IMG/VR virus record: IMGVR_UViG_3300028048_000103
Location: 1-64,000 of that record
Source of the DNA: a virus
Lineage: Duplodnaviria > Heunggongvirae > Uroviricota > Caudoviricetes
Reading direction: 5' to 3' (one strand)
Length of the DNA: 64,000 nucleotides
Below, one piece after another: positions 1-64,000 of the stretch. Position 1 is the first letter of the stretch, and every line of letters starts with the position of its first letter. A model generated the notes under the pieces. It worked only from the letters and a program-made list of their open reading frames with translations, was not told the origin of the DNA and ran no database searches. The position numbers were made by a program, and so were the translations under genes.

Positions 1-268
1 CCTCATGAATGCATTTAAATATAGAATGAGAATGGGCACTAAACCAGATAACTCAATACAACAAGACCTACAAAAAGAACAATGGTATCTTAATAAGGCT
101 AAACAACTTAAAGAAAAAGATAATAACTCTAACTAATTACTGAACCTACTTTTATATCAATATAAGGTACTCTTTTGAGTACCTTTTGCCTTTTTATAAC
201 CTCCTTTTTACCTTTTTGTACTATTTATTTCTATACATTTTAATAATATTTAAAACCATTCTTGAATA

Positions 269-685
269 ATGAAATCAAATAACAATTCAACACTCCTTCT
301 TAAATTTAAAATCTTCGTGGAATTCTTAATATCCTTCTGCGCTTTCTATTTTATCCTTAATAACCCTGTCTCAGTTTTTATGTCTTTCATTATTGGCTTC
401 TCTGCTATATTCGTCCTTATGCAAGCACTCGGTAATATTGATAAACTTAATGGCTATGGTAAATATAATAAATCTAATAACCAACAAAACTTTGAACCAC
501 ATCATGACTATAATGATTTCCACCAAGATACTATGGATGATACTACTAATATTACCCATGAAACTGAATTGGATGATGATACACAAAATGATATAGAAAA
601 TGATTTACCCGATATTAATGATAACTCAGACTTCCTTATTGATAATACTTCTGACTTCCACTCTATGGATGATATTATGGAATAA
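269..685 (+). CDS. hypothetical protein; hydrophobic N-terminus, strongly acidic Asp-rich C-terminus
   Basis: 138-aa ORF from the track. Two predicted TM-like segments followed by a D/E/N-rich tail. Followed by an imperfect hairpin plus T-run at 711-748. Confidence 0.4.
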   Translation: MKSNNNSTLLLKFKIFVEFLISFCAFYFILNNPVSVFMSFIIGFSAIFVLMQALGNIDKLNGYGKYNKSNNQQNFEPHHDYNDFHQDTMDDTTNITHETELDDDTQNDIENDLPDINDNSDFLIDNTSDFHSMDDIME

Positions 686-710
686 ATACTAAACTTAATA
701 AAATAAATTA

Positions 711-748
711 ACAGCCGAAAAGTATATTCTTTCCGACTGTTTTTTTTA
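711..748 (+). terminator. putative rho-independent terminator
   Basis: acagccgaaaag...ctttccgactgt forms an imperfect inverted repeat (about 10 of 12 bp) followed by tttttttt, directly after the stop of 269..685. Confidence 0.4.
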
Positions 749-1084
749 CTGTAGTGTCAAAAGGTAGAATTTCTACAATTTTACCTTAATATCATCTGAC
801 TTATGGAAAATTTTACTATATTACTATTTTTTATCTTAACTATCTAACTATCACATCATTATCACACTTTTTGCTATTTTTTCATACCCCATGAAAATGA
901 GCAAAATTTTGGATAACATTTTCATTATCAAACAATTAAATGTGGCGAAACTGTTTATTTTGTGGTAAACAACAGTCTATAATAGTATTAAAATTTCTCC
1001 AAAAAAATTTTTAAAAAAATTGGGAAAAATTAACACAAGACACTGTTTCTTTCACTATTTTTGTTATTATCTATGACAGAGAAA

Positions 1085-1471
1085 TTAATTTTTATGGGGT
1101 TTGTAATATTTCTCATAACTATCAGCCACAGCCTTATCTGAATATTGAAATTCGTATTTCAAACGCTTTTCAGAGACATGATAATTAACCAAATAAAGAC
1201 AAGCCTTTGTTCTAATCACTTGTAATTCTAAAATTTCATTAAGTAGCCTACCCTTTTCTTTTTTTACATTTTGTAATGCATAATACACTCCCATAGATGG
1301 AATAGCAGTAGTGTCATACTTTTCTATAGTCCTACATACTTCATCATAATTTTTATAAACATTAGCCAATCTATAACTTGCCTTATTATAAGTCTTAATA
1401 AGATTTTTCTTTTCCTCAGAATGACAAGAATTAAAAAACAAAGTAGCAATTGCTACAAAAACAAAAATCAT
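1085..1471 (-). CDS. putative lipoprotein
   Basis: 128-aa ORF. N-terminus MIFVFVAIATLFFNSC has a signal peptide plus a lipobox Cys. Confidence 0.5.
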   Translation of the reverse strand: MIFVFVAIATLFFNSCHSEEKKNLIKTYNKASYRLANVYKNYDEVCRTIEKYDTTAIPSMGVYYALQNVKKEKGRLLNEILELQVIRTKACLYLVNYHVSEKRLKYEFQYSDKAVADSYEKYYKPHKN

Positions 1472-1518
1472 TTTTTTTCATAATACAAAATATTTTAAAA
1501 TTTACATATTTAATTATC

Positions 1519-1538
1519 TTACAAATATCATGCCAAAA
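1519..1538 (-). promoter_or_regulatory. class I phage promoter-like motif (ttacaaatatcatgccaaaa on the + strand)
   Basis: One of 11 copies of the consensus cttacaaaaatc(a/g)tgccaaaa. Lies 25-50 nt upstream (minus sense) of the start of 1085..1471. Confidence 0.45.
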
Positions 1539-1655
1539 TAATGTTTCTTTTCTTATTTTTACACTATTTGTGACAGAAAAATTAATAATTATTTCTGTGT
1601 TATTTATTACGAAGAAATTTCCTCTATAACACATTATATATTATAGAGGAAATCA

Positions 1656-1871
1656 TCAAAATGAAAAAACACACCCAACAATTCCGGTTATTAGCATTGT
1701 GACCGAACATAATAAAATTATAATACTTAACCACATTTTTATAGTCATGACACTCTCCCAATATTTTTTTCTATATTCCTTAAAAATATATGAATTTGTA
1801 ATTATTTCGTCAATTAAATAACATAATGTTCCAACTATAAAAGCAATAGTAATAATTATAATGTAGACCAT
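1656..1871 (-). CDS. small membrane protein
   Basis: 71-aa ORF with two hydrophobic helices. Confidence 0.35.
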   Translation of the reverse strand: MVYIIIITIAFIVGTLCYLIDEIITNSYIFKEYRKKYWESVMTIKMWLSIIILLCSVTMLITGIVGCVFSF

Positions 1872-1882
1872 ATTTTATAATA

Positions 1883-2221
1883 TTATTTTGTTTTTTTGTA
1901 CATGTCAGTAGGCGCTTCAAGGGCAAGTTCTTTCTCAATCAAGTCACGATAGTCAAAATGATGGGCATTGAGCCAATCAATATCTTGCATTGTATATCGC
2001 AAAGTATCATAACCAAATTCAGTATACTCTTCCTCAGTCATAGAAGACATTGGACGGAGATAGGGTTTAATCTTTTCAATATCATCATAATAATTTGAAA
2101 GAATAAATGGAGTAAGTGTTAATTCCTTCCATTCTTCAACACTTGATACATCTACTTTAACTCCATACGGCAATCTTGCACAAAGGTCTTTCAATAAAAG
2201 TTGTTTTTCTTTTTGTGTCAT
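1883..2221 (-). CDS. family A paralog (MTQKEKQLLLKDLCARLPYGVK ... KPYLRPMSSMTEEE ... DWLNAHHFDYRDLIEKELALEAP)
   Basis: 112 aa. Shares conserved N- and C-terminal blocks with 2658..3035, 5256..5690, 6458..6871 and 6925..7602. Confidence 0.6.
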   Translation of the reverse strand: MTQKEKQLLLKDLCARLPYGVKVDVSSVEEWKELTLTPFILSNYYDDIEKIKPYLRPMSSMTEEEYTEFGYDTLRYTMQDIDWLNAHHFDYRDLIEKELALEAPTDMYKKTK

Positions 2222-2273
2222 ATCCTATTCAGTTTTTATACATACCTTCAGGTGCTTCCATACTGTTGCCAAA

Positions 2274-2654
2274 TTACCATTTATTAAAAATTCTTTCCCA
2301 CAAATTTCTATTTCTGAGACAGTTAATAGTTTTTTCGTGCTGCTCGGCAATATCCTTAAAGTTTTTAACCATCGCCGAGAGTCTATCTATCTCATTCTGC
2401 GCCTTTTTAAGACTTTCCTCCTTTGATATGATTGATAGACGGGGTATGTCAGAACAAATGTGGGAAATGCCTGTAAGGTTTTCGGTTGACAGATATATTT
2501 TGTATTCTATATAAGTTCCACGTTCCTCACAGTCTTTCTTCAATTCTTCCCTCGCTTTTTTAAGGTCTTCGCTATCCTTTACCAGTTCTTGATATTCATC
2601 CCAAGGAACAAACACTTTTTTCTGTTCTTTTTCTTCCATATATTTCTTTGACAT
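2274..2654 (-). CDS. hypothetical coiled-coil protein
   Basis: 126-aa ORF, K/E-rich and heptad-like. Tightly packed between two family A genes. Confidence 0.5.
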   Translation of the reverse strand: MSKKYMEEKEQKKVFVPWDEYQELVKDSEDLKKAREELKKDCEERGTYIEYKIYLSTENLTGISHICSDIPRLSIISKEESLKKAQNEIDRLSAMVKNFKDIAEQHEKTINCLRNRNLWERIFNKW

Positions 2655-2657
2655 AAT

Positions 2658-3035
2658 CTATTCAGTTTTATACATATCCTTTGGTGCTTCAAGGGCAAGA
2701 CCCATTAGAATTAAACCTCTCCAATCAAGGTGATGGCGGTGAAAGAAGTCAAATTGTTTAATATTCGCAATATATAAGGGAATAGGTGTTTTAATATACT
2801 TCCACGCATCAGTCTCATGAGGTCTTAGTCTGGATAGAGCTATACATTCTTTCTCAGTCATACTCGACATTGGACGGAGATATGGCTTGAATTCTTCATC
2901 CCTCCTTCGTGCAACACTTAATACAAACTCGTCAAGTACAATCGGAGCGATGACGCTTGGAAACCACATTTTTACCCCATAAGGTAACCTTGCACTGAGG
3001 TCTTTAATCAATAGTTGTTTTTCTTCTTGTGTCAT
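2658..3035 (-). CDS. family A paralog
   Basis: 125 aa. Carries MTQEEKQLLIKDLSARLPYGVK, KPYLRPMSSMTEKE and HHLDWRGLILMGLALEAPKDMYK. Confidence 0.6.
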   Translation of the reverse strand: MTQEEKQLLIKDLSARLPYGVKMWFPSVIAPIVLDEFVLSVARRRDEEFKPYLRPMSSMTEKECIALSRLRPHETDAWKYIKTPIPLYIANIKQFDFFHRHHLDWRGLILMGLALEAPKDMYKTE

Positions 3036-3250
3036 ATCTAAATCAAATTAAAAAGGGCGAAGGCCATCAATGCAAGGGAGATAAATTTGCCTAAAACCAT
3101 CCTTGCCACTCCGCCCTATGGTTCTACTTCTTTTTCTTATTAAGTAAATCAAACGACATTGCTCCAATAAATCCACAGATTAGAGCTGCTACTGGAATAA
3201 TCCAAAATGGAATTGTTATTGTCATATTACAATTATTTTAATTGTTTATT

Positions 3251-4348
3251 TTATTTACAAGAGTTACCATTAAAATACGAATCAAATTCTGTTCTAAACC
3301 AATATTGAATACCGTTACACAGTTCATTTACAGATTCTTCCATTTCATCATAGTCTTGGAAAGGGGCTTTGCTTCTCAACCAGAAAACACCGGTTGGATT
3401 GGTATCGGTTGAATCCACAAGTAACTCCCATTTTCCATCAGAATAATTATGCTCAACGCATCTTCCAAGTCGTGAGATTGTAATAACATCATCACAGTAA
3501 AACCATATAGAATACCTGTCCTTCAGATGTCCACAACAAGATTCAAATGTATCTATTGATGGGATGGAATTGAGAATATCACAAAGTTTAATACATTCCT
3601 TATCCATATTTCCATCATATTTTTTATCGCTTGGTTTCCAAGAAGGATGATACTTCTCTATATATCTCATTATTTTAGCCCAGTCATTCTCCTCGAAAGC
3701 CTTGTCTATATCCTTACATTCTCCATTTGATAGACTCATTTTTCCATCAGGTCTATTCTCGTCAAGGTAGTTCATAAATGCTATTGCAAGATGATGTTTA
3801 CCAAGTTTGTACGCTTCGTTTTTCTCTTTGTATATTTCATCTTTAGACTGAGGACGGAGGGATTTGAGTTTCTTCAGTATGTCATCTCTTGTAATGCCTA
3901 ATCTTTCTAATTCTTCATTGGGAATATAAGCCGTAAATCCCCAAAAAGTCTTCTCATCCTCTTCACTCCACTCATTAGAACAGAGTTTTGCTACATCCTC
4001 ATTCTTCTTTTTAAGATTTAGAGAAAGGGATTGGAGCCAGTTGATTTGCTCATTATATTTTTCAATGGTCTTGCCTGTTGTAGCGAAAGTATAATTTCTT
4101 TCAAACTCTATATCTTTGATAATACTCTGCCTTATCTTTTCATCTTCCTCGCTCCACTCTTGTTTTGGCAAATCATATTCGCCATCACGAATTGCTCTAA
4201 GAAGACCAATCTTTCCATCATAACCGCAGAATGATTTGGCGGCTTTTTCATAGTCATCTATTATAGAGTCTAACAATTTCGCCTCCTCCTCGCCCCACTC
4301 CCATGGCTTCTGTTCTTTCTGCTGCTTTATGTAATTTTTATTTTCCAT
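3251..4348 (-). CDS. WSEEDE-motif protein (family B)
   Basis: 365 aa. Contains PKQEWSEEDEKIRQSIIKDIEFERNYTFATTGKTIEKYNEQINWL and a second NEWSEEDEK. About 70 aa are near-identical to 14504..15859. Confidence 0.6.
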   Translation of the reverse strand: MENKNYIKQQKEQKPWEWGEEEAKLLDSIIDDYEKAAKSFCGYDGKIGLLRAIRDGEYDLPKQEWSEEDEKIRQSIIKDIEFERNYTFATTGKTIEKYNEQINWLQSLSLNLKKKNEDVAKLCSNEWSEEDEKTFWGFTAYIPNEELERLGITRDDILKKLKSLRPQSKDEIYKEKNEAYKLGKHHLAIAFMNYLDENRPDGKMSLSNGECKDIDKAFEENDWAKIMRYIEKYHPSWKPSDKKYDGNMDKECIKLCDILNSIPSIDTFESCCGHLKDRYSIWFYCDDVITISRLGRCVEHNYSDGKWELLVDSTDTNPTGVFWLRSKAPFQDYDEMEESVNELCNGIQYWFRTEFDSYFNGNSCK

Positions 4349-4372
4349 ATTAAATTAATTTTTATTAATATA

Positions 4373-4394
4373 CTTACAAAAATCGTGCCAAAAA
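4373..4394 (-). promoter_or_regulatory. class I promoter-like motif
   Basis: cttacaaaaatcgtgccaaaaa, about 25 nt upstream (minus sense) of the ATG at 4348. Confidence 0.45.
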
Positions 4395-4616
4395 CCCTTA
4401 TTTTATTTTACATATATTTAGAAAATGTAGAACCATATTTACGGGTAGTGACATTAAGTTTATTTTTATTTTTCCATAATGTTTTTTCATATAGGTATCG
4501 TATCATGTTTTTCCTTTCAACCTGTTGTGTTCTACCATTAAAAATGATTTCAGGTAGGGTACACAAAGAGGGGGAATCAATATTTTTCATAGACATTATG
4601 TTTATGGAGTATAATA

Positions 4617-5228
4617 TTATTTATTATTTATGTAATCAATTATATCTTGTTCGAGTTTATTTTCATCTGTAATATAGTTTACGATTGTTTTCAGTTCATC
4701 ATTGTTAATTGTTTTAATTTTATCTTGTGGTTCAACGACATAACGAACATCATATTTTGGGTTTCTTGCTTCAAACACTGTAAAGGTATAGTAACCGTGT
4801 TTTTCTTGTTTCAGGAGTCTAAGTATTCCTTGACCATAGCCATTGGCATCTTTATATTTATCATCGCAAAAGTAGCAATATTGTGCATCTTCTTTCAACG
4901 TTAATATAAATGGAAGAAAATCATCCTTTGTATATTTTTCTTTTATTGGTAAGGGTATGAGGATTGGTTTATAAAAGTTAAAGTATTTCTCGTCCACATA
5001 TTTATCACCAATGGTTGTTTTAATTTCCTTATCAAGCCATGAATTATTTTTAAGGTAGAAGAGGTTTTCATTACCATCGCATTGTGTAAACAAATCGTCA
5101 AAAATATATTCATCATTATTTTTCTTATTTTCATTTAATGATTCTTTTCCAATAATTGGGAGTGATGATGCTGCTATTGCTGTTGTAGCGCCAAACAATT
5201 TTTTTAAAAAGTTTCTTCTATTTTCCAT
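4617..5228 (-). CDS. hypothetical exported protein with twin-arginine (Tat)-like signal peptide
   Basis: 203 aa. N-terminus MENRRNFLKKLFGATTAIAASSLPIIG matches the S/T-RRxFLK motif followed by an A-rich hydrophobic region and an AxA-like site. Confidence 0.5.
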   Translation of the reverse strand: MENRRNFLKKLFGATTAIAASSLPIIGKESLNENKKNNDEYIFDDLFTQCDGNENLFYLKNNSWLDKEIKTTIGDKYVDEKYFNFYKPILIPLPIKEKYTKDDFLPFILTLKEDAQYCYFCDDKYKDANGYGQGILRLLKQEKHGYYTFTVFEARNPKYDVRYVVEPQDKIKTINNDELKTIVNYITDENKLEQDIIDYINNK

Positions 5229-5255
5229 AATATTGTTGTATTTTTATATTTTATT

Positions 5256-5690
5256 TTAATTAATTTTATACATATCCTCTGGTGCTTTAATGGCAAGTCC
5301 TTTTTCAATTAATCCACGATAGTCAAAATGATGAGCGTTTAGCCAATCCATTTGCTCAAGACTTAATATACATGTCGATTTCTTTTCTCCAATCCTCAGA
5401 ATACTGTCACTTATCTGTATAAACTCAAATGTTTCTTCCTCAGTCATAGAAGACAGCGGACGGAGATAAGGTTTTAATACAATATTATCATTGAGAAAAT
5501 CATTGATGATATCAGTATTAAGTGTTTTTTTTAGTGTAATGTCGCACACTTGATTAACAGGCATGCTTATGCCGTTATCCATTGGTTTCAGTTCCCTGAC
5601 TACACCTTTTTTGGTAACCCTGCATTTTACCTTATAAGGCAATCTTGCACTAAGGTCTTTTAATAATAGTTGTTTTTCTTCTTGTGTCAT
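5256..5690 (-). CDS. family A paralog
   Basis: 144 aa. Same terminal blocks (MTQEEKQLLLKDLSARLPYKVK ... KPYLRPLSSMTEEE ... DWLNAHHFDYRGLIEKGLAIKAPEDMYK) with a divergent middle. Confidence 0.6.
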   Translation of the reverse strand: MTQEEKQLLLKDLSARLPYKVKCRVTKKGVVRELKPMDNGISMPVNQVCDITLKKTLNTDIINDFLNDNIVLKPYLRPLSSMTEEETFEFIQISDSILRIGEKKSTCILSLEQMDWLNAHHFDYRGLIEKGLAIKAPEDMYKIN

Positions 5691-5691
5691 A

Positions 5692-6081
5692 TTAAATCAA
5701 ATTTTTTAAGCAATACTTAATAGCTTCTTCGCAGGCTTCTTCGTAAGTATTATTGTGAGATTCCCTATCACAGCCTTTTGGTGCCCCGTCCTCATAGCTA
5801 TACCACACATAACTCATGTCTATATGTTGCTGTATTGATATAAAGATTTTATGTACTTCTCTCAGCCACTTCATTGCCATTTGGATGGTTGGTGCATCAA
5901 GGTATCTTTCAGGATATCTTGACCTGTCTGTAATATTATATTCACTGACAATTTTATCTAAATTATATTGCTTATCAGTATTCCAATTAAATCCCTTTTC
6001 CTTCAAGAGTTTTGCTGTTTCAAAGCTGACGTAATCTTCAGTAATCATATTATTTTGCATAAAAATTCCAAAAAGGTTCAA
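5692..6081 (-). CDS. hypothetical protein
   Basis: 129-aa ORF. Overlaps the next ORF by about 30 nt. Confidence 0.45.
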   Translation of the reverse strand: MNLFGIFMQNNMITEDYVSFETAKLLKEKGFNWNTDKQYNLDKIVSEYNITDRSRYPERYLDAPTIQMAMKWLREVHKIFISIQQHIDMSYVWYSYEDGAPKGCDRESHNNTYEEACEEAIKYCLKNLI

Positions 6082-6439
6082 TACTTACAATACCATAAAA
6101 CGGACGTTTTATACCATCCTTTTCGTCAGAAAAGTTTTGTGTAATGACTTTCATGAGGAACCCTTTTCCGGTACTGCCATCGCACCAATCATAGGGATTT
6201 TCTCCGTAATCCTGCTTATTCAGGTGCTGCTTCACTATCTCGGAGACAATATGCACATCGAAATCAAAAGGGAATGGTTTCCATCCGTCTTCTACCGTCC
6301 ATCCAAGACAATATTTACCATCCTTTGAAATTTGATAGGACTCACACTTGCCACCGGACATACTAATGGCAAATTCAATAGCCTTTTCGAGTTGACCCAT
6401 ATCACCTGATACCTCAAATATCTGTTTACTTGAAAACAT
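6050..6439 (-). CDS. hypothetical protein
   Basis: 129-aa ORF. Confidence 0.45.
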   Translation of the reverse strand: MFSSKQIFEVSGDMGQLEKAIEFAISMSGGKCESYQISKDGKYCLGWTVEDGWKPFPFDFDVHIVSEIVKQHLNKQDYGENPYDWCDGSTGKGFLMKVITQNFSDEKDGIKRPFYGIVSIEPFWNFYAK

Positions 6440-6457
6440 AATTGTTGAATTTTAGTT

Positions 6458-6871
6458 TTAGTTTTTATTATACATTCCTTCAGGTGCTTCAAAAGCAAGA
6501 CCTTTTTCAATGAGTCCACGATAGTCAAAGTGATGTTCATTTAACCAATCCATTTCTTCATATACTTCACACTCACCATCAGCAATCAAAATGGAAAGGC
6601 TATTATAGTACTTTCTCTCTTCCTCAGTCATAGAAGACATTGGACGAAGATATGGAAGATAGGTTAGTATATAACCACTACCCTCTTCTTCTTTAATATC
6701 TCCGTGAAACCGAATATACCCATCAGAGTTTATATCATCTAATATCATTGGTACTGGATATTCACAACCTTTGTCTTCATCCCAATAGAGGTATTTTACT
6801 TTTAGTCCATATGGTAACCTTGCACAAAGGTCTTTCAATAAAAGTTGTTTTTCTTCTTCTTGTGTCATCAT
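6458..6871 (-). CDS. family A paralog
   Basis: 137 aa. Carries MMTQEEEKQLLLKDLCARLPYGLK ... LPYLRPMSSMTEEE ... DWLNEHHFDYRGLIEKGLAFEAPEGMYNK. Confidence 0.6.
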   Translation of the reverse strand: MMTQEEEKQLLLKDLCARLPYGLKVKYLYWDEDKGCEYPVPMILDDINSDGYIRFHGDIKEEEGSGYILTYLPYLRPMSSMTEEERKYYNSLSILIADGECEVYEEMDWLNEHHFDYRGLIEKGLAFEAPEGMYNKN

Positions 6872-6894
6872 AATTAATAATATTTTCTTGTTTA

Positions 6895-6917
6895 CTTACA
6901 AAAATTATGCCAAAACA
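6895..6917 (-). promoter_or_regulatory. class I promoter-like motif
   Basis: cttacaaaaattatgccaaaaca, upstream (minus sense) of the start at 6871. Confidence 0.45.
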
Positions 6918-6924
6918 ATTTATT

Positions 6925-7602
6925 TTACATCAGTTTATTCAAATATTTAATAAATTCTTCTATGATATAGTTTGACATATCATCAGGATGGGTAAACCCT
7001 TTTTTAGTGAGTTCATTTTTAAGTTCAGAATTTGTCCACAGTCCCCATTCATTTCTAATCCATCTTCCAAGTGAGTTGTGCATAGAGATTGCACCGTTTT
7101 CGATAAGATATTGTTTATCTTCTTTTGAAATTATTTTGGCAAGGGTAGACATTGCTTCATCAACTGTTTTAGGGACAGGGGTTTCATTTTCTACTTCAGT
7201 TTTATACATATTATCAGGTGCTTCCAATGCAAGTTTTTTTTCAATTAAACCTCTAAAATCAAAATGATGTGCATTGAGCCAATCAAGCCCCTTTTCGCTA
7301 AACAACATTGAACCATCTGATGCGTCATAAATAAAGGATAATCTTTCAAATTCAATCCTCTCTTCTTCTGTCATGCTTGACATTGGACGGAGATAAGGAC
7401 GATAATTCCAAATATCATATATATGTCCAATAGCCACACTATTAGATTTTGGGTATATCTGATTGGTGGATAATTGCATCGTATAGATATTGAAATCTGT
7501 CGGAACAAGTATCAAATCGGAATTTTCAAATCCTAATTTTACTCCATACGGCAACCTTGCACAAAGGTCTTTAAGTAGTAGTTGTTTTTCTTTCTCTGTC
7601 AT
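6925..7602 (-). CDS. family A paralog with about 90-aa C-terminal extension
   Basis: 225 aa. Carries MTEKEKQLLLKDLCARLPYGVK ... RPYLRPMSSMTEEE ... DWLNAHHFDFRGLIEKKLALEAPDNMYK plus an extra C-terminal domain. Its ATG overlaps the stop of an upstream small ORF as ATGA. Confidence 0.6.
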   Translation of the reverse strand: MTEKEKQLLLKDLCARLPYGVKLGFENSDLILVPTDFNIYTMQLSTNQIYPKSNSVAIGHIYDIWNYRPYLRPMSSMTEEERIEFERLSFIYDASDGSMLFSEKGLDWLNAHHFDFRGLIEKKLALEAPDNMYKTEVENETPVPKTVDEAMSTLAKIISKEDKQYLIENGAISMHNSLGRWIRNEWGLWTNSELKNELTKKGFTHPDDMSNYIIEEFIKYLNKLM

Positions 7603-7760
7603 AACTCTGATATTTTTTCAATAAATTCATCAAGCATCTCTATTTTGTCTTTGTTCGGATTGCCGGACATAATAGTACGCATAGTAAGAGGATACCAATC
7701 AAATTCTTTCTTTTTCTTTTTACACCAGTTAATTAAAACCCGTTTTTCTTCCTGTGTCAT
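7599..7760 (-). CDS. small ORF with family A N-terminus only (MTQEEKRVLINWCKKKKKEFDWYPL...)
   Basis: About 53 aa; not in the track because it is under 60 aa. ATGA overlaps on both sides join it to 7757..8035 and 6925..7602. It begins MTQEEK like the family A members. Confidence 0.3.
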   Translation of the reverse strand: MTQEEKRVLINWCKKKKKEFDWYPLTMRTIMSGNPNKDKIEMLDEFIEKISEL

Positions 7761-8035
7761 AATGAGTTTAACTTTGCAATCAATACTTTATAAGCGTCAA
7801 TTCTCCCCATAGTAGAGGCTTTCATATAACTTGGACCATCATATTTGGCGAGTTCCTCTTCTTGGCATTTAAGAACAAACTTTGCCCATTCTATCAGAGT
7901 ATCCTTGTGGATGTATTCTTTCCACCCTTCAACATGGTCAATGACTTTTCCTTCAAACCATTCATCACTAAGATGTGTGTCTATTCCATCATAATTTGGA
8001 TAAAATGGTATGTAAATTTTATCTGGTGTTATCAT
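7757..8035 (-). CDS. hypothetical protein
   Basis: 92-aa ORF. Confidence 0.45.
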   Translation of the reverse strand: MITPDKIYIPFYPNYDGIDTHLSDEWFEGKVIDHVEGWKEYIHKDTLIEWAKFVLKCQEEELAKYDGPSYMKASTMGRIDAYKVLIAKLNSL

Positions 8036-8056
8036 ATCTAAATTAAAAATTTTAAA

Positions 8057-8227
8057 TTATTTTCTTAATATGTAATACAGGGGTATAGTAATAAGCCATA
8101 TAAATGATAAGAATAAATCCTTTATCCATCCTTTCCAAGAGTCATCATATGGTTTAAACGTACAATAGGCAATAAAAAAACCTACCCAATAAATTAATGA
8201 TATAATTATTGCAATTACAGTTATCAT
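8057..8227 (-). CDS. small membrane protein (about 57 aa)
   Basis: Hand-translated as MITVIAIIISLIYWVGFFIAYCTF...; not in the track. A promoter-like motif lies just upstream. Confidence 0.25.
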   Translation of the reverse strand: MITVIAIIISLIYWVGFFIAYCTFKPYDDSWKGWIKDLFLSFIWLITIPLYYILRK

Positions 8228-8264
8228 ATCTATTCAGTTTTGTTATGTTTTAACTTATACAAAT

Positions 8265-8288
8265 ATACAAATAAAAAAGTTAAATAAA
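8265..8288 (-). promoter_or_regulatory. class II (Bacteroides-type -7 box) promoter-like motif
   Basis: The + strand reads cttatacaaatatacaaataaaaaa. The reverse complement contains TATATTTG, matching TAnnTTTG. Confidence 0.35.
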
Positions 8289-8508
8289 AAAAAATATTAT
8301 ATTTTTATTTTATATAGGGATGGTGTTTAAGTTTCATTCTAATGATATCGAGTTTTGCTTTTTCCTGTGGGGACAAAGATGTATTTGTAACTATTGCCTT
8401 ATTTAAAAGTGTGATATCCTCATTGGTAGGTTTCCAATAATATTCTTTTTGTTGGCATTCATTTGTTTTTTCTTCCATACTCATAATGTTTATTTTATGA
8501 TTCAGTAA

Positions 8509-9000
8509 TTAAAATATTCTACGCATATTATCATTTAGTGGTTGGTACATCATATTATGAGAGGGTTCTATTATTTTTTCATAGACAATAGATTCTGAGG
8601 CAATGCCTTCATAAAGTGTATCGAAGTAGCCTTCTACATAATGAGTTCCTTGTGGTATAGCACATAGGGCGATTACATAATTTATGAAATTAGATGTGTT
8701 ATTATATTGTAACTTAGATTTCAGTTTACAAGCATCTTCAATATTTTTACATGAATGAAAAACGCCTATAGATATTGGATATCCATAACCTTTGACATAT
8801 GCTAATACATGATGATTAATTGCTTTTTGAAAATTTAGCAGCATATCATTATTAGATGAATAGATTTCATTTAGATTAATATTCATATGAGCATATGGTG
8901 TACGATAATCACCATATGGATTTTTTTCAAGCACTTTATATACAGTCAAATTTTCTTCAGTTGTTTTAACTGTTAATGGGCAGTTAACAAAAAGGCACAT
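8509..9000 (-). CDS. hypothetical protein
   Basis: 163-aa ORF. Confidence 0.45.
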   Translation of the reverse strand: MCLFVNCPLTVKTTEENLTVYKVLEKNPYGDYRTPYAHMNINLNEIYSSNNDMLLNFQKAINHHVLAYVKGYGYPISIGVFHSCKNIEDACKLKSKLQYNNTSNFINYVIALCAIPQGTHYVEGYFDTLYEGIASESIVYEKIIEPSHNMMYQPLNDNMRRIF

Positions 9001-9003
9001 AAA

Positions 9004-9222
9004 TTAGATTTTATTATAATAGTTACACCAGTTATCGCATTGTTCTTTTGAGTAAAAGGCGTTATTAAGGAAATTCATCAAATCTTGTGCGTTTGAGAAG
9101 CATGAGAGTATACCGAAAAAGGAATACGGTATGGACTGATAGATACCATTATTATTCTTTAGTGGATAATAAATTGTGAAATCATTAGATTCCTTACTAA
9201 AATCAATAATCATAACAAACAA
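9004..9222 (-). CDS. hypothetical protein
   Basis: 72-aa ORF directly abutting 8509..9000. Confidence 0.35.
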   Translation of the reverse strand: MFVMIIDFSKESNDFTIYYPLKNNNGIYQSIPYSFFGILSCFSNAQDLMNFLNNAFYSKEQCDNWCNYYNKI

Positions 9223-9366
9223 AAATTAAACATTAATATAATATGCAAAAACTGTACCAAAGTTTTTAATTTTTAAAAATATACAAAAAAAAAAATAAAT
9301 AAAAAAACTTGATTCTTTTTTGTATATATAGAATCAAGTCAGTGGGATTATATTATAATATTTTTT

Positions 9367-9564
9367 TTAGATATAGTGATATTTTATATAGTTAATATCA
9401 GGTTGAATACTATCTATTTTAATTTTATTTTGTTGAAGTAGTTTATATTCCGCAGGGAAATTTTGTTTCAGATATTTGATATTTTGTGTATCTATTGGTT
9501 GATATAATGGAGGCGAACAGCCATTAATTAATAATAATGGTATTAGTAGCAATAATTTTTTCAT
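9367..9564 (-). CDS. small lipoprotein
   Basis: 65 aa. MKKLLLLIPLLLINGCSPP has a lipobox. Confidence 0.45.
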   Translation of the reverse strand: MKKLLLLIPLLLINGCSPPLYQPIDTQNIKYLKQNFPAEYKLLQQNKIKIDSIQPDINYIKYHYI

Positions 9565-9571
9565 GTGTTTA

Positions 9572-9880
9572 TTATTTTACATGCGGTTTAATATCTTTAA
9601 GTGTTAGTGGAAATGAATTAAAAGTTTTATAATTGAGTCTAATAGTTTCATTTAATTCAGTAGAGGTCATATCATCTTTATAAAAAGAAACTAAAGATAG
9701 AAATTCTATAATAAAGGGTGATTCGTGTGGTGTCATATTATAATATTTTTTTTTATGTTGGCAAGCATATATTTCCATAGCCATAGAAATCTGAAGGTTC
9801 ATCATAATCAAGTGGAAGTTCATATATAATATCGAATTTAAGGTAGATTGGTGTAAATTCAAAAGTGCTACTGTCATCAA
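9572..9880 (-). CDS. hypothetical protein
   Basis: 102-aa ORF. An alternative overlapping frame exists at 9753..9959. Confidence 0.3.
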   Translation of the reverse strand: MMTVALLNLHQSTLNSILYMNFHLIMMNLQISMAMEIYACQHKKKYYNMTPHESPFIIEFLSLVSFYKDDMTSTELNETIRLNYKTFNSFPLTLKDIKPHVK

Positions 9881-9936
9881 TGGGATACTGTATATCTGTT
9901 GGTCCTACATTTTGTGTTTCAAAGGGAAGTGGTAGT

Positions 9937-10164
9937 TCAAAAGCATCGAGTGGTGTCATATGTTTGATTTTTATCTAATTTATAATTATCCGTTATAGAA
10001 CGTTGTTGACGGATGAATGGTTTATAATTATTTGCAGACAGCATATATGGGCTATTTACAAACATTTTTGAATCTTGATATTCAATAAGGATATCATCAT
10101 CAAGATAATCATCATGTAATAGAGCCATTATAAAAAGGCCATTAGGTGAATCTGTTATTCTCAT
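9937..10164 (-). CDS. hypothetical protein
   Basis: 75-aa ORF. Confidence 0.3.
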   Translation of the reverse strand: MRITDSPNGLFIMALLHDDYLDDDILIEYQDSKMFVNSPYMLSANNYKPFIRQQRSITDNYKLDKNQTYDTTRCF

Positions 10165-10370
10165 TTATTTATATATGTTTTATCATTAAAACTTTGTATA
10201 GTAGGTTTAATTTTAGAAATAACCATCATTTCAACGGGATATTGAAATATTCGTTTTGAGGGAAGTGAATTTGAGTATCTTTCTTTTTTATATGCCCTAT
10301 ACAAAGCCAAGCAATCACGATTTAACATTTCTGAAAAGAAAACATAATAAGGGAAATCTATTGGTCTCAT
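10161..10370 (-). CDS. hypothetical protein
   Basis: 69-aa ORF with a 4-nt overlap with the neighbouring ORF. Confidence 0.3.
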   Translation of the reverse strand: MRPIDFPYYVFFSEMLNRDCLALYRAYKKERYSNSLPSKRIFQYPVEMMVISKIKPTIQSFNDKTYINK

Positions 10371-10371
10371 A

Positions 10372-10836
10372 TTAAAGATTTTTGTTCTTTATAATTTTAT
10401 CATGGTCAAAAGCCCATTGATATTCATCAATATCTTTAATGGGAATCCATTTTATTTCGTCAACTTCATTTGGTTCTGAGAATTCAGAAGTAAGGTGTTC
10501 ATCATTAAGCCCATAATAAATGCAATCATAGATAAAGGTAACATTTTGTCTACCGTTAAGACTATCATCTACATAATTAATTTTAAGTTCTGAAACATCA
10601 TCTTTAGCAAGACCGGTTTCTTCATGTAATTCTCTATATGCAGCATTTTGTAGTGTTTCATCATAATCAAGATAACCACAAGGGCAGCACCATTTACCAA
10701 CATTATCAGGACAACCAACACCTCTTTTAACTGCAAGAAATGCTTTTCTTTTAGGGTCATATACAAAGACAGCAACGGCCACACTTCTACTTATCCAATA
10801 TTCTTTATTATCAATATTTACAGGAAAATTTCTCAT
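10372..10836 (-). CDS. Nudix hydrolase
   Basis: 154 aa. Nudix box GYLDYDETLQNAAYRELHEETGL (Gx5Ex7REuxEExGu). Confidence 0.75.
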   Translation of the reverse strand: MRNFPVNIDNKEYWISRSVAVAVFVYDPKRKAFLAVKRGVGCPDNVGKWCCPCGYLDYDETLQNAAYRELHEETGLAKDDVSELKINYVDDSLNGRQNVTFIYDCIYYGLNDEHLTSEFSEPNEVDEIKWIPIKDIDEYQWAFDHDKIIKNKNL

Positions 10837-11312
10837 TTTAAATTTCTATTTTTATAATTTTCGATACAAGTTGGAATTATTTTTTGATATTCAGGGTTAT
10901 TAAAGAGAGGTGAAGTCAGAATCATATCTGCTGTTGTTCTATTTGTTGCAAAGGCAATATTATATAATGATGCCAATCTTGTTAATGCTGACACATCATT
11001 TTGATGTCCTTGTTGAATAAGGTTGTCACAGAAAAATATAAGGACATCAATTTTTCCTTCTGCAATCATTGCACCTATTTGTTGGTCACCACCAAGTGGC
11101 CCTGATAAAAGTGGTTTTACAGATAAAGGCATCGTCACCCAATCTTGTGTTATTTCACCGGTACAATAGTTATTAACTGCAATATTCCTTAATATTTTTG
11201 CGGTTGTTCCGGTTGCATATAATTTATGTGGATAGAGTTTTTGTTTATTATATTCTACCCATTCTTTTAATTCAGTTTTTCTACTATCGTGTGCTACTAA
11301 TGCTATATTCAT
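10833..11312 (-). CDS. mgsA: methylglyoxal synthase homolog
   Basis: 159 aa. NIALVAHDSRK...LYATGTT...GPLGGDQQIGAMIAEGKIDVLIFFCD...ALTRLA...NIAFATN is collinear with the bacterial MgsA signature blocks. Confidence 0.7.
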   Translation of the reverse strand: MNIALVAHDSRKTELKEWVEYNKQKLYPHKLYATGTTAKILRNIAVNNYCTGEITQDWVTMPLSVKPLLSGPLGGDQQIGAMIAEGKIDVLIFFCDNLIQQGHQNDVSALTRLASLYNIAFATNRTTADMILTSPLFNNPEYQKIIPTCIENYKNRNLK

Positions 11313-11322
11313 ATTATTTTTT

Positions 11323-11523
11323 TTATAATCTTAAATTAATTATTCTACTTCTATCTTCAAATCCTAAAGGTTTTTTTTTAAAATGATTATAAGAGTTTTT
11401 TATTCTAAGAGTATAAATGCTTGAAGTATATGTTGGACACTTACCCAAATAAGTACTATTAGAATTTTCTTCCATATATTGGTCATATGCAGCAAGCATA
11501 AAGTTATCAACGGGCATCATCAT
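11323..11523 (-). CDS. hypothetical protein
   Basis: 66-aa ORF. Confidence 0.3.
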   Translation of the reverse strand: MMMPVDNFMLAAYDQYMEENSNSTYLGKCPTYTSSIYTLRIKNSYNHFKKKPLGFEDRSRIINLRL

Positions 11524-11822
11524 CTTTTCCGAACATTATTTTTCCTATACCAAAACAAAGCACCACTACAATCAATATGTTTAAAAATATTTCCATATCA
11601 TTATTTCTTTCATGCCTAAAAATAACCTGTTTTTTTACTAAAATATTGTCTTTTAAATGTTTCTATTATTTCCACTTTTTTACATTTTTTTCCACCATTT
11701 TAACCTATTGATTATTAATCGGTTATAAAAATACTATTTAATAATCAAATATTTAAATTCAATATTATTGAAAATTAATGAGTTAAAAGTACATAGACAA
11801 TGTAGCAAAATTTTAAAACATT

Positions 11823-12224
11823 TTAGTTTTCAAATGGTATATTTTTAGGTTTTTTCATATAGTCAAATGTTTTAATTTGGGGTAATTCAGCATTACCTGT
11901 AATAGTAATTGTTTCAAGAGTTTTTTTATTGTTTCGTGGGTTTGTTTTGATTTGATAAAGTTTATTTGATTTACCTTCGTCATTAACACCGACAATAAAA
12001 ATACTGATATTATCAGTAACCATCATAAAGTCATATGCTTTTTGTTCGTTTTCCATATTTTCATTGTTTTCAATTCTTGTATTGATTTGTGTTATCAATT
12101 GTTCATTGACATTTTCAGTATAAGTAATTGCTTCTTCTTTTGTTTGAAGAAGTTTAATGAAAAATATTTGTGGAATATTTTTATAGCATGGAATAACAAG
12201 ATATTTTATGTTTGAATTTCCCAT
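11823..12224 (-). CDS. hypothetical protein
   Basis: 133-aa ORF. Confidence 0.45.
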   Translation of the reverse strand: MGNSNIKYLVIPCYKNIPQIFFIKLLQTKEEAITYTENVNEQLITQINTRIENNENMENEQKAYDFMMVTDNISIFIVGVNDEGKSNKLYQIKTNPRNNKKTLETITITGNAELPQIKTFDYMKKPKNIPFEN

Positions 12225-12225
12225 T

Positions 12226-12423
12226 TTAATCTTTTTTAATTAATGCTGAATAATTCTTACAGAGTGGTCCTCCTGCTGAAATACCATTAATCTCACTTGG
12301 CTCATAGAAGTCGTTTTCATTATAATAATCTCTCATAATTGCAATTGCATCTTCCACTTTGTCAGCCACGACAAGATGTCCATCAATTTCCCAAACTCGT
12401 GTTCTTTCGTAATTTAGTTTCAT
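12226..12423 (-). CDS. hypothetical protein
   Basis: 65-aa ORF. A class II motif lies immediately upstream at 12433-12460. Confidence 0.4.
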   Translation of the reverse strand: MKLNYERTRVWEIDGHLVVADKVEDAIAIMRDYYNENDFYEPSEINGISAGGPLCKNYSALIKKD

Positions 12424-12432
12424 ATCTATAGT

Positions 12433-12460
12433 TTTTTAACAAATATACAAAATAAAAATA
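12433..12460 (-). promoter_or_regulatory. class II (TAnnTTTG) promoter-like motif
   Basis: The + strand reads ttttttaacaaatatacaaaataaaaat. The reverse complement gives TATATTTG about 17 nt before the ATG at 12423. Confidence 0.4.
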
Positions 12461-12470
12461 AAAAAAGCAA

Positions 12471-12902
12471 TTAATATTTAAGCCATTTAAGAACTTTAGG
12501 TTCTTGGTCTGCCTGTGCATGGGTTGACCAATAAACGTCAAAACCGGTTTCTTTGGTATAACCTGCAATACCTTCAGCGCCATCATTAGTTATTATAAAA
12601 TAGATACCGTGTACTGGAGGTAGTTCATTTTTTGTCATTACCCATGAAATGGTTGCATCAGAGTTATCAGTTATTTCTTCAGGCTGTGTGTCAACTATAT
12701 CATTATTTTCTTTTGTGTTTTTTTCTTTAAGTTCTTTATCAGCAAAAAAAGCAAAAATGAAAATAGAAACCCATGACATCAATAATGAAATAACTGCTTT
12801 CCACCATGAGGTTTTCCAATCAAGCATTTTTAATTCATCAAATATCAATGAAGTATAAAGAATTATTCCTATAATCCAAAATACAATAAAAAATGTTGTC
12901 AT
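12471..12902 (-). CDS. membrane-anchored protein
   Basis: 143 aa with two N-terminal TM helices followed by a soluble domain. Confidence 0.45.
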   Translation of the reverse strand: MTTFFIVFWIIGIILYTSLIFDELKMLDWKTSWWKAVISLLMSWVSIFIFAFFADKELKEKNTKENNDIVDTQPEEITDNSDATISWVMTKNELPPVHGIYFIITNDGAEGIAGYTKETGFDVYWSTHAQADQEPKVLKWLKY

Positions 12903-12903
12903 A

Positions 12904-13200
12904 TTAAAAAAAATTAAATTCTATATTATTATTTCTTTCTTCTATGGTTATTCTTTCCCATAGTTTCCATAATGCTTGACGAATATCCATATCATCATAT
13001 TGATATAGAATAGAGTCATCAACAATCTCATATTGTGCAAACCATCTACCATTATCTGTTCTATAAAGTGATAGTTCATATTTAGATGTCTGACCATATT
13101 TATTTACAGATAATGGCATGTAGTCCAAAATTTGTTCCAATGTAAAATCAGAAATATCCCCAAGTGTTTTGGGGATATTGTTATTAGAATGTGTTATCAT
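12904..13200 (-). CDS. hypothetical protein (start moved to an internal Met)
   Basis: The track ORF 12904..13266 overlaps 13184..13582 by about 80 nt. An internal Met (MITHSNNN) at 13200 removes the overlap. Confidence 0.35.
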   Translation of the reverse strand: MITHSNNNIPKTLGDISDFTLEQILDYMPLSVNKYGQTSKYELSLYRTDNGRWFAQYEIVDDSILYQYDDMDIRQALWKLWERITIEERNNNIEFNFF

Positions 13201-13582
13201 TGGTAATTCGCTTAATATATGCCTTATTATGTTCATTACAGCCCTCAGCCTTATCAATGAAACCATCCTTCAATGGTGCAAGTGCTTCAATAGTATCAAG
13301 AAGTTTTCCCCACCTTCGCAACATTTCATTTTTCAAAAGAACATAAGCCCTTGCTTCAGCCTTTGCCTGTGCAATCTTCTTACCCTTTTCAATACTGAAT
13401 TCATCATCAGGGTGACACTTTGCTGTTGCACAAACACTCATAAATGAACCACCACAAAGAAAATAGTATGCATCAGGTGCATCCAATTCAACATCTACCT
13501 TACAAGTAATGTTTTCACCATTGTAATAAAAATGTGTGTCCAAAACAGACATCTTAATGTTTTGCTTTTCAAAATTTACCAT
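13184..13582 (-). CDS. hypothetical protein
   Basis: 132-aa ORF. Confidence 0.45.
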   Translation of the reverse strand: MVNFEKQNIKMSVLDTHFYYNGENITCKVDVELDAPDAYYFLCGGSFMSVCATAKCHPDDEFSIEKGKKIAQAKAEARAYVLLKNEMLRRWGKLLDTIEALAPLKDGFIDKAEGCNEHNKAYIKRITNDNTF

Positions 13583-13610
13583 AATTAAATTATTTTTTAG
13601 TTAAAATTAG

Positions 13611-13726
13611 CAACTGTGATAGGACTCGAACCTATGACATCGGTATTAAAAGTACTAAAATAATTGCTGTTAATTTTCCCTATCGGAAAACTATGTTACG
13701 TGCTCTACCCACTGAGCTACACAGTT
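13611..13726 (-). tRNA. tRNA-like gene with about 40-nt insertion in the anticodon region
   Basis: The reverse complement gives an acceptor AACTGTG/CACAGTT, a D-arm TAGCTCAGTGGGTAGAGCA and a T-arm ATAGGTTCGAGTCCTAT. The central region is about 40 nt too long and contains the hairpin TTTTCC-gatag-GGAAAA. Confidence 0.5.
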
Positions 13727-13747
13727 GACAATGTAAATCTATGACAA

Positions 13748-13769
13748 TGCAAATATATAAATCTTTTTA
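13748..13769 (-). promoter_or_regulatory. tgcaaatatataaatc motif (reverse complement contains TTATATATTTGCA, i.e. a TAnnTTTG -7 box)
   Basis: One of 4 near-identical copies (13748, 27747, 29264, 31228). This one sits about 20 nt upstream (minus sense) of the tRNA. Confidence 0.4.
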
Positions 13770-14178
13770 TTAATAACCAAACATTTTTTCGTTTTTCTTC
13801 AGTTCATCAACAAATTTGTTTGCCAATTTAATACACAAAGAAGTGGTTGCATCAAGATTTTCTATTTTAAAATCCGGTGATTTTAATGCATGAAGATATA
13901 GTTTTTTAGCTATATCATGATGATATGTTCTCCAATTAAATTTCATTGTTTACATTTTTTAACAAAATTATAAATAAAATTTTTAAAAACAAAATATTAT
14001 TTTTGGGAACGATATATTTGTTGGCTACACTCCCGTTATTTTTTGCCAATAAATTGTTTATTTTCTGAATTTTAAGTGAAAGATTCTTATGTTTAAGGAG
14101 TATAATATACTGTAGAACATAAGGAACCTGCACTATGATTGACTTCAGCAACTTCAACTCCCTCGTGGAAATTGCCCT

Positions 14179-14487
14179 CTACTTTGACAATGAAAACTTC
14201 TTGCTGTCAATATAGTGGAGCATTTCCTGCTCTAAACTCAAGTTGTCCATATCAACGATAACTGGTTCTGAAAAATACTTATACTCCCATTGTGTTGTCA
14301 GCCACGGACCTTTTCTGATTTCTTTGAATGCACCGTCTTCGTTTTGAAGATGAGATATGTGTTGGACATCAATGTTGTGTTCTACCTTTTTGTACAATTC
14401 GCTCCGACCTATCTTTTTGATTTCTTCGTCAAGAAGTTTTTTCATCTCGTCCGTGAGATGTTTATAGTCAAACTTTTTCTGTTTCAT
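14179..14487 (-). CDS. hypothetical protein
   Basis: 102-aa ORF. Confidence 0.45.
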   Translation of the reverse strand: MKQKKFDYKHLTDEMKKLLDEEIKKIGRSELYKKVEHNIDVQHISHLQNEDGAFKEIRKGPWLTTQWEYKYFSEPVIVDMDNLSLEQEMLHYIDSKKFSLSK

Positions 14488-14503
14488 ATTGTTTCCTTAT
14501 TTT

Positions 14504-15859
14504 TTATCCTATTTTTTTAATATTACACAAGCACTGATACCGAAGGGATTTGAACCAAGAAAGCATTTCATCTCTTGGACAGAGTGGTTCATAGAGAGAG
14601 TTTGATATTATGTCTATCATTGCATCAAACATTTCCTCATCCTTCTCACTCCACTCATTAGAACAGAGTTTTGCTACATCCTCATTATGCTTTTTATGAT
14701 TAAGAAAAAGGGCTTTGAGCCAAGCAATTTGCTCATTATATTTTCCAATGACCTTACCTGTTGTGGCGGAAGTATAATTTCTTTCGAATTCTATATCTTT
14801 GATAATACTCTGCCTTATCTTCTCATCCTCCTCGCTCCACTCTTGCGTTGGCTGAGGAATTATATGGTCAAGCAACCACAATTTGACAGATACACCATTT
14901 GCTTCCTCCTTCTCTAATTGATAGTGGTCTTCCGCAAATCTGATGCACTCAAGCACCTTTCCGAGCATTTCCTCATCTTCCTTGCTCCACTCCACGGGCT
15001 TGTCATATCTAACACGAATTGCATCTTTTAGCCAACTTCGCAGTGGTTCGTCTTTGATATAAGATAAACAGACATTTAGATTTTGTTCATCTTCCATATT
15101 CCACTCTGCTGATTTCTGCTCTTTCTGTTTTTCCTCCTTTTCTTTCCATCCCATGAAATGCACAGCGGTTTCCTCAATAGTTACTGCTATGTCCTCCCAA
15201 TCAAAATCATCAAGAGTTCTCTGTCCGTTTCCAAAGGTTTCATGGTACTTTTCCTCCGTGTACCTTTTGATTTCGGCTTCCAAAGCCAAATCCCTTGTAT
15301 TAACCTTGTGTTTGCCACTTTCGATGTCTGACTTAGGCTTTTTCTGCTGTCCATTATAAAAAGACATTCTTTCCCTACTATGCTTATAAATGTTCTCAGT
15401 TGTTAAATCTTTCTGCTTTTCCTCGTCCTCATCAACTTTTACTATCAGAACTTTAACTTTGTCACCATATGATAAATCACACTCATCAACCGGCACTATA
15501 AGATGCCAATCGTCATCATAGTTAATAGTTGCATCGAACATATCTTGTTTTATATGTTCCCACTGCATATCAAGATGTTCTTGAAGTTGTTGTGGACTAA
15601 ATAGTTCTTTCTGCTTTTTGAGCCAAGCAACATATCCATTCCTTGTTTCATTGGAAATATAATACTCGCCGATTGTTTCTATAAGAGAAATAAGTGATTC
15701 CCTTATTCTATCATCATCGCTCTCTTCAAGTACAGGGAAGATGTTTTGAATAGCATCTTCAATGGTATAATTATCTTGTATTGCTTGAGGGTCATTTAAC
15801 CACCATTGTGCTTTTTTTAAAGCCTCATCATAGGCTCTTGCTTTTTCTTCAGTTGTCAT
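14504..15859 (-). CDS. WSEEDE-motif protein (family B)
   Basis: 451 aa. Contains PTQEWSEEDEKIRQSIIKDIEFERNYTSATTGKVIGKYNEQIAWLKALFLNHKKHNEDVAKLCSNEWSEKDEE and PVEWSKEDEEM. Confidence 0.6.
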   Translation of the reverse strand: MTTEEKARAYDEALKKAQWWLNDPQAIQDNYTIEDAIQNIFPVLEESDDDRIRESLISLIETIGEYYISNETRNGYVAWLKKQKELFSPQQLQEHLDMQWEHIKQDMFDATINYDDDWHLIVPVDECDLSYGDKVKVLIVKVDEDEEKQKDLTTENIYKHSRERMSFYNGQQKKPKSDIESGKHKVNTRDLALEAEIKRYTEEKYHETFGNGQRTLDDFDWEDIAVTIEETAVHFMGWKEKEEKQKEQKSAEWNMEDEQNLNVCLSYIKDEPLRSWLKDAIRVRYDKPVEWSKEDEEMLGKVLECIRFAEDHYQLEKEEANGVSVKLWLLDHIIPQPTQEWSEEDEKIRQSIIKDIEFERNYTSATTGKVIGKYNEQIAWLKALFLNHKKHNEDVAKLCSNEWSEKDEEMFDAMIDIISNSLYEPLCPRDEMLSWFKSLRYQCLCNIKKIG

Positions 15860-15908
15860 AATTTTATATTTTTCGTAAATATATAAAAAAGTAATAATAA
15901 AACAAAAT

Positions 15909-16160
15909 TTAAAGATTGAATAATTCTTTAAATGAATACCAAATCCAAATAATTAGATTCCATATCATAGTTAAAATAAACCATACAGCAAAAAAAAGTA
16001 CATAGTACCAACTAAGAAAAATGGGGACAAACCATAACAAACTAAAAATTGTGTTTTCTTTATAACTAAAATAGTTTCTTGTTATAAGGAACATCCAAAC
16101 AATTAGTCCACTAAAAAGTACACCCCACCAATAAAATTCAGTAAATAATGTTGTTATCAT
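15909..16160 (-). CDS. small multi-pass membrane protein
   Basis: 83 aa, Trp/Phe-rich and hydrophobic. Confidence 0.4.
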   Translation of the reverse strand: MITTLFTEFYWWGVLFSGLIVWMFLITRNYFSYKENTIFSLLWFVPIFLSWYYVLFFAVWFILTMIWNLIIWIWYSFKELFNL

Positions 16161-16185
16161 AACTAAAATATTTTTTTCTTTATTA

Positions 16186-16210
16186 TTTACAAAAATCGTG
16201 CCAAAATAAA
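16186..16210 (-). promoter_or_regulatory. class I promoter-like motif
   Basis: tttacaaaaatcgtgccaaaataaa, upstream of the start at 16160. Confidence 0.45.
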
Positions 16211-16236
16211 ATATTTTAAGTTTATAAACTATTTAT

Positions 16237-16620
16237 TTGTATAAAAATAGTTTGGCTATGACATTGAATGAAGAAAAAATATTAAGGGAAAAAATTAAAG
16301 ATATAATCAGGGAAACAATCTTTGATTATTTTAGTAATGAGGCTCAAAAAAATGATAAAAGCAAAAAAGATGATAAGGAAGATAACCCTAACGGTACAAA
16401 AAAAATAAGCAAATCAAGGGTTATCAATCAACTTAAATCAAAGGGTATTAATAAAGCACAGTTTGCATATAAATTATGGCCTGAAAAAGACAAAGATAGT
16501 GCAAGAAGTTATTTCTATAAGTGTTTGAACCACGAAACCAATGATGATGGTGATGTTTATTCATTTGATGATAAAGAAGCAACTGAATTACGAAGTATGT
16601 TAAATAATCAACAGATATAA
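16237..16620 (+). CDS. hypothetical basic protein on the opposite strand to its neighbours
   Basis: 127-aa ORF; one of the few plus-strand genes in the left arm. Immediately followed by a strong terminator. Confidence 0.45.
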   Translation: MYKNSLAMTLNEEKILREKIKDIIRETIFDYFSNEAQKNDKSKKDDKEDNPNGTKKISKSRVINQLKSKGINKAQFAYKLWPEKDKDSARSYFYKCLNHETNDDGDVYSFDDKEATELRSMLNNQQI

Positions 16621-16623
16621 AAA

Positions 16624-16655
16624 AAAGAGGAACTAAATTAGTTCCTCTTTTTTTT
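16624..16655. terminator. bidirectional rho-independent terminator
   Basis: aaaaaaagaggaactaaattagttcctctttttttttt is a perfect 7-bp stem flanked by an A-run and a T-run. It lies between the convergent genes 16237..16620 (+) and 16657..17049 (-). Confidence 0.7.
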
Positions 16656-16656
16656 T

Positions 16657-17049
16657 TTACTTAACATTAATTTTAATTCTTTTTGTTCCCGTTTCCTTTT
16701 CCTTTTCAACCGGTTTCTTATCAACCTTAATAATAAGTTGATTAGTTGTTGCATCAAAATTTGCGGTCAAGGTGTCAACAATAATATTTTCAGGTAAACT
16801 ATTAGTATAACTACCACAGGATGATGAACTCTTATCTTTATACTCATATTTAACGGTAATTGTTTTGTCATCCTCAATTTCAATATTAATGTTTTCATCA
16901 TTAACAAACTTAGGAAGCGGAATTACTAATTCCCAATCATTTTCATTTTCTTTGAACATGTGAAAATCATCATTATTAAAATTAAAAGAATCAAATGGTT
17001 TCCTGAATGTCGGAAAGCCAAAAAAGTCATCAAAAATAGTAGGTAACAT
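16657..17049 (-). CDS. Hsp20/alpha-crystallin-like small heat-shock protein
   Basis: 130 aa. DWELVIPLPKFVNDENINIEIEDDKTITVKYEYK ... LPENIIVDTLTANFDATTNQLIIKVDKK fits the alpha-crystallin domain pattern. Confidence 0.5.
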   Translation of the reverse strand: MLPTIFDDFFGFPTFRKPFDSFNFNNDDFHMFKENENDWELVIPLPKFVNDENINIEIEDDKTITVKYEYKDKSSSSCGSYTNSLPENIIVDTLTANFDATTNQLIIKVDKKPVEKEKETGTKRIKINVK

Positions 17050-17080
17050 AATTAAAACATTTTTAATATTTTTATTATTT

Positions 17081-17431
17081 TTAAAATATAACCATAAATA
17101 AGATTAAAGTCAAGAGAATTTGCAAAGAATTTATTATAGTTTTTGTGGAAAATTTAATTTTTCTTATTTTATACAAATCATTAGCAATATAATAAATTGC
17201 ACTGTTAATGACAATCATACACAACAATATTAAACCACTGCACATCAACATAAGCAGTATTGGTAATTCAATTGCTGATGACCAAAAAATTGCTTTCATA
17301 GATGAAAAAACATCCTCACCATTTTTCGTATACAACTCTGTCATTTCTTGTTTACTGAGAAATAAAGGGAAAAACACAAATTCACAAATAAAATGGCATA
17401 ATGCCATTAAAATCAAAATCTTACAAAACAT
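17081..17431 (-). CDS. membrane protein
   Basis: 116 aa with 3-4 hydrophobic helices. Confidence 0.4.
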   Translation of the reverse strand: MFCKILILMALCHFICEFVFFPLFLSKQEMTELYTKNGEDVFSSMKAIFWSSAIELPILLMLMCSGLILLCMIVINSAIYYIANDLYKIRKIKFSTKTIINSLQILLTLILFMVIF

Positions 17432-17451
17432 ATTCTTTTATTATTTAATAA

Positions 17452-17937
17452 TTAAAGTCCACTTTGTACAGTAAAAAAAGGTTTATTACCGGTACCAATA
17501 ACATGAAGATTTTTATTGTCATCAACAAAAAAATCAATATCACCATTAAAATCTTCAATTACGGCTGCACACCAATTATGTGTTTTAATCCATAATTTAT
17601 TTTCATCATTAAGCAAGTTATAATCAAATACGCCAACTTCACCTGCATCAGCACAAAATTCACCAAGTGTTTCAGTTTCTAACCAACTCTTTTTAAAATC
17701 GTCAAATGTTTTTGCTAATGTTTTTTTCTCTTCATCATTTTCAGTCGTGAAGTTATAGTCGTGGAAAAATTTGGAATAATATCCATCCCATTCTTTGTAT
17801 TTTAGATTTTCTTCAAGTTTACCGGAGTAAACCATACAAGACCAATCACCATAAATTGTGTTTCTTTTTATACATGGCCCATAATAATTTTTCAGATAAC
17901 AAGGGTCAGTAATAACAAGTGTTCCTATAAATTTCAT
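17452..17937 (-). CDS. hypothetical protein
   Basis: 161-aa ORF. Confidence 0.45.
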   Translation of the reverse strand: MKFIGTLVITDPCYLKNYYGPCIKRNTIYGDWSCMVYSGKLEENLKYKEWDGYYSKFFHDYNFTTENDEEKKTLAKTFDDFKKSWLETETLGEFCADAGEVGVFDYNLLNDENKLWIKTHNWCAAVIEDFNGDIDFFVDDNKNLHVIGTGNKPFFTVQSGL

Positions 17938-17975
17938 AATAAATAATTTATTTTTTATATTTTATTTTTTATAAA

Positions 17976-17996
17976 TGCAAAAATTATGCCAAAAAA
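17976..17996 (-). promoter_or_regulatory. class I promoter-like motif (variant)
   Basis: atgcaaaaattatgccaaaaaaaa, upstream of the start at 17937. Confidence 0.4.
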
Positions 17997-18000
17997 AATG

Positions 18001-18732
18001 TTATATTTCTATTTGAAGAATTTCATAAGATGGTTTATATTTTTCATTTATATATGAAACGTTTGCCATTTTAGTTCCTTCAATGTTTTCTAAATTATGG
18101 TTTCCACTATGAATGTGTCCACTAAAAAAATATTTAGGTTTCTTTTTCTTAATTTCTTCGGCTAATGGTAAATTACCAGCATCATAACCACTATTCCAAC
18201 CTTCTGTAATTGTTCCTATGTTGTTCAATGATGGCGAATCATGAGATATAACAATATCACAATTTTCAGGCATAAATGAATAATATCTTTTTAGTGTTTC
18301 ATCATTAACCATAAAAGCCCAATCACCAAAAATATGACAATATGGAGTACCAAATATTTTTAATGTTTTTATACCATTATCAGTAAAATATTCAAAATTA
18401 TAATCTTCATTATTAAGAATTTTTACTCTGTTTTTTGTTGTAATATTAAAACAATTAACATGTTCTTTTGATATTTGCAGACCGACAAAATCATGATTGC
18501 CCCAAACCATTACAACCTTACTCCATTCATTTTTAAATGGTAATGTGTTTATCCAATTAGCAAAATCGTGTTGAAACCAATTAATTTGATATGAAAAATA
18601 ATGACTATGTGCAGGGCAAATGTCACCGCAGATTAACAATAAATCAAACGGTGTTGTTATCTCAGGCAAATGGCCGTGCAAATCACTTGTTGCTAATATC
18701 TTTAAATTTTCCATCATTAAATCACTTTGCAA
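18001..18732 (-). CDS. calcineurin-like metallophosphoesterase
   Basis: 243 aa. Motifs DLHGH, GDICP, GNHDF and GHIHSGNH occur in the canonical order. Confidence 0.65.
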   Translation of the reverse strand: MQSDLMMENLKILATSDLHGHLPEITTPFDLLLICGDICPAHSHYFSYQINWFQHDFANWINTLPFKNEWSKVVMVWGNHDFVGLQISKEHVNCFNITTKNRVKILNNEDYNFEYFTDNGIKTLKIFGTPYCHIFGDWAFMVNDETLKRYYSFMPENCDIVISHDSPSLNNIGTITEGWNSGYDAGNLPLAEEIKKKKPKYFFSGHIHSGNHNLENIEGTKMANVSYINEKYKPSYEILQIEI

Positions 18733-18947
18733 TAAATTCCATAATCGTAATAAAGTGTGTCTTCAAGGTCTTCAGCATCTTTACAACTGTATTGTTCAAG
18801 ATATTTATTAAGATTTTCTGAATAAATCTTCATTACGCCATTGTCCAAATCAACAATATCATTTCTATGTGTAATATTGTTTTTAAATTCTTGGTTTGAT
18901 GAAACCATTTCTTTAAATGCATCAAAAGAAAAAGTTGTCTGTGCCAT
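18717..18947 (-). CDS. hypothetical protein
   Basis: 76-aa ORF. Confidence 0.35.
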   Translation of the reverse strand: MAQTTFSFDAFKEMVSSNQEFKNNITHRNDIVDLDNGVMKIYSENLNKYLEQYSCKDAEDLEDTLYYDYGIYCKVI

Positions 18948-18958
18948 AATATTAAATT

Positions 18959-19180
18959 TTAATGTTTTTCTACATAATTTCCTCTAAAATTCAAACTCAT
19001 TGTGTCAATAATTTGTTTAGCAAGTTGCAAACCTTGTCTAAATCTACTACTTGGCCCAAGGTTTTTAAGAACATTTTCAAATTGTGTGTTAATTTTATTT
19101 AACTCATGATGTTTACCATAATGCCAACTAATTAAATTTGTACAAATTAAAATTACTACAAAAACTAAAATCATTTCCAT
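18959..19180 (-). CDS. small membrane-anchored protein, paralog of 19239..19517
   Basis: 73 aa. WHYGKHHELNKINTQFENVLKNLGPSSRFRQGLQLAKQIIDTM aligns with the neighbouring ORF. Confidence 0.45.
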   Translation of the reverse strand: MEMILVFVVILICTNLISWHYGKHHELNKINTQFENVLKNLGPSSRFRQGLQLAKQIIDTMSLNFRGNYVEKH

Positions 19181-19191
19181 ATTTCTTATTT

Positions 19192-19222
19192 TTTACAAAT
19201 ATACAAAAATCATACCAAAATA
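19192..19222 (-). promoter_or_regulatory. hybrid class II / class I promoter-like motif
   Basis: ttacaaatatacaaaaatcataccaaaataa combines both motif types; upstream of 18959..19180. Confidence 0.4.
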
Positions 19223-19238
19223 ACAAAAATAGTACAGA

Positions 19239-19517
19239 TTATTCTGTACTATTTTCAATATAATCACCGTTAAAATCTTTATCCATTTGTTCAATAACTT
19301 GTTCAGCAAGTTCAAGACCTTGCCTAAATCTACTACTTGGACCTAAATCAACCAAACGGTGTTCAAATTCAGCCCTTATTTTATGTAGTTCGTGATGTTC
19401 TGCATAATGCCATGTAACAAAACAGGCAATAACTAAAATGACAATAAATAAAATAAACCAACCCATATTACTTTTCTTTAATGTCCCACATTTGTGTAGA
19501 GTTACCAAGAAGAACAT
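19239..19517 (-). CDS. small membrane-anchored protein, paralog of 18959..19180
   Basis: 92 aa. WHYAEHHELHKIRAEFEHRLVDLGPSSRFRQGLELAEQVIEQM. Confidence 0.45.
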   Translation of the reverse strand: MFFLVTLHKCGTLKKSNMGWFILFIVILVIACFVTWHYAEHHELHKIRAEFEHRLVDLGPSSRFRQGLELAEQVIEQMDKDFNGDYIENSTE

Positions 19518-20310
19518 CTACATTAACATTTTCCTTATTCTTAATCATTTCAACTTTTTCCAATTCAATTTCAGCATATCTAAGTTTAATAAAAGCATCA
19601 GGTGAAAGACCCATTGAGTTCATGTATGATTTATCAGCATAAGCTCTCTTTTGCTCAGTAATGGCACGTTGTTCTTCCATTTCCTGTTGCCTTTCCTGCG
19701 TAATTTTCTGTTGTGCCATTGCTGCTGTCTTATTAAGCTCTTCAAGTACCATATCATTAGGCTTTGCCTTGTCAACAACAACATTGACAATTTCAATAGG
19801 AAATTCAGCAATACCATTTAACTTGTCAAAATATGCTTGCATCTTCTGTGTAATATCAAGTTTTACTTGGTCATATACTTCCCTATCAGAAACAAGTGTA
19901 TACATATTGTATGTACTAATAAAGTTTCTAACAATTTCCCTGAAATTTTCCTTTACATTATTATCATACCAATCAGCACCATAGTTCTTGTGCAAAATAG
20001 GTGACTTACCATCCTTAATTTTAAGCGTAATATGTGCACTTAAATCAAGTGGTGTGTTGTCATCACAAAAAACATCATCAAACTGTTCAGTGTACTTTAC
20101 AGGAATTTTCTTGTACTTAACAAAACTTGTTGTCCATACCCTCCACTCTGAACCTTGTGTAAGTGCCCTTTCCTGAACGCCACCACGTCCAAAAAACATT
20201 GGCTTCATAATAAATACACCTTCCTCATCACCATCAACCGTTGACAGTGAACAACTACTAAAACTAAACATGGCCATAACAATGGCAAAAAAATAAAAAA
20301 TCTTCTTCAT
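19468..20310 (-). CDS. lipoprotein with SPFH/band-7-like domain (tentative)
   Basis: 280 aa. The signal-plus-lipobox N-terminus is MKKIFYFFAIVMAMFSFSSCS. The C-terminal Q/E-rich helix (AAMAQQKITQERQQEMEEQRAITEQKRAYADK) resembles HflK/C-type proteins. Confidence 0.35.
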   Translation of the reverse strand: MKKIFYFFAIVMAMFSFSSCSLSTVDGDEEGVFIMKPMFFGRGGVQERALTQGSEWRVWTTSFVKYKKIPVKYTEQFDDVFCDDNTPLDLSAHITLKIKDGKSPILHKNYGADWYDNNVKENFREIVRNFISTYNMYTLVSDREVYDQVKLDITQKMQAYFDKLNGIAEFPIEIVNVVVDKAKPNDMVLEELNKTAAMAQQKITQERQQEMEEQRAITEQKRAYADKSYMNSMGLSPDAFIKLRYAEIELEKVEMIKNKENVNVDVLLGNSTQMWDIKEK

Positions 20311-20324
20311 AATATTTACGTATT

Positions 20325-21302
20325 TTAAATTTTATATGTGTTTTTGCTAATATCAATTTTGCTATCAATCAAATCTGTTTCAATAATATCCCAAGTTTTT
20401 ATTTTGTACAGATAACGTTTATCACCAAATGTTTTTATGAATTTAATCTTTTTCCGTTCACCATTTATTTCTTGCAATATTTCTTGATGGATATTATCAT
20501 ATGCATTGTCTCTATCTTCCTCATTTTCAAACACCAACAACTTATTATTATATCTTGTAAAAAACCATCCATCAAATTTATTGTTATCTACATTTTCAAC
20601 AGTGGCTTTAATTGCAAATAATTGATTTTCTAATCTTTCTTTGTCTCTTTTCTCATACTTTTCAATAATTTTAGGAATCAATGCATCTTGGATGGCTTTT
20701 AATTTTTTTCTATCTTCTTCCTTTTTAAGAAATCTCGGTTCAAATTTAAATCTAAACCCTTTTTCACCAGGTTTGTTATACCAACCACAAGCACCATTAG
20801 TTTTTTCTAAATCACCATTGTAGTACTGATAAGTAAGAATACTTTCCCAATATTGGTCTTGGCACATCCAATCATCTTCATCTTCTTTAGGTATATATGT
20901 GGTTACAGAAATAGCAAGACCAAAAAAAACAATTGTAAAATGTGCAGGAAATTCATATCTAAAATCATCTTCGTCCCATTTTGTTTTGTACATTATATCA
21001 CAGTTGTACCAATGAAATGCTAACCAAATTGGTAGTTGCCAAACAGGTTTTTTTATAATCTTTGAAAGAATAGGATGGTTCTTCTTACCTGATTCATTCC
21101 ATTCAACAGATTCCAATTTAGCCCAATTCCAATTTTCAGTCCTTTCATAATGTTTACCAAAACGAATTTGTGGGCCTCTTCTCCAAACAGGAAGATTGTG
21201 CTCATGTCTCCATGAGCCAAAATACCATTTAAGTTTTGGTTTTACAAAAACATCCTTGGATTTTTTCCATGTGTCTAAAAATCTATATCTATATTTACTC
21301 AT
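20325..21302 (-). CDS. hypothetical protein
   Basis: 325-aa ORF, Trp-rich. Confidence 0.5.
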   Translation of the reverse strand: MSKYRYRFLDTWKKSKDVFVKPKLKWYFGSWRHEHNLPVWRRGPQIRFGKHYERTENWNWAKLESVEWNESGKKNHPILSKIIKKPVWQLPIWLAFHWYNCDIMYKTKWDEDDFRYEFPAHFTIVFFGLAISVTTYIPKEDEDDWMCQDQYWESILTYQYYNGDLEKTNGACGWYNKPGEKGFRFKFEPRFLKKEEDRKKLKAIQDALIPKIIEKYEKRDKERLENQLFAIKATVENVDNNKFDGWFFTRYNNKLLVFENEEDRDNAYDNIHQEILQEINGERKKIKFIKTFGDKRYLYKIKTWDIIETDLIDSKIDISKNTYKI

Positions 21303-21307
21303 GATTT

Positions 21308-22456
21308 TTAATATGATGCATAGTTATTAAAATAGTTTTTAATTAAAATAATTGGTGTTCCTTTCTGCCCTGAACCACTAACCAAATCACAAAGTGATGC
21401 AATTAAGTCCCTATACTGTCTTGGTGTTGTACCTTGTGCTATCATGTTTCCAACCAAATTGTGTGCATTGTATTCCTTAATTTCATTTTTAATTGCATTG
21501 TCAAGTTCAGTACCATGCAAGTCCTTATATTTATCATCAGCAAACGCCTTAATTTTAATCTCATTAGGTGTTGATTCAAATATTTCAGGGTCAGTATAAC
21601 CAGGCATTGTAACAGGGTCAGCAAATTCATTAATAGAAGTACCTAAAATACCATTAATCATTGGACTATGGAAACAACCATCACCATATACACAAACAAG
21701 TACATCTTTTCCTGTAACAATTTTAATCTTGTCCTTTATGTCTTCACAAACTCTAACACAGTCCTTAATGTTGGGAAATAGTTTAATTTTGTCCTCAGTT
21801 GCTTTATTAGAACCTAAAACACCCCAATCACATCTGTCAGAAAGTATATCAGCCAAAGTATACCAATATCTAAAACCACTGTATCTTTCTTTAAACTGAT
21901 TGTAATCATGAAGACCACAATAAAGAACATTTGTCGGATGTTCATCTGATGGATTGAAATTACTTTCAACAATAACACATTCAACACCTTCGGATTCAAT
22001 AATTTCTCTATAATATTCTGTATAATCCATACCTGTAAACGGATGATTTCTGCTTATATTTCCAACCTCATCAATCAAAGGCATGTATAGATATATTTTT
22101 CCGTCAAAAAAACCCAATTCAGCGCCTTTCTTATATATACCCCTTGCAATTCCTCTAAGTATCATGGCAAACCTGTTTCTTGAATAAATCATGTTCACCA
22201 AAGTAAGGACATTACCGAAAAACTTTTTCTTAACATCTTCAGCAATGTCATCAATAGTAGCATAATTACCAAAACTCCTTGCTACAACAGATTCCGTTAT
22301 GCCAATAATATCTTTGTCTTCGATATCATAAATGTCATTATGTATTCTTGTAGCATTAAACACACTGTCAATAACAGCATCTACAATATTATCACCTTCT
22401 TTAATAATTGGTGCTTTAATACCAAAAGCACTTGTACAAATTCCACTTCTAACCAT
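21308..22456 (-). CDS. hypothetical protein
   Basis: 382-aa ORF. A class II motif lies upstream at 22476-22505. Confidence 0.5.
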   Translation of the reverse strand: MVRSGICTSAFGIKAPIIKEGDNIVDAVIDSVFNATRIHNDIYDIEDKDIIGITESVVARSFGNYATIDDIAEDVKKKFFGNVLTLVNMIYSRNRFAMILRGIARGIYKKGAELGFFDGKIYLYMPLIDEVGNISRNHPFTGMDYTEYYREIIESEGVECVIVESNFNPSDEHPTNVLYCGLHDYNQFKERYSGFRYWYTLADILSDRCDWGVLGSNKATEDKIKLFPNIKDCVRVCEDIKDKIKIVTGKDVLVCVYGDGCFHSPMINGILGTSINEFADPVTMPGYTDPEIFESTPNEIKIKAFADDKYKDLHGTELDNAIKNEIKEYNAHNLVGNMIAQGTTPRQYRDLIASLCDLVSGSGQKGTPIILIKNYFNNYASY

Positions 22457-22475
22457 ATTACATATTATTTTGCTT

Positions 22476-22505
22476 TTTTTTACAAATATACAAATTTAAA
22501 AATTA
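22476..22505 (-). promoter_or_regulatory. class II (TAnnTTTG) promoter-like motif
   Basis: ttttttacaaatatacaaatttaaaaatt, between the start at 22456 and the upstream gene. Confidence 0.4.
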
Positions 22506-23330
22506 ACCAACAATTTTTAATTCAAATTTATCAATATCATTTACCCATTTTTCATCAGAAACATTCCAATATCTGCCGTATTTGGTCATTGTGTGTGTAT
22601 ATCCCAAATTTCTTAATGTTGATTTAAGTGCATTATCTTCACTAATGACAATTTTATTAATCTTTTTATTGTGCTTTTCAATGCTAACAATGTCATTAAC
22701 CAATGACATTTTATTACAATTGATATATTTAACTGTACCTGTATTATAAAATATGAATGTGGGTACAGAATTAGATATTTTGTTTATAAGTCTATTTTCT
22801 CTTTTTATCTTAAACTCAGGCTTCAAATCCATTTCAGACATCTGTTCAGCACTTGCAAGTCTTTGTACTGTAAACAACTCAGGTGCTTTTTCAGATACAA
22901 TTTTTGCAATGTTCATAAAATCTTTTCCATGACATCTTTTGGGATGATACCCTTGCATATCAACATAATAGTGACACATTTCATGTACCAAAGTACTTAA
23001 AGCAGCCTTTTCAGTCCATATATAATTACCATTTAACTCAATAATAGGTTTATATAATTTAGTAAAATTGTTTTTATTAATATATGTAATACTGCCATTT
23101 ACTACAGTATATATTTTTCTATTGCTATTAACTACTCTTACATTTTTACCACCACATTTAAACCACCCTAAAACATTACCGTTCATGCCTTTACCTTTGG
23201 TGAAAATTCTAAATGTGCAAGAACCTAAAACATCATTGAAAAGTTTTTCGTTCATTTCATCAAACTTTTCTGACATCCATTCAACTGTTGGTATAAATCC
23301 CTCCATAAAAAAATAAATTTTGTAATACAA
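22503..23330 (-). CDS. SprT-like / HExxH zinc metalloprotease-like protein
   Basis: 275 aa. STLVHEMCHYYVDMQGYHP is an HExxH motif in an SprT-like context. Confidence 0.45.
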   Translation of the reverse strand: MYYKIYFFMEGFIPTVEWMSEKFDEMNEKLFNDVLGSCTFRIFTKGKGMNGNVLGWFKCGGKNVRVVNSNRKIYTVVNGSITYINKNNFTKLYKPIIELNGNYIWTEKAALSTLVHEMCHYYVDMQGYHPKRCHGKDFMNIAKIVSEKAPELFTVQRLASAEQMSEMDLKPEFKIKRENRLINKISNSVPTFIFYNTGTVKYINCNKMSLVNDIVSIEKHNKKINKIVISEDNALKSTLRNLGYTHTMTKYGRYWNVSDEKWVNDIDKFELKIVG

Positions 23331-23350
23331 ACAAATAAAAACAATGTTTA

Positions 23351-23373
23351 TATTACAAAATTCGTGCCAAACT
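23351..23373 (-). promoter_or_regulatory. class I promoter-like motif
   Basis: tattacaaaattcgtgccaaact, upstream of the start at 23330. Confidence 0.4.
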
Positions 23374-23412
23374 AAACGCTACAATACAGATAAATACAAA
23401 TTATTTTAAATG

Positions 23413-23502
23413 CAGAAGGTACTGGATTCGAACCAGTGGCTCCATCAAAAAAAGAGCGCCGGTTTAGCGAACCGGTAGTTTAAACCACTCACTCAACCTT
23501 CT
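23413..23502 (-). tRNA. type II tRNA (long variable arm), probable anticodon GCU (Ser)
   Basis: Reverse complement: acceptor AGAAGGT/ACCTTCT, T-arm ACTGGTTCGAATCCAGT, anticodon stem CCGGT/ACCGG with loop TCGCTAA (C33 is atypical), and a 14-nt variable arm. Confidence 0.55.
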
Positions 23503-23927
23503 GTAGCGCAATTTTGTAAGTTCCAACTAACAACTTCAATTGCCACCATATCGTGTATACCCAATATGGAAGTTTTGAACATTATTCCACAAAACACCCT
23601 GTAAGAGAAAAAATTGTTTAGATGTCCCCAGAAAACAATTTTTATAAAAAAAAACACAAACTTTACTACATCACTGCGACTGTTGCAACCATATTGGCAT
23701 ACCCTTTCGGATTTTACGCATCTGTTGGCAAGGTGCTTCTCTTAGGATTTATGAATTATGTTCCTAAGTACAAGATATGTCAGCATCCCATCGGTTCGTT
23801 GTGGTCTCATATTACATGGACATATGTACACTATTCCATGCTATTACCTGACGCACTTGGCAAGGTTCTACTCTAAAAATAGAACGAGTTTGTGTTAACT
23901 TATCAAAGAAATGATAAGGAGGAAAAA

Positions 23928-24704
23928 TTAGTATATAAAAACTTCACCTTTTGCACTTCTTGGTGCTCTTGAACTAATTGAGCCACATGGCGGATTTACA
24001 TATGATTCAACAAAAGTAAATCTTGTTGGCTTTCCGCCATTGTTTTTGTATTTTTCACTATTTTTATGTAAATCAGTGAAATACTCCTGAGAAAAATCAT
24101 TAAAAGTTGCATCAGAGCCAAATTCCATATCAATTTCTCCGTTTTTTGTTATATATTTTGGGTTTTCATTACCCTTTTTAAATAAAAAAGAATCTTGATT
24201 ATATTTTTTTGACATTTCAATACCGAAATCATAAAGTTTATCTATTCCAAATACATTACCGTCAGTTGTTCTGTTATAGACCATAAATGATTTCTCATAA
24301 ACATTTTTTTCTGTCTCAGAACCAAGATTTTCAATAAAACCGCCATAAACCGGTGTGTATGAAAGATGGTTTTTTCTTAGAATATTAATAAAATCCTTCA
24401 CTCTTTCATTATTAATATGTTTGCTTTTTTCTTCAACATTGGGGTCATTAGGGTTAGTACCTAATTCCTCAGGATTTGACCTACATGGACTAATAACAAT
24501 GTAGCCATTATCACTATGTCTTGCAAGCATCCTTTTGGCATTTGTTTCAGTTATTGGCACTAAATAAGAATTTTCTGAATAATGTGAAACATTAACCCTT
24601 TCGTCAGAAGGAAATGACTTCCTGTTGCTTTCTTTTATTTCGTTAAGCACTGTTTTTGTGCTTTCAAATATTATTGTTTTTAGTTGTGATTCAGTTATTT
24701 TCAT
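23928..24704 (-). CDS. hypothetical protein
   Basis: 258-aa ORF. Confidence 0.5.
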   Translation of the reverse strand: MKITESQLKTIIFESTKTVLNEIKESNRKSFPSDERVNVSHYSENSYLVPITETNAKRMLARHSDNGYIVISPCRSNPEELGTNPNDPNVEEKSKHINNERVKDFINILRKNHLSYTPVYGGFIENLGSETEKNVYEKSFMVYNRTTDGNVFGIDKLYDFGIEMSKKYNQDSFLFKKGNENPKYITKNGEIDMEFGSDATFNDFSQEYFTDLHKNSEKYKNNGGKPTRFTFVESYVNPPCGSISSRAPRSAKGEVFIY

Positions 24705-24728
24705 TATTTGTGATGTTTAAAATTTTTG

Positions 24729-24800
24729 AGCCTCCTGTCGGAATCGAACCAACATCTACTGATTACAAATCAGTTATAATAACCTTTATACTAAGGAGGC
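24729..24800 (-). tRNA. tRNA-Thr (anticodon UGU)
   Basis: Reverse complement: acceptor GCCTCCT/AGGAGGC, anticodon stem ACTGA/TCAGT with loop TTTGTAA, T-arm GTTGGTTCGATTCCGAC. Confidence 0.65.
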
Positions 24801-24844
24801 GTAAAGCCATGATTTATAAGGAAAACCATGGCGAAAAACCATGA

Positions 24845-24925
24845 CCACCCCTTTGTGGAACCCATCGTATTAGGGAGTCGAACCCTGCTACTTGCATATT
24901 CGAAAACGTGCCCAAGGGGACCTTA
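24845..24925 (-). tRNA. tRNA-like element, not resolvable into a cloverleaf by eye
   Basis: Contains a T-loop-like GGGTTCGACTCCC (reverse complement), but no 7-bp acceptor pairing could be found. Possibly degenerate or intron-containing. Confidence 0.25.
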
Positions 24926-24945
24926 CTAACCGTTCAGGATGTTTC

Positions 24946-24975
24946 TTTTTTTACAAATATACAAAATAAAATATT
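24946..24975 (-). promoter_or_regulatory. class II (TAnnTTTG) promoter-like motif upstream of the first tRNA block
   Basis: ttttttacaaatatacaaaataaaatatt. Confidence 0.4.
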
Positions 24976-25085
24976 AAAATTCAAATATTATTGAATAATG
25001 TTCAGAATTTTTATCTTTGTCCCTTGTCCAAATTCTTACATTGAATGATAATATTTTCATTTTTTTTGTTTTTTAAAAAATTATT

Positions 25086-25676
25086 TTATCTTCTTCCACC
25101 ATTATTACCTCTTGCACCACCACCTCTTGGTGGATTACTTGGTCTTGGCTGTGGCCTTGGCGGTGCAACATTTGGTCTTGGTGGTTGTGGTACAGGTCTT
25201 ACGTATGGTATTGGCCTTGGAATCGGCCCATAATAATGATACCTTGGTGTATAGTAATAACCACCGTATGTTCTTCTATATGAAACATGATACCTGATTT
25301 TACCTGTTCGCTTTTCCACATATTTATACAGTGAAGTAATATCAATTAAACCATGATAATAACGTTCATATAACTCAGGAAAACGTGTTCTCAAACATTC
25401 AATTATTTCAGCATGATTTCTGTAATAATACCTACAAAATTCATAAGAAACATCATAAGAAATATTGCCATTTAAAGTGTTTTCTCTTATTGATTTAATC
25501 CTTAAAACATCTTCCTGATAATAATAATTAAGTTCAGGGTAATAAGTTTCAAGTATATAAGAAATATCATAATCCTTATATACAGCACCAGCAGTAACAT
25601 AATTTCTTGTATCAACACTTGCACAAGAACTTAAAATACTTATAATCAAAATAAGTATTAAATTAATCCTTTTCAT
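25086..25676 (-). CDS. lipoprotein with Pro/Arg-rich low-complexity C-terminus
   Basis: 196 aa. MKRINLILILIISILSSCAS has a lipobox. The tail reads PRPIPYVRPVPQPPRPNVAPPRPQPRPSNPPRGGGARGNNGGRR. The ORF is Tyr-rich. Confidence 0.5.
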   Translation of the reverse strand: MKRINLILILIISILSSCASVDTRNYVTAGAVYKDYDISYILETYYPELNYYYQEDVLRIKSIRENTLNGNISYDVSYEFCRYYYRNHAEIIECLRTRFPELYERYYHGLIDITSLYKYVEKRTGKIRYHVSYRRTYGGYYYTPRYHYYGPIPRPIPYVRPVPQPPRPNVAPPRPQPRPSNPPRGGGARGNNGGRR

Positions 25677-25701
25677 TTTATTTTAGTTTTTTTTTTATTT
25701 G

Positions 25702-25776
25702 GGAGTTATAAGAGATTCGAACTCTTTCCTTCAGAACCACAATCTGACATGCTTCGACCATTAACACCAATAACTC
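25702..25776 (-). tRNA. tRNA-His (anticodon GUG)
   Basis: Reverse complement: acceptor GAGTTAT/ATAACTC, anticodon stem TCAGA/TCTGA with loop TTGTGGT, T-arm AAGAGTTCGAATCTCTT. Confidence 0.55.
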
Positions 25777-25804
25777 CATGTTAAAAACTTTCAGAAAACT
25801 TTTT

Positions 25805-25874
25805 ACCGGTTTTAGGAATCGAACCTTTATCACCTGAACAAATCAGTTGTTCTACCATTGAACTATAACGTCCG
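25805..25874 (-). tRNA. tRNA-like gene, possible anticodon UUG (Gln); acceptor and anticodon stems imperfect
   Basis: Reverse complement has a canonical D-arm AGTTCAATGGTAGAAC and the T-loop GGTTCGATTCC. The acceptor pairs only 4 bp (CCGG/CCGG) and the anticodon stem has a mismatch. Confidence 0.35.
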
Positions 25875-25933
25875 GATTTTTGCCACGTTAAATAAAATTA
25901 AAACATTGCTGTTAGTTTTCTTAATTTTATTTG

Positions 25934-26006
25934 TAGGGCCAACGGTATTCGAAACCGTGTGATAGGAATGAAAATCCTATATCCTTGACCACTAGATGAT
26001 AGCCCC
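25934..26006 (-). tRNA. tRNA-Glu (anticodon UUC)
   Basis: Reverse complement: acceptor GGGGCTA/TGGCCCT (two G-U pairs), anticodon stem TAGGA/TCCTA with loop TTTTCAT, T-arm ACGGTTTCGAATACCGT. Confidence 0.55.
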
Positions 26007-26419
26007 ATAAAATACCTGTTTTGTTAATTTTCTTTGTTTTTGTTCTAAGAAGTGTACCAAAAAAACTCGCCACATGCCTGTGTTTATCCCTGTACAGGTG
26101 AACATACTCTAAAACCTCACTCCTTCATGGGTCGAACAATTTTCTATAAACAACTAATTGTAATTATCCTTTATCTTAACATCATGCCTTCAATTAAGAG
26201 AATAATCCTCGATTAATAGTTCAGAAGGTTAAGTTTCCCTCTATACCTATGTTGGCTCTTTTAACTGTTCTGCAACACCACAACAATCAGTATTGGTCAA
26301 GTATTAGGATTTGCACCAACTTTTTACAACCTTATTATAACACAAAAAAATTAACTAGTACTTTTAAAATATTATAATTAGTTCTCCACTTGACTTCGAA
26401 GCCTCACAAGTGGTATACT

Positions 26420-26496
26420 TGGTGGAATAGACAGGATTCGAACCTGCAAAATGACACCGTGCAAGGGTGTTGCTGTACCATTGAAGCCACTACCCC
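26420..26496 (-). tRNA. tRNA-Ala (anticodon UGC) with encoded CCA
   Basis: Reverse complement: acceptor GGGGTAG/CTATTCC, anticodon stem ACACC/GGTGT with loop CTTGCAC, T-arm GCAGGTTCGAATCCTGT, then ACCA. Confidence 0.65.
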
Positions 26497-26636
26497 AAAA
26501 ATACCGCATTTACGGCAGTGCGGTCAGCCAAAACATACGCTCTTCGAGTGATGTTAATTTTACAGGAAACATTTTTTTCAGAATGTTAGATTAAAAGTCT
26601 AGTCCTTAAAAAACTTGCTGTGTGTTTCCTTATTGT

Positions 26637-26714
26637 TGCGGAGGGTAGGATTCGAACCGTTTGATACGTCCTCCTGCTTATGAGACAGGCGAGCTGACCA
26701 CTGCTCCACCCCGC
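26637..26714 (-). tRNA. tRNA-Met/fMet-like (anticodon CAU) with atypical T-arm
   Basis: The 5' half GCGGGGTGGAGCAGTGGTCAGCTCG closely resembles bacterial initiator tRNA. The anticodon arm is CCTGT-CTCATAA-GCAGG. The T-arm region is about 6 nt too long and pairs poorly. Confidence 0.45.
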
Positions 26715-26908
26715 AATATTTAAAAATAAACGATTTTAGACTAGATTCGTGAACCGTTTTTATGCTTAGAGCCATAGAAAATTTGCAACTTCTCTATGTT
26801 GTTACTTGAACGTGCGAATCCACAAACACACCGCTACCCCTTGAAACCACCTAAAAAGTGTGTACATCACTTTCATTATCAATGATTACCTTTCAAGTAT
26901 CTCTATTG

Positions 26909-26983
26909 TGGGAATGAAGGAATTCGAATCCCTGACCCTTTGAATGTAAGTCAAATGCTCTAACCCAACTGAGCTACACTCCC
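26909..26983 (-). tRNA. tRNA-Val (anticodon UAC)
   Basis: Reverse complement: acceptor GGGAGTG/CATTCCC, D-arm TAGCTCAGTTGGGTTAGAGC, anticodon stem TTTGA/TCAAA with loop CTTACAT, T-arm AGGGATTCGAATTCCTT. Confidence 0.65.
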
Positions 26984-27814
26984 AAAAATACGCCCATTTG
27001 TTCCTCCATGTTGCCACAGTATGTTGTGAAGGACTTCTCACGATATTAGCCCAATGCAACCTCTTTACGCTACTTCTGCACCTATATTTGGAATTAATGT
27101 TGCTTACCTACGTATACCCATCGCAAATTTTAACCTTGAACCTCTGTACATTGCTCCAATCTGTAGCAGGACTCTCCCAAGGTTGGCAGGAACAACCCAA
27201 CAAGACTATTTTCTATTGAGGATTTGAACCTCTGCACATCTTAATCATAGAAAAAAAACAGGAAACATTATAAAAACCCAATTTATTATGCTTAATAATA
27301 AGTTAATTTGCTGTATGTTTCCTTATAAAAATAAATACAAAAAATATCTAAAAAAAACTACTTGATAGTACAAAAAGATATTATTGGTTTAGCCAAAACC
27401 ATTTTGTTTCGATTAGTCCTCTACCTAACCGTGTAGGATTTCCTTTCCACATTTAGAATGGCTTATTCTATTTAGTATGTTGGCTAAGGAAATATTCTAA
27501 TCCCCAACAACTTTATTTTTCAAAAAAAAACGGATGCATGTCAATCGTATTCCGTTATTCTGCGTTAACCTCACATGCCAAGGTCATATAGTCCACAACA
27601 CACCCATATGACTAACTAGTATTTTCATTCTAAAAATTACTTAATAGAATATGAGCAGCCACTATTATAATGGAACCAATAAAACCACTATTGAATTTCT
27701 GCTATTGTTTAGTTTCTAATTTTTCAACATTGTCAAATAACTTACATTGCAAATATATAAACATTAATTGACAAAAACAAATTTATTTTTACTCAAACAT
27801 CAAAAAACTTTTTG

Positions 27815-27853
27815 TACTTCGGCTGCGACTCGAACGCAGGACCAACTGCTTAG
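27815..27853 (-). tRNA. 3' exon (positions 35-73) of intron-split tRNA-Arg (anticodon UCU)
   Basis: Reverse complement: CTAA-GCAGT-TGGTC-CTGCGTTCGAGTCGCAG-CCGAAGT-A. It pairs perfectly with the 5' exon at 28408..28441 (acceptor 7/7 including one G-U, anticodon stem ACTGC/GCAGT 5/5). Confidence 0.7.
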
Positions 27854-28407
27854 CTTACCACTATAACTTTCGTTACCAATATAAGACTAAAAATGACCTA
27901 CAGCACAAGAGGATTGCAGTCATTCCGTAACATCCCTTTTATGTTCCTCTTATTTCGGGTCTTTATATTGTTTGTGGTCTGGACTATCCCTTAACCATAT
28001 TGAAATCTTGCAAGATTGGATTAGGGTTCGTTCTTACCCCGAATAGCAGGTCGCTTTCCTGCACAGTTTGTTTTAATTTTAGAATCCAAATTTCAACTTA
28101 GGTTTCTTCCGTCTAGTCTCTACACACTGTCTATTACAAATACTGAAATGTAGCTTAATTGCATATATTTGCCTTCTATGCAATAACGCCTTTTCATTAC
28201 ATTCCCAATTAACACCTTTTGCAAACGAGGTGAGTATTTGTTTTTAACATTGGTTCGGTATTAGCATATATTAACAGGACTCTTCACCTGTCCGACTCAT
28301 ATAGAGTGTCTGATTTGATTTTATACTTAGCTTTCACCGAATTTGGAAGTTTCTACATCTAAAATTTCTTTTAGTGCACTCCTAATTAATTGATTATCAA
28401 TTACTTA
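27854..28407 (-). mobile_element. group I intron (about 554 nt) in the anticodon loop of tRNA-Arg(UCU), inserted after position 34
   Basis: Both flanking tRNA halves match exactly. The minus-strand reading has an R-like element GTAGAGACTA (28108-28117), an S-like GATAGTCCAGACC (about 27975-27990) and a P-like AATTCGGTGAAA (about 28335-28346) in the canonical order. It ends in G before the 3' exon, and the 5' exon ends in U. Confidence 0.6.
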
Positions 28408-28441
28408 AAGGCAGTTGCTCTATCCACTGAGCTACCGAAGC
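28408..28441 (-). tRNA. 5' exon (positions 1-34) of intron-split tRNA-Arg (UCU)
   Basis: Reverse complement: GCTTCGG-TA-GCTC-AGTGGATA-GAGC-A-ACTGC-CTT. Confidence 0.7.
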
Positions 28442-28465
28442 ATAAATAATATTTTTAAAAATTAG

Positions 28466-28504
28466 TGACCCCTGTGGGATTCGAACCCACGACCCCAACA
28501 TTAA
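28466..28504 (-). tRNA. 39-nt tRNA 3' half (anticodon N-U-U; acceptor AGGGGTC), 3' exon of the second intron copy
   Basis: Reverse complement: TTAA-TGTTG-GGGTC-GTGGGTTCGAATCCCAC-AGGGGTC-A. Same length and junction context (gtaccactataactttcgttacca) as the Arg 3' exon. Confidence 0.5.
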
Positions 28505-28932
28505 CGTACCACTATAACTTTCGTTACCAGTTGCAAACAAGGAGTTTAGCCCTATATTTACATACCTGTTTGTGGTCTGGACTGTATCTTAACCATATTG
28601 AAATCTTGCAAGATACTGTATGAAGAGATTTGCTGAGTTGCACAGCCTGTATCTAACTCCGGTTTCACTGGGAACATTCATACAATAATTTCAACTTAGG
28701 TTCCTCCTGTATAGTCTCTACACACTGTCTAAAGGTATTGCATTCTTGCAACTAAACTATCTCACTCCTTTTAACATTGGCTCGGTATTACCATCAGCAA
28801 CATACTTTCAAATCATTAATCCTCAGTATTCCCAAAGCATTCATTTACTTGTACGTTCTGTTAAGGTTTCACCGAATTAGGGAGGTTCTACATCCGAAGT
28901 TTCCTTCGGTGCACTCAAATTACACATTGTTC
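28505..28932 (-). mobile_element. second group I intron copy (about 430 nt), homologous to 27854..28407
   Basis: Shares four conserved blocks with intron 1: 3'-terminal accactataactttcgttacca, the S-like block at 28567-28612, the R-like block at 28688-28730, and the P-like block plus gtgcactc at 28870-28908. The central regions are divergent. Confidence 0.5.
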
Positions 28933-28967
28933 AAGACCGCTGCATTAGACCACTCTGCCACCTCACC
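28933..28967 (-). tRNA. tRNA 5' half resembling tRNA-Ser(UGA) (class II D-arm), 5' exon of the second intron copy
   Basis: Reverse complement: GGTGAGG-TG-GCA-GAGTGGTCTAA-TGC-A-GCGGT-CTT. This follows the architecture of a bacterial tRNA-Ser(UGA) 5' half. The acceptor GGTGAGG does NOT pair with the 3' half at 28466..28504. Confidence 0.45.
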
Positions 28968-29109
28968 GTAAAATAAAGATTATTCTGAACTCTGTCACCA
29001 TTAACAAATATTAGATAAAAATCTAATATTTAACAAATATTAGGTAAAAGTCTAATAATATTGTTAAACATTTATTCAATGTTACTGTCAGTTTTTTCTT
29101 TATTAAGAA

Positions 29110-29160
29110 AGTCACCATAGTATGCTGCAAGTTGGAATTGAACCAACAACTATATTCAGT
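29110..29160 (-). tRNA. orphan tRNA 3'-half-like element (T-arm GTTGGTTCAATTCCAAC, acceptor TTGCAGC)
   Basis: Good T-arm and 3' acceptor, but no canonical D or anticodon arm upstream. Possibly another split or degenerate tRNA. Confidence 0.25.
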
Positions 29161-29307
29161 TTTTTCATAATCACAGCCTTCGTGACCATATTTTATTTTC
29201 AATTTCACATATTCAATAAAATAATTTGTATTTATCAGTATTGTCAAAGAGCAATTAATTTCATTGCAAATATATAAATCTTTTTTTTAACAACAAAATT
29301 AATTTTA

Positions 29308-29378
29308 GTTGAAGGCAGAGGAATCGAACCTCTATTCTGGGAACCAAAATCCCATGTCTTGCCTTTAGACGAGCCTTC
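29308..29378 (-). tRNA. tRNA-Pro (anticodon UGG)
   Basis: Reverse complement: acceptor TGAAGGC/GCCTTCA, D-stem GTCT/AGAC, anticodon stem TGGGA/TCCCA with loop TTTTGGT, T-arm AGAGGTTCGATTCCTCT. Confidence 0.65.
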
Positions 29379-29405
29379 AATTTATTTCAAAGAACAATTG
29401 TTTAT

Positions 29406-29428
29406 CTTACAAATATCGTGCCAAAATA
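29406..29428 (-). promoter_or_regulatory. class I promoter-like motif upstream of tRNA-Pro
   Basis: cttacaaatatcgtgccaaaata. Confidence 0.4.
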
Positions 29429-29451
29429 TAAATTTTAACATTTTTTTTTTG

Positions 29452-29488
29452 CGGGAATGATAGGATTCGAACCTATAACCTACGGATT
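29452..29488 (-). tRNA. 3' exon of split tRNA-Asn (anticodon GUU)
   Basis: Reverse complement: AA-TCCGT-AGGTT-ATAGGTTCGAATCCTAT-CATTCCC-G. It pairs 7/7 (acceptor) and 5/5 (anticodon stem) with the 5' exon at 29591..29626. Confidence 0.6.
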
Positions 29489-29490
29489 AG

Positions 29491-29562
29491 ACTCAGCAAA
29501 AGGAATCGAACCTTTTTTTGGACTTGCAATGCCACCCGTCCTAACCATTAGACGATACTGAG
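29491..29562 (-). tRNA. tRNA-like element embedded inside the tRNA-Asn intervening sequence
   Basis: Reverse complement: acceptor CTCAGTA/TGCTGAG, D-arm GTCT-AATGGTTA-GGAC, T-arm AAAGGTTCGATTCCTTT. The anticodon-arm region GGTGGCATTGCAAGTCC does not form a canonical stem. Confidence 0.4.
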
Positions 29563-29590
29563 TTGGTTCGTTTCGGTGAACCATTCCGTT

Positions 29591-29626
29591 AACAGTCCGT
29601 TGCACTAACCGTTGTGCTACATTCCC
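29591..29626 (-). tRNA. 5' exon of split tRNA-Asn (GUU)
   Basis: Reverse complement: GGGAATG-TA-GCAC-AACGGTTA-GTGC-A-ACGGA-CTGTT(AA). Confidence 0.6.
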
Positions 29627-29638
29627 AATTATAAACTA

Positions 29639-29872
29639 CTATTCAGTAGTTTCAGTTTCTTCAGTCTTTACTGTATCTTCATTTTTAGGCATTGTTGCTG
29701 CTGTAACAGGTGCAACTGAATTCATCTTTTCATATTCCTCCTTCAACTTTTCAAGCCTCTTTTGTCTTGCCAACATAAGTCTCTTCTTTTCAGTAAGACT
29801 ATTTCTAACGTTTTCATTTGCATCCCTTCTTGGTGCATCAACATGTTTCTTAATGTGCTTTCTCTTTGTCAT
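29639..29872 (-). CDS. hypothetical basic K/E-rich protein
   Basis: 77-aa ORF embedded in the tRNA region. Confidence 0.4.
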   Translation of the reverse strand: MTKRKHIKKHVDAPRRDANENVRNSLTEKKRLMLARQKRLEKLKEEYEKMNSVAPVTAATMPKNEDTVKTEETETTE

Positions 29873-29901
29873 AATATATAAAGTTTAAAATTAAAAATTT
29901 G

Positions 29902-29975
29902 TACCCTCTCTCAGATTCGAACTGAGACTTTATAGGTTTTGAATCTATTCACTCTTCCAATTGGTGTAAGAGGGT
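29902..29975 (-). tRNA. type I tRNA with anticodon CAA (Leu codon UUG), atypical
   Basis: Reverse complement: acceptor ACCCTCT/AGAGGGT, T-arm CTCAGTTCGAATCTGAG, anticodon stem ATAGA/CCTAT (one mismatch) with loop TTCAAAA. The variable arm is short, unlike canonical tRNA-Leu. Confidence 0.45.
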
Positions 29976-30185
29976 AAAAAATATTGAGTTACTTGTCCTT
30001 ATCACCTTACAGTTGGTTCGTACTTCCTTCGCCTTGGATAATATATTGTTCATGCATGTCAACTATATTACCTGTACACCTTTACAACCCGCTATTGTTT
30101 TCACTGTAACACATACTTGCAAAAGCTGAAAGTTGTTTTCCTAATCCCTCACTCAATATTAAAATTTCAAAGAACATTTATTTAT

Positions 30186-30208
30186 CTTACAAAAATCATG
30201 CCAAAGGC
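30186..30208 (-). promoter_or_regulatory. class I promoter-like motif
   Basis: cttacaaaaatcatgccaaaggc, pointing leftward into the non-coding region 29981-30180 and the tRNA at 29902. Confidence 0.4.
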
Positions 30209-30234
30209 AATAAAAGCAAACATTTTTTTTTAAA

Positions 30235-30915
30235 TTACTTATTTAATATTTTGCCGTACAATTGGCCTCTTTTAAAATATTTTGATTTACCTGTGCGAGT
30301 TGGTTCAAGACTTTCTGTTATAATTTTGTCTATATCAATAGTATTTTCTCTCAAAGCCAAATCATCATATATTTTTTTTACTTGTTCAAAAAAAGGTATT
30401 CTAAATTTAAAATGCTTGGATATTTGTGTATAATAGTTATCATCATCTGTTGCATCTACAATTTCATGTTCTTCATGTTGAAGTTTTAATTGTGAGTGCT
30501 TGTCATCACCTTCCCAATATTGATACGAAACCTCTCCATCGTTTTGCATATCAACAAATATCACACTTTCTTGGTTATATTTGTAGCATAGATAAAGTGT
30601 ATCTTCAATAGTGATATTATATACCATTATAGAATTCTCAATACCATCATAGTTACCTTTTACTTTAAAATATTTATAATGTCCAATACTAAGTTGTCTT
30701 TCTAATTCATTACTTGCTTGCTGATTATATTCTTTTTCAGCCTTATTACCCATAGGATTTTCTGCTGAAATAATAGCCATTGTTCTAACCCTACGATTAG
30801 TTCCTCGTATTGCTTGTTGTGCTTTTTGTCTGCGTGATGTTTCCATCATGGCATTTTTAACACTTTTCTCTATTATATTTCTTAAATCAGTTTCAGTAAG
30901 AACTATTTTTTTCAT
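30235..30915 (-). CDS. hypothetical protein
   Basis: 226-aa ORF between tRNA blocks. Confidence 0.5.
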   Translation of the reverse strand: MKKIVLTETDLRNIIEKSVKNAMMETSRRQKAQQAIRGTNRRVRTMAIISAENPMGNKAEKEYNQQASNELERQLSIGHYKYFKVKGNYDGIENSIMVYNITIEDTLYLCYKYNQESVIFVDMQNDGEVSYQYWEGDDKHSQLKLQHEEHEIVDATDDDNYYTQISKHFKFRIPFFEQVKKIYDDLALRENTIDIDKIITESLEPTRTGKSKYFKRGQLYGKILNK

Positions 30916-30929
30916 ATTTTCTTTTTTTG

Positions 30930-31014
30930 TGGGAGTGGTTAGATTCGAACTAACTGTGTGTCATTGTAATGGATTTACAGTCCATCGCCCATCCACCATC
31001 TGAGCAGCACTCCC
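30930..31014 (-). tRNA. tRNA-Tyr (anticodon GUA), long variable arm
   Basis: Reverse complement: acceptor GGGAGTG/CACTCCC, anticodon stem ATGGA/TCCAT with loop CTGTAAA, a 16-nt variable arm, T-arm GTTAGTTCGAATCTAAC. Confidence 0.65.
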
Positions 31015-31095
31015 GTAATTAAATTCTTATTGAATTTAGAAGTCAATGTATCTCATCTTCCTACGGCTTAAAAATCCGAAAAACATACATAGTTG

Positions 31096-31178
31096 TGGGC
31101 ATTGAGAGACTTGAACTCTCACGTCATTCTGACACATGCTCCTTAGGCATGCCTGTCTACCAATTCCAGCAAACGCCC
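31096..31178 (-). tRNA. tRNA-Leu (anticodon AAG), class II
   Basis: Reverse complement: acceptor GGGCGTT/AATGCCC, D-loop AATTGGTAGA, anticodon stem CATGC/GCATG with loop CTAAGGA, long variable arm, T-arm GAGAGTTCAAGTCTCTC. Confidence 0.55.
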
Positions 31179-31250
31179 ATCATTTCATCGTATCACTTTT
31201 ATAAAAACCTCATATGTTTAAAACAACAATGCAAATATATAAATCTTTTT

Positions 31251-31406
31251 TTAAAAACCCAAATTTTTATGTACAAAAATAATGTTTTCTACATCAAAAT
31301 CATCTGTGTAATTCAACACTTCATTCAAAAATGTTTCCATTGTATAACCACTATGGTTTTTAAATTCCTCTTCCAATTGTTTGTGATTTTCCAAAATATT
31401 ATCCAT
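31251..31406 (-). CDS. possible small ORF (about 52 aa; MDNILENHKQLEEEFKNHSGYTMETFLNEVLNYTDDFDVENIIFVHKNLGF)
   Basis: Hand-translated; under 60 aa so absent from the track. It lies between two tRNAs. Confidence 0.25.
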   Translation of the reverse strand: MDNILENHKQLEEEFKNHSGYTMETFLNEVLNYTDDFDVENIIFVHKNLGF

Positions 31407-31429
31407 AATCATTAAATTTTATATTTTTG

Positions 31430-31503
31430 TGGGCAAGGTAGAACTCGAATCTACGGTCTCTTGAATATCAGTCAAGTGCTTTAACCAACTAAGCTACTTG
31501 CCC
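31430..31503 (-). tRNA. tRNA-Ile (anticodon GAU)
   Basis: Reverse complement: acceptor GGGCAAG/CTTGCCC, D-arm TAGCTTAGTTGGTTAAAGC, anticodon stem CTTGA/TCAAG with loop CTGATAT, T-arm GTAGATTCGAGTTCTAC. Confidence 0.65.
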
Positions 31504-31520
31504 TTATTTTTAAAATTTTG

Positions 31521-31602
31521 TGGGCACTGAGAGACTTGAACTCTCACATCCAAAGGATACATGCTTCTAAGGCATGTGTGTCTACCGTTCCACCAAGCAC
31601 CC
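31521..31602 (-). tRNA. tRNA-Leu (anticodon UAG), class II
   Basis: Reverse complement: acceptor GGGTGCT/AGTGCCC (two G-U pairs), anticodon stem CATGC/GCATG with loop CTTAGAA, long variable arm, T-arm GAGAGTTCAAGTCTCTC. Confidence 0.55.
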
Positions 31603-31607
31603 ATTTG

Positions 31608-31681
31608 AGTTTCAGGTGAGATTCGAACTCACGGATGTCAGTTTTGCAGACTGATGTGTTAAACCACTTCACCACTGAAAC
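31608..31681 (-). tRNA. tRNA-Cys (anticodon GCA)
   Basis: Reverse complement: acceptor GTTTCAG/CTGAAAC, anticodon stem TCAGT/ACTGA with loop CTGCAAA, T-arm GTGAGTTCGAATCTCAC. Confidence 0.6.
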
Positions 31682-31689
31682 ATATTTTG

Positions 31690-31764
31690 CAGAAGCGGAA
31701 AGATTCGAACTCTCATCAGGCAACTTTGGAGGATGCTATGCTTAACCATTTACACCACGCTTCC
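31690..31764 (-). tRNA. tRNA-Trp (anticodon CCA)
   Basis: Reverse complement: acceptor GGAAGCG/CGCTTCT, anticodon loop CTCCAAA (identical to E. coli tRNA-Trp), T-arm GAGAGTTCGAATCTTTC. Confidence 0.6.
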
Positions 31765-31775
31765 GTATTAACTAT

Positions 31776-31798
31776 CTTACAAAAATCATGCCAAAATA
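31776..31798 (-). promoter_or_regulatory. class I promoter-like motif upstream of the Trp-Cys-Leu-Ile-Leu-Tyr tRNA block
   Basis: tatcttacaaaaatcatgccaaaataaa, about 12 nt upstream (minus sense) of tRNA-Trp. Confidence 0.45.
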
Positions 31799-32109
31799 AA
31801 AAACCTCTTGGTTTTAATTCTTATTTTGTTGAAGGAATTTTAACTAAGAGGTTGGGAAAAATATGTTGTGGTTAGAAACCTATGTGATTTACTTTATACT
31901 TTCTTATCCTCTTTACAGTTTGTTCTTTCATGTGATGGTTCTTCACATGGGAGTACAAAACTATCATAACCATTAATTTGATTAACGGTTTGCCAGGATT
32001 TATATGTATAATTTTTTTGTAACATAAACAGTTATTTTCGCTTATAAATATTATTGTTTTTTAAAAAAATAAAAAAATATTAAAAAAAATCAACATTTTT
32101 TTTAAAAAG

Positions 32110-32940
32110 TTACAAATTTTCGTCAATAATATCATTAAATATTAAATGCGGATGAAATTTAATGATATCATTTTGTGCTTTAATGATGGTTTTTCCAATT
32201 TTGTTAGTATAAGTTTTAACAACATTTTTTGCCATATTATACCACCAATTAAAAGTTTTATTAAAAGTAGTATTCAGTATTTCATTAATTTTTTCTTTTT
32301 GGTTAGGTGTTAGGGTGTTTGTTACTTTATCAATTGTATTAATGTTTTTATATACTATTGTATTTTTTACTGTTTCAAAAGGGTCAATTTGCCAATTGTC
32401 CATAATTTGTTTATAAATTTCATTTATGAATGCATCTTTTTCAAATTTGTTGTTATAATATATAACATATCCTACTATTTTTTCAAAAGCATCTGTTGAT
32501 TTAGCTAATTTAGTTGCCGTATTATACATTTTTTTAGATTTATCATTATTTAATAAATCTTTACTTGATTTCATTTCTTGAAAAAGGTGTTCTATTTCAT
32601 GTTGTGTTGTTCCATTATAGTCAACATATCTATTTTGGTTTCTGAGGTAGCATAAAGTTGTTGTTAAATAATTATTTTTAAAGTTTCCTGGATTTACCAA
32701 ATTAAGTTTTTTAATGTCAGTACTATCGTTCAAATAAAATATTTGATATTCCACTTCAATAGGAAAACTAAAAACAAATGTTCTAAAAATACCTTTTTTA
32801 ATATTATTTTGTTTATTTTGTTCTTTAGCATTTTTAACTATGTTGGCAATTAACATATTAGTTTCTTTAACAACCGTCCTTGATATTCCAAGTTCTTCGT
32901 TTATTACCTTTTTGATTTCAGTTATTAAATTTTTTTCCAT
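32110..32940 (-). CDS. HExxH-motif protein, paralog 1 of 3 (putative zinc metalloprotease)
   Basis: 276 aa. Carries GTTQHEIEHLFQEMKS, YYNNKFEKDAFINEIYKQIMDN and KTFNWWYNMAKNVVKTY. Homologous to 33916..34800 and 38275..39135. Confidence 0.55.
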   Translation of the reverse strand: MEKNLITEIKKVINEELGISRTVVKETNMLIANIVKNAKEQNKQNNIKKGIFRTFVFSFPIEVEYQIFYLNDSTDIKKLNLVNPGNFKNNYLTTTLCYLRNQNRYVDYNGTTQHEIEHLFQEMKSSKDLLNNDKSKKMYNTATKLAKSTDAFEKIVGYVIYYNNKFEKDAFINEIYKQIMDNWQIDPFETVKNTIVYKNINTIDKVTNTLTPNQKEKINEILNTTFNKTFNWWYNMAKNVVKTYTNKIGKTIIKAQNDIIKFHPHLIFNDIIDENL

Positions 32941-32942
32941 AA

Positions 32943-33158
32943 TTATTTTTCTTTAATATATAATTGGCAGCAACAAATATCTTCTTCTCTATATGCTTTG
33001 CATGGACAGATATCATCATCAGTACCACTATATTTATTATTGCAAGGACAATGACCATTGCATCTATCAAGGCTCTTCATAATACCATTAACAATTTTGT
33101 CGTTTGGATTTATTTTCCATCCATCTTTTCTTAGTATTTTCCAATTTTTAAGTTCCAT
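32943..33158 (-). CDS. small Cys-rich protein (zinc-ribbon-like)
   Basis: 71 aa. CNGHCPCNNKYSGTDDDICPCKAYREEDICCCQLY. Confidence 0.4.
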   Translation of the reverse strand: MELKNWKILRKDGWKINPNDKIVNGIMKSLDRCNGHCPCNNKYSGTDDDICPCKAYREEDICCCQLYIKEK

Positions 33159-33161
33159 TTG

Positions 33162-33944
33162 TTATTTTTTGTTATATTGTTCAATTATTCCATTTTTTGT
33201 ATTTAAAACAAAAGCCTGTCTTACGTCAAGGTCAGCCACCCAATTTTCTACAATTGGTGTATCTTGTAATTGTGTATGGCCACAAATAAAATGTACATTT
33301 GGATATTCAATGTTGTTTTCGTCAGAATATTCATTGATATCAGCCCAAACAATTGACCCATTGTCCCAACCATCCCAACCTCTATATCTTGAATATATAC
33401 CCATTGCTATTTCAAAATCATGTGTAGATTTTGTTTCATAATTTCGTCCGTTATCATATGCAGCATGAAACAGATTGTTAAAATATTCAGCATCAGGAAG
33501 ACCTTCATTGTTCCATTCAAAAAGTTTATTTTTTACCCAAGTATCAAACCAATCTTTTCTTACACCTGCATGTGAAAAAAAATAACGTTTATTATTGATA
33601 GTTGTCTCCCAAGCAAGGTCAAATAATTTTATATTAGAAAAATATAATTTATTAAGTTTATTATAGTTTGTATAGTCAGTTCGACATTCACATATATTAC
33701 TATTAATGTATGAAAAATCATGATTTCCCATTAATAATACTACTTTATCATTATTTTCTTTTTTAAACTTAATAATTTCTTTGAAAATTTTCATTGCATG
33801 TGCATTGGTTATCTCTTCATATGGATATGGTGATACATAATCCCCTAAAAAAATAACCTTATCATAGTCATCAATATGTGCACATGGTTCAATCCAAAAT
33901 TCTCTTCCGTGTACATCAGGAATTATTAGTATTTTGTTCATCAT
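33162..33944 (-). CDS. calcineurin-like Ser/Thr phosphatase / metallophosphoesterase
   Basis: 260 aa. Motifs DVHG, GDYV, GNHD and a later GH... histidine motif in order. The stretch IIPDVHGREFW...VIFLGDYVSPYP...LLMGNHDFSY is PPP-family-like. Confidence 0.6.
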   Translation of the reverse strand: MMNKILIIPDVHGREFWIEPCAHIDDYDKVIFLGDYVSPYPYEEITNAHAMKIFKEIIKFKKENNDKVVLLMGNHDFSYINSNICECRTDYTNYNKLNKLYFSNIKLFDLAWETTINNKRYFFSHAGVRKDWFDTWVKNKLFEWNNEGLPDAEYFNNLFHAAYDNGRNYETKSTHDFEIAMGIYSRYRGWDGWDNGSIVWADINEYSDENNIEYPNVHFICGHTQLQDTPIVENWVADLDVRQAFVLNTKNGIIEQYNKK

Positions 33945-34800
33945 TTAAGAAATCATCTGTTTTAAAATTATTTTCTTCTATTCTTCCATATATATGTGTT
34001 AATGTGTTTTCTTGACACAAATCTTTTTGGGCTTTAACTATTATTTTTCCTATTTTGGTTTTGTAATTTTTAACAACATTCTTAGCCATGTTGTACCACC
34101 ATTTATAATGTTTTCCAAAGGTGTTTGAAACAATGTTATCTATTACTTGTTTAACATAAATTGAATCATTGTTCAGATATTTTTCAATAATTAATATGTT
34201 ATTAAATGTGTCAGTTTTTTTTACTATATCAATTGGGTTCTTAAATTTGTTATCAATAATTTGTCTATATATATCATTAGCATATCCATCCTTTTCGAAC
34301 CTATTGTTATAATAAACAGTAAAACCAACAAGTGCTTCAAATAAATTATTATTGGTTATACCTATTGTTATTAAATTTTTTGCTTTTGTATATGTAGTTA
34401 TATTTTGAGGTGTTAATAAATATTTTCCAGATTTAATTATTTGATATGTATGTTCAAGTTCGTGTTGTGTGCTTCCTTTATAGTCAATATATTTGTTTAT
34501 TTCCTTAATATAACAAATTATAACATGTATTTCTTTATTATTTGTGGTGTTACCTGCATCAATATAACTGAATTCTTCTTTTTCTTTAATGGTATTAAAA
34601 AAATATAGAGTATAAAAAACATCATATTTTTCACCAAAAAGATTATATTGTTTTAAACAGCCTTGTTTAATGCTATTGTTAGGTATAGATTTACTATTTT
34701 TAACAATATTGTTAATTAGTATGTTTGTGGTATTAGTTACCAATTGACTAATACCCAATTCTTCATTTATTTCTTGTGTAATTTCTTCAAAAAGTGTCAT
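33916..34800 (-). CDS. HExxH-motif protein, paralog 2 of 3
   Basis: 294 aa. Carries GSTQHELEHTYQIIKS, YYNNRFEKDGYANDIYRQIIDN and KHYKWWYNMAKNVVKNY. Confidence 0.55.
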   Translation of the reverse strand: MTLFEEITQEINEELGISQLVTNTTNILINNIVKNSKSIPNNSIKQGCLKQYNLFGEKYDVFYTLYFFNTIKEKEEFSYIDAGNTTNNKEIHVIICYIKEINKYIDYKGSTQHELEHTYQIIKSGKYLLTPQNITTYTKAKNLITIGITNNNLFEALVGFTVYYNNRFEKDGYANDIYRQIIDNKFKNPIDIVKKTDTFNNILIIEKYLNNDSIYVKQVIDNIVSNTFGKHYKWWYNMAKNVVKNYKTKIGKIIVKAQKDLCQENTLTHIYGRIEENNFKTDDFLNDEQNTNNS

Positions 34801-34840
34801 TTTTTGCTTTTTTTATACTATTTATTCTAAAAATTATTAA

Positions 34841-34984
34841 AGATATGGCATGTGCATGTAAACAAAAATCATCAGGTGAAGTTAAGGCTGTTAAACAAGT
34901 AGTAAAAAATGTTAACAAAAAAACAACGCCTAATACAAGTGTAAAGAAAACAACTGTAAGAAAAATTACTTATAGAAGACCCAT
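34841..34984 (+). CDS. possible small basic protein (about 47 aa, MACACKQKSSGEVKAVKQVVKNVNKK...)
   Basis: The only plus-strand ORF in the 188-nt gap between two minus genes; part of track ORF 34794..34988. Confidence 0.2.
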
Positions 34985-34988
34985 TTAA

Positions 34989-36563
34989 TTATAATCCGAC
35001 AGATAATGGATATTTAATTGAGGGATATGACTGATATTCTTTAATCTTAATATCACCATATGTAAACTCTTCTATATTTTTCCTCTCAGGATTAAGCCAT
35101 AACTTAGGAAGTCCATACATGTGTGGATTTCTATTTTTTTGCTCTTTTTCGTAAATTTCAATTTGGTTTTCATACATATGTACATCACCACCGCTAAATA
35201 TAAGTTCATCTACACCCATATTACAACATTGCGCAATCATATAAGTCATTATAGAATAGGAAGTTATATTGTACGGTAAACCTAAACCACAATCCACGCT
35301 GCGCTGATTCCACATACAACTTAGTTTTCTTGTTGGAACACCTGCATTGTCAAATATTCTATTACTTCTTTCCTCATCATCAGGATACCATATAACAGAC
35401 CCATCAGCATAATTATCAACTACGTATTGTTCTCTTTCTTTGAAAGTCATTTTCTTCGTATAGAACTGACAGCAATAGTGACAAGGAGGCAATGCCATTG
35501 TTTTTAATTCACCAACGTTCCAAGCGGAAACAATAAGCCTTCTGTCATCAGGGTTAGTTTTAAGTTTATTAATAAGTTCATTAATTTGGTCAACACCGTT
35601 CCAATTTCTCCATTGTTTACCATAAACAGGGCCTAAATCACCAAACACATACTGTTTATAAGTAGATAAATTATCTTCGATACTTTTAGGGTATATTTTA
35701 GTTTGTTTTAAAACCTCAGATAAAAAATCATTTTTTGAAAGTTGTGGTGTTGTATTATTTTTGGTAAGTTCCAAATAATACCTATATGCATCATCATCCC
35801 AAATATGAACACCATTTTCTACTAAATATTTAATATTGGTTTCACCTTTTAAAAACCAAAGAAGTTCATGAATAATTCCTTTTGTAAATACTTTTTTTGT
35901 CGTGAGTATTGGTAAACCCTCTTTTAAATTAAATCTAAGTTGTTTACCAAATAATGACCTTGTTTTACCTGCTCTTGTATCTTTGATTTCACCATGTTCA
36001 ATAATATCATTAACTAAATTAAGATATTGTTCATCAACATGATTGTTCATACCATTACATTTAATATATGTCATTGCATAAGCCTTTCTATGTTCTATCT
36101 CAATAGGTTGACCAATTTCCTCCCAATTTGGATTCGTTACAATATCTGGAAAAAAAGTATCAGCATCAGGTACATCAACCGCAAGCATATCAATCATCAC
36201 CTTGTCTACTAAATTATGTGATAAAGCATAATCATATATACTTGCACCACCAATAATGAAAATTTCATCATCTATTGTTTTAGCATAACTTATTGCTTCT
36301 TCGACATCACTGACAACTTTTACATCTTTATATCTTGCTTCATATTCTTTTCTTGAAGTAACAACAATATTGGTTCTGTTTGGAAGTGGATGACCAATTG
36401 CTTCAAATGTTTTTCTACCCATAATAACAGGATGTCCTGTTGTTGTGTCTTTAAACCATTTTAAATCCGCCTTATTATTCCAAGGCATATTTCCTTTTAT
36501 ACCAATAGGGAAACCATGATTTGGTACATAGTTTCCCACGGCAACAATAATATTAACACTCAT
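34989..36563 (-). CDS. bifunctional dihydrofolate reductase-thymidylate synthase (DHFR N-terminal, TS C-terminal)
   Basis: 524 aa. The N-terminus IVAVGNYVPNHGFPIGIKGNMPWN...DLKWFKDTTTGHPVIMGRKTFEAIG...RTNIVVTS matches DHFR. The C-terminus PVYGKQWRNW...DDRRLIVSAWNVGEL...MALPPCHYCCQFY matches ThyA including the catalytic Cys. Confidence 0.8.
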   Translation of the reverse strand: MSVNIIVAVGNYVPNHGFPIGIKGNMPWNNKADLKWFKDTTTGHPVIMGRKTFEAIGHPLPNRTNIVVTSRKEYEARYKDVKVVSDVEEAISYAKTIDDEIFIIGGASIYDYALSHNLVDKVMIDMLAVDVPDADTFFPDIVTNPNWEEIGQPIEIEHRKAYAMTYIKCNGMNNHVDEQYLNLVNDIIEHGEIKDTRAGKTRSLFGKQLRFNLKEGLPILTTKKVFTKGIIHELLWFLKGETNIKYLVENGVHIWDDDAYRYYLELTKNNTTPQLSKNDFLSEVLKQTKIYPKSIEDNLSTYKQYVFGDLGPVYGKQWRNWNGVDQINELINKLKTNPDDRRLIVSAWNVGELKTMALPPCHYCCQFYTKKMTFKEREQYVVDNYADGSVIWYPDDEERSNRIFDNAGVPTRKLSCMWNQRSVDCGLGLPYNITSYSIMTYMIAQCCNMGVDELIFSGGDVHMYENQIEIYEKEQKNRNPHMYGLPKLWLNPERKNIEEFTYGDIKIKEYQSYPSIKYPLSVGL

Positions 36564-36566
36564 TGT

Positions 36567-37268
36567 TTATTCTTTTGACTTCGTTATTATTTCATCAATA
36601 AGGCCATAAGTTCCATATACGCCAGGTAATGCTTCATTAGGCATAAGCCAATGGTCTCTATCAGCATCTTTTTCAATTTCCTCAAATGTTTTACCTGTAT
36701 TCTCAGCCAAAATATTGTAAAGGATATTTTGCCATTTTTGTGATTCTCTTGCTTCAATTTGAAGGTCTGCGTTTTTAAGATAACCATTATATGATGCAAC
36801 CTGATGAATCATAATTGTACTGTTAGGCAATGCATATCTTTTACCTCTCACGCCTGATGACAAGAGTATTGATGCCATTGATGCTGCCATTCCCATGCAG
36901 TATGTAGCAACATCAGGTATAACAAAATTACATGTATCTCTTATTGAAAGGCCATCAATAACACTCCCACCTCCGCTTGATATGAACATTTTAATTGTGT
37001 CATCAATATCTGAAATTGAATTAAGATAAAGAAGTTGTGCGTTAATCACACTTGCGGTATCACCATCAATTTCGCCTGAAAGATAAATAATTTTCTCTCT
37101 AATCAAGGCAGAAAACACATCCATTGATGCAACATTAAGTGGTCTTTCCTCAATAATTGTAGGGCTTATAATCCTGTTCTTAATTGTGTTGTTATAGCCG
37201 TTAATTTTACTTGTACTAACACCCTTATCAATGGCAAATTTCTCAAAATCGTTTAACTTATAATTCAT
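36567..37268 (-). CDS. clpP: ClpP-family serine protease
   Basis: 233 aa. MFISSGGGSVIDGLSIRDTCNFVIPDVATYCMGMAASMASILLSSGVRGKRYALPNSTIMIHQ aligns with the ClpP Ser (GMAASMAS) and His (MIHQ) catalytic context. Confidence 0.7.
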   Translation of the reverse strand: MNYKLNDFEKFAIDKGVSTSKINGYNNTIKNRIISPTIIEERPLNVASMDVFSALIREKIIYLSGEIDGDTASVINAQLLYLNSISDIDDTIKMFISSGGGSVIDGLSIRDTCNFVIPDVATYCMGMAASMASILLSSGVRGKRYALPNSTIMIHQVASYNGYLKNADLQIEARESQKWQNILYNILAENTGKTFEEIEKDADRDHWLMPNEALPGVYGTYGLIDEIITKSKE

Positions 37269-37278
37269 AATATTTTAA

Positions 37279-37303
37279 TTTTTAACAAATATATAAAAAG
37301 TTA
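37279..37303 (-). promoter_or_regulatory. class II variant promoter-like motif
   Basis: tttttaacaaatatataaaaagtt, about 12 nt upstream of the ClpP ATG. Confidence 0.35.
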
Positions 37304-37321
37304 TTTTAAAAAGCAAAAATA

Positions 37322-38263
37322 TTAGTCCTCATGTTTTAACAACATTGACGGATTAACATGTGTGATTTCATCCGTTATAGGTTCAATTTCTTTATCATCG
37401 TAATAAACTGATGCTGCACTACCAATACCTTTAATTAGTTTGTTCAATCTAAAATTGATTTTTTTTCTAAATTCTTTTTTAAATGATAATAGTCCATCAT
37501 GATATGGTTTAATGTTTATTCCACTTTTTCGTAAACTTACGTTTATTTGATGATAATTATCATTGTTAATCGCACGGAACAAATCAGGTAAATTTTCTCT
37601 TATTTTTCTATATAGACAATATGCTTGACTTTCTTGAATGTCATGTCTGAAATTTTTTCTCTCTGAATTACAACCTTGTAAAGAACCGTAAACAGATGCT
37701 ATTAAAGCGTTTAGTTCAGTTTCCGAAAATAGTCTATAAATAATAAGTTCTAAGATTTCTTTAAGATAATCATCAATTTGTATGTCAGCAGTGTCAATTT
37801 TTGACTTTGTGGCACTGTTCGCATATCTTCTTGCAACCCCCCAATTATTAGTTATATCTTGATAGTAATCGTACACATGGTTTAGTTCATGATACAATGA
37901 TGTCAATATAGTTTTAGTGTACAAAACATGTTTGTAAGAATATGCATATATAAAAATTTTAGCGTTTTTTAATTTACCGTTAACAATTTCGTTTGTGTAT
38001 TTTACTGTTGTTTTTCCCCCACCACTCAAAAATTTACCATTAACATTTTCAGTGACCGTAATTTCAAGATAAAGATTTTCAACAAAATCAATTTTTTGTG
38101 TAATTTCATTTGGAAGTACGAAATTTGTAGTTCCGGTAAATTTGTTTTTCCATATAAAATCTTGACAATATTTAATAATTTCTTTAGCCACATTATTATA
38201 TTTTGATGCAGCAACACCTCTTTCTTCGACTAATCTTATTATTTTTTCTTCTGATAATACCAT
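37322..38263 (-). CDS. hypothetical protein
   Basis: 313-aa ORF. Confidence 0.5.
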   Translation of the reverse strand: MVLSEEKIIRLVEERGVAASKYNNVAKEIIKYCQDFIWKNKFTGTTNFVLPNEITQKIDFVENLYLEITVTENVNGKFLSGGGKTTVKYTNEIVNGKLKNAKIFIYAYSYKHVLYTKTILTSLYHELNHVYDYYQDITNNWGVARRYANSATKSKIDTADIQIDDYLKEILELIIYRLFSETELNALIASVYGSLQGCNSERKNFRHDIQESQAYCLYRKIRENLPDLFRAINNDNYHQINVSLRKSGINIKPYHDGLLSFKKEFRKKINFRLNKLIKGIGSAASVYYDDKEIEPITDEITHVNPSMLLKHED

Positions 38264-38274
38264 AAGTCACTCAA

Positions 38275-39135
38275 TTATTTTAATAATTCTTCACCAATTC
38301 CAAATGTTCCACCATCAAGTTCATGATATTTTTTATTTAAATCATTATATGCTTTAGCATAAACTTTTCCAATTTTGTTAATATATGTTTTAACTACTTT
38401 ATTTGTCAAATTATAAAACCAAGTGTAATTTTTACCAAAATTTGTTTTAACAATATCAGTAAATTTGTTTTTATAAATTTCGCTATCTAATACATATTTT
38501 TTAATAGTATTGATGTTTTGATATGTTATTGTTGATTTTAATGTTTCGTATGGATTGTTATTTGGATTATTTATTATTTGTCTATAAATTGCATTAGCAA
38601 AAGCATCTTTTTCAAACCTACAACCATAATACACAACAGTACCAACAATTTTATCACAAAAATCAAAAGAATTTTTTAGTTTTTCTGATTTTTTATATAA
38701 AGAAAGGCTATCTCTATTTGAAAGCAAATGTTTTCCGGATTTAATCATCTGATAAATATGTTCAAGTTCGTGCTGAAGATTACCATTAAAATCAATATAT
38801 TGATTAATATCACTAACATAAACTATTGTTGTTTTTAACTCGTATGTGTTGTTGTTAATTTTATTGGAACTTCCTCTATTATTCGAAATTGAATAAAATA
38901 TGTCATTATATGTAGACACATAGTACAAATCATAATTTATATTAATTGTACTATTTTCAAAATTATAAGCAAAATTACCATGTTTATAATTTCTAATACT
39001 GTTTTTTTGTGAAGGTACGGTTTTACTGTGTTGAATTATTTTTGATAATATATCATTTGATGTTGTTGACACAATATCAGCAACACCGAGTTCTTCATAT
39101 AATTTGTACCTTATTTCTGTTAACAAATCTTTCAC
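38275..39135 (-). CDS. HExxH-motif protein, paralog 3 of 3
   Basis: 286 aa. Carries GNLQHELEHIYQMIKS, YYGCRFEKDAFANAIYRQIINN and KNYTWFYNLTNKVVKTY. Confidence 0.55.
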   Translation of the reverse strand: MKDLLTEIRYKLYEELGVADIVSTTSNDILSKIIQHSKTVPSQKNSIRNYKHGNFAYNFENSTININYDLYYVSTYNDIFYSISNNRGSSNKINNNTYELKTTIVYVSDINQYIDFNGNLQHELEHIYQMIKSGKHLLSNRDSLSLYKKSEKLKNSFDFCDKIVGTVVYYGCRFEKDAFANAIYRQIINNPNNNPYETLKSTITYQNINTIKKYVLDSEIYKNKFTDIVKTNFGKNYTWFYNLTNKVVKTYINKIGKVYAKAYNDLNKKYHELDGGTFGIGEELLK

Positions 39136-39140
39136 TATTA

Positions 39141-39980
39141 TTATAAATTAATTAACTCTTCATTATCATTTTCAATATCATCAATATTATTTATTACAAA
39201 TTTGTAATAACCACCATCAGGATTAGGGACATCAATATATTCATAAATAACATCATCCTTGTCTGATATGTCCCATAACACAAAACCATGTTCGGATATA
39301 CTTTCACCAAAATTTTTTTGATTAATTGATGAACAGTACACGATTTTAACACCGTTCTTTTTAATTTCCTGTTTTTTATGAATATGGCCGGCAATAACAA
39401 AATCACAATTTTCAAAAACATTGGGGTCAACACCATTTTCGGTAACACGATTAGTTGCAGTAATTGCACCATTGACATCACCATGGATTAAACCAATGTA
39501 TATGTTATCATCACCGTATTTTGTTTTTGCTGCTTCTATATCAGGAGGGTTAAAACCTTCAAATGATGAATAAAGACACCAAACAACATTATCATCTTTA
39601 AAACAATCTGATTTATATTTAAGTTGTTTGTCAAGATAAATAACATTTTTCATTTTGTTAATTTCGAATAGAGGTGTTATTGAATCAACCCTTTCTATAT
39701 TATTCATTAACATATCATGGTTTCCTGCAATAACAATTGTTTTAGTTATTTTACCAAGTTCATCTAAAAACCAATAAGCCAATAATTGTGATTCATTCGA
39801 AATATTAATTTTTTGATTAAATAAATCACCTGCAACCACAATTCTTACATTATCTTTTTCCTCCTTTTCAACAATCTCTTTACATTGATTTATAAATGTG
39901 GTTAAAATAGTTTTTAATTCGTCAATCCCCTGATAATTAGGAATATGTATATCACTGCATGCAATTATTTTAGTTATCAT
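39141..39980 (-). CDS. SbcD/Mre11-like metallophosphoesterase (putative nuclease)
   Basis: 279 aa. Motifs ACSDIHI, VVAGDLF, AGNHD and GHIH in the canonical order. Confidence 0.5.
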   Translation of the reverse strand: MITKIIACSDIHIPNYQGIDELKTILTTFINQCKEIVEKEEKDNVRIVVAGDLFNQKINISNESQLLAYWFLDELGKITKTIVIAGNHDMLMNNIERVDSITPLFEINKMKNVIYLDKQLKYKSDCFKDDNVVWCLYSSFEGFNPPDIEAAKTKYGDDNIYIGLIHGDVNGAITATNRVTENGVDPNVFENCDFVIAGHIHKKQEIKKNGVKIVYCSSINQKNFGESISEHGFVLWDISDKDDVIYEYIDVPNPDGGYYKFVINNIDDIENDNEELINL

Positions 39981-40330
39981 TTCTTTTTGTTCTTTTTTTG
40001 TTGTTCATCATATTTATATATTTCTTCATAGTCAAAATCATACTTAAGACCCCATTGAAGATTAAACCAATTGAATTCACGTTCCATTTGTGATTTTTTC
40101 ACTGATTTTGGTTGCCAATCATAAAAATGGTCGTAGAAAAACTGTCTCCATTCAAGAAACTGTTCAAGGGTTTTAAATGTAAATCTTGTATAAAATTCAT
40201 ATTCTTTTTGTTCTTCTTCGGGCATTGCTGTAATGTCCTTATATCTGACATCAGTACCACTGATTTCAAGTTCTTTGTCTATTATTAATTCAACAAATTC
40301 TTTGTCTGTTAATTTTTTTACATAAGCCAT
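39977..40330 (-). CDS. hypothetical protein
   Basis: 117-aa ORF, Phe/Tyr/Trp-rich. Confidence 0.45.
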   Translation of the reverse strand: MAYVKKLTDKEFVELIIDKELEISGTDVRYKDITAMPEEEQKEYEFYTRFTFKTLEQFLEWRQFFYDHFYDWQPKSVKKSQMEREFNWFNLQWGLKYDFDYEEIYKYDEQQKKNKKK

Positions 40331-40354
40331 AATATCGTATAATTTATTTTGTTA

Positions 40355-41404
40355 TTAAACCAATTCAAGTTCAGTAAATTGTTTTTTTGATTTCATTATT
40401 TTAATTATATTTTTTTTACCATCTTCTTCATAGGCTTCGCCAAAATCTTTCCACGGTAATGTGTTAGTTCCTAATCTAACATACCAAATTTTGCCATATA
40501 GTTTTCCTTGATTAAGTAGTTGGTATATTCTTTTTATTTCACTAATATCAACATCACCATCAAGACATATTGTGACATTGGCATTTGCTTTTTTATAAAT
40601 TTTTTTATAGAGTTCAGTATCTTTAGTTAATGCTTTTCCAAGTAAACTAATAACATTGCCGTTGCCATATATACAATCAATTGCACCCTCAACAAGCCAT
40701 ATATCAGCGTTCCATTTAATTTTGTCTTCCTGAAATATTATTTGTTTTTTATCAATATTACAGTTTTTATATTTAACTTTTTTGGAATTACCTGAAAAAT
40801 CTCTTCCAACCCAATAATTTAAATCACCATTAATATCATATGATGGTATTATAATCCTATCTCTATCTTGCCATTTTTCCTCATCCCAAGTAGTATAACC
40901 AATGTTATAATAATCAATAATTTCTTGGTTAATATTTCTTTTTTTTAGATATTCAACTAATTTCTTTTTTTTACATTTTTCAAGATTAATTTTAGTAAAA
41001 GTTGGTGGCAAAACAACATTGTTTGTTATACCTAATAAATTATTTTGATTATCTTTGAATAGTTCTAAATTATAATATTTATTTTCTTTAAATTCATCAA
41101 TTATTGCAAAATATTCAGACAATAATTCAGAAGTGCCCCATCGTTTTATCAATTTTGATATGTTACCACCATGTTCAGTTGACCAATCATGATATTTACC
41201 TAATGATAAAGATACTTCAAGATTATATTTGCCATCAGGTATTCCACTGTTTTCATCAGTTATCCAAGGTGAATTAAATTGATATTGAGTTTCATTTACA
41301 TTGAACCCTCCTTGTTTTGATTCACCTAAAATTGTTTGTAAAATGTTATATATACTTTTTACTTCTAATGGTAACATATATAGTGGTTTTGTACAAAAAT
41401 ACAA
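40355..41404 (-). CDS. Toprim-domain protein (DnaG-like primase candidate)
   Basis: 349 aa. WLVEGAIDCIYGNGNVISLLG ... VTICLDGDVD gives the conserved Glu and the DxD of a Toprim fold. Confidence 0.45.
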   Translation of the reverse strand: MYFCTKPLYMLPLEVKSIYNILQTILGESKQGGFNVNETQYQFNSPWITDENSGIPDGKYNLEVSLSLGKYHDWSTEHGGNISKLIKRWGTSELLSEYFAIIDEFKENKYYNLELFKDNQNNLLGITNNVVLPPTFTKINLEKCKKKKLVEYLKKRNINQEIIDYYNIGYTTWDEEKWQDRDRIIIPSYDINGDLNYWVGRDFSGNSKKVKYKNCNIDKKQIIFQEDKIKWNADIWLVEGAIDCIYGNGNVISLLGKALTKDTELYKKIYKKANANVTICLDGDVDISEIKRIYQLLNQGKLYGKIWYVRLGTNTLPWKDFGEAYEEDGKKNIIKIMKSKKQFTELELV

Positions 41405-41439
41405 AAAAAAATTAAATAAACAAAAAAGGCTTAGATTTT

Positions 41440-42294
41440 CTAAGCCTTAATAGTAGATACAACATTCAATAGTCTTTTCTTAGTTTTAGAAATTATTTGT
41501 CTAATACGTTCAGAGGAAAAACCAAGTTGTTCTCCAATTTCATAATTAGTATATTCTTTATCATAATCAATGCCAAAAGCCATTTTCATTATTGTTCTAT
41601 CTCTTTCGTTTAATATTGAAAGAAGTTTCTTTATTACTGCCTTGTTATGTTCCTTATCTATTGTCTCTTCATAATCATTATAACTGGCTGTTCTTTGATT
41701 ATATGCTTTGGTTTTTTCTTTAGTATTTTCTTCATCATCAAGAAAATCATTTATTGATTCCGATGAAATATCAAATACTTCACTTTCATTCTGAATTTCA
41801 ACATTAAAATCATTTTTCATGAAATCAATTATTTCATCATCAGAAGGATATCTACCGTTTTCGCAATAAAATTTGTTTTTAATCTTATTTAGTTTAGTAC
41901 CAATTTTCATATTATTGGTTCTTTTAATAAGAAGATTATCATTTGTCATATAATAATTTATGGCCCTTCTTATATACCAAACAGCATATGACAAAAATCT
42001 TACACCTTTTGTATCATCATATTTTTCAATTGCCGTAATGAGGCCAATGTTACCTTCATTAACTAAGTCCATTATTGAATCATCTGATGCATATCTTTTG
42101 GCAATAGCAAAAACAAACCTCTGATTACAATTAATAAGTTTTTCTCTTGCTTCATTATCACCTTCTTTAATCTTATAAATCAAATCAATTTCCTCATCAG
42201 GAGAAAGCAAAGGATATTTGCGTATTTCGGAAAGATAAGTATTAAGACCATCAGTTTTAGGTGTAAAACCACCATTAATAAGTTTAATATTCAT
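41440..42294 (-). CDS. sigma-70 family RNA polymerase sigma factor
   Basis: 284 aa. Region 2 reads DLVNEGNIGLITAIEKYDDTKGVRFLSYAVWYIRRAI. A region 4-like helix-turn-helix reads YTNYEIGEQLGFSSERIRQIISKTKKRL. Confidence 0.7.
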   Translation of the reverse strand: MNIKLINGGFTPKTDGLNTYLSEIRKYPLLSPDEEIDLIYKIKEGDNEAREKLINCNQRFVFAIAKRYASDDSIMDLVNEGNIGLITAIEKYDDTKGVRFLSYAVWYIRRAINYYMTNDNLLIKRTNNMKIGTKLNKIKNKFYCENGRYPSDDEIIDFMKNDFNVEIQNESEVFDISSESINDFLDDEENTKEKTKAYNQRTASYNDYEETIDKEHNKAVIKKLLSILNERDRTIMKMAFGIDYDKEYTNYEIGEQLGFSSERIRQIISKTKKRLLNVVSTIKA

Positions 42295-42304
42295 ATTGTT
42301 TTCT

Positions 42305-42655
42305 TTAATTTAAATTATATAAAATTTTTCCGTATTTAGTTTTTCCTTCTCTTATATATTTACCATCAATATTGTAAATTATTTCACCATATGATGTCTG
42401 CCCTTTCCTTATATAGTTTCCATCAATAGTATAAACTATTTTACCATAAGAAGAAGGTCCTTTTCTTATATATTTACCATCAATATAAAAGAGAATATAA
42501 CCATAACTTGTTTGTCCCTTTCTTATATATTTACCGTCAATATTATAAACGATTTCGCCATAACTTGTTTGTCCTTTTCTAATGTTAATTTTTTCAGAAA
42601 AGGGTGATAGTATAAATGAAAGGAGTATAGTTAGTATTAACAAAAATCGCACCAA
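42305..42655 (-). CDS. secreted tandem-repeat protein (four 19-aa repeats, MORN-like)
   Basis: 116 aa. A hydrophobic N-terminus is followed by four YIRKGQTSYGxIxYNIDGK repeats. Confidence 0.5.
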   Translation of the reverse strand: MVRFLLILTILLSFILSPFSEKINIRKGQTSYGEIVYNIDGKYIRKGQTSYGYILFYIDGKYIRKGPSSYGKIVYTIDGNYIRKGQTSYGEIIYNIDGKYIREGKTKYGKILYNLN

Positions 42656-42659
42656 ACTT

Positions 42660-42962
42660 TTAAATATTTAATAGTTCTTCCATGATAAAATCCCTATCAA
42701 GTATCCATCTTTTACACTTCTTGGTAGCATCTTTAAGTGCAAGTGGTTTTAATTCAAGGTTTTCAATTTCGTAACCTGAAGGTACATTTGCCTTAACTTT
42801 TTCCATTGCATCATTAAGGTTTTCTTCATTCAAACAAACATGCCCATTATCAATAATATTACATGACACACAATTAAGGCACATTTTTTTCAAATGCATT
42901 TCAGCATTAGGACATTTTCCATCAATCTTTTCAGTTCCACAAATTTTACAAATTTCACTCAT
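42660..42962 (-). CDS. Cys-rich zinc-ribbon protein
   Basis: 100 aa. CKICGTEKIDGKCP...CLNCVSCNIIDNGHVC. Confidence 0.45.
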   Translation of the reverse strand: MSEICKICGTEKIDGKCPNAEMHLKKMCLNCVSCNIIDNGHVCLNEENLNDAMEKVKANVPSGYEIENLELKPLALKDATKKCKRWILDRDFIMEELLNI

Positions 42963-43428
42963 AATTTTTTTCTTTTATTAAATTATTATAATTAAAAACA
43001 ATTGGTTCTGTTTCAGCAATTTCTTTAACATAAAATTCTTTTATTAAAATTTTATTCAAACCTTTTTGTTCTTGCTCTATTATATTGTTAATATAATTAA
43101 TGTTTTCTTTAATTGTAACTAAAATATCTCCGTCAATATCAAGATTTTTGTCATATGAGCGTATAAGATATTCAGTTGTTTCATATAAGTTTTTGAAATT
43201 TTTTAGTTCTGTTTCATTATTAGATAAACCATCACAAGTTGGTCCTAAAGTGGCAAGACAAAGAAAAAGATTAAAAATAAATAATACATATAAATCATTA
43301 TTTTTTTTACCTAAAAAATAAGTTCCAAATATTAAAATAATATTGAAAACAATAAAAATAAACAATAGTCCCATATTAATTTGCAAGTTTGTTCCATTTA
43401 TATTCTTTTCTATTAAAAACATATTCAC
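42955..43428 (-). CDS. membrane protein
   Basis: 157 aa with two TM helices. Confidence 0.4.
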   Translation of the reverse strand: MNMFLIEKNINGTNLQINMGLLFIFIVFNIILIFGTYFLGKKNNDLYVLFIFNLFLCLATLGPTCDGLSNNETELKNFKNLYETTEYLIRSYDKNLDIDGDILVTIKENINYINNIIEQEQKGLNKILIKEFYVKEIAETEPIVFNYNNLIKEKNYE

Positions 43429-43891
43429 CAGGTGTTAAACCGCCATTATCTATAAATTGGAACATGATATTAATAATATCTGTCATATTGTTAACAATGT
43501 ATAGATATAGTTCCCACCAATGGTCTTCCAACTCCTTAGGATACTGTTTACCCATAGGACTTTCCTCTGTACCAGGAATAAAATCCTCATAGTGACCAAG
43601 AATAAGTGCCACATCTTCCATGACGTAAGTACCACCAAACAAATTCCATTGGTTAATACCCCATGCATTGCACTCTTTTAAATCAGAAATTAACATTATC
43701 TTATCTTTTGCACGAACAAGTTGGTCTCTTAACAAACCAAATTTCTTCATATTTTCTGGTGAAGATTCAATTTCTTCAATTGCATTTTGTATAAACTCTG
43801 TGTTAAAATTTTCACCCATTTCAAATTCTTCAAACTTAATGTTCTTGATTAATTTGATATGTTCATCTGTTAATACTATTTTTTTTACCAT
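43376..43891 (-). CDS. hypothetical protein
   Basis: 171-aa ORF. Confidence 0.45.
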   Translation of the reverse strand: MVKKIVLTDEHIKLIKNIKFEEFEMGENFNTEFIQNAIEEIESSPENMKKFGLLRDQLVRAKDKIMLISDLKECNAWGINQWNLFGGTYVMEDVALILGHYEDFIPGTEESPMGKQYPKELEDHWWELYLYIVNNMTDIINIMFQFIDNGGLTPGEYVFNRKEYKWNKLAN

Positions 43892-43927
43892 AATGTTTCA
43901 AAAAGTTAAAATATTTTTTTTTTTAAG

Positions 43928-44470
43928 TTAATCTTTTCTTATTAAAATGTCAATTATTTTTTCAATGTCTTTTTCAGTTATTCCTGTTTCTCTATCAATA
44001 TGTATAAAGTTATTTTTTTGTCCTAATAGAAAATCAGTATCATCATCAATAATTACAAATTCATAATCAATCTGTTCATCGCCATATCTATGCCTATAAT
44101 ATGGTACACCATCAGGCGAAAAACCATATTTAGTACCTAATCCTTTAAAATTTTCTATTAACCACTTTTCTATTTCGTTACCTCGGCACATCCAATCAAC
44201 ATGAAAATGGTCAGTATAACCAATAATTGGTAGTTCAAGGCCACAATCTTTTAGTGCTTTTTCTGTCCTTCCTTCATCATATCCCCAAGAAGATGATATA
44301 ACTATTTCAACATTATAATTTTTAAGTGTATTAAGTAGTTTACATTTTTCGGGGTCAATGTAACCTTTGCGTTTCATTAAAAAAGGTATAGAAGCAAGAC
44401 AACCATCTATGTCAAGGAAGACTATACGTTTATAACTACACATAACTAGTGTATTTTTAAATTTTCTCAA
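43928..44470 (-). CDS. HAD-like phosphatase (tentative)
   Basis: 180 aa. Motif I is FLDIDGCL and motif IV is IIDDDTD. Confidence 0.4.
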   Translation of the reverse strand: MRKFKNTLVMCSYKRIVFLDIDGCLASIPFLMKRKGYIDPEKCKLLNTLKNYNVEIVISSSWGYDEGRTEKALKDCGLELPIIGYTDHFHVDWMCRGNEIEKWLIENFKGLGTKYGFSPDGVPYYRHRYGDEQIDYEFVIIDDDTDFLLGQKNNFIHIDRETGITEKDIEKIIDILIRKD

Positions 44471-45470
44471 CTAACTTATTTTCAAGCCAATCCTTGCACT
44501 TATAGAATCGTGAATTTGAGTTCTCATAATCATTGATAACAACCTTGCAAGCTTCAATAGCTGTTTGGCGCATACGTTCATCTTCCTCACTCCATTTTAT
44601 TAATCCTCTCAGATATGCATAATGTGTGTCCTTTGGAATATCACACCACTCAGTTATGCTATTGTGAGTGTAGTAATCTTCACTATCATATACATTCACC
44701 ATCCAACTACCATCATAACGAGTAAGCAGGACGTTTCCAAAACTGTCTTTTGCAAGAACCAACCTTTTACTATCAGGTAGAGAATCAGTCACTTTATGCC
44801 ATTCGTACTCACATTTTGTGACAGATGGAACAGAATCTGTGGATTTTGAACCTTCTTTCTGCTTTTCGATAAATGAATCATATATATCTACAATCTTGTT
44901 TACATTATAACCTTTCCTAACTGGTATATATGCTCCATTAAACGCAAGAACAAGACGGTCTCCTTCATTCGCTATTCTGATTGCTTGTTCTGCTGCGATG
45001 GTTATATCAGTCCCAGCCAATGGTCTGAAAACATATTCCTTTTCTATGTTTTCTTTCTGCTTTTCAAGACCAAATAGGTAACCTTCCCTGAATCCTTTGG
45101 CATGAGCACATTCGATATAATCATCTTCAAAAGAGTCTACTGTTCGAGAACCACATTCGTTATAAGACTTCCAAGCCTTGTCAAGAGCAGACTCAAAAGA
45201 TTCTTGATTGTCATAGACAGGTTGCATCCTGTTATATTTCTGCTTTTCGAGCCAAGCAATCATATCAGATACGGAAACAGTACCATTTGGCAATCCATTT
45301 GGTTTATCACCTTGTTCTTTAATGTACCTTTTAATTTCTCGAATCATCCTCTCATCCTCGCTCTCTGCGAGTTCGGGAATGAGAGTTTCTAATGCTTCTT
45401 GGTCCACTAGGTGAAGGCATGTGCCATTTATGAACTCTTTTACAATTTTTATTGCTTCTTCTCTTGTCAT
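44457..45470 (-). CDS. WSEEDE-motif protein (family B)
   Basis: 337 aa. The N-terminus MTREEAIKIVKEF...LIPELAESEDERMIREIKRYIKEQ is shared with 45783..46901. Ends with WSEEDERMRQTAIEACK. Confidence 0.55.
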   Translation of the reverse strand: MTREEAIKIVKEFINGTCLHLVDQEALETLIPELAESEDERMIREIKRYIKEQGDKPNGLPNGTVSVSDMIAWLEKQKYNRMQPVYDNQESFESALDKAWKSYNECGSRTVDSFEDDYIECAHAKGFREGYLFGLEKQKENIEKEYVFRPLAGTDITIAAEQAIRIANEGDRLVLAFNGAYIPVRKGYNVNKIVDIYDSFIEKQKEGSKSTDSVPSVTKCEYEWHKVTDSLPDSKRLVLAKDSFGNVLLTRYDGSWMVNVYDSEDYYTHNSITEWCDIPKDTHYAYLRGLIKWSEEDERMRQTAIEACKVVINDYENSNSRFYKCKDWLENKLVEKI

Positions 45471-45620
45471 AATGAGTTGATTTTGATTTTATTTAATAGT
45501 TTTTATAAACCTTTGAACAGTTGAATGAATTTTATCGAGTTTATTTTTATCCTCGTTCCACTCTTGCTTCGGTTGAGGACGGAGGAATTTGAGTTTATTC
45601 TTAAACCAATCAAGCCTCCT

Positions 45621-45785
45621 TTAGCAATCGTCATACAGTTCGCTTTCTTCTTTAGAAGGATAATCAGGAAAATCTCCAGGATACCATAATTCCTCTTCAA
45701 TTTCCTTTGCTATCTTCTCATCCTCTTCACTCCACTCTTGCTTGGGTTTGGACAACATTTTGTCATCTATATCTTCTTTCTTTCA
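45621..45785 (-). CDS. small ORF (about 54 aa) carrying KQEWSEEDEK motif
   Basis: Hand-translated as MLSKPKQEWSEEDEKIAKEIEEELWYPGDFPDYPSKEESELYDDC. It is followed by a further start-less KQEWNEDKNK segment at about 45510-45600. These look like remnants of the family B module. Confidence 0.3.
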
Positions 45786-46901
45786 CTCTGTAACAATTTC
45801 TCCTATTTTGCATTTGTGGAATCCCATTTTCTCTGCAAGTGCGCGAAGCCAATTAATTTCTTTATCTTTTGCTACCTTAAATGTATCACTATCCGCAAAC
45901 TGTTTTGAAGTTTCAATTGATTTTATACAACGAGAAAGCATTCTTTCATCCTCCTCGCTCCACTCTGTTGGCTTACATAAGCCATATTTTTTAGGATGTT
46001 CAACTACTTCCTTTTTCCCATCTTCAAATGCTTCATTGATGTTTCTAAACACTTCTTGAAGTTTGTCCCACTCTGCTGACTTCTGCTTAATGGATACATA
46101 TTTATCATAAAAATAAAGTGGATTGTCCTTGCATTTCTTTAATTCAGCCTCGTAATCTACTGGCTTCTGCTCATCAGCAACCATTGGAGTAGGAACAGGG
46201 GCAATATAGGGTTCTTTATGAACCATCATTTCAGATAGGTCTGCTGACTTCTGCTCCACAGGTGTATAATCCTTCTGTGGAATATTGGCACATTCATAGT
46301 CAAATGGCTTCTTCGCCAGCAAATATGTGTAGTCAGTGAAAGTGATAATATGATTTGCTAAAAGATGGTATAAGTATTCTTCTCTTGGTATTTTACTATC
46401 AGGTTCTACATTTGTTTCTCCTGATGGCTTCTGCTCTTTCTGCTCAACTTCTTTCATTGCCTTGTTATATCCTGCGGTAAAGCCGTTCCGTCTGCCTTCC
46501 TCATACCCTTTCTTATATTCATCACAAGTGAAGCACCCATTAGGATGTTTCTGCTCTTTCTGCTTTTCAATCTCAGAAGCATAACACATTCTACCATCAG
46601 TCGTGTAAAACATTCCTGTCTTGTCAATATGTGGCTTGTCAGGGTTTTTTACGTTATCACTTTTAAACCATCGAATGCCTGTTTCTTTCTGCTTTTCAAG
46701 CCAAGCGAGAATATTTGGAATTTCAAGGTTTATCCATGATTCTACATGTAACTCCTTAAAATACTTAACTATAACTTTCCTAATTCTCTCATCCTCGCTT
46801 TCTGCGAGTTCAGGAACAAGGGTTTCGACAGCATCCTTAGTCTCTTTCCACATAGTAGGCATCGCTTCCTTGATTTTCTTTATTGCTTCTTCTTTTGTCA
46901 T
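45783..46901 (-). CDS. WSEEDE-motif protein (family B)
   Basis: 372 aa. Carries MTKEEAIKKIKEA...LVPELAESEDERIRKVIVKYFKEL and PTEWSEEDERMLSRCIKSIE. Confidence 0.55.
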   Translation of the reverse strand: MTKEEAIKKIKEAMPTMWKETKDAVETLVPELAESEDERIRKVIVKYFKELHVESWINLEIPNILAWLEKQKETGIRWFKSDNVKNPDKPHIDKTGMFYTTDGRMCYASEIEKQKEQKHPNGCFTCDEYKKGYEEGRRNGFTAGYNKAMKEVEQKEQKPSGETNVEPDSKIPREEYLYHLLANHIITFTDYTYLLAKKPFDYECANIPQKDYTPVEQKSADLSEMMVHKEPYIAPVPTPMVADEQKPVDYEAELKKCKDNPLYFYDKYVSIKQKSAEWDKLQEVFRNINEAFEDGKKEVVEHPKKYGLCKPTEWSEEDERMLSRCIKSIETSKQFADSDTFKVAKDKEINWLRALAEKMGFHKCKIGEIVTE

Positions 46902-46931
46902 AGTATTTTTTATAATAATTAAATTAATTTT

Positions 46932-47231
46932 TCAAAACATACACATTGGGTCATTGCCCATTATTTCGTCAAGATAATCTTCGTCTTCGCTTGATAAATT
47001 GCATCTGTTCATCTCCTGAGATAACCCGTACAATAATTCTACTGTGTTAGTTTTATTGGAATTTGTTTGTTTCTTCGTTTTCATTTCAAAATAATCGAAG
47101 TTATTTATGATGAATGTCAGCCGAGAATTATTGAGTGCAGTGCCCGTATCTTCGAGTTCCATGGCGCGGTTTAGAAAATATTCATTTTTCGCAATATACT
47201 CCCTGCCTTTGCATCTTACTATTAATTCCAT
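46932..47231 (-). CDS. hypothetical protein
   Basis: 99-aa ORF. Confidence 0.45.
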   Translation of the reverse strand: MELIVRCKGREYIAKNEYFLNRAMELEDTGTALNNSRLTFIINNFDYFEMKTKKQTNSNKTNTVELLYGLSQEMNRCNLSSEDEDYLDEIMGNDPMCMF

Positions 47232-47266
47232 ATTTAAATTAAATTTTCTTTTATTACTCTACAAAA

Positions 47267-47289
47267 ATCATGCCAAATATGTTTTTAAA
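47267..47289 (-). promoter_or_regulatory. class I promoter-like motif
   Basis: ctctacaaaaatcatgccaaata, upstream of the start at 47231. Confidence 0.45.
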
Positions 47290-47503
47290 GTCGTGCTACA
47301 ATTCTTCCTCTTGTTAAATCATATGGTGACATTTCAATTTTAACTTTATCACCAACAATTACTTTAATAAAATTTTGTCTCATTTTACCTGATGATTGGC
47401 ATAAAATAATCATACCATTACTGTCTAATTGTACCCTAAACATTACATTGGGTAAACTTTCAATAACAACACCTGTTTGTTCTATCAATGCTTGTTTTGC
47501 CAT
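47285..47503 (-). CDS. infA: translation initiation factor IF-1 homolog
   Basis: 72 aa. [72 protein letters not shown] is collinear with bacterial IF-1 (S1-like OB fold). The blocks MFRV, SGKMR and PYDL..GRIV are conserved. Confidence 0.75.
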
Positions 47504-47558
47504 ATGCTTTTAATATATTATTTTTTACAAAAATACAAATTATTTTTTAAAAAACAAA

Positions 47559-47590
47559 AACACACTCCAATAATTGGAGTGTGTTTTGAC
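47559..47590 (-). terminator. rho-independent terminator for 47626..48801
   Basis: acacactccaataattggagtgtgt is a 9-bp perfect stem with a T-run in the minus sense. Confidence 0.6.
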
Positions 47591-47625
47591 AAATTTAGAA
47601 ACTAAACTTGAAGGATATGGATAAA

Positions 47626-48801
47626 TTATATAATTTTCTTTCTAATAATTTCATATGAGTCTTCAGTGAAGTTATAGATATCAGCAAGTGTCAGCCCCTT
47701 ATTTACCTTAGGTATTTCAGTTTCTGTTGTAGGAACATTTCCTCTATTTTCTATATCTTCTTCGGTAGTTTCTACCTCTTCCTTAGCCTTTTCGGTATAA
47801 ACAAATTCAAGAAGTGCATTTGTTTTTTCAACTGTAAGTGGTTTAAATTCATATTTACTTACAAGCCTACCCTTTCTCATAAGTGCTGAATCAATATCTT
47901 TTATATCAGCATTAAAAGTACAAATAAATTTAATACCAAGGTCATCAGCAAGTAGTCCATCAGACATATTAAGAAGGGTTGAAACGCCTGAGGTCATACC
48001 TGTGGTTCTTCTATCCCTAATAACGTTTTCGCAATCTTCAAGAATAATTATATGGTCACTAAGAGTATTAAGGAATGAAGTAAATGCTGGTTGTCCTAAC
48101 ATTTCCACAAGGTCAGGGGTAACATAAACAAATTTTCTACTTGGATTAGTATTAATAAGATTTCTAATGTAGGTTGTTTTTCCTGTACCTTTTTCACCAT
48201 GAAGAATTACAAGGCCACTCTTATCTTTATCTTCAATAAATTTCTTAATCTTTTCGTCTTCGTGGACAAAATCATCATTATATTGTCTTTCAATTGAAAA
48301 ATTCTTTACTTCCTTAATCTTACCTTTCTGTAAACAGAAACCTGCTTGTGTTTGTGCAATTTTCCATATATTACCCTTTTCTTCATCAGGTGCAACATAA
48401 AAGTCATTAAGTGTATTTACTAAATTGACAAGATTTTCAGTGTTATTATTTCCGTAAAGAATATAACACTCATTGACCTGCTTTTCAAATCTTGCAAAAA
48501 GATTTTGTTTTAGAAGAACAACGCAAAAACCCATTGAATCTTCTTTAGTGTCAATATTATGTGTTATATACTGAATATATTCCATTTCAGTCTCATCATA
48601 TGTTTCTATAAAATAATCAAACAATTTTTTAACATCAAAAAAATTATCATTTCCCTTATAGTTTTTTGTAAACATATAGCAGTTAGGGAAATAACCGTTT
48701 TTAACAAAAAATAAATTTTGCAGGGACAAACCATCAACCTCATTGTAAATTGATGACATTGATTTATCCATCAATAGATTTTTAAAATTACTTTCTTTCA
48801 T
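47626..48801 (-). CDS. AAA+ ATPase
   Basis: 391 aa. Walker A is GEKGTGKTT, Walker B is IIILEDCE, and an arginine-finger region lies downstream. Confidence 0.65.
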   Translation of the reverse strand: MKESNFKNLLMDKSMSSIYNEVDGLSLQNLFFVKNGYFPNCYMFTKNYKGNDNFFDVKKLFDYFIETYDETEMEYIQYITHNIDTKEDSMGFCVVLLKQNLFARFEKQVNECYILYGNNNTENLVNLVNTLNDFYVAPDEEKGNIWKIAQTQAGFCLQKGKIKEVKNFSIERQYNDDFVHEDEKIKKFIEDKDKSGLVILHGEKGTGKTTYIRNLINTNPSRKFVYVTPDLVEMLGQPAFTSFLNTLSDHIIILEDCENVIRDRRTTGMTSGVSTLLNMSDGLLADDLGIKFICTFNADIKDIDSALMRKGRLVSKYEFKPLTVEKTNALLEFVYTEKAKEEVETTEEDIENRGNVPTTETEIPKVNKGLTLADIYNFTEDSYEIIRKKII

Positions 48802-48865
48802 ATAATAATATTTTTAAACTTTCTTTTGCAAATATACTAACATTATTTTAAAAAAACAAATCATT

Positions 48866-49126
48866 TTAAATTTTTTCAAAATCATAGGTTGTATTATTGG
48901 GCCAAGGATTTTCATCATCAATATATAACTTCCACATATCAACACAAGGTCGTAACAATATACTAGATATATCATTTTTATCTTCTACAAAATCATTGGC
49001 TTCACCCCTATAATATTGTAAATTGTTTATTATACAACTATAACTTTTTCTGGTGTTTTCTTCATCGTCAAATTCAATAACAGAATATAGTGTATCAGGT
49101 TTGGTGAATCTATTTTTTTTCGACAT
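48866..49126 (-). CDS. hypothetical protein
   Basis: 86-aa ORF overlapping the helicase start by 17 nt. Confidence 0.4.
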   Translation of the reverse strand: MSKKNRFTKPDTLYSVIEFDDEENTRKSYSCIINNLQYYRGEANDFVEDKNDISSILLRPCVDMWKLYIDDENPWPNNTTYDFEKI

Positions 49127-50726
49127 CTTCTTTAATTTTTAAAAATTCATTATAAAGGCTATCATTACCTGAATAACTTTTTTCTGGAGGAAATTCTTTT
49201 TCACTGATAAAATTCAATGTTTTTTTGGCTCTTGTCCAAGCAACATAAACCAAATTTTTTTCTGAAATTATTTCCCAATCTTTTTTTGCTAATTTATTTG
49301 GTAACAGTGAAGGACATAATATAAAAACATTATTTGCTTCCAAACCTTTTGCCCTATGTACAGTTGAAAGATGTATATATTTATCATCATCAATACCTAT
49401 TTCTTTTGTTTTTGTTACAAATATTTCATTAACATATTCTTCCAAATCATCAACTGAACTAATACCATCAGATAATAATTCTAATGTCAATATTTCATCA
49501 TATAATGTAACAACATCAGATTCGCCTACAACTGATTTCAGGTCTGTTTTATAAATCTCAGCAATTTCCTCCCATTTTGTAATCAAATTTTTTTTAAGAC
49601 TATTAATTACAACATTTAAATCATTGGTTTTGTATGAATCAACAGTTTCAATAATATTGTTACCTATTTCAATACCTTTTATATAAACAGGTTTACCTTC
49701 TTTCATTAAATTTAAGTATAATTTGATTAATGGTGATGTTAATCTACACAATACCATATCACCTGGCTTAATGTTATTTAATGGAACATTATAATTAATT
49801 TCACCATCAATTGCCTTTTCATATGCTTCAAAATCAGGAACAATCGTTTTTGCTAAATCAGCAACCTTTTTGGAACATCTATATGATGTGGTTAATTTGA
49901 ATTTTTTAACATTTGGTCTATTATTAAAATGTGTAAAGGCTTCTTCATCACTTCCTGCCCATGCATTAATCATTTGCTGTGAATCGCCAAATAATAAAAA
50001 TCTTGTATTTCTTTTCATGCACATGTCAATTAAATGCTGCTGTGCCAATGAAGAATCTTGTGCTTCATCAATAAAAATCATATCAAATTTCAAATATTTG
50101 TTAATGATACCTAATTCATAAGGTAACCATATCATATCTTGATAATCAACAAAATCATTGTTTTCACAACCCCATTTCATTATTTTTCTCACTGCTTGAC
50201 ATTCATTGGAAAATACTTTAATACCGTATTTAATTGCCATTTTTGCAATTTCCTTTTCTGACTGCATCAGATTATAACGAGAATAATCCAATAATTTTTC
50301 TATGTTTTTGATATATCTACCTTTATCCGCATTTGAAAATGTGTTGAAATCAGGGCATAAATATTCAATATGACTGTTAATATATTTAATGTATTTTTTT
50401 TCATCTAACTCAACTTTGTTATTAAATGACTTAATTAATTTATAGCCTAAACTATGATATGTTAATACTGTTACATTTTTTAATGAACAAAGTTTTGCCC
50501 TTAAATGGGTCGCAATATGAACATTATATGCTAATACTAAAACCGTTTTATTTGATGGTATAAAATGACAAGCCAATTCAATTGTCTTCGATTTTCCACT
50601 ACCGGCTCTTGATTCAACTGAACCATTTCCAATACCATGTTTTACAAATTCAAATATTTCTTCTTGTGCTTTTGATGGAACAAAATTTTCTCCACCTATT
50701 TGCTTATATATTTCTAAATCAGTCAT
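49110..50726 (-). CDS. UvrD/Rep/PcrA-like superfamily 1 DNA helicase
   Basis: 538 aa. Motif I is AGSGKSKT, motif II is IFIDEAQD, and a C-terminal VHRAKGLE-type motif VI region is present. Confidence 0.7.
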   Translation of the reverse strand: MTDLEIYKQIGGENFVPSKAQEEIFEFVKHGIGNGSVESRAGSGKSKTIELACHFIPSNKTVLVLAYNVHIATHLRAKLCSLKNVTVLTYHSLGYKLIKSFNNKVELDEKKYIKYINSHIEYLCPDFNTFSNADKGRYIKNIEKLLDYSRYNLMQSEKEIAKMAIKYGIKVFSNECQAVRKIMKWGCENNDFVDYQDMIWLPYELGIINKYLKFDMIFIDEAQDSSLAQQHLIDMCMKRNTRFLLFGDSQQMINAWAGSDEEAFTHFNNRPNVKKFKLTTSYRCSKKVADLAKTIVPDFEAYEKAIDGEINYNVPLNNIKPGDMVLCRLTSPLIKLYLNLMKEGKPVYIKGIEIGNNIIETVDSYKTNDLNVVINSLKKNLITKWEEIAEIYKTDLKSVVGESDVVTLYDEILTLELLSDGISSVDDLEEYVNEIFVTKTKEIGIDDDKYIHLSTVHRAKGLEANNVFILCPSLLPNKLAKKDWEIISEKNLVYVAWTRAKKTLNFISEKEFPPEKSYSGNDSLYNEFLKIKEDVEKK

Positions 50727-50736
50727 TTTTCAATAT

Positions 50737-50760
50737 TTTTATACAAATATATAAAAAATA
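50737..50760 (-). promoter_or_regulatory. class II variant promoter-like motif upstream of the helicase
   Basis: tttttatacaaatatataaaaaata. Confidence 0.35.
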
Positions 50761-50859
50761 ACTATAATTAACAAAGAAAATGTTTTTATCTTTTAAACAA
50801 CTATTTATTGTTAAATAATAGTATTGAAATTATAAAAAAATAAAATAAATATTTTAATT

Positions 50860-52173
50860 ATGGGAAAATATATTCATTATTTTGATTCAGTAACTGAATA
50901 TAATGATATGAGAGAAAATCATTATGAAGAACCATGGACATCATTAACAGAAGAAAATGATGAGGTTAACTTTAATAAAACATTGGAAGAAACTCCATTA
51001 ACATTTGAAATAACAGGTGATGGCAATATTGTATGGAAAGCAAGTAATACCGCCTATACTGTTACTTTGGAATATAAGTTAAATGATGGTGAATGGACTG
51101 AGATAACATCAACAACAGGTGGTACAACAATACCTGTTGTTAGTGGTGATACTATTCAGTTCAGAGGAAATAATACTACTTATACAAGTTATGATATTGA
51201 CGATAATACGTTTAATGGTAGCACAGCACAATTTAGTGTTAAGGGTAATATAATGTCATTGCTTGATAGTACTAACTTTACAACAATGAACACATTATCA
51301 AGTGCTTATACATTTTATAAATTATTTTATGATTGTACTGGCTTAACTGATGCTTCTAAACTAATTTTACCTGCTACTACATTAACAAGTTATTGTTATG
51401 ACAATATGTTCAATGGTTGTATTTCATTAACAACAGCACCTGAATTACCTGCAACTACTTTAGCAAATGATTGTTATTATGAAATGTTCAATGGATGTAC
51501 ATCATTGACAACAGCGCCTGAATTACCGGCAACTACATTAGCACCTTATTGTTATGAATGTATGTTCCAAGGATGTACGTCATTAACAACAGCACCTGAA
51601 TTACCTGCTACTACATTAGCGGATAATTGTTATAGTACTATGTTCAATGGTTGTATTTCATTAACAACAGCACCTGAATTACCTGCAACTACTTTAGCAA
51701 ATGATTGTTATGGTAGTATGTTCTATGGCTGTACTTCATTAACCCAAGCACCTGCATTACCTGCTACTACATTAGCACCTTATTGTTATGAGTATATGTT
51801 CGATGGTTGTACATCATTAACAACAGCACCGGAATTACCTGCAACTAACTTATCAGGAGCAAATAATTGTTATCAATATATGTTCCAAGGTTGTTCAAGT
51901 TTAACCCAAGCCCCTGAATTACCGGCCACAACATTGGTTTCGAATTGTTACGATAGTATGTTTAGAAACTGTACAAATTTAAATTATATTAAATGTCTTG
52001 CAACTAATATTTCAGCAACTAATTGTACTCAAAATTGGGTAAATGGTGTGGCTGCATCAGGTACATTTGTTGCTTATGATAGTAATGTTGCATGGCAAGT
52101 AGACAATGTAAATGGTATTCCAACAGGTTGGACTATTGATTATGAATATTCTTCTGAACCGTTAGTATCTTAA
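50860..52173 (+). CDS. BspA-type leucine-rich-repeat protein (putative receptor-binding / tail protein)
   Basis: 437 aa with at least 9 tandem repeats of about 23 aa (NCYxxMFxGCTSLTTAPELPATTLAxxCY), typical of the Bacteroidota BspA-like LRR class. Confidence 0.6.
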   Translation: MGKYIHYFDSVTEYNDMRENHYEEPWTSLTEENDEVNFNKTLEETPLTFEITGDGNIVWKASNTAYTVTLEYKLNDGEWTEITSTTGGTTIPVVSGDTIQFRGNNTTYTSYDIDDNTFNGSTAQFSVKGNIMSLLDSTNFTTMNTLSSAYTFYKLFYDCTGLTDASKLILPATTLTSYCYDNMFNGCISLTTAPELPATTLANDCYYEMFNGCTSLTTAPELPATTLAPYCYECMFQGCTSLTTAPELPATTLADNCYSTMFNGCISLTTAPELPATTLANDCYGSMFYGCTSLTQAPALPATTLAPYCYEYMFDGCTSLTTAPELPATNLSGANNCYQYMFQGCSSLTQAPELPATTLVSNCYDSMFRNCTNLNYIKCLATNISATNCTQNWVNGVAASGTFVAYDSNVAWQVDNVNGIPTGWTIDYEYSSEPLVS

Positions 52174-52372
52174 AAAAAATATTTACTTTTTCAGTTTTTC
52201 TATAATAAGAAATTATTTATATGAAAACGGATAGAAATTGAGGATATATTTTTATGTTACCGAATCCCTTTTCTGATTTTCAGTTTTTATGGTAGATAAG
52301 TAATTATCTACCATTTTTTTTGTTTCCAATGACTATTTATAAGAAAAATATTGTTTAAAAAATAATTAAAAT

Positions 52373-53314
52373 ATGGGTAGAATTTTATATAATAAAAACA
52401 CAGTACAAGAAAGTGGTGTTTCAGCATTATTTGATAGTACACTTTATACAGGTGAACTTGTTTTAAACAACAATAATGACAACCCTGGTTTATGGATGTC
52501 AAAAGCAAATGGCACAAAGATAAAGGTCAACGGTGCTAAGAATGTTAAAATGGATGAGAGTCTTTCATCATTATCAGGTGCAATTGCAGCAAATGATAGT
52601 GTTCATGATGCTATTTCCAAGTTAAATAACAACACATATACCAAACAAGAAGTTGACGATAAAATTTCTCAATCAGGCACGTTTGACCCAAGTCAATATT
52701 ATACCAAAAATGATATTGATAATAAGCATTATATAACAAGTGGTGATGCAAAAACTCAGATTGAGAATTATCACTATACTACTTCAGGTAATGTTAAAAC
52801 ACAGGTAGAGAATTATCATTATATCACTTCAGGTGATGCAAAAACACAAATAGAAAATTATCACTATATTACTTCTGCTGATACTTCTAATGCAGCAAAG
52901 AAATTAGACCACAATGTAACATTATCATTAAGTGGTGAAGTAAAAGGTAGTGCTGTAACTGATTTTTCAGGCAATGCAGTTGCCATGAATACATACAAGA
53001 CTTTTACAACAGTAACAAGTTTAAGTAATCTTACTTTTGAAAATTTCCTTACAGTTGCAACAATTGGAGCAAATGCAACTTTAACAATCTCATCTACAGG
53101 TTTAGTTTCAATACCTAATGGTGCAGTAAGAGAAGGACATTTGCTTATACAGAACAGCAGTTCTTCAAATATTGCAATTACAATTGCAAGTGATAGTAGA
53201 GTAAAAACAACCAACGGTACAACTTTCACTGTTGAAGGAAATGGTATTGGTGAATTAAATGCACTTATTACCAATAATGGTGGTACTTATACTGTTTATA
53301 TTATTACTTCGTAA
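52373..53314 (+). CDS. tail fiber-like protein with tandem 13-aa repeats
   Basis: 313 aa. TQIENYHYTTSGNVK/TQVENYHYITSGDAK/TQIENYHYITSADT repeats, with a Ser/Thr/Asn-rich beta-rich C-terminus. Confidence 0.5.
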   Translation: MGRILYNKNTVQESGVSALFDSTLYTGELVLNNNNDNPGLWMSKANGTKIKVNGAKNVKMDESLSSLSGAIAANDSVHDAISKLNNNTYTKQEVDDKISQSGTFDPSQYYTKNDIDNKHYITSGDAKTQIENYHYTTSGNVKTQVENYHYITSGDAKTQIENYHYITSADTSNAAKKLDHNVTLSLSGEVKGSAVTDFSGNAVAMNTYKTFTTVTSLSNLTFENFLTVATIGANATLTISSTGLVSIPNGAVREGHLLIQNSSSSNIAITIASDSRVKTTNGTTFTVEGNGIGELNALITNNGGTYTVYIITS

Positions 53315-53379
53315 AATTACATCCAATAGGATATAATTTAATTAAAAAATAAAAAATTACATTCGAAAGGATATAAATT

Positions 53380-56300
53380 ATGGCAAGAAGAAGATTACTT
53401 TTTTCATATTTTTATTTAACATATAACGGAAACAAATATGGTGAAACCGTCAATGTATCATCATTCAGTGAAGATGGTGGTACTGATAGTTTTTCCGTAA
53501 CATCAAGTAAAGAATGGAACATTGTTTCAAGCCCATCATGGATAACAGCAAGTGTTACAAGTGGTGGGAAAGGAGAAACATCCGTTACATTAACAGCAAG
53601 TGTAAATGAAGGTACTTCTGAAAAAACAGGTAGTATTGTAATTAAAACCGTTGATGATAGATATACAGCAACACTTTATGTTACACAAGATGGTATTGTT
53701 CCTTACATTAGAATAAACAATAATGATGCTGATGTTAATGAAAATGTTGCTTTCCGTAGCACAATTAGCAGTTATACAATTAAATCTCGTGGAGGATGGA
53801 CACTTGCTATTACAGGTGGTACAACTAATGTTACTGCAATAACAGACACCAATGTAGTTGAAACTGCTTTAACAATAAATTACCCCAAAAACACTGACAC
53901 CGGTTCATCTAAAACAATTAAGATTGTTCTTACTAATACAAGTGATAGTACAATTAAAAGAACAATTACATTAACACAGGCAGCACAATCGTATATTACA
54001 TTCACAAGAAATGGTGCTGATGCAAATGTAATACCATATAATGGAGAAGTTGGAAGTATTTTAGTTAAAACCAATGATATAGGTTATGCGTTTGAAGAAT
54101 CTTCACAATTTGAATTATCTAAAACACTTGGTTTAAATAATAATGAAACCATCTCTTATACAGCGCAAACGCTTACAACAGCAAATACAGCAACGACTGT
54201 AAGCATATCTGTTACGGCAAAAACAAGTGATTATGATGCTTCTGATAACATTGACCAAAAAGTATATACATATCAATATGAATTATACCCATATCTTAAT
54301 GTTGCAAATGTTAATGTAAGTAGTGCTTCAACAACAGGCAGTACCACATATTCTTCAAATTATAATGTAATTAATGCTACACCTGCAAGTCAAGGTATAA
54401 CCAATATTGTGGTTAACAATGGTAATGTTACTTTCACATTACCTGAACCATCATGGAATGATGAAACATATACATTAAACTTACAAACAACAGGTACTGT
54501 TGGTCCTGGTTTAAGTACAACTGCAACAATAACAAGACCTGCCAAAGTTGCTTATCTTAATACTTCGAATATAACAGTTTCAAAAAATGCAGGTGACCCT
54601 ACCAATAATATTATTGGTGCAATTGATACTAATGATACTTATACATTAGATGTTACTTCAGGTAGTGATTGGTTAACTTATAACCCAACAACAGGTACTT
54701 TCTCAATGACAGAAAATACAGGTACAGAAGATAGGACAGCAACCATTACTGTTACAACAACACATAATGGTTCAAACGGCAGTCCTATAGTTAAAACTAT
54801 TACTGTTACACAAGAAGCAATACCTACTGTTGAACAAAATATTACTGTTAACCTTGATATGAAACAAAATAATGGTGGAACTTGGTATATTAAAACAAGT
54901 ACAAGTAATTCATCACTAAATTTCCCAATTACAATTTCTTATGGTGGAAATCAATTTAATACCACAGTTAATAATGGAAATTTTGTTCAAACACCATTTA
55001 CAACAGCCGTAGGTACACAAATTAATACAACAAATATTAGTGGTACACCAAGTTATTTGGATGCTGATGCACATATTAGATATAACATAACCTATGTAAT
55101 GCCAACAAATGTTGCTTATACAGAAACAGTACAAAGTCTTGTTCCAACATCAGTTGAATTAACATATTCTGATACTGATTTCTTGGCAAACGGTAATGCT
55201 TCAACCACTTCACAATATAGTACACCAAGCAATTTTGTTATTAATTATAATGAAATTATTGCTAATAGTTTTGATAATACAACAAGAACTGTTGCAAAAA
55301 CTGAAAGTGGTTTAAACCATATTACAAGTCTTGATGTTACAACATCTAACGGTGGTGCTGTTAACGGAACATATAATATTGGTGCAGCAAGTAGAGGCAC
55401 AACAACAGGAAATTCACAAACAGTTGCTGTTATTGATAAAGTAAACTATACTTTTTCAGGACAGACTTATACTTATGATATTCCTAATATTACCTTTACA
55501 CAGGAAGCAAACGTTGCAGGTGCACCGGTATATGTTAGTGGTGAAACAAACAGTACTGTTACTAATACTGACATACAATCATTCTATCAAGACATTGGAA
55601 TAACAACAGCAACAACTGGTGGTACATCTTTTACAGCAAAAGGTACTAATACAAATGCAGGATATAGTGGAAACAATTATATTCAAGCAAGAGCAACTGA
55701 AACAGGACACACCTATGATATAACAACAACCACACTTTCTGTAACAGGTACAAGTGCATTTACTATTACATATACATCAGGTGAACACACTGATTCTATA
55801 ACAAGTAACACATGGACTGACACTAATGTTGTGACAGGTTCAGTAACAACTTATTCACAAAAAGCACAATATTCAGGTAGTAGTCAAAGCTGGTTATCTT
55901 ATAATAATAGTAATGAACATGCAACTGCACAAAACAGAGGTATTGTAACAGGTAACACACGAAGTGGATTATTATATTTTTATGCTGAACATGATAATTC
56001 AATAAAAGTAAATATTCAATTTAGTCAAAACCAAAACAAACTTGAAAGTTGGACTAAGACAGCTGAATATGAGGTTAGTCGAACATTTGTTTCAGCAGTG
56101 ACAAACTCAACAAGTGAAGAATATAGAAATATTTCAATTGACATAACGGCAAGTGAAACCGATTTTAAGGCTAATGGACACACATTAAATGATAACTCAA
56201 CTATTTCAGTAAGTGCAACAGAAACTGGCGAAAAATGTATTACTTCATCAGTCACATCAACATATGAGGTAGAGATGGGTTATGATTGGATTGATTATTA

Positions 56301-57342
56301 TACATCAGAAGCATCAGGCACAAGTACAACATATGACACTGATTATGTACATATTGATGAAACAATTACAGGTGATTGGGTTAGTTTTAGTGAGAATAAC
56401 ACCAATATTACAACAGGCACAAGTGTTGGCAATAGTCTATATTATGATGATTCATCACAGAGAGTGGTTGCCAATCATCTTGAAGATACAATTACACAAC
56501 AACAATCACTTGAATTAATTGCAACTGCAACTCATGATTCAAATGTGTCCGATTCTATAACAATATATCAAGAAGCCAATCAAATTGTTGAAACAGGTAG
56601 AACAGAACCACTTTCATGTAGTTTAGATGTATATCCAAGTAGTTATACATTTAAACCTGGACAAATGCAAGCATTAGTTTCTGTTACTTCCACAACAAAC
56701 TATTATGTATATAGTGCTTATACATCAACATATTCAGCACAAACTGAAATGATTTCGGCTACTGAACCTAATGGTGATTGGCAAAATGGTAACAGTGGTA
56801 TAACTGTTTCATTAAATTCTCATACCGGTTCCACATATACATATGAATTTGGCGCAGATTTACCATCAGGGTCAGTTAGTGGTGTTAAAGATTATGGTAC
56901 ATATGTGTTTAGTACACCAAATGGTACTTGCACTGATAGTATTGATTTCTATTATTCAGGCGCATCACAAGAAATTATATATCCTACTTTAACTCCATCT
57001 TTTTATAGCCCTCAGGGTGGATTCTGGGGTATTAATTTAAATTTTGATACTTCGGAAGCCACTACAGGTGTACAATGGTCATGTTCTGTTGACTATCAAG
57101 TAACTATAACTGAAGGTTCTAATCTACCAGAAACGTATAGGGCTAGTTTCTACATGACAGGACACTGTGATGAATTTGGTAAAATTGAAGTAGATGATTA
57201 TGATGACGGAGAGGGCGGTACAACAATTTCACAAGTAAAGGTGGAAGGTTGGACAACTGTTTTTGTTCGTAGTAGCCGTGTATTATCTCAAACAGCGTCT
57301 ATGCAAGAAGATGATATAAATATAACACAACAACCAAACTAA
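53380..57342 (+). CDS. giant BACON/Ig-like-domain structural protein (putative tail/adhesin)
   Basis: 1320 aa, very Thr/Ser/Asn-rich. The N-terminal segment GGTDSFSVTSSKEWNIVSSPSWITASVTSGGKGETSVTLTASVNEGTSEKTGSIVIKTVDDRYTATLYVTQDG fits the BACON domain pattern. Repeated beta-sandwich-like modules follow. Confidence 0.55.
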   Translation: MARRRLLFSYFYLTYNGNKYGETVNVSSFSEDGGTDSFSVTSSKEWNIVSSPSWITASVTSGGKGETSVTLTASVNEGTSEKTGSIVIKTVDDRYTATLYVTQDGIVPYIRINNNDADVNENVAFRSTISSYTIKSRGGWTLAITGGTTNVTAITDTNVVETALTINYPKNTDTGSSKTIKIVLTNTSDSTIKRTITLTQAAQSYITFTRNGADANVIPYNGEVGSILVKTNDIGYAFEESSQFELSKTLGLNNNETISYTAQTLTTANTATTVSISVTAKTSDYDASDNIDQKVYTYQYELYPYLNVANVNVSSASTTGSTTYSSNYNVINATPASQGITNIVVNNGNVTFTLPEPSWNDETYTLNLQTTGTVGPGLSTTATITRPAKVAYLNTSNITVSKNAGDPTNNIIGAIDTNDTYTLDVTSGSDWLTYNPTTGTFSMTENTGTEDRTATITVTTTHNGSNGSPIVKTITVTQEAIPTVEQNITVNLDMKQNNGGTWYIKTSTSNSSLNFPITISYGGNQFNTTVNNGNFVQTPFTTAVGTQINTTNISGTPSYLDADAHIRYNITYVMPTNVAYTETVQSLVPTSVELTYSDTDFLANGNASTTSQYSTPSNFVINYNEIIANSFDNTTRTVAKTESGLNHITSLDVTTSNGGAVNGTYNIGAASRGTTTGNSQTVAVIDKVNYTFSGQTYTYDIPNITFTQEANVAGAPVYVSGETNSTVTNTDIQSFYQDIGITTATTGGTSFTAKGTNTNAGYSGNNYIQARATETGHTYDITTTTLSVTGTSAFTITYTSGEHTDSITSNTWTDTNVVTGSVTTYSQKAQYSGSSQSWLSYNNSNEHATAQNRGIVTGNTRSGLLYFYAEHDNSIKVNIQFSQNQNKLESWTKTAEYEVSRTFVSAVTNSTSEEYRNISIDITASETDFKANGHTLNDNSTISVSATETGEKCITSSVTSTYEVEMGYDWIDYYTSEASGTSTTYDTDYVHIDETITGDWVSFSENNTNITTGTSVGNSLYYDDSSQRVVANHLEDTITQQQSLELIATATHDSNVSDSITIYQEANQIVETGRTEPLSCSLDVYPSSYTFKPGQMQALVSVTSTTNYYVYSAYTSTYSAQTEMISATEPNGDWQNGNSGITVSLNSHTGSTYTYEFGADLPSGSVSGVKDYGTYVFSTPNGTCTDSIDFYYSGASQEIIYPTLTPSFYSPQGGFWGINLNFDTSEATTGVQWSCSVDYQVTITEGSNLPETYRASFYMTGHCDEFGKIEVDDYDDGEGGTTISQVKVEGWTTVFVRSSRVLSQTASMQEDDINITQQPN

Positions 57343-57360
57343 ATATAAATATTAAAAAAT

Positions 57361-57390
57361 CCCTCCTAAAATTAGGAGGGATTTTTTTTA
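57361..57390. terminator. bidirectional rho-independent terminator
   Basis: tccctcctaaaattaggaggga is a 9-bp stem flanked by an A-run and a T-run, between convergent 53380..57342 (+) and 57388..57618 (-). Confidence 0.7.
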
Positions 57391-57618
57391 AATAATATTT
57401 TTTCCAACGATTTTATTATTAGGTCTAAGATATTTCCAACCATTTTTTTCTTCATTTTCAATTAGTTGGTCAAAATCTTGTTGGTAAGCAGGTGGTAATA
57501 GACCACCGTCCATATAGTAATTACCATGCATTCTATAAATATCTGTATTTACTCTAATATTTCCACCTTCTCTAAGTGGAATTTCTTTTACTACAATGTA
57601 TTGACTATCTTCTTTCAT
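57388..57618 (-). CDS. hypothetical protein
   Basis: 76-aa ORF. Confidence 0.4.
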   Translation of the reverse strand: MKEDSQYIVVKEIPLREGGNIRVNTDIYRMHGNYYMDGGLLPPAYQQDFDQLIENEEKNGWKYLRPNNKIVGKNII

Positions 57619-58249
57619 GTTTGTTAATTGTTAAATCTAAAGTTATTTCTATTTCACCACAGTTATTACAATATAAAGTATATGAATCAACAGTTATTTC
57701 ATCACCAATAAAATTATAGCAATAATCCACAACAATATAGGTTTTAATATTATAAAATTTTCTATTAGTTTTATTAAACTTTTCATGATAGATATCACCA
57801 TGTTTAGGCTTTAAAGTAAGTTTCAATTTATTTTGCCACAAATTAAAACATTCAATATCATCTGAATAAATAAAAACATCATCTATGGTATCAAAACATA
57901 GTTTTGCTTCATGTTTTTTGTTATGTGGATAAATATATGGATATGTCGGATAATTGTACGGATATGTATAATAATTGGGTATCGAATATGTTTCCGGTAA
58001 AACCTGACAATTATCTTGGAAATCCGTTATTGTGTGTGGATTTAAAGTATCAACATCTATTGGTTTATCATCGAAATCCAACTCTATTGGTTCATTAGGT
58101 ACTGTTAATGTGTCTTCATGTAGCCAAGTTTTGTCCCAATCATTTGTTTTAGTAACAGATGCTGTTGTTGTAGGATTATTATTAATTTTGTTAACTTTAA
58201 TTTTTTTAATGTTTTTGTTCATTTTGTTAATTAAATTTCTATCGTCCAT
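57605..58249 (-). CDS. hypothetical protein
   Basis: 214-aa ORF, Tyr/Asn-rich. Confidence 0.45.
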   Translation of the reverse strand: MDDRNLINKMNKNIKKIKVNKINNNPTTTASVTKTNDWDKTWLHEDTLTVPNEPIELDFDDKPIDVDTLNPHTITDFQDNCQVLPETYSIPNYYTYPYNYPTYPYIYPHNKKHEAKLCFDTIDDVFIYSDDIECFNLWQNKLKLTLKPKHGDIYHEKFNKTNRKFYNIKTYIVVDYCYNFIGDEITVDSYTLYCNNCGEIEITLDLTINKHERR

Positions 58250-58258
58250 GGTATAAAC

Positions 58259-59122
58259 TTATTTAATTATATTATTTATTATTTCTGTTTTATCTGTTGT
58301 TGGTATTATTTCATATGTACCATCATCTTTAAGCCAAATAATTCTTCTACCCAAAACTTTTAGTCCAATATCTTTAAGGCATAAATGGTATGCTGATAAT
58401 TGTATTGTATAACCACCAAAAGGTTCATCATATAAATCATTAAATGGATAATATAACATTTTATGATTGGTTCTTGAAAACTCTTTATATAATTCCCTAT
58501 TGGTTTTCCAATCCATAATAATTAAACCGCTTTTACTATCATCCGTTGGATGTTTAAAATAAACCAATAAATCAAATGTACCTGCAAAATTTTTAGTATA
58601 CTGTATATTTGGGTTAGCACTTGTATAAACTTTTGTTTCAGGTAAAACAACCCACATATTTTCAGGAAACTCATTCCAAAATTTTAAAGCCGCTTCTTCC
58701 TTAATTCTTGTTGGTATTAACCAATTTTTATCAGCAATGTATTTACATTTGTTATCATCAGTAATATTTTCAGGATGACCCATATGGAGCCAAGCAAGTG
58801 ATTCACCGTAGCTATGTACCAATGTACCTGAAACCGTTGCTTTCAAATTTGTGAATTTCCATTGGTCTAACCAATATTCAGGTGTTTCACCGTTTTTTTC
58901 AGCATAGGCAATTGCTTTTTGTACTGAATCAAATTCTTCCTCAAATTGTGAAACAAATGATGAAACTGAAATTAATTCTTTATCACCCAAAAAATACTTA
59001 TGGCCTTCATCAATAAAAACCAAATTATCAAAAGTATCCAATATTTTATTTCTAATATCAGTTACTTCCTGTGGTTCCCCAATAACCTTTACTCTATATT
59101 TATCTTCATTTCTTAGTGGCAT
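58259..59122 (-). CDS. putative PD-(D/E)xK-family nuclease (tentative)
   Basis: 287 aa. GTFDLLVYF...IMDWKTN gives a D...(D/E)xK arrangement. Confidence 0.35.
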   Translation of the reverse strand: MPLRNEDKYRVKVIGEPQEVTDIRNKILDTFDNLVFIDEGHKYFLGDKELISVSSFVSQFEEEFDSVQKAIAYAEKNGETPEYWLDQWKFTNLKATVSGTLVHSYGESLAWLHMGHPENITDDNKCKYIADKNWLIPTRIKEEAALKFWNEFPENMWVVLPETKVYTSANPNIQYTKNFAGTFDLLVYFKHPTDDSKSGLIIMDWKTNRELYKEFSRTNHKMLYYPFNDLYDEPFGGYTIQLSAYHLCLKDIGLKVLGRRIIWLKDDGTYEIIPTTDKTEIINNIIK

Positions 59123-59294
59123 CTTCTTCCTCCTTTTCTAATTCTTTTAATAATGCATCTGCCATTCTAACAGATAACTTAGCAACAATTTTTGGTGCAG
59201 CCTCCAATGCAGTACCAAATGTACCACTTTCCAAAATACCTTGCATTGCATTTACAGCAGCAGTAAATCTTTTTTCATCAGCAGTCATGTTCAT
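59106..59294 (-). CDS. hypothetical small protein
   Basis: 62-aa ORF. Confidence 0.3.
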   Translation of the reverse strand: MNMTADEKRFTAAVNAMQGILESGTFGTALEAAPKIVAKLSVRMADALLKELEKEEEDATKK

Positions 59295-59490
59295 CTAACC
59301 AATCAATTATTTTTTTATAGTCCTCTCTAGACAAAACCGCTTCTGCTGCATCCAAAACAATATTGTATCCTTCGCAATAAGCGCCATCAATTGAATAACT
59401 AAAATAATCAGAACCTTCTTCTTTCAATCTATCTAAAATTTCTTCGGTGTATCTTTTTTTTATTTTTTGTCTGTGTTCCATTTGTCCCAT
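59278..59490 (-). CDS. hypothetical small protein
   Basis: 70-aa ORF. Confidence 0.35.
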   Translation of the reverse strand: MGQMEHRQKIKKRYTEEILDRLKEEGSDYFSYSIDGAYCEGYNIVLDAAEAVLSREDYKKIIDWLDEHDC

Positions 59491-59521
59491 TATCTTAATG
59501 TTTTTGTATATTATAATTAAA

Positions 59522-59890
59522 TTATCTTTTGTTATTTTTAATTGTTTTTATTTTTTCCTTTATTAGTTTTTGTTCTAATTTTCTTTTTATAATATCACCA
59601 TGGCAACTTTTAGGTTTGCAAAAACAACCAAGATATATATTATCACCATTTTTATAGTGTTTATATATTTCGTCAACAGCATCAGTAAATTCTTTATTAT
59701 GACCATACATTACATCAAAATATTCACTATATTTTTCTATCGCTTCTTCTCTATCTTCACATTGAAAAAGAGCAAGTGTTTTGTTTTTATCCAAATGTGT
59801 ATAGGGATTACCTAAAGCACTACCTCTGCCGACATAAAAATATATTCCATCTGTTGGCTTTTCATCATTTATGTTTATGACATTAATCAT
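59522..59890 (-). CDS. DUF4326-like protein (GRxSxxGNP(F/Y) motif)
   Basis: 122 aa. YFYVGRGSALGNPY matches the hallmark DUF4326 motif, a family commonly found next to macro domains. Confidence 0.4.
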   Translation of the reverse strand: MINVININDEKPTDGIYFYVGRGSALGNPYTHLDKNKTLALFQCEDREEAIEKYSEYFDVMYGHNKEFTDAVDEIYKHYKNGDNIYLGCFCKPKSCHGDIIKRKLEQKLIKEKIKTIKNNKR

Positions 59891-60359
59891 TATATCTCCA
59901 ATATTCTATAATAATATCTTCATTATTTTTAAAAACAGTTTCAATCATTGTATTAATAACCAACCATTCAGCACCTGCTAAACCGCATGACATTTTCCAA
60001 GGAAAAGCAACACTTTTTATTTTATGTTCTTGACAATAGGATGCCAATTTTTCAAGTGCTACATAAATACCTTCATAGTTAGTATATCTTTTCTTTTCAC
60101 TACCATATGTTTCTTGTCCGAACAAATTTGCTACTAACCTATTATCATTAAAACCAGGATGTGTTTTAACAATTTGACACATACCAAGTTTAATTAATTT
60201 GTTTTCAACTGCTTTTTTGTATTGCTCATAAACTCTTGGATAAGTATCTCTTATTGTTTTGGCAACACCTGCACCAAAACCACCATAACAATTACACTGA
60301 TGGCATATAATTTCAGCAGAACTATCTACTAAATTACCTTTATAAATTATTTCTTTCAT
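59883..60359 (-). CDS. macro-domain protein (ADP-ribose binding/processing)
   Basis: 158 aa. SAEIICHQCNCYGGFGAGVAKTI resembles the macro-domain ADP-ribose-binding Gly-rich motif. Confidence 0.5.
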   Translation of the reverse strand: MKEIIYKGNLVDSSAEIICHQCNCYGGFGAGVAKTIRDTYPRVYEQYKKAVENKLIKLGMCQIVKTHPGFNDNRLVANLFGQETYGSEKKRYTNYEGIYVALEKLASYCQEHKIKSVAFPWKMSCGLAGAEWLVINTMIETVFKNNEDIIIEYWRYND

Positions 60360-60872
60360 TTAACAAAGAGAGTCATAACTTTCAATTGCAAAATCAACAT
60401 GCACATTAACACAATGTGCAAAATCATCAGGCTCATTGTCCTCAGGTGCATAACATTCAAAACCAACAGTAAATCCACCTGTGCTTATTTTATATCTTTT
60501 TCCGTTTTCGTTTTTTTCTTTATTACTACCATCTTCAAATAATTCACATAACAAATTTAAAAGTTGTTCTTTAATTATTGTTACGGATGGTGGGTTGTTA
60601 GGGTCTATTAATGACCATTTCCAATTAAGTGTAACCATTGTGTCATGAATTTTGTCAAACTCAATAAAATCCATAATTGTGTTAATTTCATCTAACATTT
60701 GTCTTTTACCTTCTTCGGTATCAAGATAATACCAAATTGGTTTTACACTATCATCGTTGTTAACAAAATCTGGTTCATATGGCACATAATTACTATTATC
60801 ATCACCATATTTCTTTAAAAATTCTTCTTTAATATTAAAATTTTTCATATCAAAAACAGTTTTTATATTCAA
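60360..60872 (-). CDS. hypothetical protein
   Basis: 170-aa ORF. Confidence 0.45.
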   Translation of the reverse strand: MNIKTVFDMKNFNIKEEFLKKYGDDNSNYVPYEPDFVNNDDSVKPIWYYLDTEEGKRQMLDEINTIMDFIEFDKIHDTMVTLNWKWSLIDPNNPPSVTIIKEQLLNLLCELFEDGSNKEKNENGKRYKISTGGFTVGFECYAPEDNEPDDFAHCVNVHVDFAIESYDSLC

Positions 60873-61476
60873 TTATTTCTTTACTATCAACAGCAAAATC
60901 ATATAATGTTTTATATCTGAATATGTTTTTGCAATTACTTTTTAAACGTAAATCAGATAAGGTAATTTCTTTATTATATGGTGCATCAATTAACACACCA
61001 TAATCAGCATTACAACCTTCAAAATTCCAATCATTATCATCAATAAAATATGTTGGGTGTAATATGGTTTTGTCTTTTAAAAAACAAATTCCATCAGGAA
61101 TAATATTTTGTTTTTCCAACCATTCCAATGTATCTTTTTTATTAGTATATGATTTTTGGTAAGTGACAATTATCACATCACCATATTGTTTAAGTATTTC
61201 AATGGCTTCTTTTATTTTAGGTAGTGCTTCTGAATTCAAAAACAGTTCAGTACTATGTTCTTGGAAAAACCAATTAGATGCTGTCATTCCTGTTTCCGTT
61301 TTAATTTTCGGAAAAGAATTTTCGACAACAAAATCAGTTATATCATCATATTTTAAATTGTCATTAAACTCTTTATTGTATAATGATAACATATTATTTA
61401 ACAAAGCCCTAAGAACCTCATCACAATCAATAGCAAATGTTATTTTATTCTTCATCATCAATGTGTTTATAATCAA
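60850..61476 (-). CDS. HAD-family 5'(3')-deoxyribonucleotidase-like protein
   Basis: 208 aa. Motif I is FAIDCDEVL and motif IV is TYFIDDND. Confidence 0.45.
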   Translation of the reverse strand: MIINTLMMKNKITFAIDCDEVLRALLNNMLSLYNKEFNDNLKYDDITDFVVENSFPKIKTETGMTASNWFFQEHSTELFLNSEALPKIKEAIEILKQYGDVIIVTYQKSYTNKKDTLEWLEKQNIIPDGICFLKDKTILHPTYFIDDNDWNFEGCNADYGVLIDAPYNKEITLSDLRLKSNCKNIFRYKTLYDFAVDSKEIIEYKNCF

Positions 61477-62323
61477 TTTTGTTTTCTTGTAATAGCCTAA
61501 TCAATTTTCTAATATAATGACTATTTTCTTTACATATTTTATCTAAATAATCAACCTCTTTTTGTTTATTTTTCCAACATTCGTACCAATATTCATATTT
61601 TTCTTTTTCTTTCTCATATTTTTTCTTTAAATCAATATAAGATATTTTTTCTTCATCAGGTTTATCTGTTACTTCATTTAATAATTCCTTAACTTTATTT
61701 GTATTTTCTTTTTCATCACATGCTTTAAGTCTCCAATCTCTATAATTATAATAAAATTTTTCTGTTAAATTAAGTCCCTCAATAGTGTTTTTCTTATTTG
61801 TTAATTTGGGTGCTTGTTTAATTATTTTATGATATGGATAATAATTAAGCATATAAATTAAACCTGCATATTCAGGAACATCATCTTCTTTTATCATGTC
61901 CTCAGGTACAGCATAGTAAAAATATGTTGGTAGCATGATTTCATCATATTTAAATTGTGAAGGATGTTCTTCAACATATTTTTCAAATAAATATATATCT
62001 TCGTTTATATTCCTTTTCTTATATCTATCTAACAACTCGTAATAACCTGGTGTGTAAATTTCTTTGTTTTTGTATTTCTCTTCAAATAGTTGATGTTTTT
62101 TGGTTTTATGTTTAAAATCATTTTTAAAATCTGCTTTTGAAATTTTAATTTCAAATTCATAAGTTACATCTGATTTTGTCATTAACCATAAATCTGATTC
62201 CCATCCATATATGTAAAGATTTTCGGCTAAAAATTTTATGCTGTTCGGTGACATAAAATTATTACTTAATCTTTTTTGTATTAATTCTTCTGTATAGTGT
62301 ATTTTATTTTTAATAACACCCAT
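61445..62323 (-). CDS. hypothetical protein (start moved to the ATG at 62323; the track start at 62347 is a TTG inside the promoter motif)
   Basis: The track ORF begins MYICKKVVMGV; the codon at 62345-62347 is TTG. The first ATG gives MGVIKNKIHYTEE. A class II motif occupies 62331-62358. Confidence 0.45.
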   Translation of the reverse strand: MGVIKNKIHYTEELIQKRLSNNFMSPNSIKFLAENLYIYGWESDLWLMTKSDVTYEFEIKISKADFKNDFKHKTKKHQLFEEKYKNKEIYTPGYYELLDRYKKRNINEDIYLFEKYVEEHPSQFKYDEIMLPTYFYYAVPEDMIKEDDVPEYAGLIYMLNYYPYHKIIKQAPKLTNKKNTIEGLNLTEKFYYNYRDWRLKACDEKENTNKVKELLNEVTDKPDEEKISYIDLKKKYEKEKEKYEYWYECWKNKQKEVDYLDKICKENSHYIRKLIRLLQENKIDYKHIDDEE

Positions 62324-62330
62324 TACTACT

Positions 62331-62358
62331 TTTTTACAAATATACAAAATAAAATTTA
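62331..62358 (-). promoter_or_regulatory. class II (TAnnTTTG) promoter-like motif
   Basis: ttttttacaaatatacaaaataaaattt. Confidence 0.4.
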
Positions 62359-62432
62359 AACCCCCAAAAATAAATAAAAGAAATTAACTGAATAAAACAA
62401 TATTAAAAACTATTTATAAAGAAAATGTTTAT

Positions 62433-63215
62433 ATGTCATTATTACAAACAATATTAAATCTTTTTGTCAGTATTTTTAAGAAAAAAGAAAATACTGAAAC
62501 AATTATAACACAAGAAGATAATACTATTGATACAGAAAATAATGATATTTTTAATAACAACAATAGTAGTAACATTAACATGACATCCAAATATAATGGT
62601 AAAGTAATCCTTTTAGATAATGGACACGCGCAATCAACGCAGGGGAAAATGTCCCCTTTATTTGATGATGGTTCAAGGTTTTATGAATATGAATTCGCAA
62701 GAGATATTGTTAGACGTATTGCACTTGAATTAAATAAACTTGGAATTAAATATCATATTTTAGTACCTGAAGTTAAAGAGGATATTGCACTTTCCACAAG
62801 AGCCAATAGAGCCAACAGTTATTGCAATAGGTATGGAAAAAATAATTGTGTTTTTATTTCTGTTCATGCAAACGCAGCAGGTATGGGTGATAAATGGATG
62901 AATGCAAGAGGATGGAGTGTTTATACAACAAAAGGTGTTACTAAATCGGATGAAATTGCAACTATTTTTTGGGAAGAGGCAAATAAATTATTGCCCAAAT
63001 ATAATATGACATTAAGAAAAGATATGACAGATGGTGACCCTGATTATGAGGCTAATTTTACTGTTATATATAAAACAATTTGTCCGGCAATATTAACAGA
63101 AAATTTGTTTCAGGATAATAAAATAGATGCATCATTTTTACAATCAGATTTAGGAAGAGAAGTTATTGCTAAAATACATGTGAATGCGATTAAGAGAATA
63201 ACTAATTTAAATTAA
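62433..63215 (+). CDS. N-acetylmuramoyl-L-alanine amidase (endolysin candidate)
   Basis: 260 aa. VILLDNGHAQSTQGK and VFISVHANAAG fit Amidase_3-type motifs. Confidence 0.6.
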   Translation: MSLLQTILNLFVSIFKKKENTETIITQEDNTIDTENNDIFNNNNSSNINMTSKYNGKVILLDNGHAQSTQGKMSPLFDDGSRFYEYEFARDIVRRIALELNKLGIKYHILVPEVKEDIALSTRANRANSYCNRYGKNNCVFISVHANAAGMGDKWMNARGWSVYTTKGVTKSDEIATIFWEEANKLLPKYNMTLRKDMTDGDPDYEANFTVIYKTICPAILTENLFQDNKIDASFLQSDLGREVIAKIHVNAIKRITNLN

Positions 63216-63221
63216 TATATA

Positions 63222-64000
63222 ATGGCAAGTATAGAAAGAATAGGTAAATATTTACTATTAAGAAGTAACTCACTAGTTAATGGTGAAGCAAAATTACCAA
63301 CAACAACACAACTTGAAGAAGGTGAATTGGCTTTGAATTTCCATGACGGTGTGGAAAAAATTTCGATTAAAAATGATAATAACGAAATTGTTACTTTTTC
63401 ATCTGATGACCAAGTTAAAGCATGGATAAGTGCAGGTGGCGGTGGAACAGGTGGAACCGTTAATGGTATTACCGGTATCACAATGAATGGTAATGCGGTA
63501 AGCGTTTCTAATTATGTTGCTAACCTTGGAACAGTACTGACAAGTTTTACTGAAACACAACTAAGCACAGGTACAACAAGTGGTAATGGTAATGTTGTTA
63601 CTAATATCAGTGTCAATAACCACCAAATTACTTTAACAAAGGGTTTAACAATACCTTCATGGGCAACAGCAACAACTAAACCTACATATACTGCTTCTGA
63701 AGTTGGTGCATTACCAACAGGTACTACACTTGATAATGTTGCAGATGGCACTACAAGGAAATTAAGTGATTATGTTACAACTAATACTGAACAAAACATA
63801 ACAGCTAAAAAAACGTTCACAACTGCCATTGCAATGAACAAAAGCGAAGCATGGTCAGGAAATTATGGTGGTGGTGACGTTGGACATGGTTTGAGATTTA
63901 CCATACCTAACATGGCTGCTAATAATAGGTTTGTTTTTATTGATGGCGGTAAAGCACTTAGTAGTAATAACTCAATACACTTTGATTTTGGTTTTGTTGG
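63222..64000 (+). CDS. tail fiber-like protein, 5' partial (continues beyond the window)
   Basis: Open frame from the ATG at 63222 to the window end. Gly/Thr/Asn-rich (GGGGTGGTVNGITGITMNG...). Lies directly downstream of the amidase. Confidence 0.45.
   Translation, partial: MASIERIGKYLLLRSNSLVNGEAKLPTTTQLEEGELALNFHDGVEKISIKNDNNEIVTFSSDDQVKAWISAGGGGTGGTVNGITGITMNGNAVSVSNYVANLGTVLTSFTETQLSTGTTSGNGNVVTNISVNNHQITLTKGLTIPSWATATTKPTYTASEVGALPTGTTLDNVADGTTRKLSDYVTTNTEQNITAKKTFTTAIAMNKSEAWSGNYGGGDVGHGLRFTIPNMAANNRFVFIDGGKALSSNNSIHFDFGFV

Follow-up and report, generated by a model that had tools for sequence, protein, structure and literature searches.

A predicted group I intron flanked by halves of tRNA-Ser(UGA) and tRNA-Lys(UUU) in a phage tRNA array

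The window, that is, the whole stretch of DNA analysed here, comprises 64 kb of a phage genome, about 40% of which lies outside it. The G+C content is 30%, and about 20 tRNA genes form an array on the minus strand between 23.4 and 31.8 kb. The open reading frames include, according to Pfam, a BACON-domain protein, a thymidylate synthase-DHFR fusion and a UvrD-type helicase. No near match to the window was found among deposited phage genomes, and its only DNA matches are weak ones to tRNA segments of Bacteroides crAss-like phages and of one Erwinia phage. The weak matches to the Bacteroides phages, together with the lack of a deposited near match, point to a Bacteroidota-type host. The phage is probably known only from metagenomes. 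The closest relatives with the same local arrangement are two IMG/VR contigs, UViG_3300032007_000048 (107.9 kb; L032 and L037) and 3300028886_000029 (L034 and L036). Relatives of the neighbouring 226-aa protein were found in the same two contigs, or in contigs with another gene context. Exact-protein look-ups with several ORFs of the window, including spurious ORFs that span the junction described below, matched no record.

Within the array, the 5' half of one tRNA and the 3' half of another are separated by an intron (Table 1). The 5' exon has the layout GGTGAGG-TG-GCAG..TGC-A-GCGGT-CTT and is interrupted in the anticodon (U|GA), and the layout of the 3' exon is TTAA-TGTTG-GGGTC-GTGGG-TTCGAAT-CCCAC-AGGGGTC-A. 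The neighbouring tRNA-Arg(UCU) gene, in a region with 96% identity to L032 10503-11440, is a paralogous copy in which the intron lies between matching halves. An earlier note made from the letters of the window had placed an intron of about 430 nt at this locus, followed by a 39-nt 3' exon that begins at position 35. A reading of the sequence gives the same coordinates, and the description in the note is right in every particular that can be checked.

Table 1. Coordinates of the chimeric locus, of the predicted parts of its intron and of the neighbouring tRNA-Arg gene
Feature	Coordinates	Length	Strand	Description
5' exon	28967..28933	35 nt	minus	tRNA-Ser(UGA), class II, positions 1-34; class II D arm; ends C32-U33-U34; GGTGAGG..GCGGTCTT
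Predicted group I intron	28932..28505	428 nt	minus	starts GAACAAUG, ends GUGGUACG; omega-G 28505
Internal guide sequence UUUGAG	28919..28914		minus	GAG pairs with C32-U33-U34, U-G wobble at the splice site; UUU pairs with the intron start GAA
P2 hairpin CCGAAG-GAAA-CUUCGG	28894..28909		minus	paired in the R1 alignment; intron 1 (tRNA-Arg) covaries: CUAAAA-GAAA-UUUUAG
P3 5' strand CCUCC	28881..28885		minus	pairs with GGAGG 28707..28703; intron 1 covaries at the same places: CUUCC/GGAAG
R box GUGUAGAGACUAUAC, including P7 5' strand	28709..28723		minus	RF00028 match, core-pattern search
S box AAGAUACAGUCC, including P7 3' strand	28579..28590		minus	RF00028 match, core-pattern search
P9 domain	28508..28576		minus	ACCAC 28576..28572 pairs with GUGGU 28512..28508; predicted by RNAalifold / R1
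P9.0 hairpin	28572..28534		minus	enclosed in the P9 domain
GAAA-capped hairpin GUAAC-GAAA-GUUAU	28527..28514		minus	enclosed in the P9 domain
3' exon	28504..28466	39 nt	minus	canonical tRNA-Lys(UUU), positions 35-73; TTAATGTTGGGGTCGTGGGTTCGAATCCCACAGGGGTCA
tRNA-Arg(UCU), paralogous reference copy	28441..27815		minus	intron 28407..27854, 554 nt, same interruption site; 39-nt 3' exon; matching halves

The two exons cannot form one tRNA. The acceptor strands GGTGAGG and AGGGGTC pair at three of seven positions, two of which are G-U wobbles, and the anticodon stem strands GCGGU and UGUUG form none of five pairs. ARAGORN finds no tRNA when the exons are ligated, whereas the ligated Arg exons give tRNA-Arg(tct) and the Ser and Lys controls are also recovered. 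The failure of the halves to pair, as claimed in the earlier note, is thereby borne out. One match to a tRNA model paired the Ser 5' half with bases of the intron (18 bits, E 0.5) and was judged to be due to chance.

The 5' half had been recognised as Ser-UGA-like, which is correct: all 35 of its positions are identical to the Ser(UGA) 5' half of L032 and of the Logan contig L167. Joined to the Ser 3' half of L032 it gives tRNA-Ser(tga) in ARAGORN, and the minimum-free-energy fold is a cloverleaf. The 3' half, which had been left unnamed, belongs to tRNA-Lys(UUU). At least 119 metagenome contigs contain an intronless tRNA-Lys gene (UUU or CUU) that is identical to this half over its first 22 nt, and with a designed 5' half it yields tRNA-Lys(ttt) in ARAGORN. 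Compared with the 3' exons of intron-bearing tRNA-Lys genes (L181, L198, L205), it is identical at 31-34 of 39 positions.

The intron is predicted by model matching to be a complete group I intron of the IC3-like tRNA type. When the 551-nt region was searched alone, RF00028 of Rfam matched 28931..28558 over the full model with 29.8 bits (E 9.6e-6), a score that lies below the gathering score of 50 and thus short of the curated threshold. Larger Rfam searches, with 3 kb or with the whole window, reported no group I match. The low score is explained by four long insertions. A covariance model (R1) of nine minimal phage tRNA introns (190-230 nt, in tRNA-Leu, Gln, Lys and Asn), none of which comes from the window phage, matches 28931..28500 end to end over model positions 1-211 with 117.9 bits (E 4e-35). 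Relative to R1, insertions occur only in P5 (68 nt), P6 (43 nt), P8 (89 nt) and P9.0 (36 nt). The Arg intron is matched by R1 in two pieces. The earlier note had called the intron group I and had proposed alignment with Rfam models as a check; the RF00028 match, although below the gathering score, and the full-length R1 match both show a group I signature.

Folding of the family is consistent with this prediction. RNAalifold, applied to the nine members, gives P2, P3, P4, P5, P6, P8, P9 and a GAAA-capped P9 hairpin with 22 covarying pairs. When the P7 pseudoknot is included, 96.6% of the cells in the family structure are paired, compared with 27-44% when the partners are slid. Compensatory changes are seen in 24 pairs of the family alignment, among them four of the six pairs of P3, and the observed values were reached by none of 500 shuffles. 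P7, which is formed by the R and S boxes and makes a pseudoknot with P3, is 100% paired in the family alignment and has two covarying pairs. In the intron of the chimeric locus it consists of a G-C pair, a bulged A and paired GACU/AGUC, with an A x C mismatch as the last pair. This mismatch was considered as a scar of hybrid origin and rejected, because the large introns of relatives are mismatched at the same pair. The full-length R1 match and the family covariation place the core helices P3-P9 in canonical order. P1 is present and puts a U-G wobble at the 5' splice site, and the last base of the intron is the omega-G. The largest ORF inside the intron is at most 39 aa, so there is no homing endonuclease.

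That the intron is homologous to the one in tRNA-Arg had been noticed from shared conserved blocks, and the alignment agrees: at least eight exact blocks of 9-27 nt occur in the same order in both. Six core patterns were searched for, and each is found exactly twice in 64 kb, once per intron. The 22-mer GGTAACGAAAGTTATAGTGGTA at the intron 3' end has two matches in the window against none expected from 100 shuffles. The same 22-mer occurs in 35 IMG/VR contigs; in 34 of these contigs, two bases, of which the second is G, separate it from a tRNA 3' half. Halves could be identified for at least 17 of the 25 distinct family members, and all of these are matched in cis. In most of the matched members the intron follows C32-U33-U34, in tRNA-Leu(UAA), Gln(UUG), Arg(UCU) or Lys(UUU), and many of the phage members are in tRNA-Leu(UAA). 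The GAG guide needs only C32-U33-U34, which accounts for the presence of the family in many U34 tRNAs. Intron-bearing tRNA-Lys(UUU) genes interrupted at site 34/35, with matching halves, are found in the phages L181, L198/L201, L205 and L011. By sequence, the family appears close to the classical introns of cyanobacterial tRNA-Leu(UAA) and to the Azoarcus IC3 intron.

Block by block, the intron of the chimeric locus resembles different members of this family. The P1-IGS block (22/22) and the P3-P5 block (37/37) are identical to the Ser introns of L032 and L167, which have the same UUUGAG guide. The P5 extension is identical at 59 of 59 nt to the Gln intron of strain L172, and the R-P3 block most resembles Lys introns. 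The L167 Ser intron, which otherwise matches over the stretch that it covers, differs in P2 by paired substitutions. The tRNA-Gln gene is intronless in the window and intron-bearing in L032 and L172. The introns are mosaic, and near-identical strains differ in whether they carry them. In its 5' part, the intron of the chimeric locus belongs with Ser: its P1-IGS and P3-P5 blocks are those of the Ser introns, and its first bases, GAA, together with UUU of the guide, suit a 3' exon of tRNA-Ser. GAA is also the start of the Ser(UGA) 3' exon, while UUAA of the Lys exon is unable to pair there.

The relative L032 is 87-96% identical to the window and has the Ser gene whole. There, an intact tRNA-Asn, a tRNA-Gln with a group I intron and a 119-nt tRNA-like element are followed by tRNA-Ser(UGA) (8153-8961), in which the orthologous intron separates the 5' half from a proper 3' half, GAAAACCGCC..TCTCACCG (8909-8961). 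After a spacer of about 0.4 kb come tRNA-Pro, tRNA-Asp, an HNH endonuclease gene (9606-10433) and tRNA-Lys(UUU) (10442-10527), and tRNA-Arg with its intron starts 22 nt past tRNA-Lys. The interval from Ser to Lys is about 1.5 kb. The alignment between the window and L032 breaks off at the S box in the Ser intron and resumes at the T arm of tRNA-Lys, and BLAST finds the sequence of the L032 interval nowhere in the 64 kb. The Lys 3' half of the window lies at the same distance from Arg as the tRNA-Lys of L032 and is fused exactly to the 3' splice site of the intron. Consequently, a working tRNA-Ser(UGA), Lys(UUU), Pro or Asp gene of its own is missing from this genome segment, while L032 has all four. 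The tRNA-Lys of L032 is an intronless and unusual variant of 86 nt that travels with the HNH gene, as it does in L175. An intron in the tRNA-Lys at this position was seen in no relative, and look-ups with the HNH gene gave other phages with an intronless tRNA-Lys.

The reading that best fits these observations, to which we give a probability of about 60%, is a recent deletion by recombination between two paralogous introns that left a non-functional chimera. We infer an ancestor with two copies of the HEG-less intron at site 34/35, one in tRNA-Ser(UGA) and one in tRNA-Lys(UUU), lying as direct repeats 1-2 kb apart. Homologous recombination, by unequal crossing-over or by single-strand annealing after a double-strand break, would have fused the two copies into one intact intron and removed the Ser 3' half, the intervening genes and the Lys 5' half. 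Recombination between direct repeats leads to the loss of what lies between them, and the product would be the one seen here. The reading draws on the position of the intron family after C32-U33-U34 in several U34 tRNAs including tRNA-Lys, and an intron-containing Lys ancestor is reasonable because intron-bearing tRNA-Lys(UUU) genes are found in other phages. The event would be recent, as neither the exons nor the ribozyme core have decayed. Breaks induced by an endonuclease at the tRNA-Lys gene are a plausible candidate for the trigger, since in L032 and L175 the HNH gene lies directly upstream and the unusual Lys variant travels with it. A block-by-block comparison located no crossover point, because the parental Lys intron is lacking. 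No match was obtained in IMG/VR with a 38-mer of the Lys exon or with a P9.0 pattern, in GTDB genomes with a second P9.0 pattern or with a 24-mer from P1-IGS, or in metagenomes with a 39-mer of the junction. The earlier note had offered recombination between intron-containing tRNAs, exon shuffling and trans-splicing as possible origins. The former two fit the interval in L032 and the Lys introns elsewhere, whereas trans-splicing fits neither the continuous intron nor the lack of partners in 64 kb.

The same junction would arise as an artefact if the true genome held Ser-intron-Ser as well as Lys-intron-Lys and the assembler crossed the shared intron once and dropped the interval. Because nothing in the phage genome collection matches it, the window is apparently a metagenome assembly. 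Assemblies classically collapse at direct repeats such as paralogous introns, but the longest exact repeat shared by the two introns of the window measures 27 nt, which is short compared with the final k that modern assemblers use; a hypothetical Ser/Lys pair could be more alike. Three other assemblies of near-identical phages break around a 734-bp stretch, and none of them spans the 3' junction. L167 ends within the intron, right after a 30-mer common to the Ser intron of L032. In other samples, near-identical contigs break off at 29174 (in two of them), 28770 or 28440; the first and the last of these positions lie outside the introns. Moreover, 29174 is the exact point where the alleles of the window and L032 diverge, which points to strain polymorphism and not to repeat collapse. 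No independent contig spanning the 3' part of the intron and the Lys junction was found, so the chimera rests on one assembly. Since the tRNA-Lys of L032 is intronless, the second intron that collapse presupposes is itself hypothetical there. We consider an assembly error, the main alternative, unlikely, although by no means negligible. An improbable alternative is insertion of the Ser intron into tRNA-Lys at CUU|UUAA, either through reverse splicing or through repair of a break with the Ser locus as template and co-copying of its 5' flank. The GAG guide needs only C32-U33-U34, which Ser(UGA) and Lys(UUU) have in common, and the whole 5' two-thirds of the intron is of Ser/Gln type. The initiating break could come, for example, from a free-standing HNH endonuclease; breaks at this gene are plausible given the HNH gene immediately upstream of tRNA-Lys in L032 and L175. 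However, no reverse transcriptase was seen among the ten large ORFs of the window scanned with Pfam, and loss of the interval between Ser and Lys would still be needed, so that such spread overlaps with deletion by recombination.

Very improbable is a functional split, in which a reciprocal locus with a Lys 5' half (GACCCCU..CAACACUU), an intron and a Ser 3' half (GAAAACCGC..CUCACC) would lie in the remaining 40% or so of the genome, and the two precursors would swap 5' exons in trans, guided by pairing between tRNA halves, to give both tRNAs. As the guide reads only CUU, each of the introns could accept either 5' exon, and neither the halves nor the predicted ribozyme have decayed. Trans-splicing in vitro by group I ribozymes of this type is described in one report (PMC3895272). 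If true, such a reciprocal pair would be a natural group I trans-splicing system for phage tRNAs. Orphan halves were sought in the 64 kb by T-arm and D-arm scans and by BLAST with the L032 interval. The only orphan T arms are those of the Lys half, the Arg half and a 55-nt mini element, and there is neither a Lys-type D arm nor a match to the L032 Ser 3' half; the partners that the earlier note had failed to find are indeed absent from the window. No third intron or intron fragment occurs there either. Trans-splicing is unsupported, given that the 64 kb contain no spare halves or intron fragments. In addition, cis-splicing of the mismatched exons would be a competing reaction because the intron is uninterrupted, L032 as a close relative has the ordinary cis arrangement, and the family members with identifiable halves are matched in cis without exception.

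Under deletion by recombination, the locus would give no tRNA. Its transcription together with the rest of the array probably continues. The ribozyme core is predicted to be intact, and its GAG guide can in the model still pair with C32-U33-U34. Neither a P10 between the 3' exon and the guide (UUAA against UUU) nor exon-exon pairing in the anticodon stem is found, although P10 is weak in several matched family members too. In Anabaena, splicing of the pre-tRNA intron requires anticodon-stem pairing between the exons (Zaug, McEvoy & Cech 1993, as cited in PMC3984707), and by analogy splicing of the chimera is probably inefficient. The ligated product would not be a tRNA, because the exons form neither an anticodon stem nor an acceptor stem. 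The locus is most likely a dead remnant without function.

Group I introns in the anticodon loops of bacterial tRNAs are classical. The intron described here resembles the IC3 introns of Anabaena and other cyanobacteria, of plastid tRNA-Leu(UAA) and of Azoarcus tRNA-Ile in several respects: P2-P9 with a P3/P7 pseudoknot, R and S boxes, a 3-bp P1 with the exon, a U-G wobble, an omega-G, no endonuclease gene and insertion in the anticodon loop, after U34 as in tRNA-Leu(UAA). It differs from them in being phage-borne, in its long insertions in P5, P6, P8 and P9.0 and in scoring below the Rfam gathering score. Unlike in Anabaena, the exons come from different tRNAs, which makes the necessary anticodon stem between them impossible. 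The split tRNAs of Nanoarchaeum equitans and Caldivirga are joined through complementary leaders by a splicing endonuclease and a ligase, with a bulge-helix-bulge, and both partners are present in the genome. As in those archaea, the halves do not lie beside their partners, but here a predicted complete cis ribozyme separates the halves and no partners were found in 64 kb. Trans-splicing group I introns of organelles, such as the one in a fern mitochondrial rRNA gene, are broken in a loop and encoded in two places (PMC10027690). That intron also has non-contiguous exons, whereas the present one is in one piece and the window holds no other fragment of it.

At tRNA-Leu(UAA) intron loci of cyanobacteria, whole loci or introns have been exchanged while the genes stayed functional (Rudi et al. 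2002, as summarised in PMC3984707). Recombination has uncoupled the histories of intron and exons in that case as well, but the chimera joins the halves of two tRNAs. The HNH gene of the relatives recalls a setting in T4, where SegB is a free-standing homing endonuclease in the tRNA cluster: it lies inside the tRNA array and travels with the variant tRNA-Lys. It differs in that the window carries no such gene, and the HNH protein is a candidate source of breaks at the tRNA-Lys gene.

A survey from 2026 assigns 81% of bacterial tRNA introns to subgroup IC (PMC13011429), and according to a review from 2014 all phage group I introns then known were in protein-coding genes, despite the many phage tRNA genes (PMC3984707). 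No paper on group I introns in phage tRNAs was found in the literature searched, and no published case was found in which a complete group I intron lies between halves that belong to different tRNAs. Provided that the junction is real, the locus would be a clear natural example of exon shuffling via recombination between copies of a self-splicing intron, set in phage tRNA arrays, where group I introns have long been said to be absent. A mobile, mosaic and HEG-less family in tRNA-Leu, Gln, Arg, Lys and Ser would help to explain how such introns spread and how arrays are destabilised. A mosaic endonuclease-less intron family that rearranges the U34 tRNAs of phage arrays is under-described. Since tRNA finders miss these genes, the tRNA repertoires of phages are under-counted. 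The record of Microcoleus phage My-WqHQDG contains an annotated tRNA-Arg of 286 nt that covers such an intron. Related intron 3' ends were also seen in DnaB genes of crAss-like phages, where they adjoin GIY-YIG genes.

A single group I intron family, recognised by a common 22-nt sequence at its 3' end, occurs in tRNA-Leu(UAA), Gln(UUG), Arg(UCU), Lys(UUU), Met and Asn genes of diverse phages on contigs of 7 to 381 kb (IMG/VR loci L001-L035, L181, L198, L201 and L205). The insertion site is mostly after C32-U33-U34. Exceptions are L017, where the intron lies at 35/36 of tRNA-Asn, and L027, where it lies upstream of the entire anticodon arm. Closely related intron 3' ends adjoin GIY-YIG endonuclease genes in two crAss-like phages, beside or between the replicative DNA helicase ORFs, and neither record (MT774387 and OQ198718) carries an intron RNA annotation.

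The tRNA-Gln(UUG) gene of the window (29308-29379) has no intron, whereas close relatives carry a group I intron in this gene (7163-7786 in L032, an IMG/VR contig 87-96% identical to the window, and 520-954 in the strain L172). The Gln intron of L172 and the intron between the Ser and Lys halves in the window have a P5 extension in common, identical at 59 of 59 nt. Because of this presence and absence and the shared extension, the sequence comparison indicates that introns are gained, lost and patched among near-identical strains. In the Ser intron of L032, about 190 nt are inserted directly 3' of the 5' splice site (8185-8383), with CTTGAA at both ends; a target-site duplication and a decoy P1 are two possible readings.

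Features of the window and of related phage contigs.
Feature	Location	Strand	Remark
HNH endonuclease gene and tRNA-Lys region	L032 9606-10527; L175 916-1824; L174 3243-4090
tRNA-Asn(GUU)	window 29452-29626	minus	anticodon loop holds 103-nt insert
Repeated motif around TTTGGCACGNTATTTG	window 29385-29450 and 30164-30231	minus	also in L174 and L175
Related intron 3' end (P7-P9)	L232 (MT774387 cr111_1) 4001-4046
Related intron 3' end (P7-P9)	L233 (OQ198718 Kolpuevirus frurule) 4001-4053
tRNA-like gene	window 13611-13726	minus	Rfam tRNA, 46.4 bits
Mini tRNA-like element, 55 nt	window 29123-29177	minus	acceptor stem and T arm only

An unusual 86-nt tRNA-Lys(UUU) with a long variable arm accompanies a free-standing HNH endonuclease gene in the tRNA arrays of different phages, and in the phage contig L174 the HNH gene is followed by just the first bases of this tRNA. 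Judged from this arrangement, the pair looks like a mobile endonuclease-tRNA cassette. The motif around TTTGGCACGNTATTTG is found upstream of several tRNA genes, both in the window and in unrelated phage tRNA arrays, which makes it a candidate phage promoter or processing signal.

The insert in tRNA-Asn(GUU) encloses a complete tRNA-like gene (29562..29490), called tRNA-Ala(UGC) by ARAGORN. The same nesting is present in six independent contigs with 98.9-100% identity (L165, L166, L168, L170, L171 and L173), and the Asn gene is uninterrupted in L032, L172 and the Logan contig L167. The tRNA-like gene detected by Rfam, for which ARAGORN made no call, has intact acceptor, D and T arms with a 56-nt stretch in place of the anticodon arm. 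The mini tRNA-like element is represented at the same place in L032 by a 119-nt version (7908-8026), and contigs of two other samples stop at 29174, the exact point where the window and L032 alleles of this element diverge.

Follow-up and report, generated by a model that had tools for sequence, protein, structure and literature searches.

In the textbook view, the introns of bacterial tRNA genes are self-splicing group I introns. The locus described here raises the question of what to make of a tRNA-Asn(GUU) gene, found in a tailed virus of bacteria, whose anticodon loop is broken by 102 nt that themselves resemble a tRNA, and of whether such a gene can still deliver a working tRNA. The gene lies in a 64,000-nt stretch of an IMG/VR record (IMGVR_UViG_3300028048_000103), and this whole stretch is referred to as the window. 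A sequence-only reading of the window had called the arrangement very unusual. The interruption is real, but the phenomenon is already on record: "enigmatic" tRNA introns were reported in Lak megaphages (Devoto et al. 2019, Nat Microbiol, PMC6784885, Table S6), and tRNA introns of this sort have been described in jumbo phages generally (PMC13037316), neither report giving a mechanism. The locus adds to a kind of intron that is already known from Lak phages and unexplained there. The answer favored here, from comparative sequence analysis and with a confidence that stands about evenly balanced, is that the insert would be a genuine RNA-level intron, and that it belongs to a compact structured family residing in the tRNA anticodon loops of large phages.

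The outer gene is a complete tRNA once the insert is set aside. Rfam model RF00005 aligns end to end (model positions 1–71) with the precursor body listed in Table 1 (E=2.6e-10, whole window), and the alignment contains a single large insertion (102/103 nt), located directly after CUGUUA. When the precursor is spliced in silico, the joint reads ACGGACUGU followed by UAAUCCGU, the joined sequence is GCAACGGACUGUUAAUCCGUAGGUU, and ARAGORN reads it as tRNA-Asn(gtt). The acceptor stem GGGAATG/CATTCCC pairs at 7/7 positions and the anticodon stem ACGGA/TCCGT at 5/5; GCAC/GTGC forms the D arm and ATAGG-TTCGAAT-CCTAT the T arm, with G as the discriminator base. Thus, the split tRNA-Asn(GUU) proposed from the letters alone was borne out, on the minus strand, by the full-length Rfam match and the two fully paired stems. 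The cloverleaf, the GUU anticodon, G73, and an Asn-type anticodon arm are all present, and the sequence also has what we take to be the marks of an Asn body, namely GGACUGUUAAUCCGUAGGU, G73, and no A20. No second tRNA-Asn gene was found within the 64-kb window.

Two checks suggested by the sequence-only reading were less conclusive. ARAGORN, run in intron mode, did see a split gene, but it offered a different splice that leads to Arg(UCU), and this is opposed by the family-wide rules and by the tRNA body. The minimum free energy (MFE) fold of the precursor has a z score of −2.6 and is uninformative because it does not recover the outer cloverleaf. As for the boundaries, a TAA repeat at both ends of the insert allows four equivalent placements of the 102 nt; the exon 1/intron boundary in Table 1 is the one set by the family rule (3 nt before CGG), and the repeat permits the three others equally. 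This 3-nt repeat is all that could recall a target-site duplication or a MITE; terminal inverted repeats are lacking, other members do not have the repeat, and this origin was rejected.

Table 1. Parts of the interrupted tRNA-Asn(GUU) gene, in window positions
Feature	Position	Strand	Basis or remark
Whole interrupted tRNA-Asn(GUU) gene, 175-nt precursor body	29452..29626	(-)	Rfam RF00005, 59.4 bits
Exon 1, tRNA positions 1–35: acceptor 5' strand, D arm, anticodon stem 5' strand ACGGA, loop CUGU	29592..29626	(-)	base-by-base segmentation
Intron, 102 nt	29490..29591	(-)	absent from L001, L002, L005, L010, L020, L021; present in L003, L004, L006, L008, L009, L011, L012, L015–L019
Intron lead UAA (family pattern NNA)	29589..29591	(-)	third base A in 15/15 family members including Lak Table S6
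5' motif CGG-AAU-GGUUC-A-CCG-AAAC-GAACC	29565..29588	(-)	5-bp hairpin S2, covarying
Linker, 1 nt, A (G in L012)	29564..29564	(-)	comparison of relatives
Inner tRNA-like domain	29491..29563	(-)	ARAGORN tRNA-Ala(tgc) call at 29490–29562
Inner "anticodon arm" region, poorly paired, fast-evolving	29516..29537	(-)	loop AUUGCAA / AUCGCAG / AUCACAG
Terminal C of intron, directly after inner closing stem	29490..29490	(-)	C in 15/15 intronic members
Exon 2: loop UAA, stem 3' strand UCCGU, variable loop, T arm, acceptor 3' strand, discriminator G	29452..29489	(-)	base-by-base segmentation

The insert itself is made of two structured parts, as had been noticed from the sequence: a GGTTC/GAACC hairpin, located at 29565–29582, and a tRNA-like module, called by ARAGORN. 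The hairpin, S2, covaries among members (GGUUC/GAACC, AGCCC/GGGCU, UGUUC/GAACA, UAUCC/GGAUA, and AGUCC/GGACU). Its loop CCG could pair with the upstream CGG to give a possible H-type pseudoknot; however, these triplets never vary, and therefore the putative pairing has no support from covariation. The invariance of ACGG, U, and ACCGAAAC is in part imposed by the search patterns used, and the 5' motif matched no Rfam family. The AACGGA repeat at the 5' junction was rejected as an exon duplication because ACGG is part of the 5' motif and also occurs in non-Asn and free-standing copies. In 7/10 members the ACGGR of the intron pairs with the 3' strand of the anticodon stem in exon 2, the pairing being weak in the Arg-CCU, Val, and Ile2 members, so that it is at most a possible guide helix.

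The inner domain combines an 8-bp acceptor-like stem (ACUCAGUA/UGCUGAGU), a D arm (GUCU-AAUGGUUA-GGAC), and a T arm (AAAGG-UUCGAUU-CCUUU). Across 11 family members its 13-bp acceptor and T stack is paired in 143/143 cells, with double changes in 12 of the 13 pairs, and within the close lineage an A-U pair becomes G-C in L012 and G.U in L018. Conservation is seen in the T-loop UUCGA and the D-loop GG, while the anticodon region varies or can be dispensed with, and in other family members the inner anticodon arm is wholly missing. The acceptor/T/D portion of a tRNA is the part recognized by RNase P and RNase Z. Judged on its sequence features, the inner unit is not a decoding tRNA, and the suggestion that it could be a real alternative tRNA did not hold: against a canonical tRNA-Ala, the anticodon stem forms 3/5 pairs and position 3:70 is C3-G70 rather than G3:U70, and the "anticodon" is UGC, CGC, or CAC among close relatives. 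The inner acceptor stem also shows a swapped-strand identity (ACTCAGTA/TGCTGAGT) with a polymorphic tRNA-Glu-like element, the bodies of the two elements being unrelated. At the other end of the domain, we infer that the 3' splice site lies directly after the terminal C, and the comparison of the Lak tRNA-Thr genes Lak-A1 (with intron) and Lak-C1 (without) gives an independent and unambiguous 3' junction after C.

Close relatives of the phage provide the natural control, as an uninterrupted tRNA-Asn(GTT) occupies the same site in some of them. Compared with the intronless L001, L005, L010, L020, and L021 (...CTGTTAATCCGT...), the window has exactly 102 nt extra. Interrupted and intact alleles are each found on both flank haplotypes, and the whole tRNA body differs between them. 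The interrupted allele is not a chance event, because it recurs in identical or near-identical form in at least 12 independent metagenome contigs. Between the window and L012, changes number 0/73 in the exons, 8/102 in the intron, and 8/70 in the adjacent spacer, with about 18% in the neighboring ORF (exons versus intron plus spacer, Fisher one-sided p=0.003); four of the eight intron differences fall in the inner "anticodon arm" region. Similarly, L044 and L062b, which have unrelated flanks, share 75/75 exon positions while their introns are 65% identical and display compensatory stem changes (p=9e-11). As far as such alignments can speak, they show purifying selection to be much stronger on the exons than on the intron. 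Since the exons stay constant while insert and spacer diverge, selection appears to act on the split gene, an argument for removal of the insert at the RNA level. The identity of exons across distant contexts could also result from a recent cassette transfer. Moreover, at least one gene of this tRNA array looks broken, joining a Ser 5' exon to a foreign 3' exon; damaged tRNA genes are therefore tolerated there, and this counts against the main reading.

Pattern scans recovered 10 further members in the tRNA arrays of other large phages, among them introns in tRNAs for Asn (L035, L044, L062b), Thr (L036), Ile (L059), Arg-CCU (L061), Arg-UCU (L062a), Val (L129), and Ile2/Met-CAU (L136). The contigs with family members span 138–541 kb, and the hosts of these phages are known or suspected Bacteroidota; the window encodes a BACON-domain protein, related IMG/VR contigs measure 108 and 363 kb, and 138–411 kb is the size of the contigs recorded for other members. 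Other searches were empty: three pieces of the intron used as exact patterns gave no match in IMG/VR, the genome_contigs pattern scan returned chance matches only, and blastn of the window region matched no phage record. The outer tRNAs are intact in all further members (Rfam scores of 48–54 bits for three), and the Asn members have five different acceptor stems, every one fully paired.

All these introns, about 80–120 nt in size, are built alike: a 3-nt lead with A as its last base comes first, followed by a small hairpin or pseudoknot-like motif, a linker of 0–12 nt, a stem-closed domain resembling the acceptor/T/D "elbow" half of a tRNA, and an invariant C. One splice rule follows the same landmarks, placing the 5' site 3 nt ahead of the 5' motif and the 3' site immediately behind the C, and its application converted 9/10 tested precursors into ARAGORN-recognized tRNAs with 7-nt loops. 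The bases of the anticodon loop are divided 3+4, 4+3, or 5+2 between the exons; the splice sites track intron landmarks and not the tRNA position, so that the intron is found at 34/35, 35/36, or 36/37, and a 7-nt loop results every time it is taken out in silico. Family-wide, the last intron base is C and the exon base at −1 is U, C, A, or G. The 5' motif with its tRNA-like unit also exists in free-standing form, behind promoter-like sequences, in L034 and L049.

Four Lak introns (Table S6, PMC6784885) match this architecture in a hand comparison, and rule-based splicing works in both groups. Like the intron of the window (102 nt), the Lak introns (79–114 nt) sit in the anticodon loop of a phage tRNA and contain an inner tRNA-like module with a UUCGA T-loop. 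The order of the modules is identical, from the lead (AUA/UUA against UAA here) to the 13-bp acceptor and T stack, the terminal C, and exon 2, and both kinds vary in presence among related genomes, are very highly conserved, and match Rfam as tRNA alone. The two differ at the 5' side, where the Lak introns have a plain 4–5 bp hairpin with an A-rich 6-nt loop and a 10–12 nt A/U linker, whereas the present one has the CGG-NNU-S2-A-CCG-AAAC-S2' motif and a 1-nt linker. No homology of primary sequence was detectable, blastn of the Lak introns returning Lak genomes only. The genomes are also different, with about 26% GC and code 15 in Lak phages, against about 30% GC and no clear signal of stop-codon recoding in the window. 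The tRNA that contains the Lak intron labeled "Tyr(GTA)" is more convincingly read as Asn(GTT), with the split likewise at 35/36; this "Tyr" tRNA is probably an Asn.

Among the alternatives, the known classes of tRNA introns are the natural candidates. Group I introns also interrupt anticodon loops, are mobile, and vary in presence between relatives, and they co-occur in this very array, in the neighboring tRNA-Arg(UCU) at 27814–28441 and, in relatives, in tRNA-Gln. Group I introns measure at least 200 nt and have a catalytic core, a U at −1, and a terminal G. The present intron, instead, has 102 nt, as the sequence-only reading had argued when judging it too small for this class; it leaves no room for the P3–P9 core (about 200 nt or more), which is absent from the insert, Rfam gives no intron match at E≤1, and the family ends in C with any base at −1. 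Only the alternative ARAGORN splice (CU / GUUAACGG...GCUGAG / UCUAA, slashes marking the cuts) fits the group I boundaries, with U at −1 and G at the intron end. Its product, a tRNA-Arg(UCU), is at variance with the Asn-like tRNA body and with the Asn identity of the allelic gene in relatives, and the phage already has the tRNA-Arg(UCU) mentioned above. Archaeal and eukaryotic bulge-helix-bulge (BHB) introns are closer in other respects, being short and non-self-splicing, with exon halves held by the mature tRNA body and a need for ligation; they use a splicing endonuclease and an RtcB/Trl1 ligase, and the C/D box RNA inside the archaeal tRNA-Trp intron is a case of an intron hosting another RNA. 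In contrast, hand inspection found no BHB here (no 4-bp helix between 3-nt bulges can be drawn), the position is 34/35 to 36/37 and not 37/38, the splice sites are set by intron landmarks, and the host is bacterial, where to our knowledge no splicing endonuclease exists. A degenerate group I intron, a BHB intron, or a true product tRNA-Arg is hence scarcely credible. A selfish or accidental DNA insertion that inactivated the tRNA-Asn, leaving a young pseudogene spread by recombination or by homing-endonuclease-driven gene conversion in tRNA arrays, has more in its favor and is still decidedly improbable. Array insertions do vary among relatives (group I introns, the extra tRNA-Glu-like unit, the chimeric Ser gene), genes for GIY-YIG and Vsr-like endonucleases lie in the L062 array, and the entire tRNA body differs between alleles, as after co-conversion. 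Such a pseudogene should not, however, keep perfect exons while its intron diverges by 3–8% in one lineage and 35% in another, nor show covarying outer stems among members and the same design in at least 8 tRNA types and two intron subtypes.

Two further readings accept the insert as a functional RNA. One is that the useful product is the inner tRNA-like RNA, freed by RNase P and RNase Z to act, for instance, as an anticodon-nuclease decoy, as a primer, or in regulation, and that the outer tRNA is a scaffold or yields stable halves, with no ligation and no functional tRNA-Asn. The conserved and covarying inner acceptor/T/D modules agree with it, as do the fast evolution of the inner anticodon-like loop, expected of a decoy, an upstream hairpin that could shield the new 3' end once RNase P cuts, and the free-standing copies in L034 and L049, from which it follows that the unit can be a gene by itself. 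We regard it as unlikely, because it leaves unexplained how one rule recovers a perfect 7-nt loop with the right anticodon in 7 isoacceptor types, why the anticodon-loop bases of the exons are invariant, and why a scaffold would need the Asn identity elements G73 and GUU; the intact allele in a relative, moreover, means that the phage uses a tRNA-Asn at this site. The other reading, improbable too, is a new small self-splicing or self-cleaving ribozyme, in which the 5' motif and the terminal C would build an active site for cleavage at the two junctions, or at a minimum at the 5' junction, with no need of protein nucleases, and a ligase or the reverse reaction would join the exons. In its favor, the invariant bases are on the intron side of both junctions (A at +3 and the terminal C) and position −1 of the exon has no consensus; like small ribozymes, the 5' motif turns up again in other non-coding settings; and in the GGUUC-type members a linker of 0–1 nt makes it abut the inner stem, so that coaxial stacking would place the 3' C beside the 5' lead. 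A precedent comes from the HDV-like theta ribozymes, small structured RNAs in the tRNA arrays of Bacteroidota gut phages that process tRNA ends (Kienbeck et al. 2024, PMC10879173). These ribozymes cut at their own 5' edge, which fixes a tRNA-related end, and lie downstream of tRNAs, whereas the present insert is inside one, and their nested double pseudoknot does not fit. The one HDV-like resemblance is a C placed after a stem and before an A-rich joiner, a position that is critical in theta ribozymes. Hand threading on HDV-like or theta folds fails (S1 and S2 cross, P1 cannot start at +1 and has no partner before the inner stem), and the hammerhead is ruled out by topology and by the lack of CUGANGA; neither they nor other known ribozyme families gave an Rfam match even at E≤1. 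Furthermore, in Lak-type members only a plain hairpin with an A-rich loop is present, followed by a long linker; the putative core is thus not shared by the whole family, and the CGG/CCG pairing does not covary.

Returning to the reading in which the transcript loses the intron and becomes a working tRNA-Asn, the comparative data best back a processing-dependent or self-cleaving intron, which is one of the options listed in the sequence-only reading. In the mechanism preferred here, the tRNA-like domain would offer the 3' junction to tRNA end-processing enzymes: an RNase Z-type activity may cut after the first unpaired base beyond the inner stem, and RNase P may cut at the 5' side of the domain. 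The conserved 5' motif would steer the 5' cut, by self-cleavage or through an unknown nuclease, the exon halves would be held together by pairing in the tRNA body, and an RtcB- or Rnl-type anticodon-loop RNA ligase would join them. There are precedents for tRNA-like processing signals, such as MALAT1 mascRNA, the MHV68 tRNA-miRNA, and mitochondrial tRNA punctuation. As here, they place at the cut site an acceptor/T/D mimic without a working anticodon arm, and an upstream structure could cap the 3' end; they only cut, however, while the flanks of the present intron would need precise rejoining.

This specific enzyme scheme is proposed with reserve, and is rather doubtful. We know of no bacterial enzyme that cuts 3 nt upstream of a small hairpin, and an RNase P cut at the 5' end of the inner domain would leave exon 1 with about 27 nt still attached. 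The stack that precedes the C has 13 bp in most members and not 12 bp, and an RNase Z measuring from the elbow would make its cut one base earlier. No gene for an RNA ligase or a splicing endonuclease was found in the window or in the partial loci of other members, where only metallophosphatases, a Macro domain, and a HAD_SAK_2 domain surfaced. A search for RNA ligases, endonucleases, and CCA enzymes, which covered about 45 window ORFs and 10 from L035/L062, had no decisive result. More generally, and only tentatively, these introns may make up a third class next to the group I and BHB introns of tRNAs, one of bacteria and phages in which the splice sites would be set by the fold of the intron itself, with its pseudoknot-like 5' motif and its tRNA-elbow mimic closed by the invariant C. 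Removal would fall to RNase P/Z, hijacked for the purpose, and an anticodon-loop ligase, or else to a small ribozyme of a new type, and CGG-NNU-stem-A-CCG-AAAC-stem, the 5' motif, would then be a new functional RNA module that is also used outside introns.

Overall, a virus of bacteria keeps tRNA genes that are split by small, structured inserts other than group I introns, and selection suggests that the split genes still work. The definition of the family, with its splice-site rules, invariant bases, covarying helices, about 15 members, and intronless controls, makes the "enigmatic" Lak case testable. tRNAs of this type are missed or mis-typed by annotation, ARAGORN giving Ala or Arg in the present case, and this distorts the tRNA inventories used to study codon adaptation and recoding in large phages. 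If the introns are spliced, they would point to an undescribed route of tRNA splicing in bacteria or their phages, based either on RNase P/Z and RNA-repair ligases or on a new ribozyme.

The interrupted tRNA-Asn gene of the window is a real feature: it matches the Rfam tRNA model from end to end (59.4 bits, E=2.6e-10 over the whole window) with a single insertion, located in the anticodon loop, and an uninterrupted tRNA-Asn(GTT) occupies the same site in related contigs. All the stems described in the sequence-only reading are present when the minus strand is read base by base. That reading had suggested ARAGORN in intron mode as a check, and the outcome was divided: the 102-nt intron was called, but its product was given as tRNA-Arg(tct) and not as Asn. 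With introns disallowed, ARAGORN reports at this locus only the inner "tRNA-Ala(tgc)" at 29490-29562. The Arg(UCU) assignment was rejected because the body is Asn-like, relatives carry an Asn allele, and the window already has one Arg(UCU) gene, at 27814-28441. Spliced by the rule described below, the product would have the anticodon loop CUGUUAA, namely Asn(GUU); ARAGORN, with and without introns, found no second tRNA-Asn in the 64-kb window.

The window has a GC content of ~30% and is densely coding on the minus strand. It looks like part of a large phage, probably with a Bacteroidota host, and related IMG/VR contigs measure 108 and 363 kb. The proteins identified include a BACON-domain protein, ClpP, a sigma-70 factor, a DnaG-like primase, helicases, and a fused DHFR-thymidylate synthase (34989-36563, minus strand), a fusion that is usual in protists and plants and uncommon in phage. 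Three paralogous proteins without a family match (14504-15859, 44457-45470, and 45783-46901, minus strand) have in common an N-terminal "EEAIK...LVPELAESEDERIR" and repeated "EKQKE / WSEEDE" motifs. No clear signal of stop-codon recoding was seen in the window. Its tRNA genes number at least 18, spread from 13.6 to 31.8 kb. The motif TGGCAY-N5-TTTGY, with sigma-54-like spacing, has 10 copies, all on the coding strand and upstream of genes or tRNAs, one of them (29409-29423) between tRNA-Asn and tRNA-Gln; GATTTATATATTTGCA occurs three times ahead of tRNAs. Both are probably phage promoters.

Features of the interrupted tRNA genes and their surroundings (window positions, unless a compared contig, L plus number, is named; a slash within a sequence marks a junction)
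Feature	Location	Strand	Details
Interrupted tRNA-Asn	29452-29626	-	GGGAAUG UA GCAC AACGGUUA GUGC A ACGGA CUGU[102 nt]UAA UCCGU AGGUU AUAGG UUCGAAU CCUAU CAUUCCC G
Exon 1	29592-29626	-	splice rule
Intron	29490-29591	-	splice rule
Exon 2	29452-29489	-	splice rule
tRNA-Lys(UUU) with insert	13611-13726	-	CG/UAACAUAG UUUUCC GAUA GGGAAAA UUAACAGCAAUUAUUUUA/GUA
HAD / Macro / calcineurin-like phosphoesterase genes	43928-44470 (-), 59883-60359 (-), 18001-18732, 33162-33944, 39141-39980 (-)		
Probable promoter motifs (TGGCAY-N5-TTTGY, GATTTATATATTTGCA)	starts 1521, 4376, 6898, 16189, 17977, 23355, 29409, 30189, 31779, 47261; also 13748, 29265, 31230	-	motif recurrence
tRNA-Gln group I intron, relatives	L001 7437-8062; L012; L015; L010		
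tRNA-Glu(UUC)-like element	L009 ~555-630; L010 ~376-450; L020; L021		just after tRNA-Asn
24-nt CGG-NNU-GGUUC-A-CCG-AAAC-GAACC outside introns	L033 266-289; L041 1274-1297; L050 1043-1066; L034 3257; L046; L049 704; L060 724		
Interrupted tRNA-Asn	L035		metagenome hairpin scan
Interrupted tRNA-Asn	L044		metagenome hairpin scan
Interrupted tRNA-Thr	L036		metagenome hairpin scan
Interrupted tRNA-Ile-GAU	L059		metagenome hairpin scan
Interrupted tRNA-Arg-CCU	L061		IMG/VR degenerate scan
Two introns, Arg-UCU and Asn	L062		IMG/VR degenerate scan
Interrupted tRNA-Val-UAC	L129		IMG/VR degenerate scan
Interrupted tRNA, CAU anticodon	L136		IMG/VR degenerate scan

The intron belongs to a wider family. 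A metagenome scan with its 18-nt hairpin returned 4 more interrupted tRNAs, and degenerate-pattern scans of IMG/VR added 5 introns; the outer tRNAs of L036, L044, and L059 score 48-54 bits with Rfam, and the tRNA body of L136 resembles that of E. coli ileX. These members all lie within long tRNA arrays on contigs of 138-411 kb, some of which also carry tmRNA genes. The window-type members have in common a 5' motif, NNA-CGG-NNU-[5 bp]-A-CCG-AAAC-[5 bp], whose invariance is partly forced by the search patterns used and which matches no Rfam family. Its hairpin stem covaries (GGUUC/GAACC, AGCCC/GGGCU, UGUUC/GAACA, UAUCC/GGAUA, AGUCC/GGACU). The CGG may pair with the CCG of the loop into a compact H-type pseudoknot, a model that we treat as hypothetical because neither triplet varies among members. 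The motif also occurs outside introns: ahead of free-standing tRNA-like units behind a promoter-like TGGCAC-N5-TTGC (L034, L046, L049), in 5'-UTR-like positions of three related elements (L033, L041, L050), ~20 nt before the RBS and ATG, and at the opening of non-coding units of Bacteroidota-like contigs. The tRNA array of L062, a 393-kb phage with two introns of this family, contains Vsr/DUF559-like and GIY-YIG (SegE-like) endonuclease genes (4960-5919 and 7132-7722, both on the minus strand), which are candidate drivers of cassette exchange.

Introns of this kind have been reported in Lak megaphages by Devoto et al., where one "itself may encode a tRNA" and is missing from some genomes; they were called enigmatic and had no Rfam match (PMC6784885). 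A 2026 survey of jumbo phages makes the same observation again (PMC13037316), and our literature search found no published mechanism. The four Lak introns of Table S6 (PMC6784885) have a module order identical to that of the window intron: a 3-nt lead (AUA or UUA), a hairpin of 4-5 bp closed by an A-rich loop, an A/U linker, a tRNA-like domain in which the acceptor-like stem and the T stem stack to 13 bp, one C, and exon 2. Since Lak-C1 carries a tRNA-Thr without intron, the junctions of the Lak-A1 tRNA-Thr are unambiguous (CUUGU/UUACAAUC...CAUAGAGC/AAUGAGC); the 3' junction thus comes right after the single C behind the inner stack, with the 5' junction 3 nt ahead of the hairpin. The Lak "tRNA-Tyr(GTA)" with an intron (L029, Lak-B1 129586-130037; Lak-A1 in Table S6) combines a class I body with G73 and a D arm resembling that of tRNA-Asn, and the family rule splices it to tRNA-Asn(GTT), consistent with that body and G73; for these reasons the published Tyr isotype is probably wrong.

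This rule, which places the 5' site 3 nt upstream of the 5' motif and the 3' site after the terminal C, restored in silico a 7-nt anticodon loop in all 10 precursors, with the loop bases divided between the exons as 3+4 (Thr, Ile, Val, Ile2), 4+3 (Asn, Arg), or 5+2 (Lak Thr, Gly, Phe). In 9 of the 10 cases ARAGORN assigned the spliced product to the tRNA type that its body predicts. The splice sites follow the fold of the intron, at three different loop positions and without exon consensus, which excludes group I rules as well as any enzyme that takes its measure from the mature domain of the tRNA.

Relatives were gathered through the neighbouring 77-aa ORF (29639-29872) and its homologues, which gave 19 further contigs, and IMG/VR supplied 2 more. 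An uninterrupted 73-nt tRNA-Asn(GTT) lies at exactly the same site in L001, L002, L005, L010, L020, and L021; the interrupted allele is unaltered in L003, L004, L006, L008, L009, and L011; and L012 and L015-L019 hold slightly diverged interrupted copies beside an ORF just 76-79% identical. The two alleles differ across the entire tRNA body, have common flanks, and are both found on both flank haplotypes; the gene is therefore exchanged as a cassette through recombination. Comparison of the window with L012 gives 0/73 changes in the exons, 8/102 in the intron, and 8/70 in the adjacent spacer, with ~18% in the neighbouring ORF (Fisher one-sided p=0.003, exons versus intron plus spacer). Of the intron changes, one falls in the linker, two form a compensatory pair (A-U to G-C) of the inner acceptor-like stem, four affect the inner "anticodon" region, and one the inner variable stretch; a different pair of that stem has gone from A-U to G.U in L018. 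The strongest argument for intron removal is the comparison of L044 with L062b, the Asn intron locus of L062: their flanks are unrelated, their exons identical at 75/75 positions, and their introns 65% identical with compensatory changes (p=9e-11). The Asn members also have five different acceptor stems, each perfectly paired. The interrupted genes have thus been kept intact while their introns diverged, which is hard to explain unless the exons still make a tRNA.

Other genes of these arrays are also split or unusual. The tRNA-Lys(UUU) (46.4 bits with Rfam) has a 43-nt insert that splits its anticodon stem after position 28 and before position 29. In seven related contigs (L022-L028) the insert is invariant, whereas the exons differ in the D-, variable, and T-loops; it does not belong to the pseudoknot-plus-tRNA-like type, and may be another small kind of intron or a tolerated extra arm. 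ARAGORN in intron mode finds a 554-nt group-I-like intron in tRNA-Arg(UCU) (27814-28441, minus strand), which the Rfam group I model does not report even at E<=1. A homologous intron follows the 5' exon of tRNA-Ser(UGA) (~28463-28972, minus strand); the 3' exon after it (UUAAUGUUGGGGUC GUGGG UUCGAAU CCCAC AGGGGUC A) is unable to pair with the acceptor strand of the Ser 5' exon, and the window has no 5' exon that matches it. The gene could be chimeric, broken, or trans-spliced. In L001 the Ser gene is complete (8427-9236); its exon 1 is separated from the group I intron by an extra insert of ~200 nt (8460-8655) that has a TCTTGAA direct repeat on either side. The tRNA-Gln(UUG) at 29308-29379 (minus strand) is intron-less and has a ~590-nt group I intron in relatives, a second presence/absence polymorphism, 70 nt from the Asn gene. 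A minimal tRNA-like element of acceptor and T arms (29123-29177, minus strand; 23 bits with the Rfam tRNA model) is replaced in L001 by a longer unclassified structured element (8195-8300).

The sequence-only reading had seen a tRNA-like unit nested within another tRNA. The two are not a pair of working tRNAs. The inner "anticodon" is TGC, CGC, or CAC among close relatives, its stem in the window has 3/5 pairs, and G3:U70 is absent, features of a tRNA-like structure rather than a decoding tRNA. When the acceptor-like and T-arm segments of the inner domain are joined end to end for 11 members (7 window-type, 4 Lak), they align without gaps; the segments were picked by eye, yet are contiguous and anchored on the T-loop and terminal C. 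In the 13-bp stack 143/143 cells are paired and 12 of the 13 pairs changed on both sides, compared with <=43% pairing in slid registers. The T-loop UUCGA and D-loop GG are conserved; the anticodon arm varies, has degenerated, or is missing. The inner domain takes a variant form in L061 and L129, and in L062b the stack is 12 bp long. A closing stem followed by C is present in every intron examined. A 76-nt tRNA-Glu(UUC)-like element (35 bits with Rfam), present or absent directly downstream of tRNA-Asn, has a 5-nt connector after its acceptor strand, and its acceptor strands TGCTGAGT/ACTCAGTA also make up the inner stem of the intron, with the two strands exchanged.

An acceptor-like stem, a T-loop, and a D-loop GG form the part of a tRNA recognised by RNase P and RNase Z, and RNase Z cuts one unpaired base past the acceptor stem. 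Because these are the conserved inner parts, and the 3' junction likewise lies one unpaired base beyond the inner stem, we favour a 3' cut guided by the tRNA-like domain. RNase P would cut ~27 nt downstream of the 5' junction, and for this reason we propose that the conserved 5' motif either self-cleaves or recruits another nuclease. Gut phages of the same hosts use small HDV-like theta ribozymes for tRNA ends and are enriched in RNA ligase and CCA enzyme (PMC10879173); the window intron does not thread onto the theta fold. Joining of the exons by an anticodon-loop ligase is plausible, and no ligase gene was found among the ORFs examined in the window and the L035 and L062 loci. RNA-end healing could be the function of several proteins encoded in the window, none of them diagnostic: three calcineurin-like phosphoesterases, one Macro-domain protein, and one protein whose HAD domain is of the "Swiss Army Knife RNA repair" type (E=1e-17).

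The window intron thus belongs to the tRNA-like introns already described from large phages, among which it represents a separate 5'-motif subtype. What this analysis adds is a family-wide architecture with its splice rule and invariant bases, evidence of selection, and further occurrences of the 5' motif elsewhere.

Follow-up and report, generated by a model that had tools for sequence, protein, structure and literature searches.

A fused dihydrofolate reductase–thymidylate synthase in a huge phage related to the Lak megaphages

The window, a 64,000-nucleotide stretch of an IMG/VR virus record (IMGVR_UViG_3300028048_000103), contains on its minus strand one open reading frame (ORF) that starts at an ATG and runs without a break for 524 codons. 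The initial annotation had read this ORF as a single protein with a complete dihydrofolate reductase (DHFR) at its N-terminus and a complete ThyA-type thymidylate synthase (TS) behind it, a reading that the ORF list, Pfam, and TIGR03284 all support. The locus comprises the following features, listed in the direction of the gene.

36567–37268, minus strand: ClpP-like protease gene, the upstream neighbor, 3 nt from the DHFR-TS start (PF00574, E 7e-54)
34989–36563, minus strand: complete DHFR-TS gene, 524 codons plus TAA stop (34989–34991) (ORF list, sequence, Pfam, identical product on an independent contig)
36060–36563, minus strand: DHFR domain, residues 1–168 (PF00186, E 2.6e-39; AF2 strands, the first at residues 2–9 and the last at 161–168)
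36042–36059, minus strand: inter-domain linker CNGMNN, residues 169–174 (AF2, family alignment)
34992–36041, minus strand: ThyA-type TS domain, residues 175–524 (PF00303, TIGR03284, catalytic residues)
35643–35786, minus strand: TS insertion 1, about residues 260–307 (alignment to E. coli ThyA)
35481–35483, minus strand: codon of the catalytic nucleophile Cys361 (E. coli Cys146), motif ALPPCHY (sequence)
35334–35450, minus strand: TS insertion 2, about residues 372–410, a helical hairpin placed in the turn that follows the catalytic-Cys strand (alignment to E. coli ThyA, AF2)
35268–35270, minus strand: codon of Asn432 (E. coli Asn177), the pyrimidine-specificity residue (sequence)

Both boundaries of the gene are marked by TAA stops, that of the DHFR-TS ORF itself and that of the upstream ClpP gene, which stands three nucleotides ahead of the DHFR-TS ATG; the gene limits are therefore independent of any recoding of TAG or TGA. 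Recoding was considered and set aside, as reading either codon as sense lifts ORF coverage of the window only from 78% to 82%–83%. The ClpP-like gene and DHFR-TS are probably co-transcribed, and their order is kept in loci L084–L086, L088, L090, L093, and L099. A scan for promoters and terminators returned nothing better than shuffled sequence did.

The DHFR half is predicted to adopt the short, bacterial-type alpha/beta fold, with its first strand beginning at residue 2 and no N-terminal extension. The DHFR_1 profile matches residues 19–168 (134.9 bits against a cutoff of 25; profile positions 13–156 of 159), and the best sequence matches of this half in the Protein Data Bank (PDB) are bacterial DHFRs, at 76–100 bits. 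Alignment with E. coli FolA shows conserved equivalents of G15, P21, W22, D27, F31, K32, R44, T46, L54, R57, G95, G96, and Y100. Those of Asp27, Trp22, Phe31, Arg44, Thr46, Leu54, Arg57, Gly95-Gly96, and Tyr100 are kept family-wide, including in the Lak megaphages, whose DHFR half is 44% identical to that of the window. Profile and catalytic residues are thus those of a type I (FolA) DHFR, and the sole checked residue that differs is at the position of Thr113, which in DHFR hydrogen-bonds Asp27 and the pterin. Here the window protein has Asp125, and Asp is invariant at this site in the family and in Lak. An insertion of approximately 7 aa precedes the M20-loop region, and the model is less confident at residues 21–30 (pLDDT 72).

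The TS half is matched by the full Thymidylat_synt profile (PF00303; residues 178–522, E 7.4e-93, 311 bits against a cutoff of 24.3, profile 1–266 of 266) and reaches a score of 309 (cutoff 108) with the thymidylate synthase equivalog TIGR03284. In E. coli numbering, all 15 catalytic and substrate-binding residues surveyed are intact (R21, E58, W80, Y94, R126, R127, C146, H147, Q165, R166, S167, D169, N177, H207, and Y209), among them the four arginines that bind the dUMP phosphate (R21, R126', R127', and R166). These residues are near-invariant among 135 fusions, the exceptions being Gln165, replaced by Met in 48, and Asn177, replaced by Asp in 4. The LPPCH active site named in the initial annotation is present as ALPPCHY, and its Cys361 is matched by a Cys in each of 78 family members and in all 135 fusions. 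The role of the Asn177 position is known from Asp179 of T4 dCMP hydroxymethylase and from the TS mutants N177D and N229D, with Asp conferring specificity for dCMP. The window protein carries Asn432 at this site, which indicates that dUMP would be its substrate; megaphage fusions have Asn in 131 of 135 cases, and Asp is confined to the Lak subclade. By its profile, PCH cysteine, arginines, and Asn177, together with E58, Y94, H147, D169, H207, and Y209, the domain belongs to the ThyA family.

Two insertions set this TS apart from E. coli ThyA. Insertion 1, which lies at the site of the known Lactobacillus-type TS insertion, ranges from 45 to 82 aa across the family and is modeled as helices (256–267 and 277–286) and strands (293–302). 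Insertion 2, modeled as helices 374–384 and 397–407 with pLDDT 89–96, is polymorphic: 52 of the 78 family members carry it, the other 26 do not, and E. coli ThyA lacks it as well. Mosaicism is visible in the family in this presence or absence of a TS insertion and in an I-TevI-like homing endonuclease.

The AF2 model as a whole reaches pLDDT 91 and pTM 0.86 and has a confident, rigid junction, in which the six linker residues connect the last DHFR strand (161–168) to the first TS helix (175–190) at pLDDT 92–93. The short junction is constant across the family alignment; Met172 within it is not conserved. Solved eukaryotic DHFR-TS structures feature a crossover helix at the junction (apicomplexan) or an N-terminal tail (kinetoplastid), and neither was seen in the family alignment or the model. 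Superposition places the predicted geometry nearest that of Trypanosoma cruzi DHFR-TS (TMq 0.58–0.60, rmsd 6.4–6.6 Å), whereas apicomplexan and plant enzymes superpose on the TS core only (TMq ~0.50, rmsd 15–16 Å).

The fusion is not a singleton and is conserved across a large group of huge phages related to Lak. An ENA contig from an independent assembly (ERZ27252073 k141_353794) also encodes the exact 524-aa protein, with the same neighbors. Beyond it we found more than 130 full-length fused homologues (counted as clusters) with 45%–98% identity, every one DHFR-first, as are 173 of 173 two-domain relatives. They sit on viral contigs of up to 554 kb from many samples and assemblers. All 15 curated Lak megaphage genomes carry the fusion and read through the junction as a single tblastn piece. 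The initial annotation had called for a check of the reading frame and for an intron between the halves; these homologues and the independent assembly show no frameshift or stop there, and an Rfam scan of positions 34700–36800, group I and II introns included, yielded no family at E<=1. The literature searched yielded no account of a DHFR-TS fusion in a phage, and neither thymidylate nor dihydrofolate is mentioned in the main text of any of three papers on Lak (PMC6784885, PMC8346664, PMC11165621).

Separate genes are the rule elsewhere, as the initial annotation had stated for bacteria and T4-like phages. ORF analysis of bacterial loci, the best 80 of 360 candidates, found none fused; the two genes are adjacent in 50, and in all 50 thyA precedes folA. 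Some bacterial matches spanned residues 1 or 20 to 522 within 1.2–1.4 kb, as a fusion might, but their ORFs proved to be separate thyA and then folA genes. T-even phage MX01 (Escherichia) has DHFR followed by TS with a 4-nt overlap, and in phiM12 (Sinorhizobium) dfrA and td share a frame, with nothing but the stop and one more codon between them. When a phage collection was probed with the compact fusion P0172, every match came in two pieces, which means separate genes. The 457-aa "thymidylate synthase" of Pseudomonas phage 201phi2-1 was rejected as a candidate fusion by analogy with the phiKZ-like phage PhiPizzaParty. The 264-aa TS core of PhiPizzaParty alone covers 1,473 nt in three pieces, from which we conclude that internal insertions account for the length of these TS proteins.

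That the element is a phage, also proposed initially, is upheld by 16 tRNA genes, by amidase/endolysin, BACON, and primase genes, by synteny with IMG/VR contigs of 344–363 kb, and by its Lak homologues. The phage is a huge phage related to, yet distinct from, the Lak megaphages, and its host is probably a member of the gut Bacteroidota. Its genome is AT-rich (~70% A+T) and several hundred kilobases in size. Of ten large ORFs compared with PHROGs, only three were recognized: a helicase, an ATPase-like protein, and a protein of unknown function. Lak-A/B/C, which are Prevotella phages, are the closest deposited phage genomes; their full-length fused DHFR-TS is 49%–50% identical to the window protein and has both TS insertions. 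However, synteny around the gene is lacking, with DHFR-TS the only match within about 6–8 kb in Lak loci, and a megablast of window positions 30000–42000 returned no match; the relation is at the protein level only. The Lak proteins also differ in a linker longer than six residues and in Asp at the Asn177 equivalent. Lak genomes partly use code 15 (PMC6784885), whereas the window gives no strong sign of TAG recoding (coverage rises from 78% to 82% with TAG as sense). Judged by gene content, synteny, DNA similarity, and code 15, the window falls outside "Lakviridae"/"Grandevirales".

Taken at the level of sequence, the gene very probably encodes a genuine bifunctional DHFR-TS of a Lak-related but distinct huge phage, with a fusion that was born in phages and is independent of the one in eukaryotes and giant viruses. 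The protein would be expected to carry out the usual dTMP cycle within a single chain: the C-terminal ThyA would convert dUMP and 5,10-methylene-THF to dTMP and dihydrofolate, and the N-terminal DHFR would use NADPH to return dihydrofolate to THF. As each ThyA active site is formed by both subunits of a homodimer, we predict a TS-centered dimer with one DHFR on each side. Fusion would keep two sequential enzymes close together and in a 1:1 ratio while the large AT-rich genome is replicated.

Several other readings of the locus deserve consideration. Adjacent dfr and td genes could have been joined falsely by a sequencing or assembly error that deleted a stop or frameshift, and the near-abutting genes of phiM12 and MX01 illustrate that a single such error could mimic a fusion. 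With an identical ORF in an independent assembly, divergent fused homologues from many samples and assemblers, continuity over the junction in all 15 curated Lak genomes, and conserved junction residues modeled at pLDDT >90, the chance of an artifact is practically nil. It is very improbable, too, that catalysis belongs to the TS half alone, with a DHFR-like domain that has degenerated into a structural or regulatory appendage. The Asp at the Thr113 equivalent, the insertion before the M20 loop, and the reduced pLDDT at residues 21–30 could be taken as signs of decay, but the catalytic residue equivalents are kept across the family, even in Lak at 44% identity in this half, which argues for purifying selection on them. 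The TS-like domain might instead be a pyrimidine-modifying paralogue, a dUMP/dCMP hydroxymethylase or dCMP methylase serving a modified DNA base. Phage TS-family enzymes frequently have such roles (PMC7824862), and the Asp of the Lak branch and the two unusual TS insertions would fit. We nevertheless consider this improbable, since the window protein retains Asn432 where a dCMP-specific paralogue has Asp, keeps every surveyed residue of reductive methylation, and exceeds the TIGR03284 equivalog cutoff threefold. Moreover, hydroxymethylases release THF rather than DHF, and fusing a DHFR to one would therefore be pointless.

As to its origin, the fusion most likely arose within phages, independently of the eukaryote/giant-virus fusion, because the TS half clusters with the TS-only proteins of phages, the bacterial genes are separate with thyA first, and the order in T4-like phages is DHFR and then TS. 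In a neighbor-joining tree of 32 TS taxa (500 bootstraps; no named protist sequence in the tree), megaphage fusions and phage TS-only proteins grouped together with 100% bootstrap support, and megaphage fusions never grouped with the compact giant-virus/eukaryote-type fusions (0%, 0/500). Monophyly of the megaphage fusions received 80%, and the compact giant-virus-type fusions formed a separate clade at 95%. A 212-taxon neighbor-joining tree of TS domains (100 bootstraps) gave exact-clade supports of 0%–57%, which were too low, and the 32-taxon hypothesis test was used in its place. The rival account is that a ready-made fused gene, homologous to eukaryotic DHFR-TS, was taken from a protist or giant virus. 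It draws on the identical domain order, on protist DHFR-TS being the best whole-protein PDB matches, on the predicted T. cruzi-like geometry, and on a DHFR-half neighbor-joining tree (134 columns) that is compatible with a giant-virus-type affinity, with mean distances of 1.15 to giant-virus-type and 1.27 to bacterial domains and relevant bootstraps all <=10%. Besides the TS tree, the sequence scores oppose it: compact fusions reach 157–221 bits against the window TS, compared with 240–388 for the TS-only proteins listed, and the DHFR domain of Babesia DHFR-TS reaches 34 bits, compared with the 76–100 of bacterial DHFRs. The absence of a crossover-helix linker and kinetoplastid N-terminal tail and the overlay of apicomplexan and plant enzymes on the TS core only also speak against acquisition, to which we give little credence. 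Since the DHFR-half phylogeny gives no support, the independent origin within phages rests on the TS half, linker, geometry, and gene order. A phage-type TS with two insertions would have gained a DHFR ahead of it, in the same order as T4-like phages natively have. A DHFR gene was found within 6 kb of none of 66 TS-only viral loci, and the immediate pre-fusion state was not seen in the lineage.

The initial annotation had likened the protein to protist DHFR-TS. Domain order is indeed shared, but, at least for the TS half, common descent is contradicted by the TS tree, the six-residue linker, and the geometry relative to apicomplexan and plant enzymes. Protist and plant enzymes (T. cruzi 3CLB, Babesia bovis 3I3R, Cryptosporidium hominis 1QZF, Plasmodium falciparum, Arabidopsis 8DAE) are the same DHFR-then-ThyA single chain with both active sites intact; Babesia and T. 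cruzi proteins are similar in size (about 510–520 aa), and the short linker recalls the kinetoplastid type. The window protein differs in its TS half, which is phage-type by phylogeny, its two TS insertions, a linker without crossover helix, and the lack of an N-terminal tail. Giant viruses (Marseilleviridae, Mimiviridae, and Phycodnaviridae) likewise encode a bifunctional, DHFR-first DHFR-TS, shown to be functional in Lausannevirus (PMC5365716). Their fusions, however, are compact (about 430–480 aa), lack the two insertions, lie on GVMAG contigs, and belong to viruses of eukaryotes, not bacteria. The T4-like frd (DHFR) and td (TS) genes share the order, direct abutment, and phage nucleotide-metabolism context, and their chemistry is presumably the same; they yield two polypeptides, whereas in the window a six-residue peptide makes one chain.

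A bolder scenario, possible but doubtful, extends the phage-born origin to function. The rigid junction and hairpin insertion might give a kinetoplastid-like geometry by convergence, channel dihydrofolate, and nucleate a dNTP-synthesizing complex. In the Lak branch, where the remaining TS residues are all intact, the change from Asn177 to Asp might have switched pyrimidine specificity, such that the enzyme makes 5-methyl-dCMP with folate recycling for 5-methylcytosine-substituted DNA.

On present sequence evidence, and at least as far as the TS half is concerned, the phage DHFR-TS is a known enzyme architecture reached by convergence, which would mean that DHFR-TS fusion evolved more than once, bacterial viruses included. 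The fusion has been used as a "rare derived character" that polarizes the eukaryote tree (the bikont marker), a use under debate (PMC9366629, PMC2817406), and repeated evolution would weaken arguments built on its uniqueness. It would also offer a natural comparison for the selective cause of fusion, be it stoichiometry, stability, or channeling. Within the mostly hypothetical proteomes of Lak-related huge phages, this is a conserved, easily recognized enzyme that can be expressed and assayed, and for uncultivated phages that infect Prevotella or other Bacteroidota it may provide a marker or a handle on antifolate sensitivity. The Asn-to-Asp change in the true Lak phages, a putative specificity switch, leads to a testable hypothesis on DNA modification in megaphages.

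The window contains a 524-codon ORF at 34989..36563 on the minus strand (ORF list), running from an ATG to a TAA stop. The initial annotation had described it as a single protein carrying an N-terminal DHFR and a complete ThyA, and domain searches support this description; the thymidylate synthase (TS) half matches over the full profile, and the protein scores 309 bits against TIGR03284, the NCBIfam thymidylate synthase equivalog (cutoff 108).

Residues 19-168 of DHFR-TS, minus strand: DHFR_1 domain (Pfam, E 2.6e-39)
Residues 178-522 of DHFR-TS, minus strand: Thymidylat_synt domain (Pfam, E 7.4e-93)

The upstream ClpP-like gene ends in a TAA located 3 nt before the DHFR-TS ATG. Because both genes terminate with TAA, the boundaries of DHFR-TS are independent of a possible reassignment of TAG or TGA. 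We considered whether a sequencing error or an intron between the two halves could lie behind the fusion. An Rfam scan of window 34700-36800 returned zero families at E<=1, and there is therefore no recognizable intron; moreover, the identical 524-aa protein, with the same neighbors, is encoded on an independently assembled 12.8-kb ENA contig (ERZ27252073). The fusion also recurs widely. Our nr90 search listed 120 clusters at 57-98% identity (query coverage 100% in 119 and 92% in one), on contigs of up to 399 kb, every one of which contains both Pfam domains, and an exhaustive search of 1.84 billion representatives added more distant fusions. Both domains are present in 173 of the 270 proteins retrieved, invariably with DHFR first (173/173), and 14 IMG/VR loci on contigs of 11-554 kb encode the fusion as a single ORF. 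When the protein was compared with the phage collection, the best matches were all 15 Prevotella phage Lak-A/B/C genomes, each aligned in a single piece at 100% coverage and 49-50% identity. A query spanning the junction was covered in one piece only in Lak genomes and, at lower identity, in Sinorhizobium T4-like phages. The independent contig, the 120 clusters and the junction-spanning matches exclude a sequencing artefact; the DHFR-TS fusion is real and conserved.

Alignment to E. coli FolA and ThyA (from NC_000913) indicates that the fusion is probably fully functional. The DHFR half retains the equivalents of G15, P21, W22, D27, F31, K32, R44, T46, L54, R57, G95-G96 and Y100. Its sole departure is Asp125 (codon at window 36189-36191) at the position of Thr113, a highly conserved residue in E. 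coli FolA; Asp occupies this position in every family member, Lak included. A catalytically dead DHFR domain is unlikely, given that the catalytic residues are conserved in Lak at 44% identity. The TS half retains R21, E58, W80, Y94, R126, R127, C146, H147, Q165, R166, S167, D169, N177, H207 and Y209, and the surveyed TS residues are near-invariant across 135 fusions; the exceptions are Gln165, replaced by Met in 48, and Asn177, replaced by Asp in 4. That this half might be a base-modifying TS paralogue is also unlikely: the window protein keeps Asn177 within a complete TS residue set, its equivalog score is high above cutoff, and coupling to DHFR is logical for a TS. We expect the enzymology of the window protein to be ordinary.

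Relative to E. coli ThyA, the TS domain of the window protein contains two insertions. The first (about residues 260-307; 45-82 aa across the family) falls at the site of the known insertion in Lactobacillus-type TS. The second (about residues 372-410; window 35334-35450) occupies the turn that follows the strand bearing the catalytic Cys. It is present in 52/78 family members; the remaining 26 have just 10 residues at this place. The next segment (residues 414-437) occurs in two flavors, …WNQRSVD…LPFNI… and …FHMRSND…PFNW…, which do not track overall identity, indicating recombination within the gene. In an AlphaFold2 model built with a 78-sequence alignment (pLDDT 91.1, pTM 0.86), the second insertion forms a helical hairpin (pLDDT 89-96). 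Between the end of the last DHFR strand (residue 168) and the start of the first TS helix (residue 175) lies a 6-residue linker that is modeled confidently.

The active sites of ThyA take Arg126' and Arg127' from the partner subunit, and we accordingly expect a TS-centered homodimer with two flanking DHFR domains. The TS domain would use methylene-THF to turn dUMP into dTMP, releasing DHF, from which the fused DHFR would regenerate THF with NADPH. Fusion would provide equimolar synthesis and proximity of consecutive enzymes during replication of a very large, ~70% A+T genome; channeling of DHF between the sites is possible.

The true Lak branch differs at one catalytic position, with Asp in place of Asn177 (GLPYDLLSY) and the other TS catalytic residues intact. 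Carriers include Lak-C1 (L001:8001-9548), the retrieved loci L091, L092, L094 and L096, and the related proteins P0125, P0126, P0129 and P0130. Exchange of Asn for Asp at 177 is a known switch of specificity from dUMP to dCMP. This suggests that the substrate of the Lak-branch TS is dCMP rather than dUMP, and Lak megaphages may make 5-methyl-dCMP with a built-in DHFR.

Several ORFs lie near the DHFR-TS gene:

32110-32940, 33916-34800 and 38275-39135, minus strand: three paralogous ORFs of ~280 aa, matching the same ORF of L084 (IMGVR_UViG_3300028886_000029)
34794-34988, plus strand: small, very basic ORF, core MACACKQK…VRKITYRRPI (ORF list)

The small ORF and the DHFR-TS gene run towards each other on opposite strands, and the ORF stops one base short of the DHFR-TS stop codon; this tail-to-tail position is conserved in L084 (8986-9123, MACSCKQK…VRKIIYRRPI). 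The ~280-aa paralogues surround the DHFR-TS/ClpP pair and share 38-64% identity with their L084 match. ORF 37322-38263 has a separate L084 counterpart (96% identity); an HExxH-like motif (HELEH / HELNH) occurs in this ORF and in 33916-34800. Pfam gave no match for these four ORFs.

In L084 and in a second retrieved locus, L085, a 380-aa I-TevI-like endonuclease comes directly after the resident DHFR-TS, with GIY-YIG, NUMOD3 and I-TevI DNA-binding domains (the cassette is spanned by L084:7630-8984); next comes an orphan 64-aa ORF corresponding to a window-type TS C-terminus. Identity is 90% for the orphan and only 72% for the resident gene. This arrangement is the trace of a homing-endonuclease cassette that looks to have replaced the 3' end of the DHFR-TS gene, with the window representing the uninvaded allele, and the mosaic C-terminal variants of the family are probably due to it. 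Some phage TS relatives lacking a DHFR domain (P0267, P0139, P0146, P0183) reach 530-650 aa through large insertions within the protein; P0267 contains an intein with a LAGLIDADG endonuclease inside its TS domain. This intein and the I-TevI-like cassette mark phage TS genes as a hotspot for selfish elements.

The G+C content of the window is about 30%. Its other genes include those for a DnaG-like primase, a sigma-70 factor, ClpP, three metallophosphoesterases and a helicase, together with the following:

10372-11312: NUDIX hydrolase and adjoining MGS-like domain protein (family matches)
21308-22456, minus strand: CofE-like (F420-0:gamma-glutamyl ligase) ORF, 382 aa (PF01996, E 5e-32)
23412-31764, minus strand: 16 tRNA genes (Ser, Thr, His, Glu, Ala x2, Met, Val, Gln, Leu x3, Tyr, Ile, Cys, Trp)
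30235-30915: S-AdoMet-lyase/DUF3293-like, possible anti-restriction (family match)
50860-52173, plus strand: BspA-type leucine-rich-repeat protein (domain match)
53380-57342, plus strand: BACON and 'viral BACON' domain protein, 1,320 aa (domain matches)
59883-60359: Macro-domain protein (family match)
60850-61476: NT5C deoxypyrimidine 5'-nucleotidase (family match)
62433-63215: N-acetylmuramoyl-L-alanine amidase, likely endolysin (family match)

Most window ORFs have no family match, and ORF coverage is low in the tRNA-cluster region. The CofE match stretches a 218-position profile over 363 residues, and this enzyme is unexpected in a gut phage. With TAG or TGA read as a sense codon, coverage by ORFs grows from 78% to 82-83% only. 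The block primase, metallophosphoesterase, hypothetical, ClpP, DHFR-TS recurs on IMG/VR contigs of 344-363 kb (the ClpP of L084 is 98% identical to that of the window), whereas DHFR-TS is the only gene that the flanks of Lak loci have in common with the window; window 30000-42000 has no DNA-level match to deposited phages. Taken together, these features place the window in a huge phage that is Lak-related but not Lak. BACON and BspA-type LRR domains are a typical feature of elements associated with Bacteroidota and agree with such a host; from the former, and from the affinity to Lak/Prevotella, we infer that the host is probably a gut Bacteroidota.

Bifunctional DHFR-TS is textbook knowledge for protozoa and plants, and the initial annotation likened the window protein to the protist enzyme. 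The DHFR-first order does agree, but the TS half is phage-type and the architecture distinct. In a TS-half tree (32 taxa, 272 columns, 500 NJ bootstraps), the megaphage fusions group with TS-only phage proteins bearing the same insertions at 100% support (80% for the megaphage fusions alone). The compact fusions of 430-480 aa, with matches to giant-virus MAG contigs, form their own group (95%), and the two types of fusion group together at 0%. The 6-residue linker lacks the crossover helix, and the protein lacks the N-terminal tail, of eukaryotic DHFR-TS. Apicomplexan and plant enzymes superpose on the predicted window model over the TS core only (TMq ~0.50, rmsd 15-16 A); T. cruzi DHFR-TS superposes better (TMq 0.58-0.60, rmsd 6.4-6.6 A). 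Both the TS tree and the architecture are thus at odds with transfer of a ready-made fusion from a eukaryote or NCLDV, although the DHFR half is formally compatible with such a source, as the relevant bootstraps in its NJ tree (134 columns) are all <=10%; both half-trees are NJ only and were built without named protist sequences.

Gene order offers a further distinction. As the initial annotation held, bacteria and T4-like phages normally keep the two genes separate: this is the case in the best 80 of 360 candidate bacterial/archaeal loci (80/80) and in phages MX01 and phiM12. Where the bacterial/archaeal genes are adjacent (50 of the 80), thyA always precedes folA, and loss of the intervening stop codon would yield TS-DHFR. 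T4-like phages instead have DHFR then TS, the domain order of the window fusion. The two genes overlap by 4 nt in MX01; in phiM12 they share a frame, with nothing but the stop codon and one additional codon between them, so that a single mutation would suffice to fuse them. At the 66 closest TS-only viral loci we found no DHFR gene within 6 kb, and the immediate pre-fusion state in the megaphage lineage is therefore unseen. TS phylogeny, gene order and architecture together set the fusion apart from the eukaryotic one.

DHFR-TS has been described for Marseilleviridae, Mimiviridae and Phycodnaviridae, and T-even and T5 phages are cited with separate genes (PMC5365716). A comparative jumbo-phage study reports co-occurrence of DHFR and TS with the fusion unmentioned (PMC7824862), and the main texts of three Lak papers (PMC6784885, PMC8346664, PMC11165621) mention neither thymidylate nor dihydrofolate. 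JGI automated annotation names some homologues 'dihydrofolate reductase/thymidylate synthase'; fusion sequences are therefore already in databases, but as far as we could find, an analysis of the phage fusion is absent from the literature. Most likely, phages evolved the fusion themselves, in convergence with the DHFR-TS of eukaryotes and giant viruses. For the TS half at least its origin is independent; with chemistry and domain order as known and a distinct architecture, the phage DHFR-TS is of moderate evolutionary interest.
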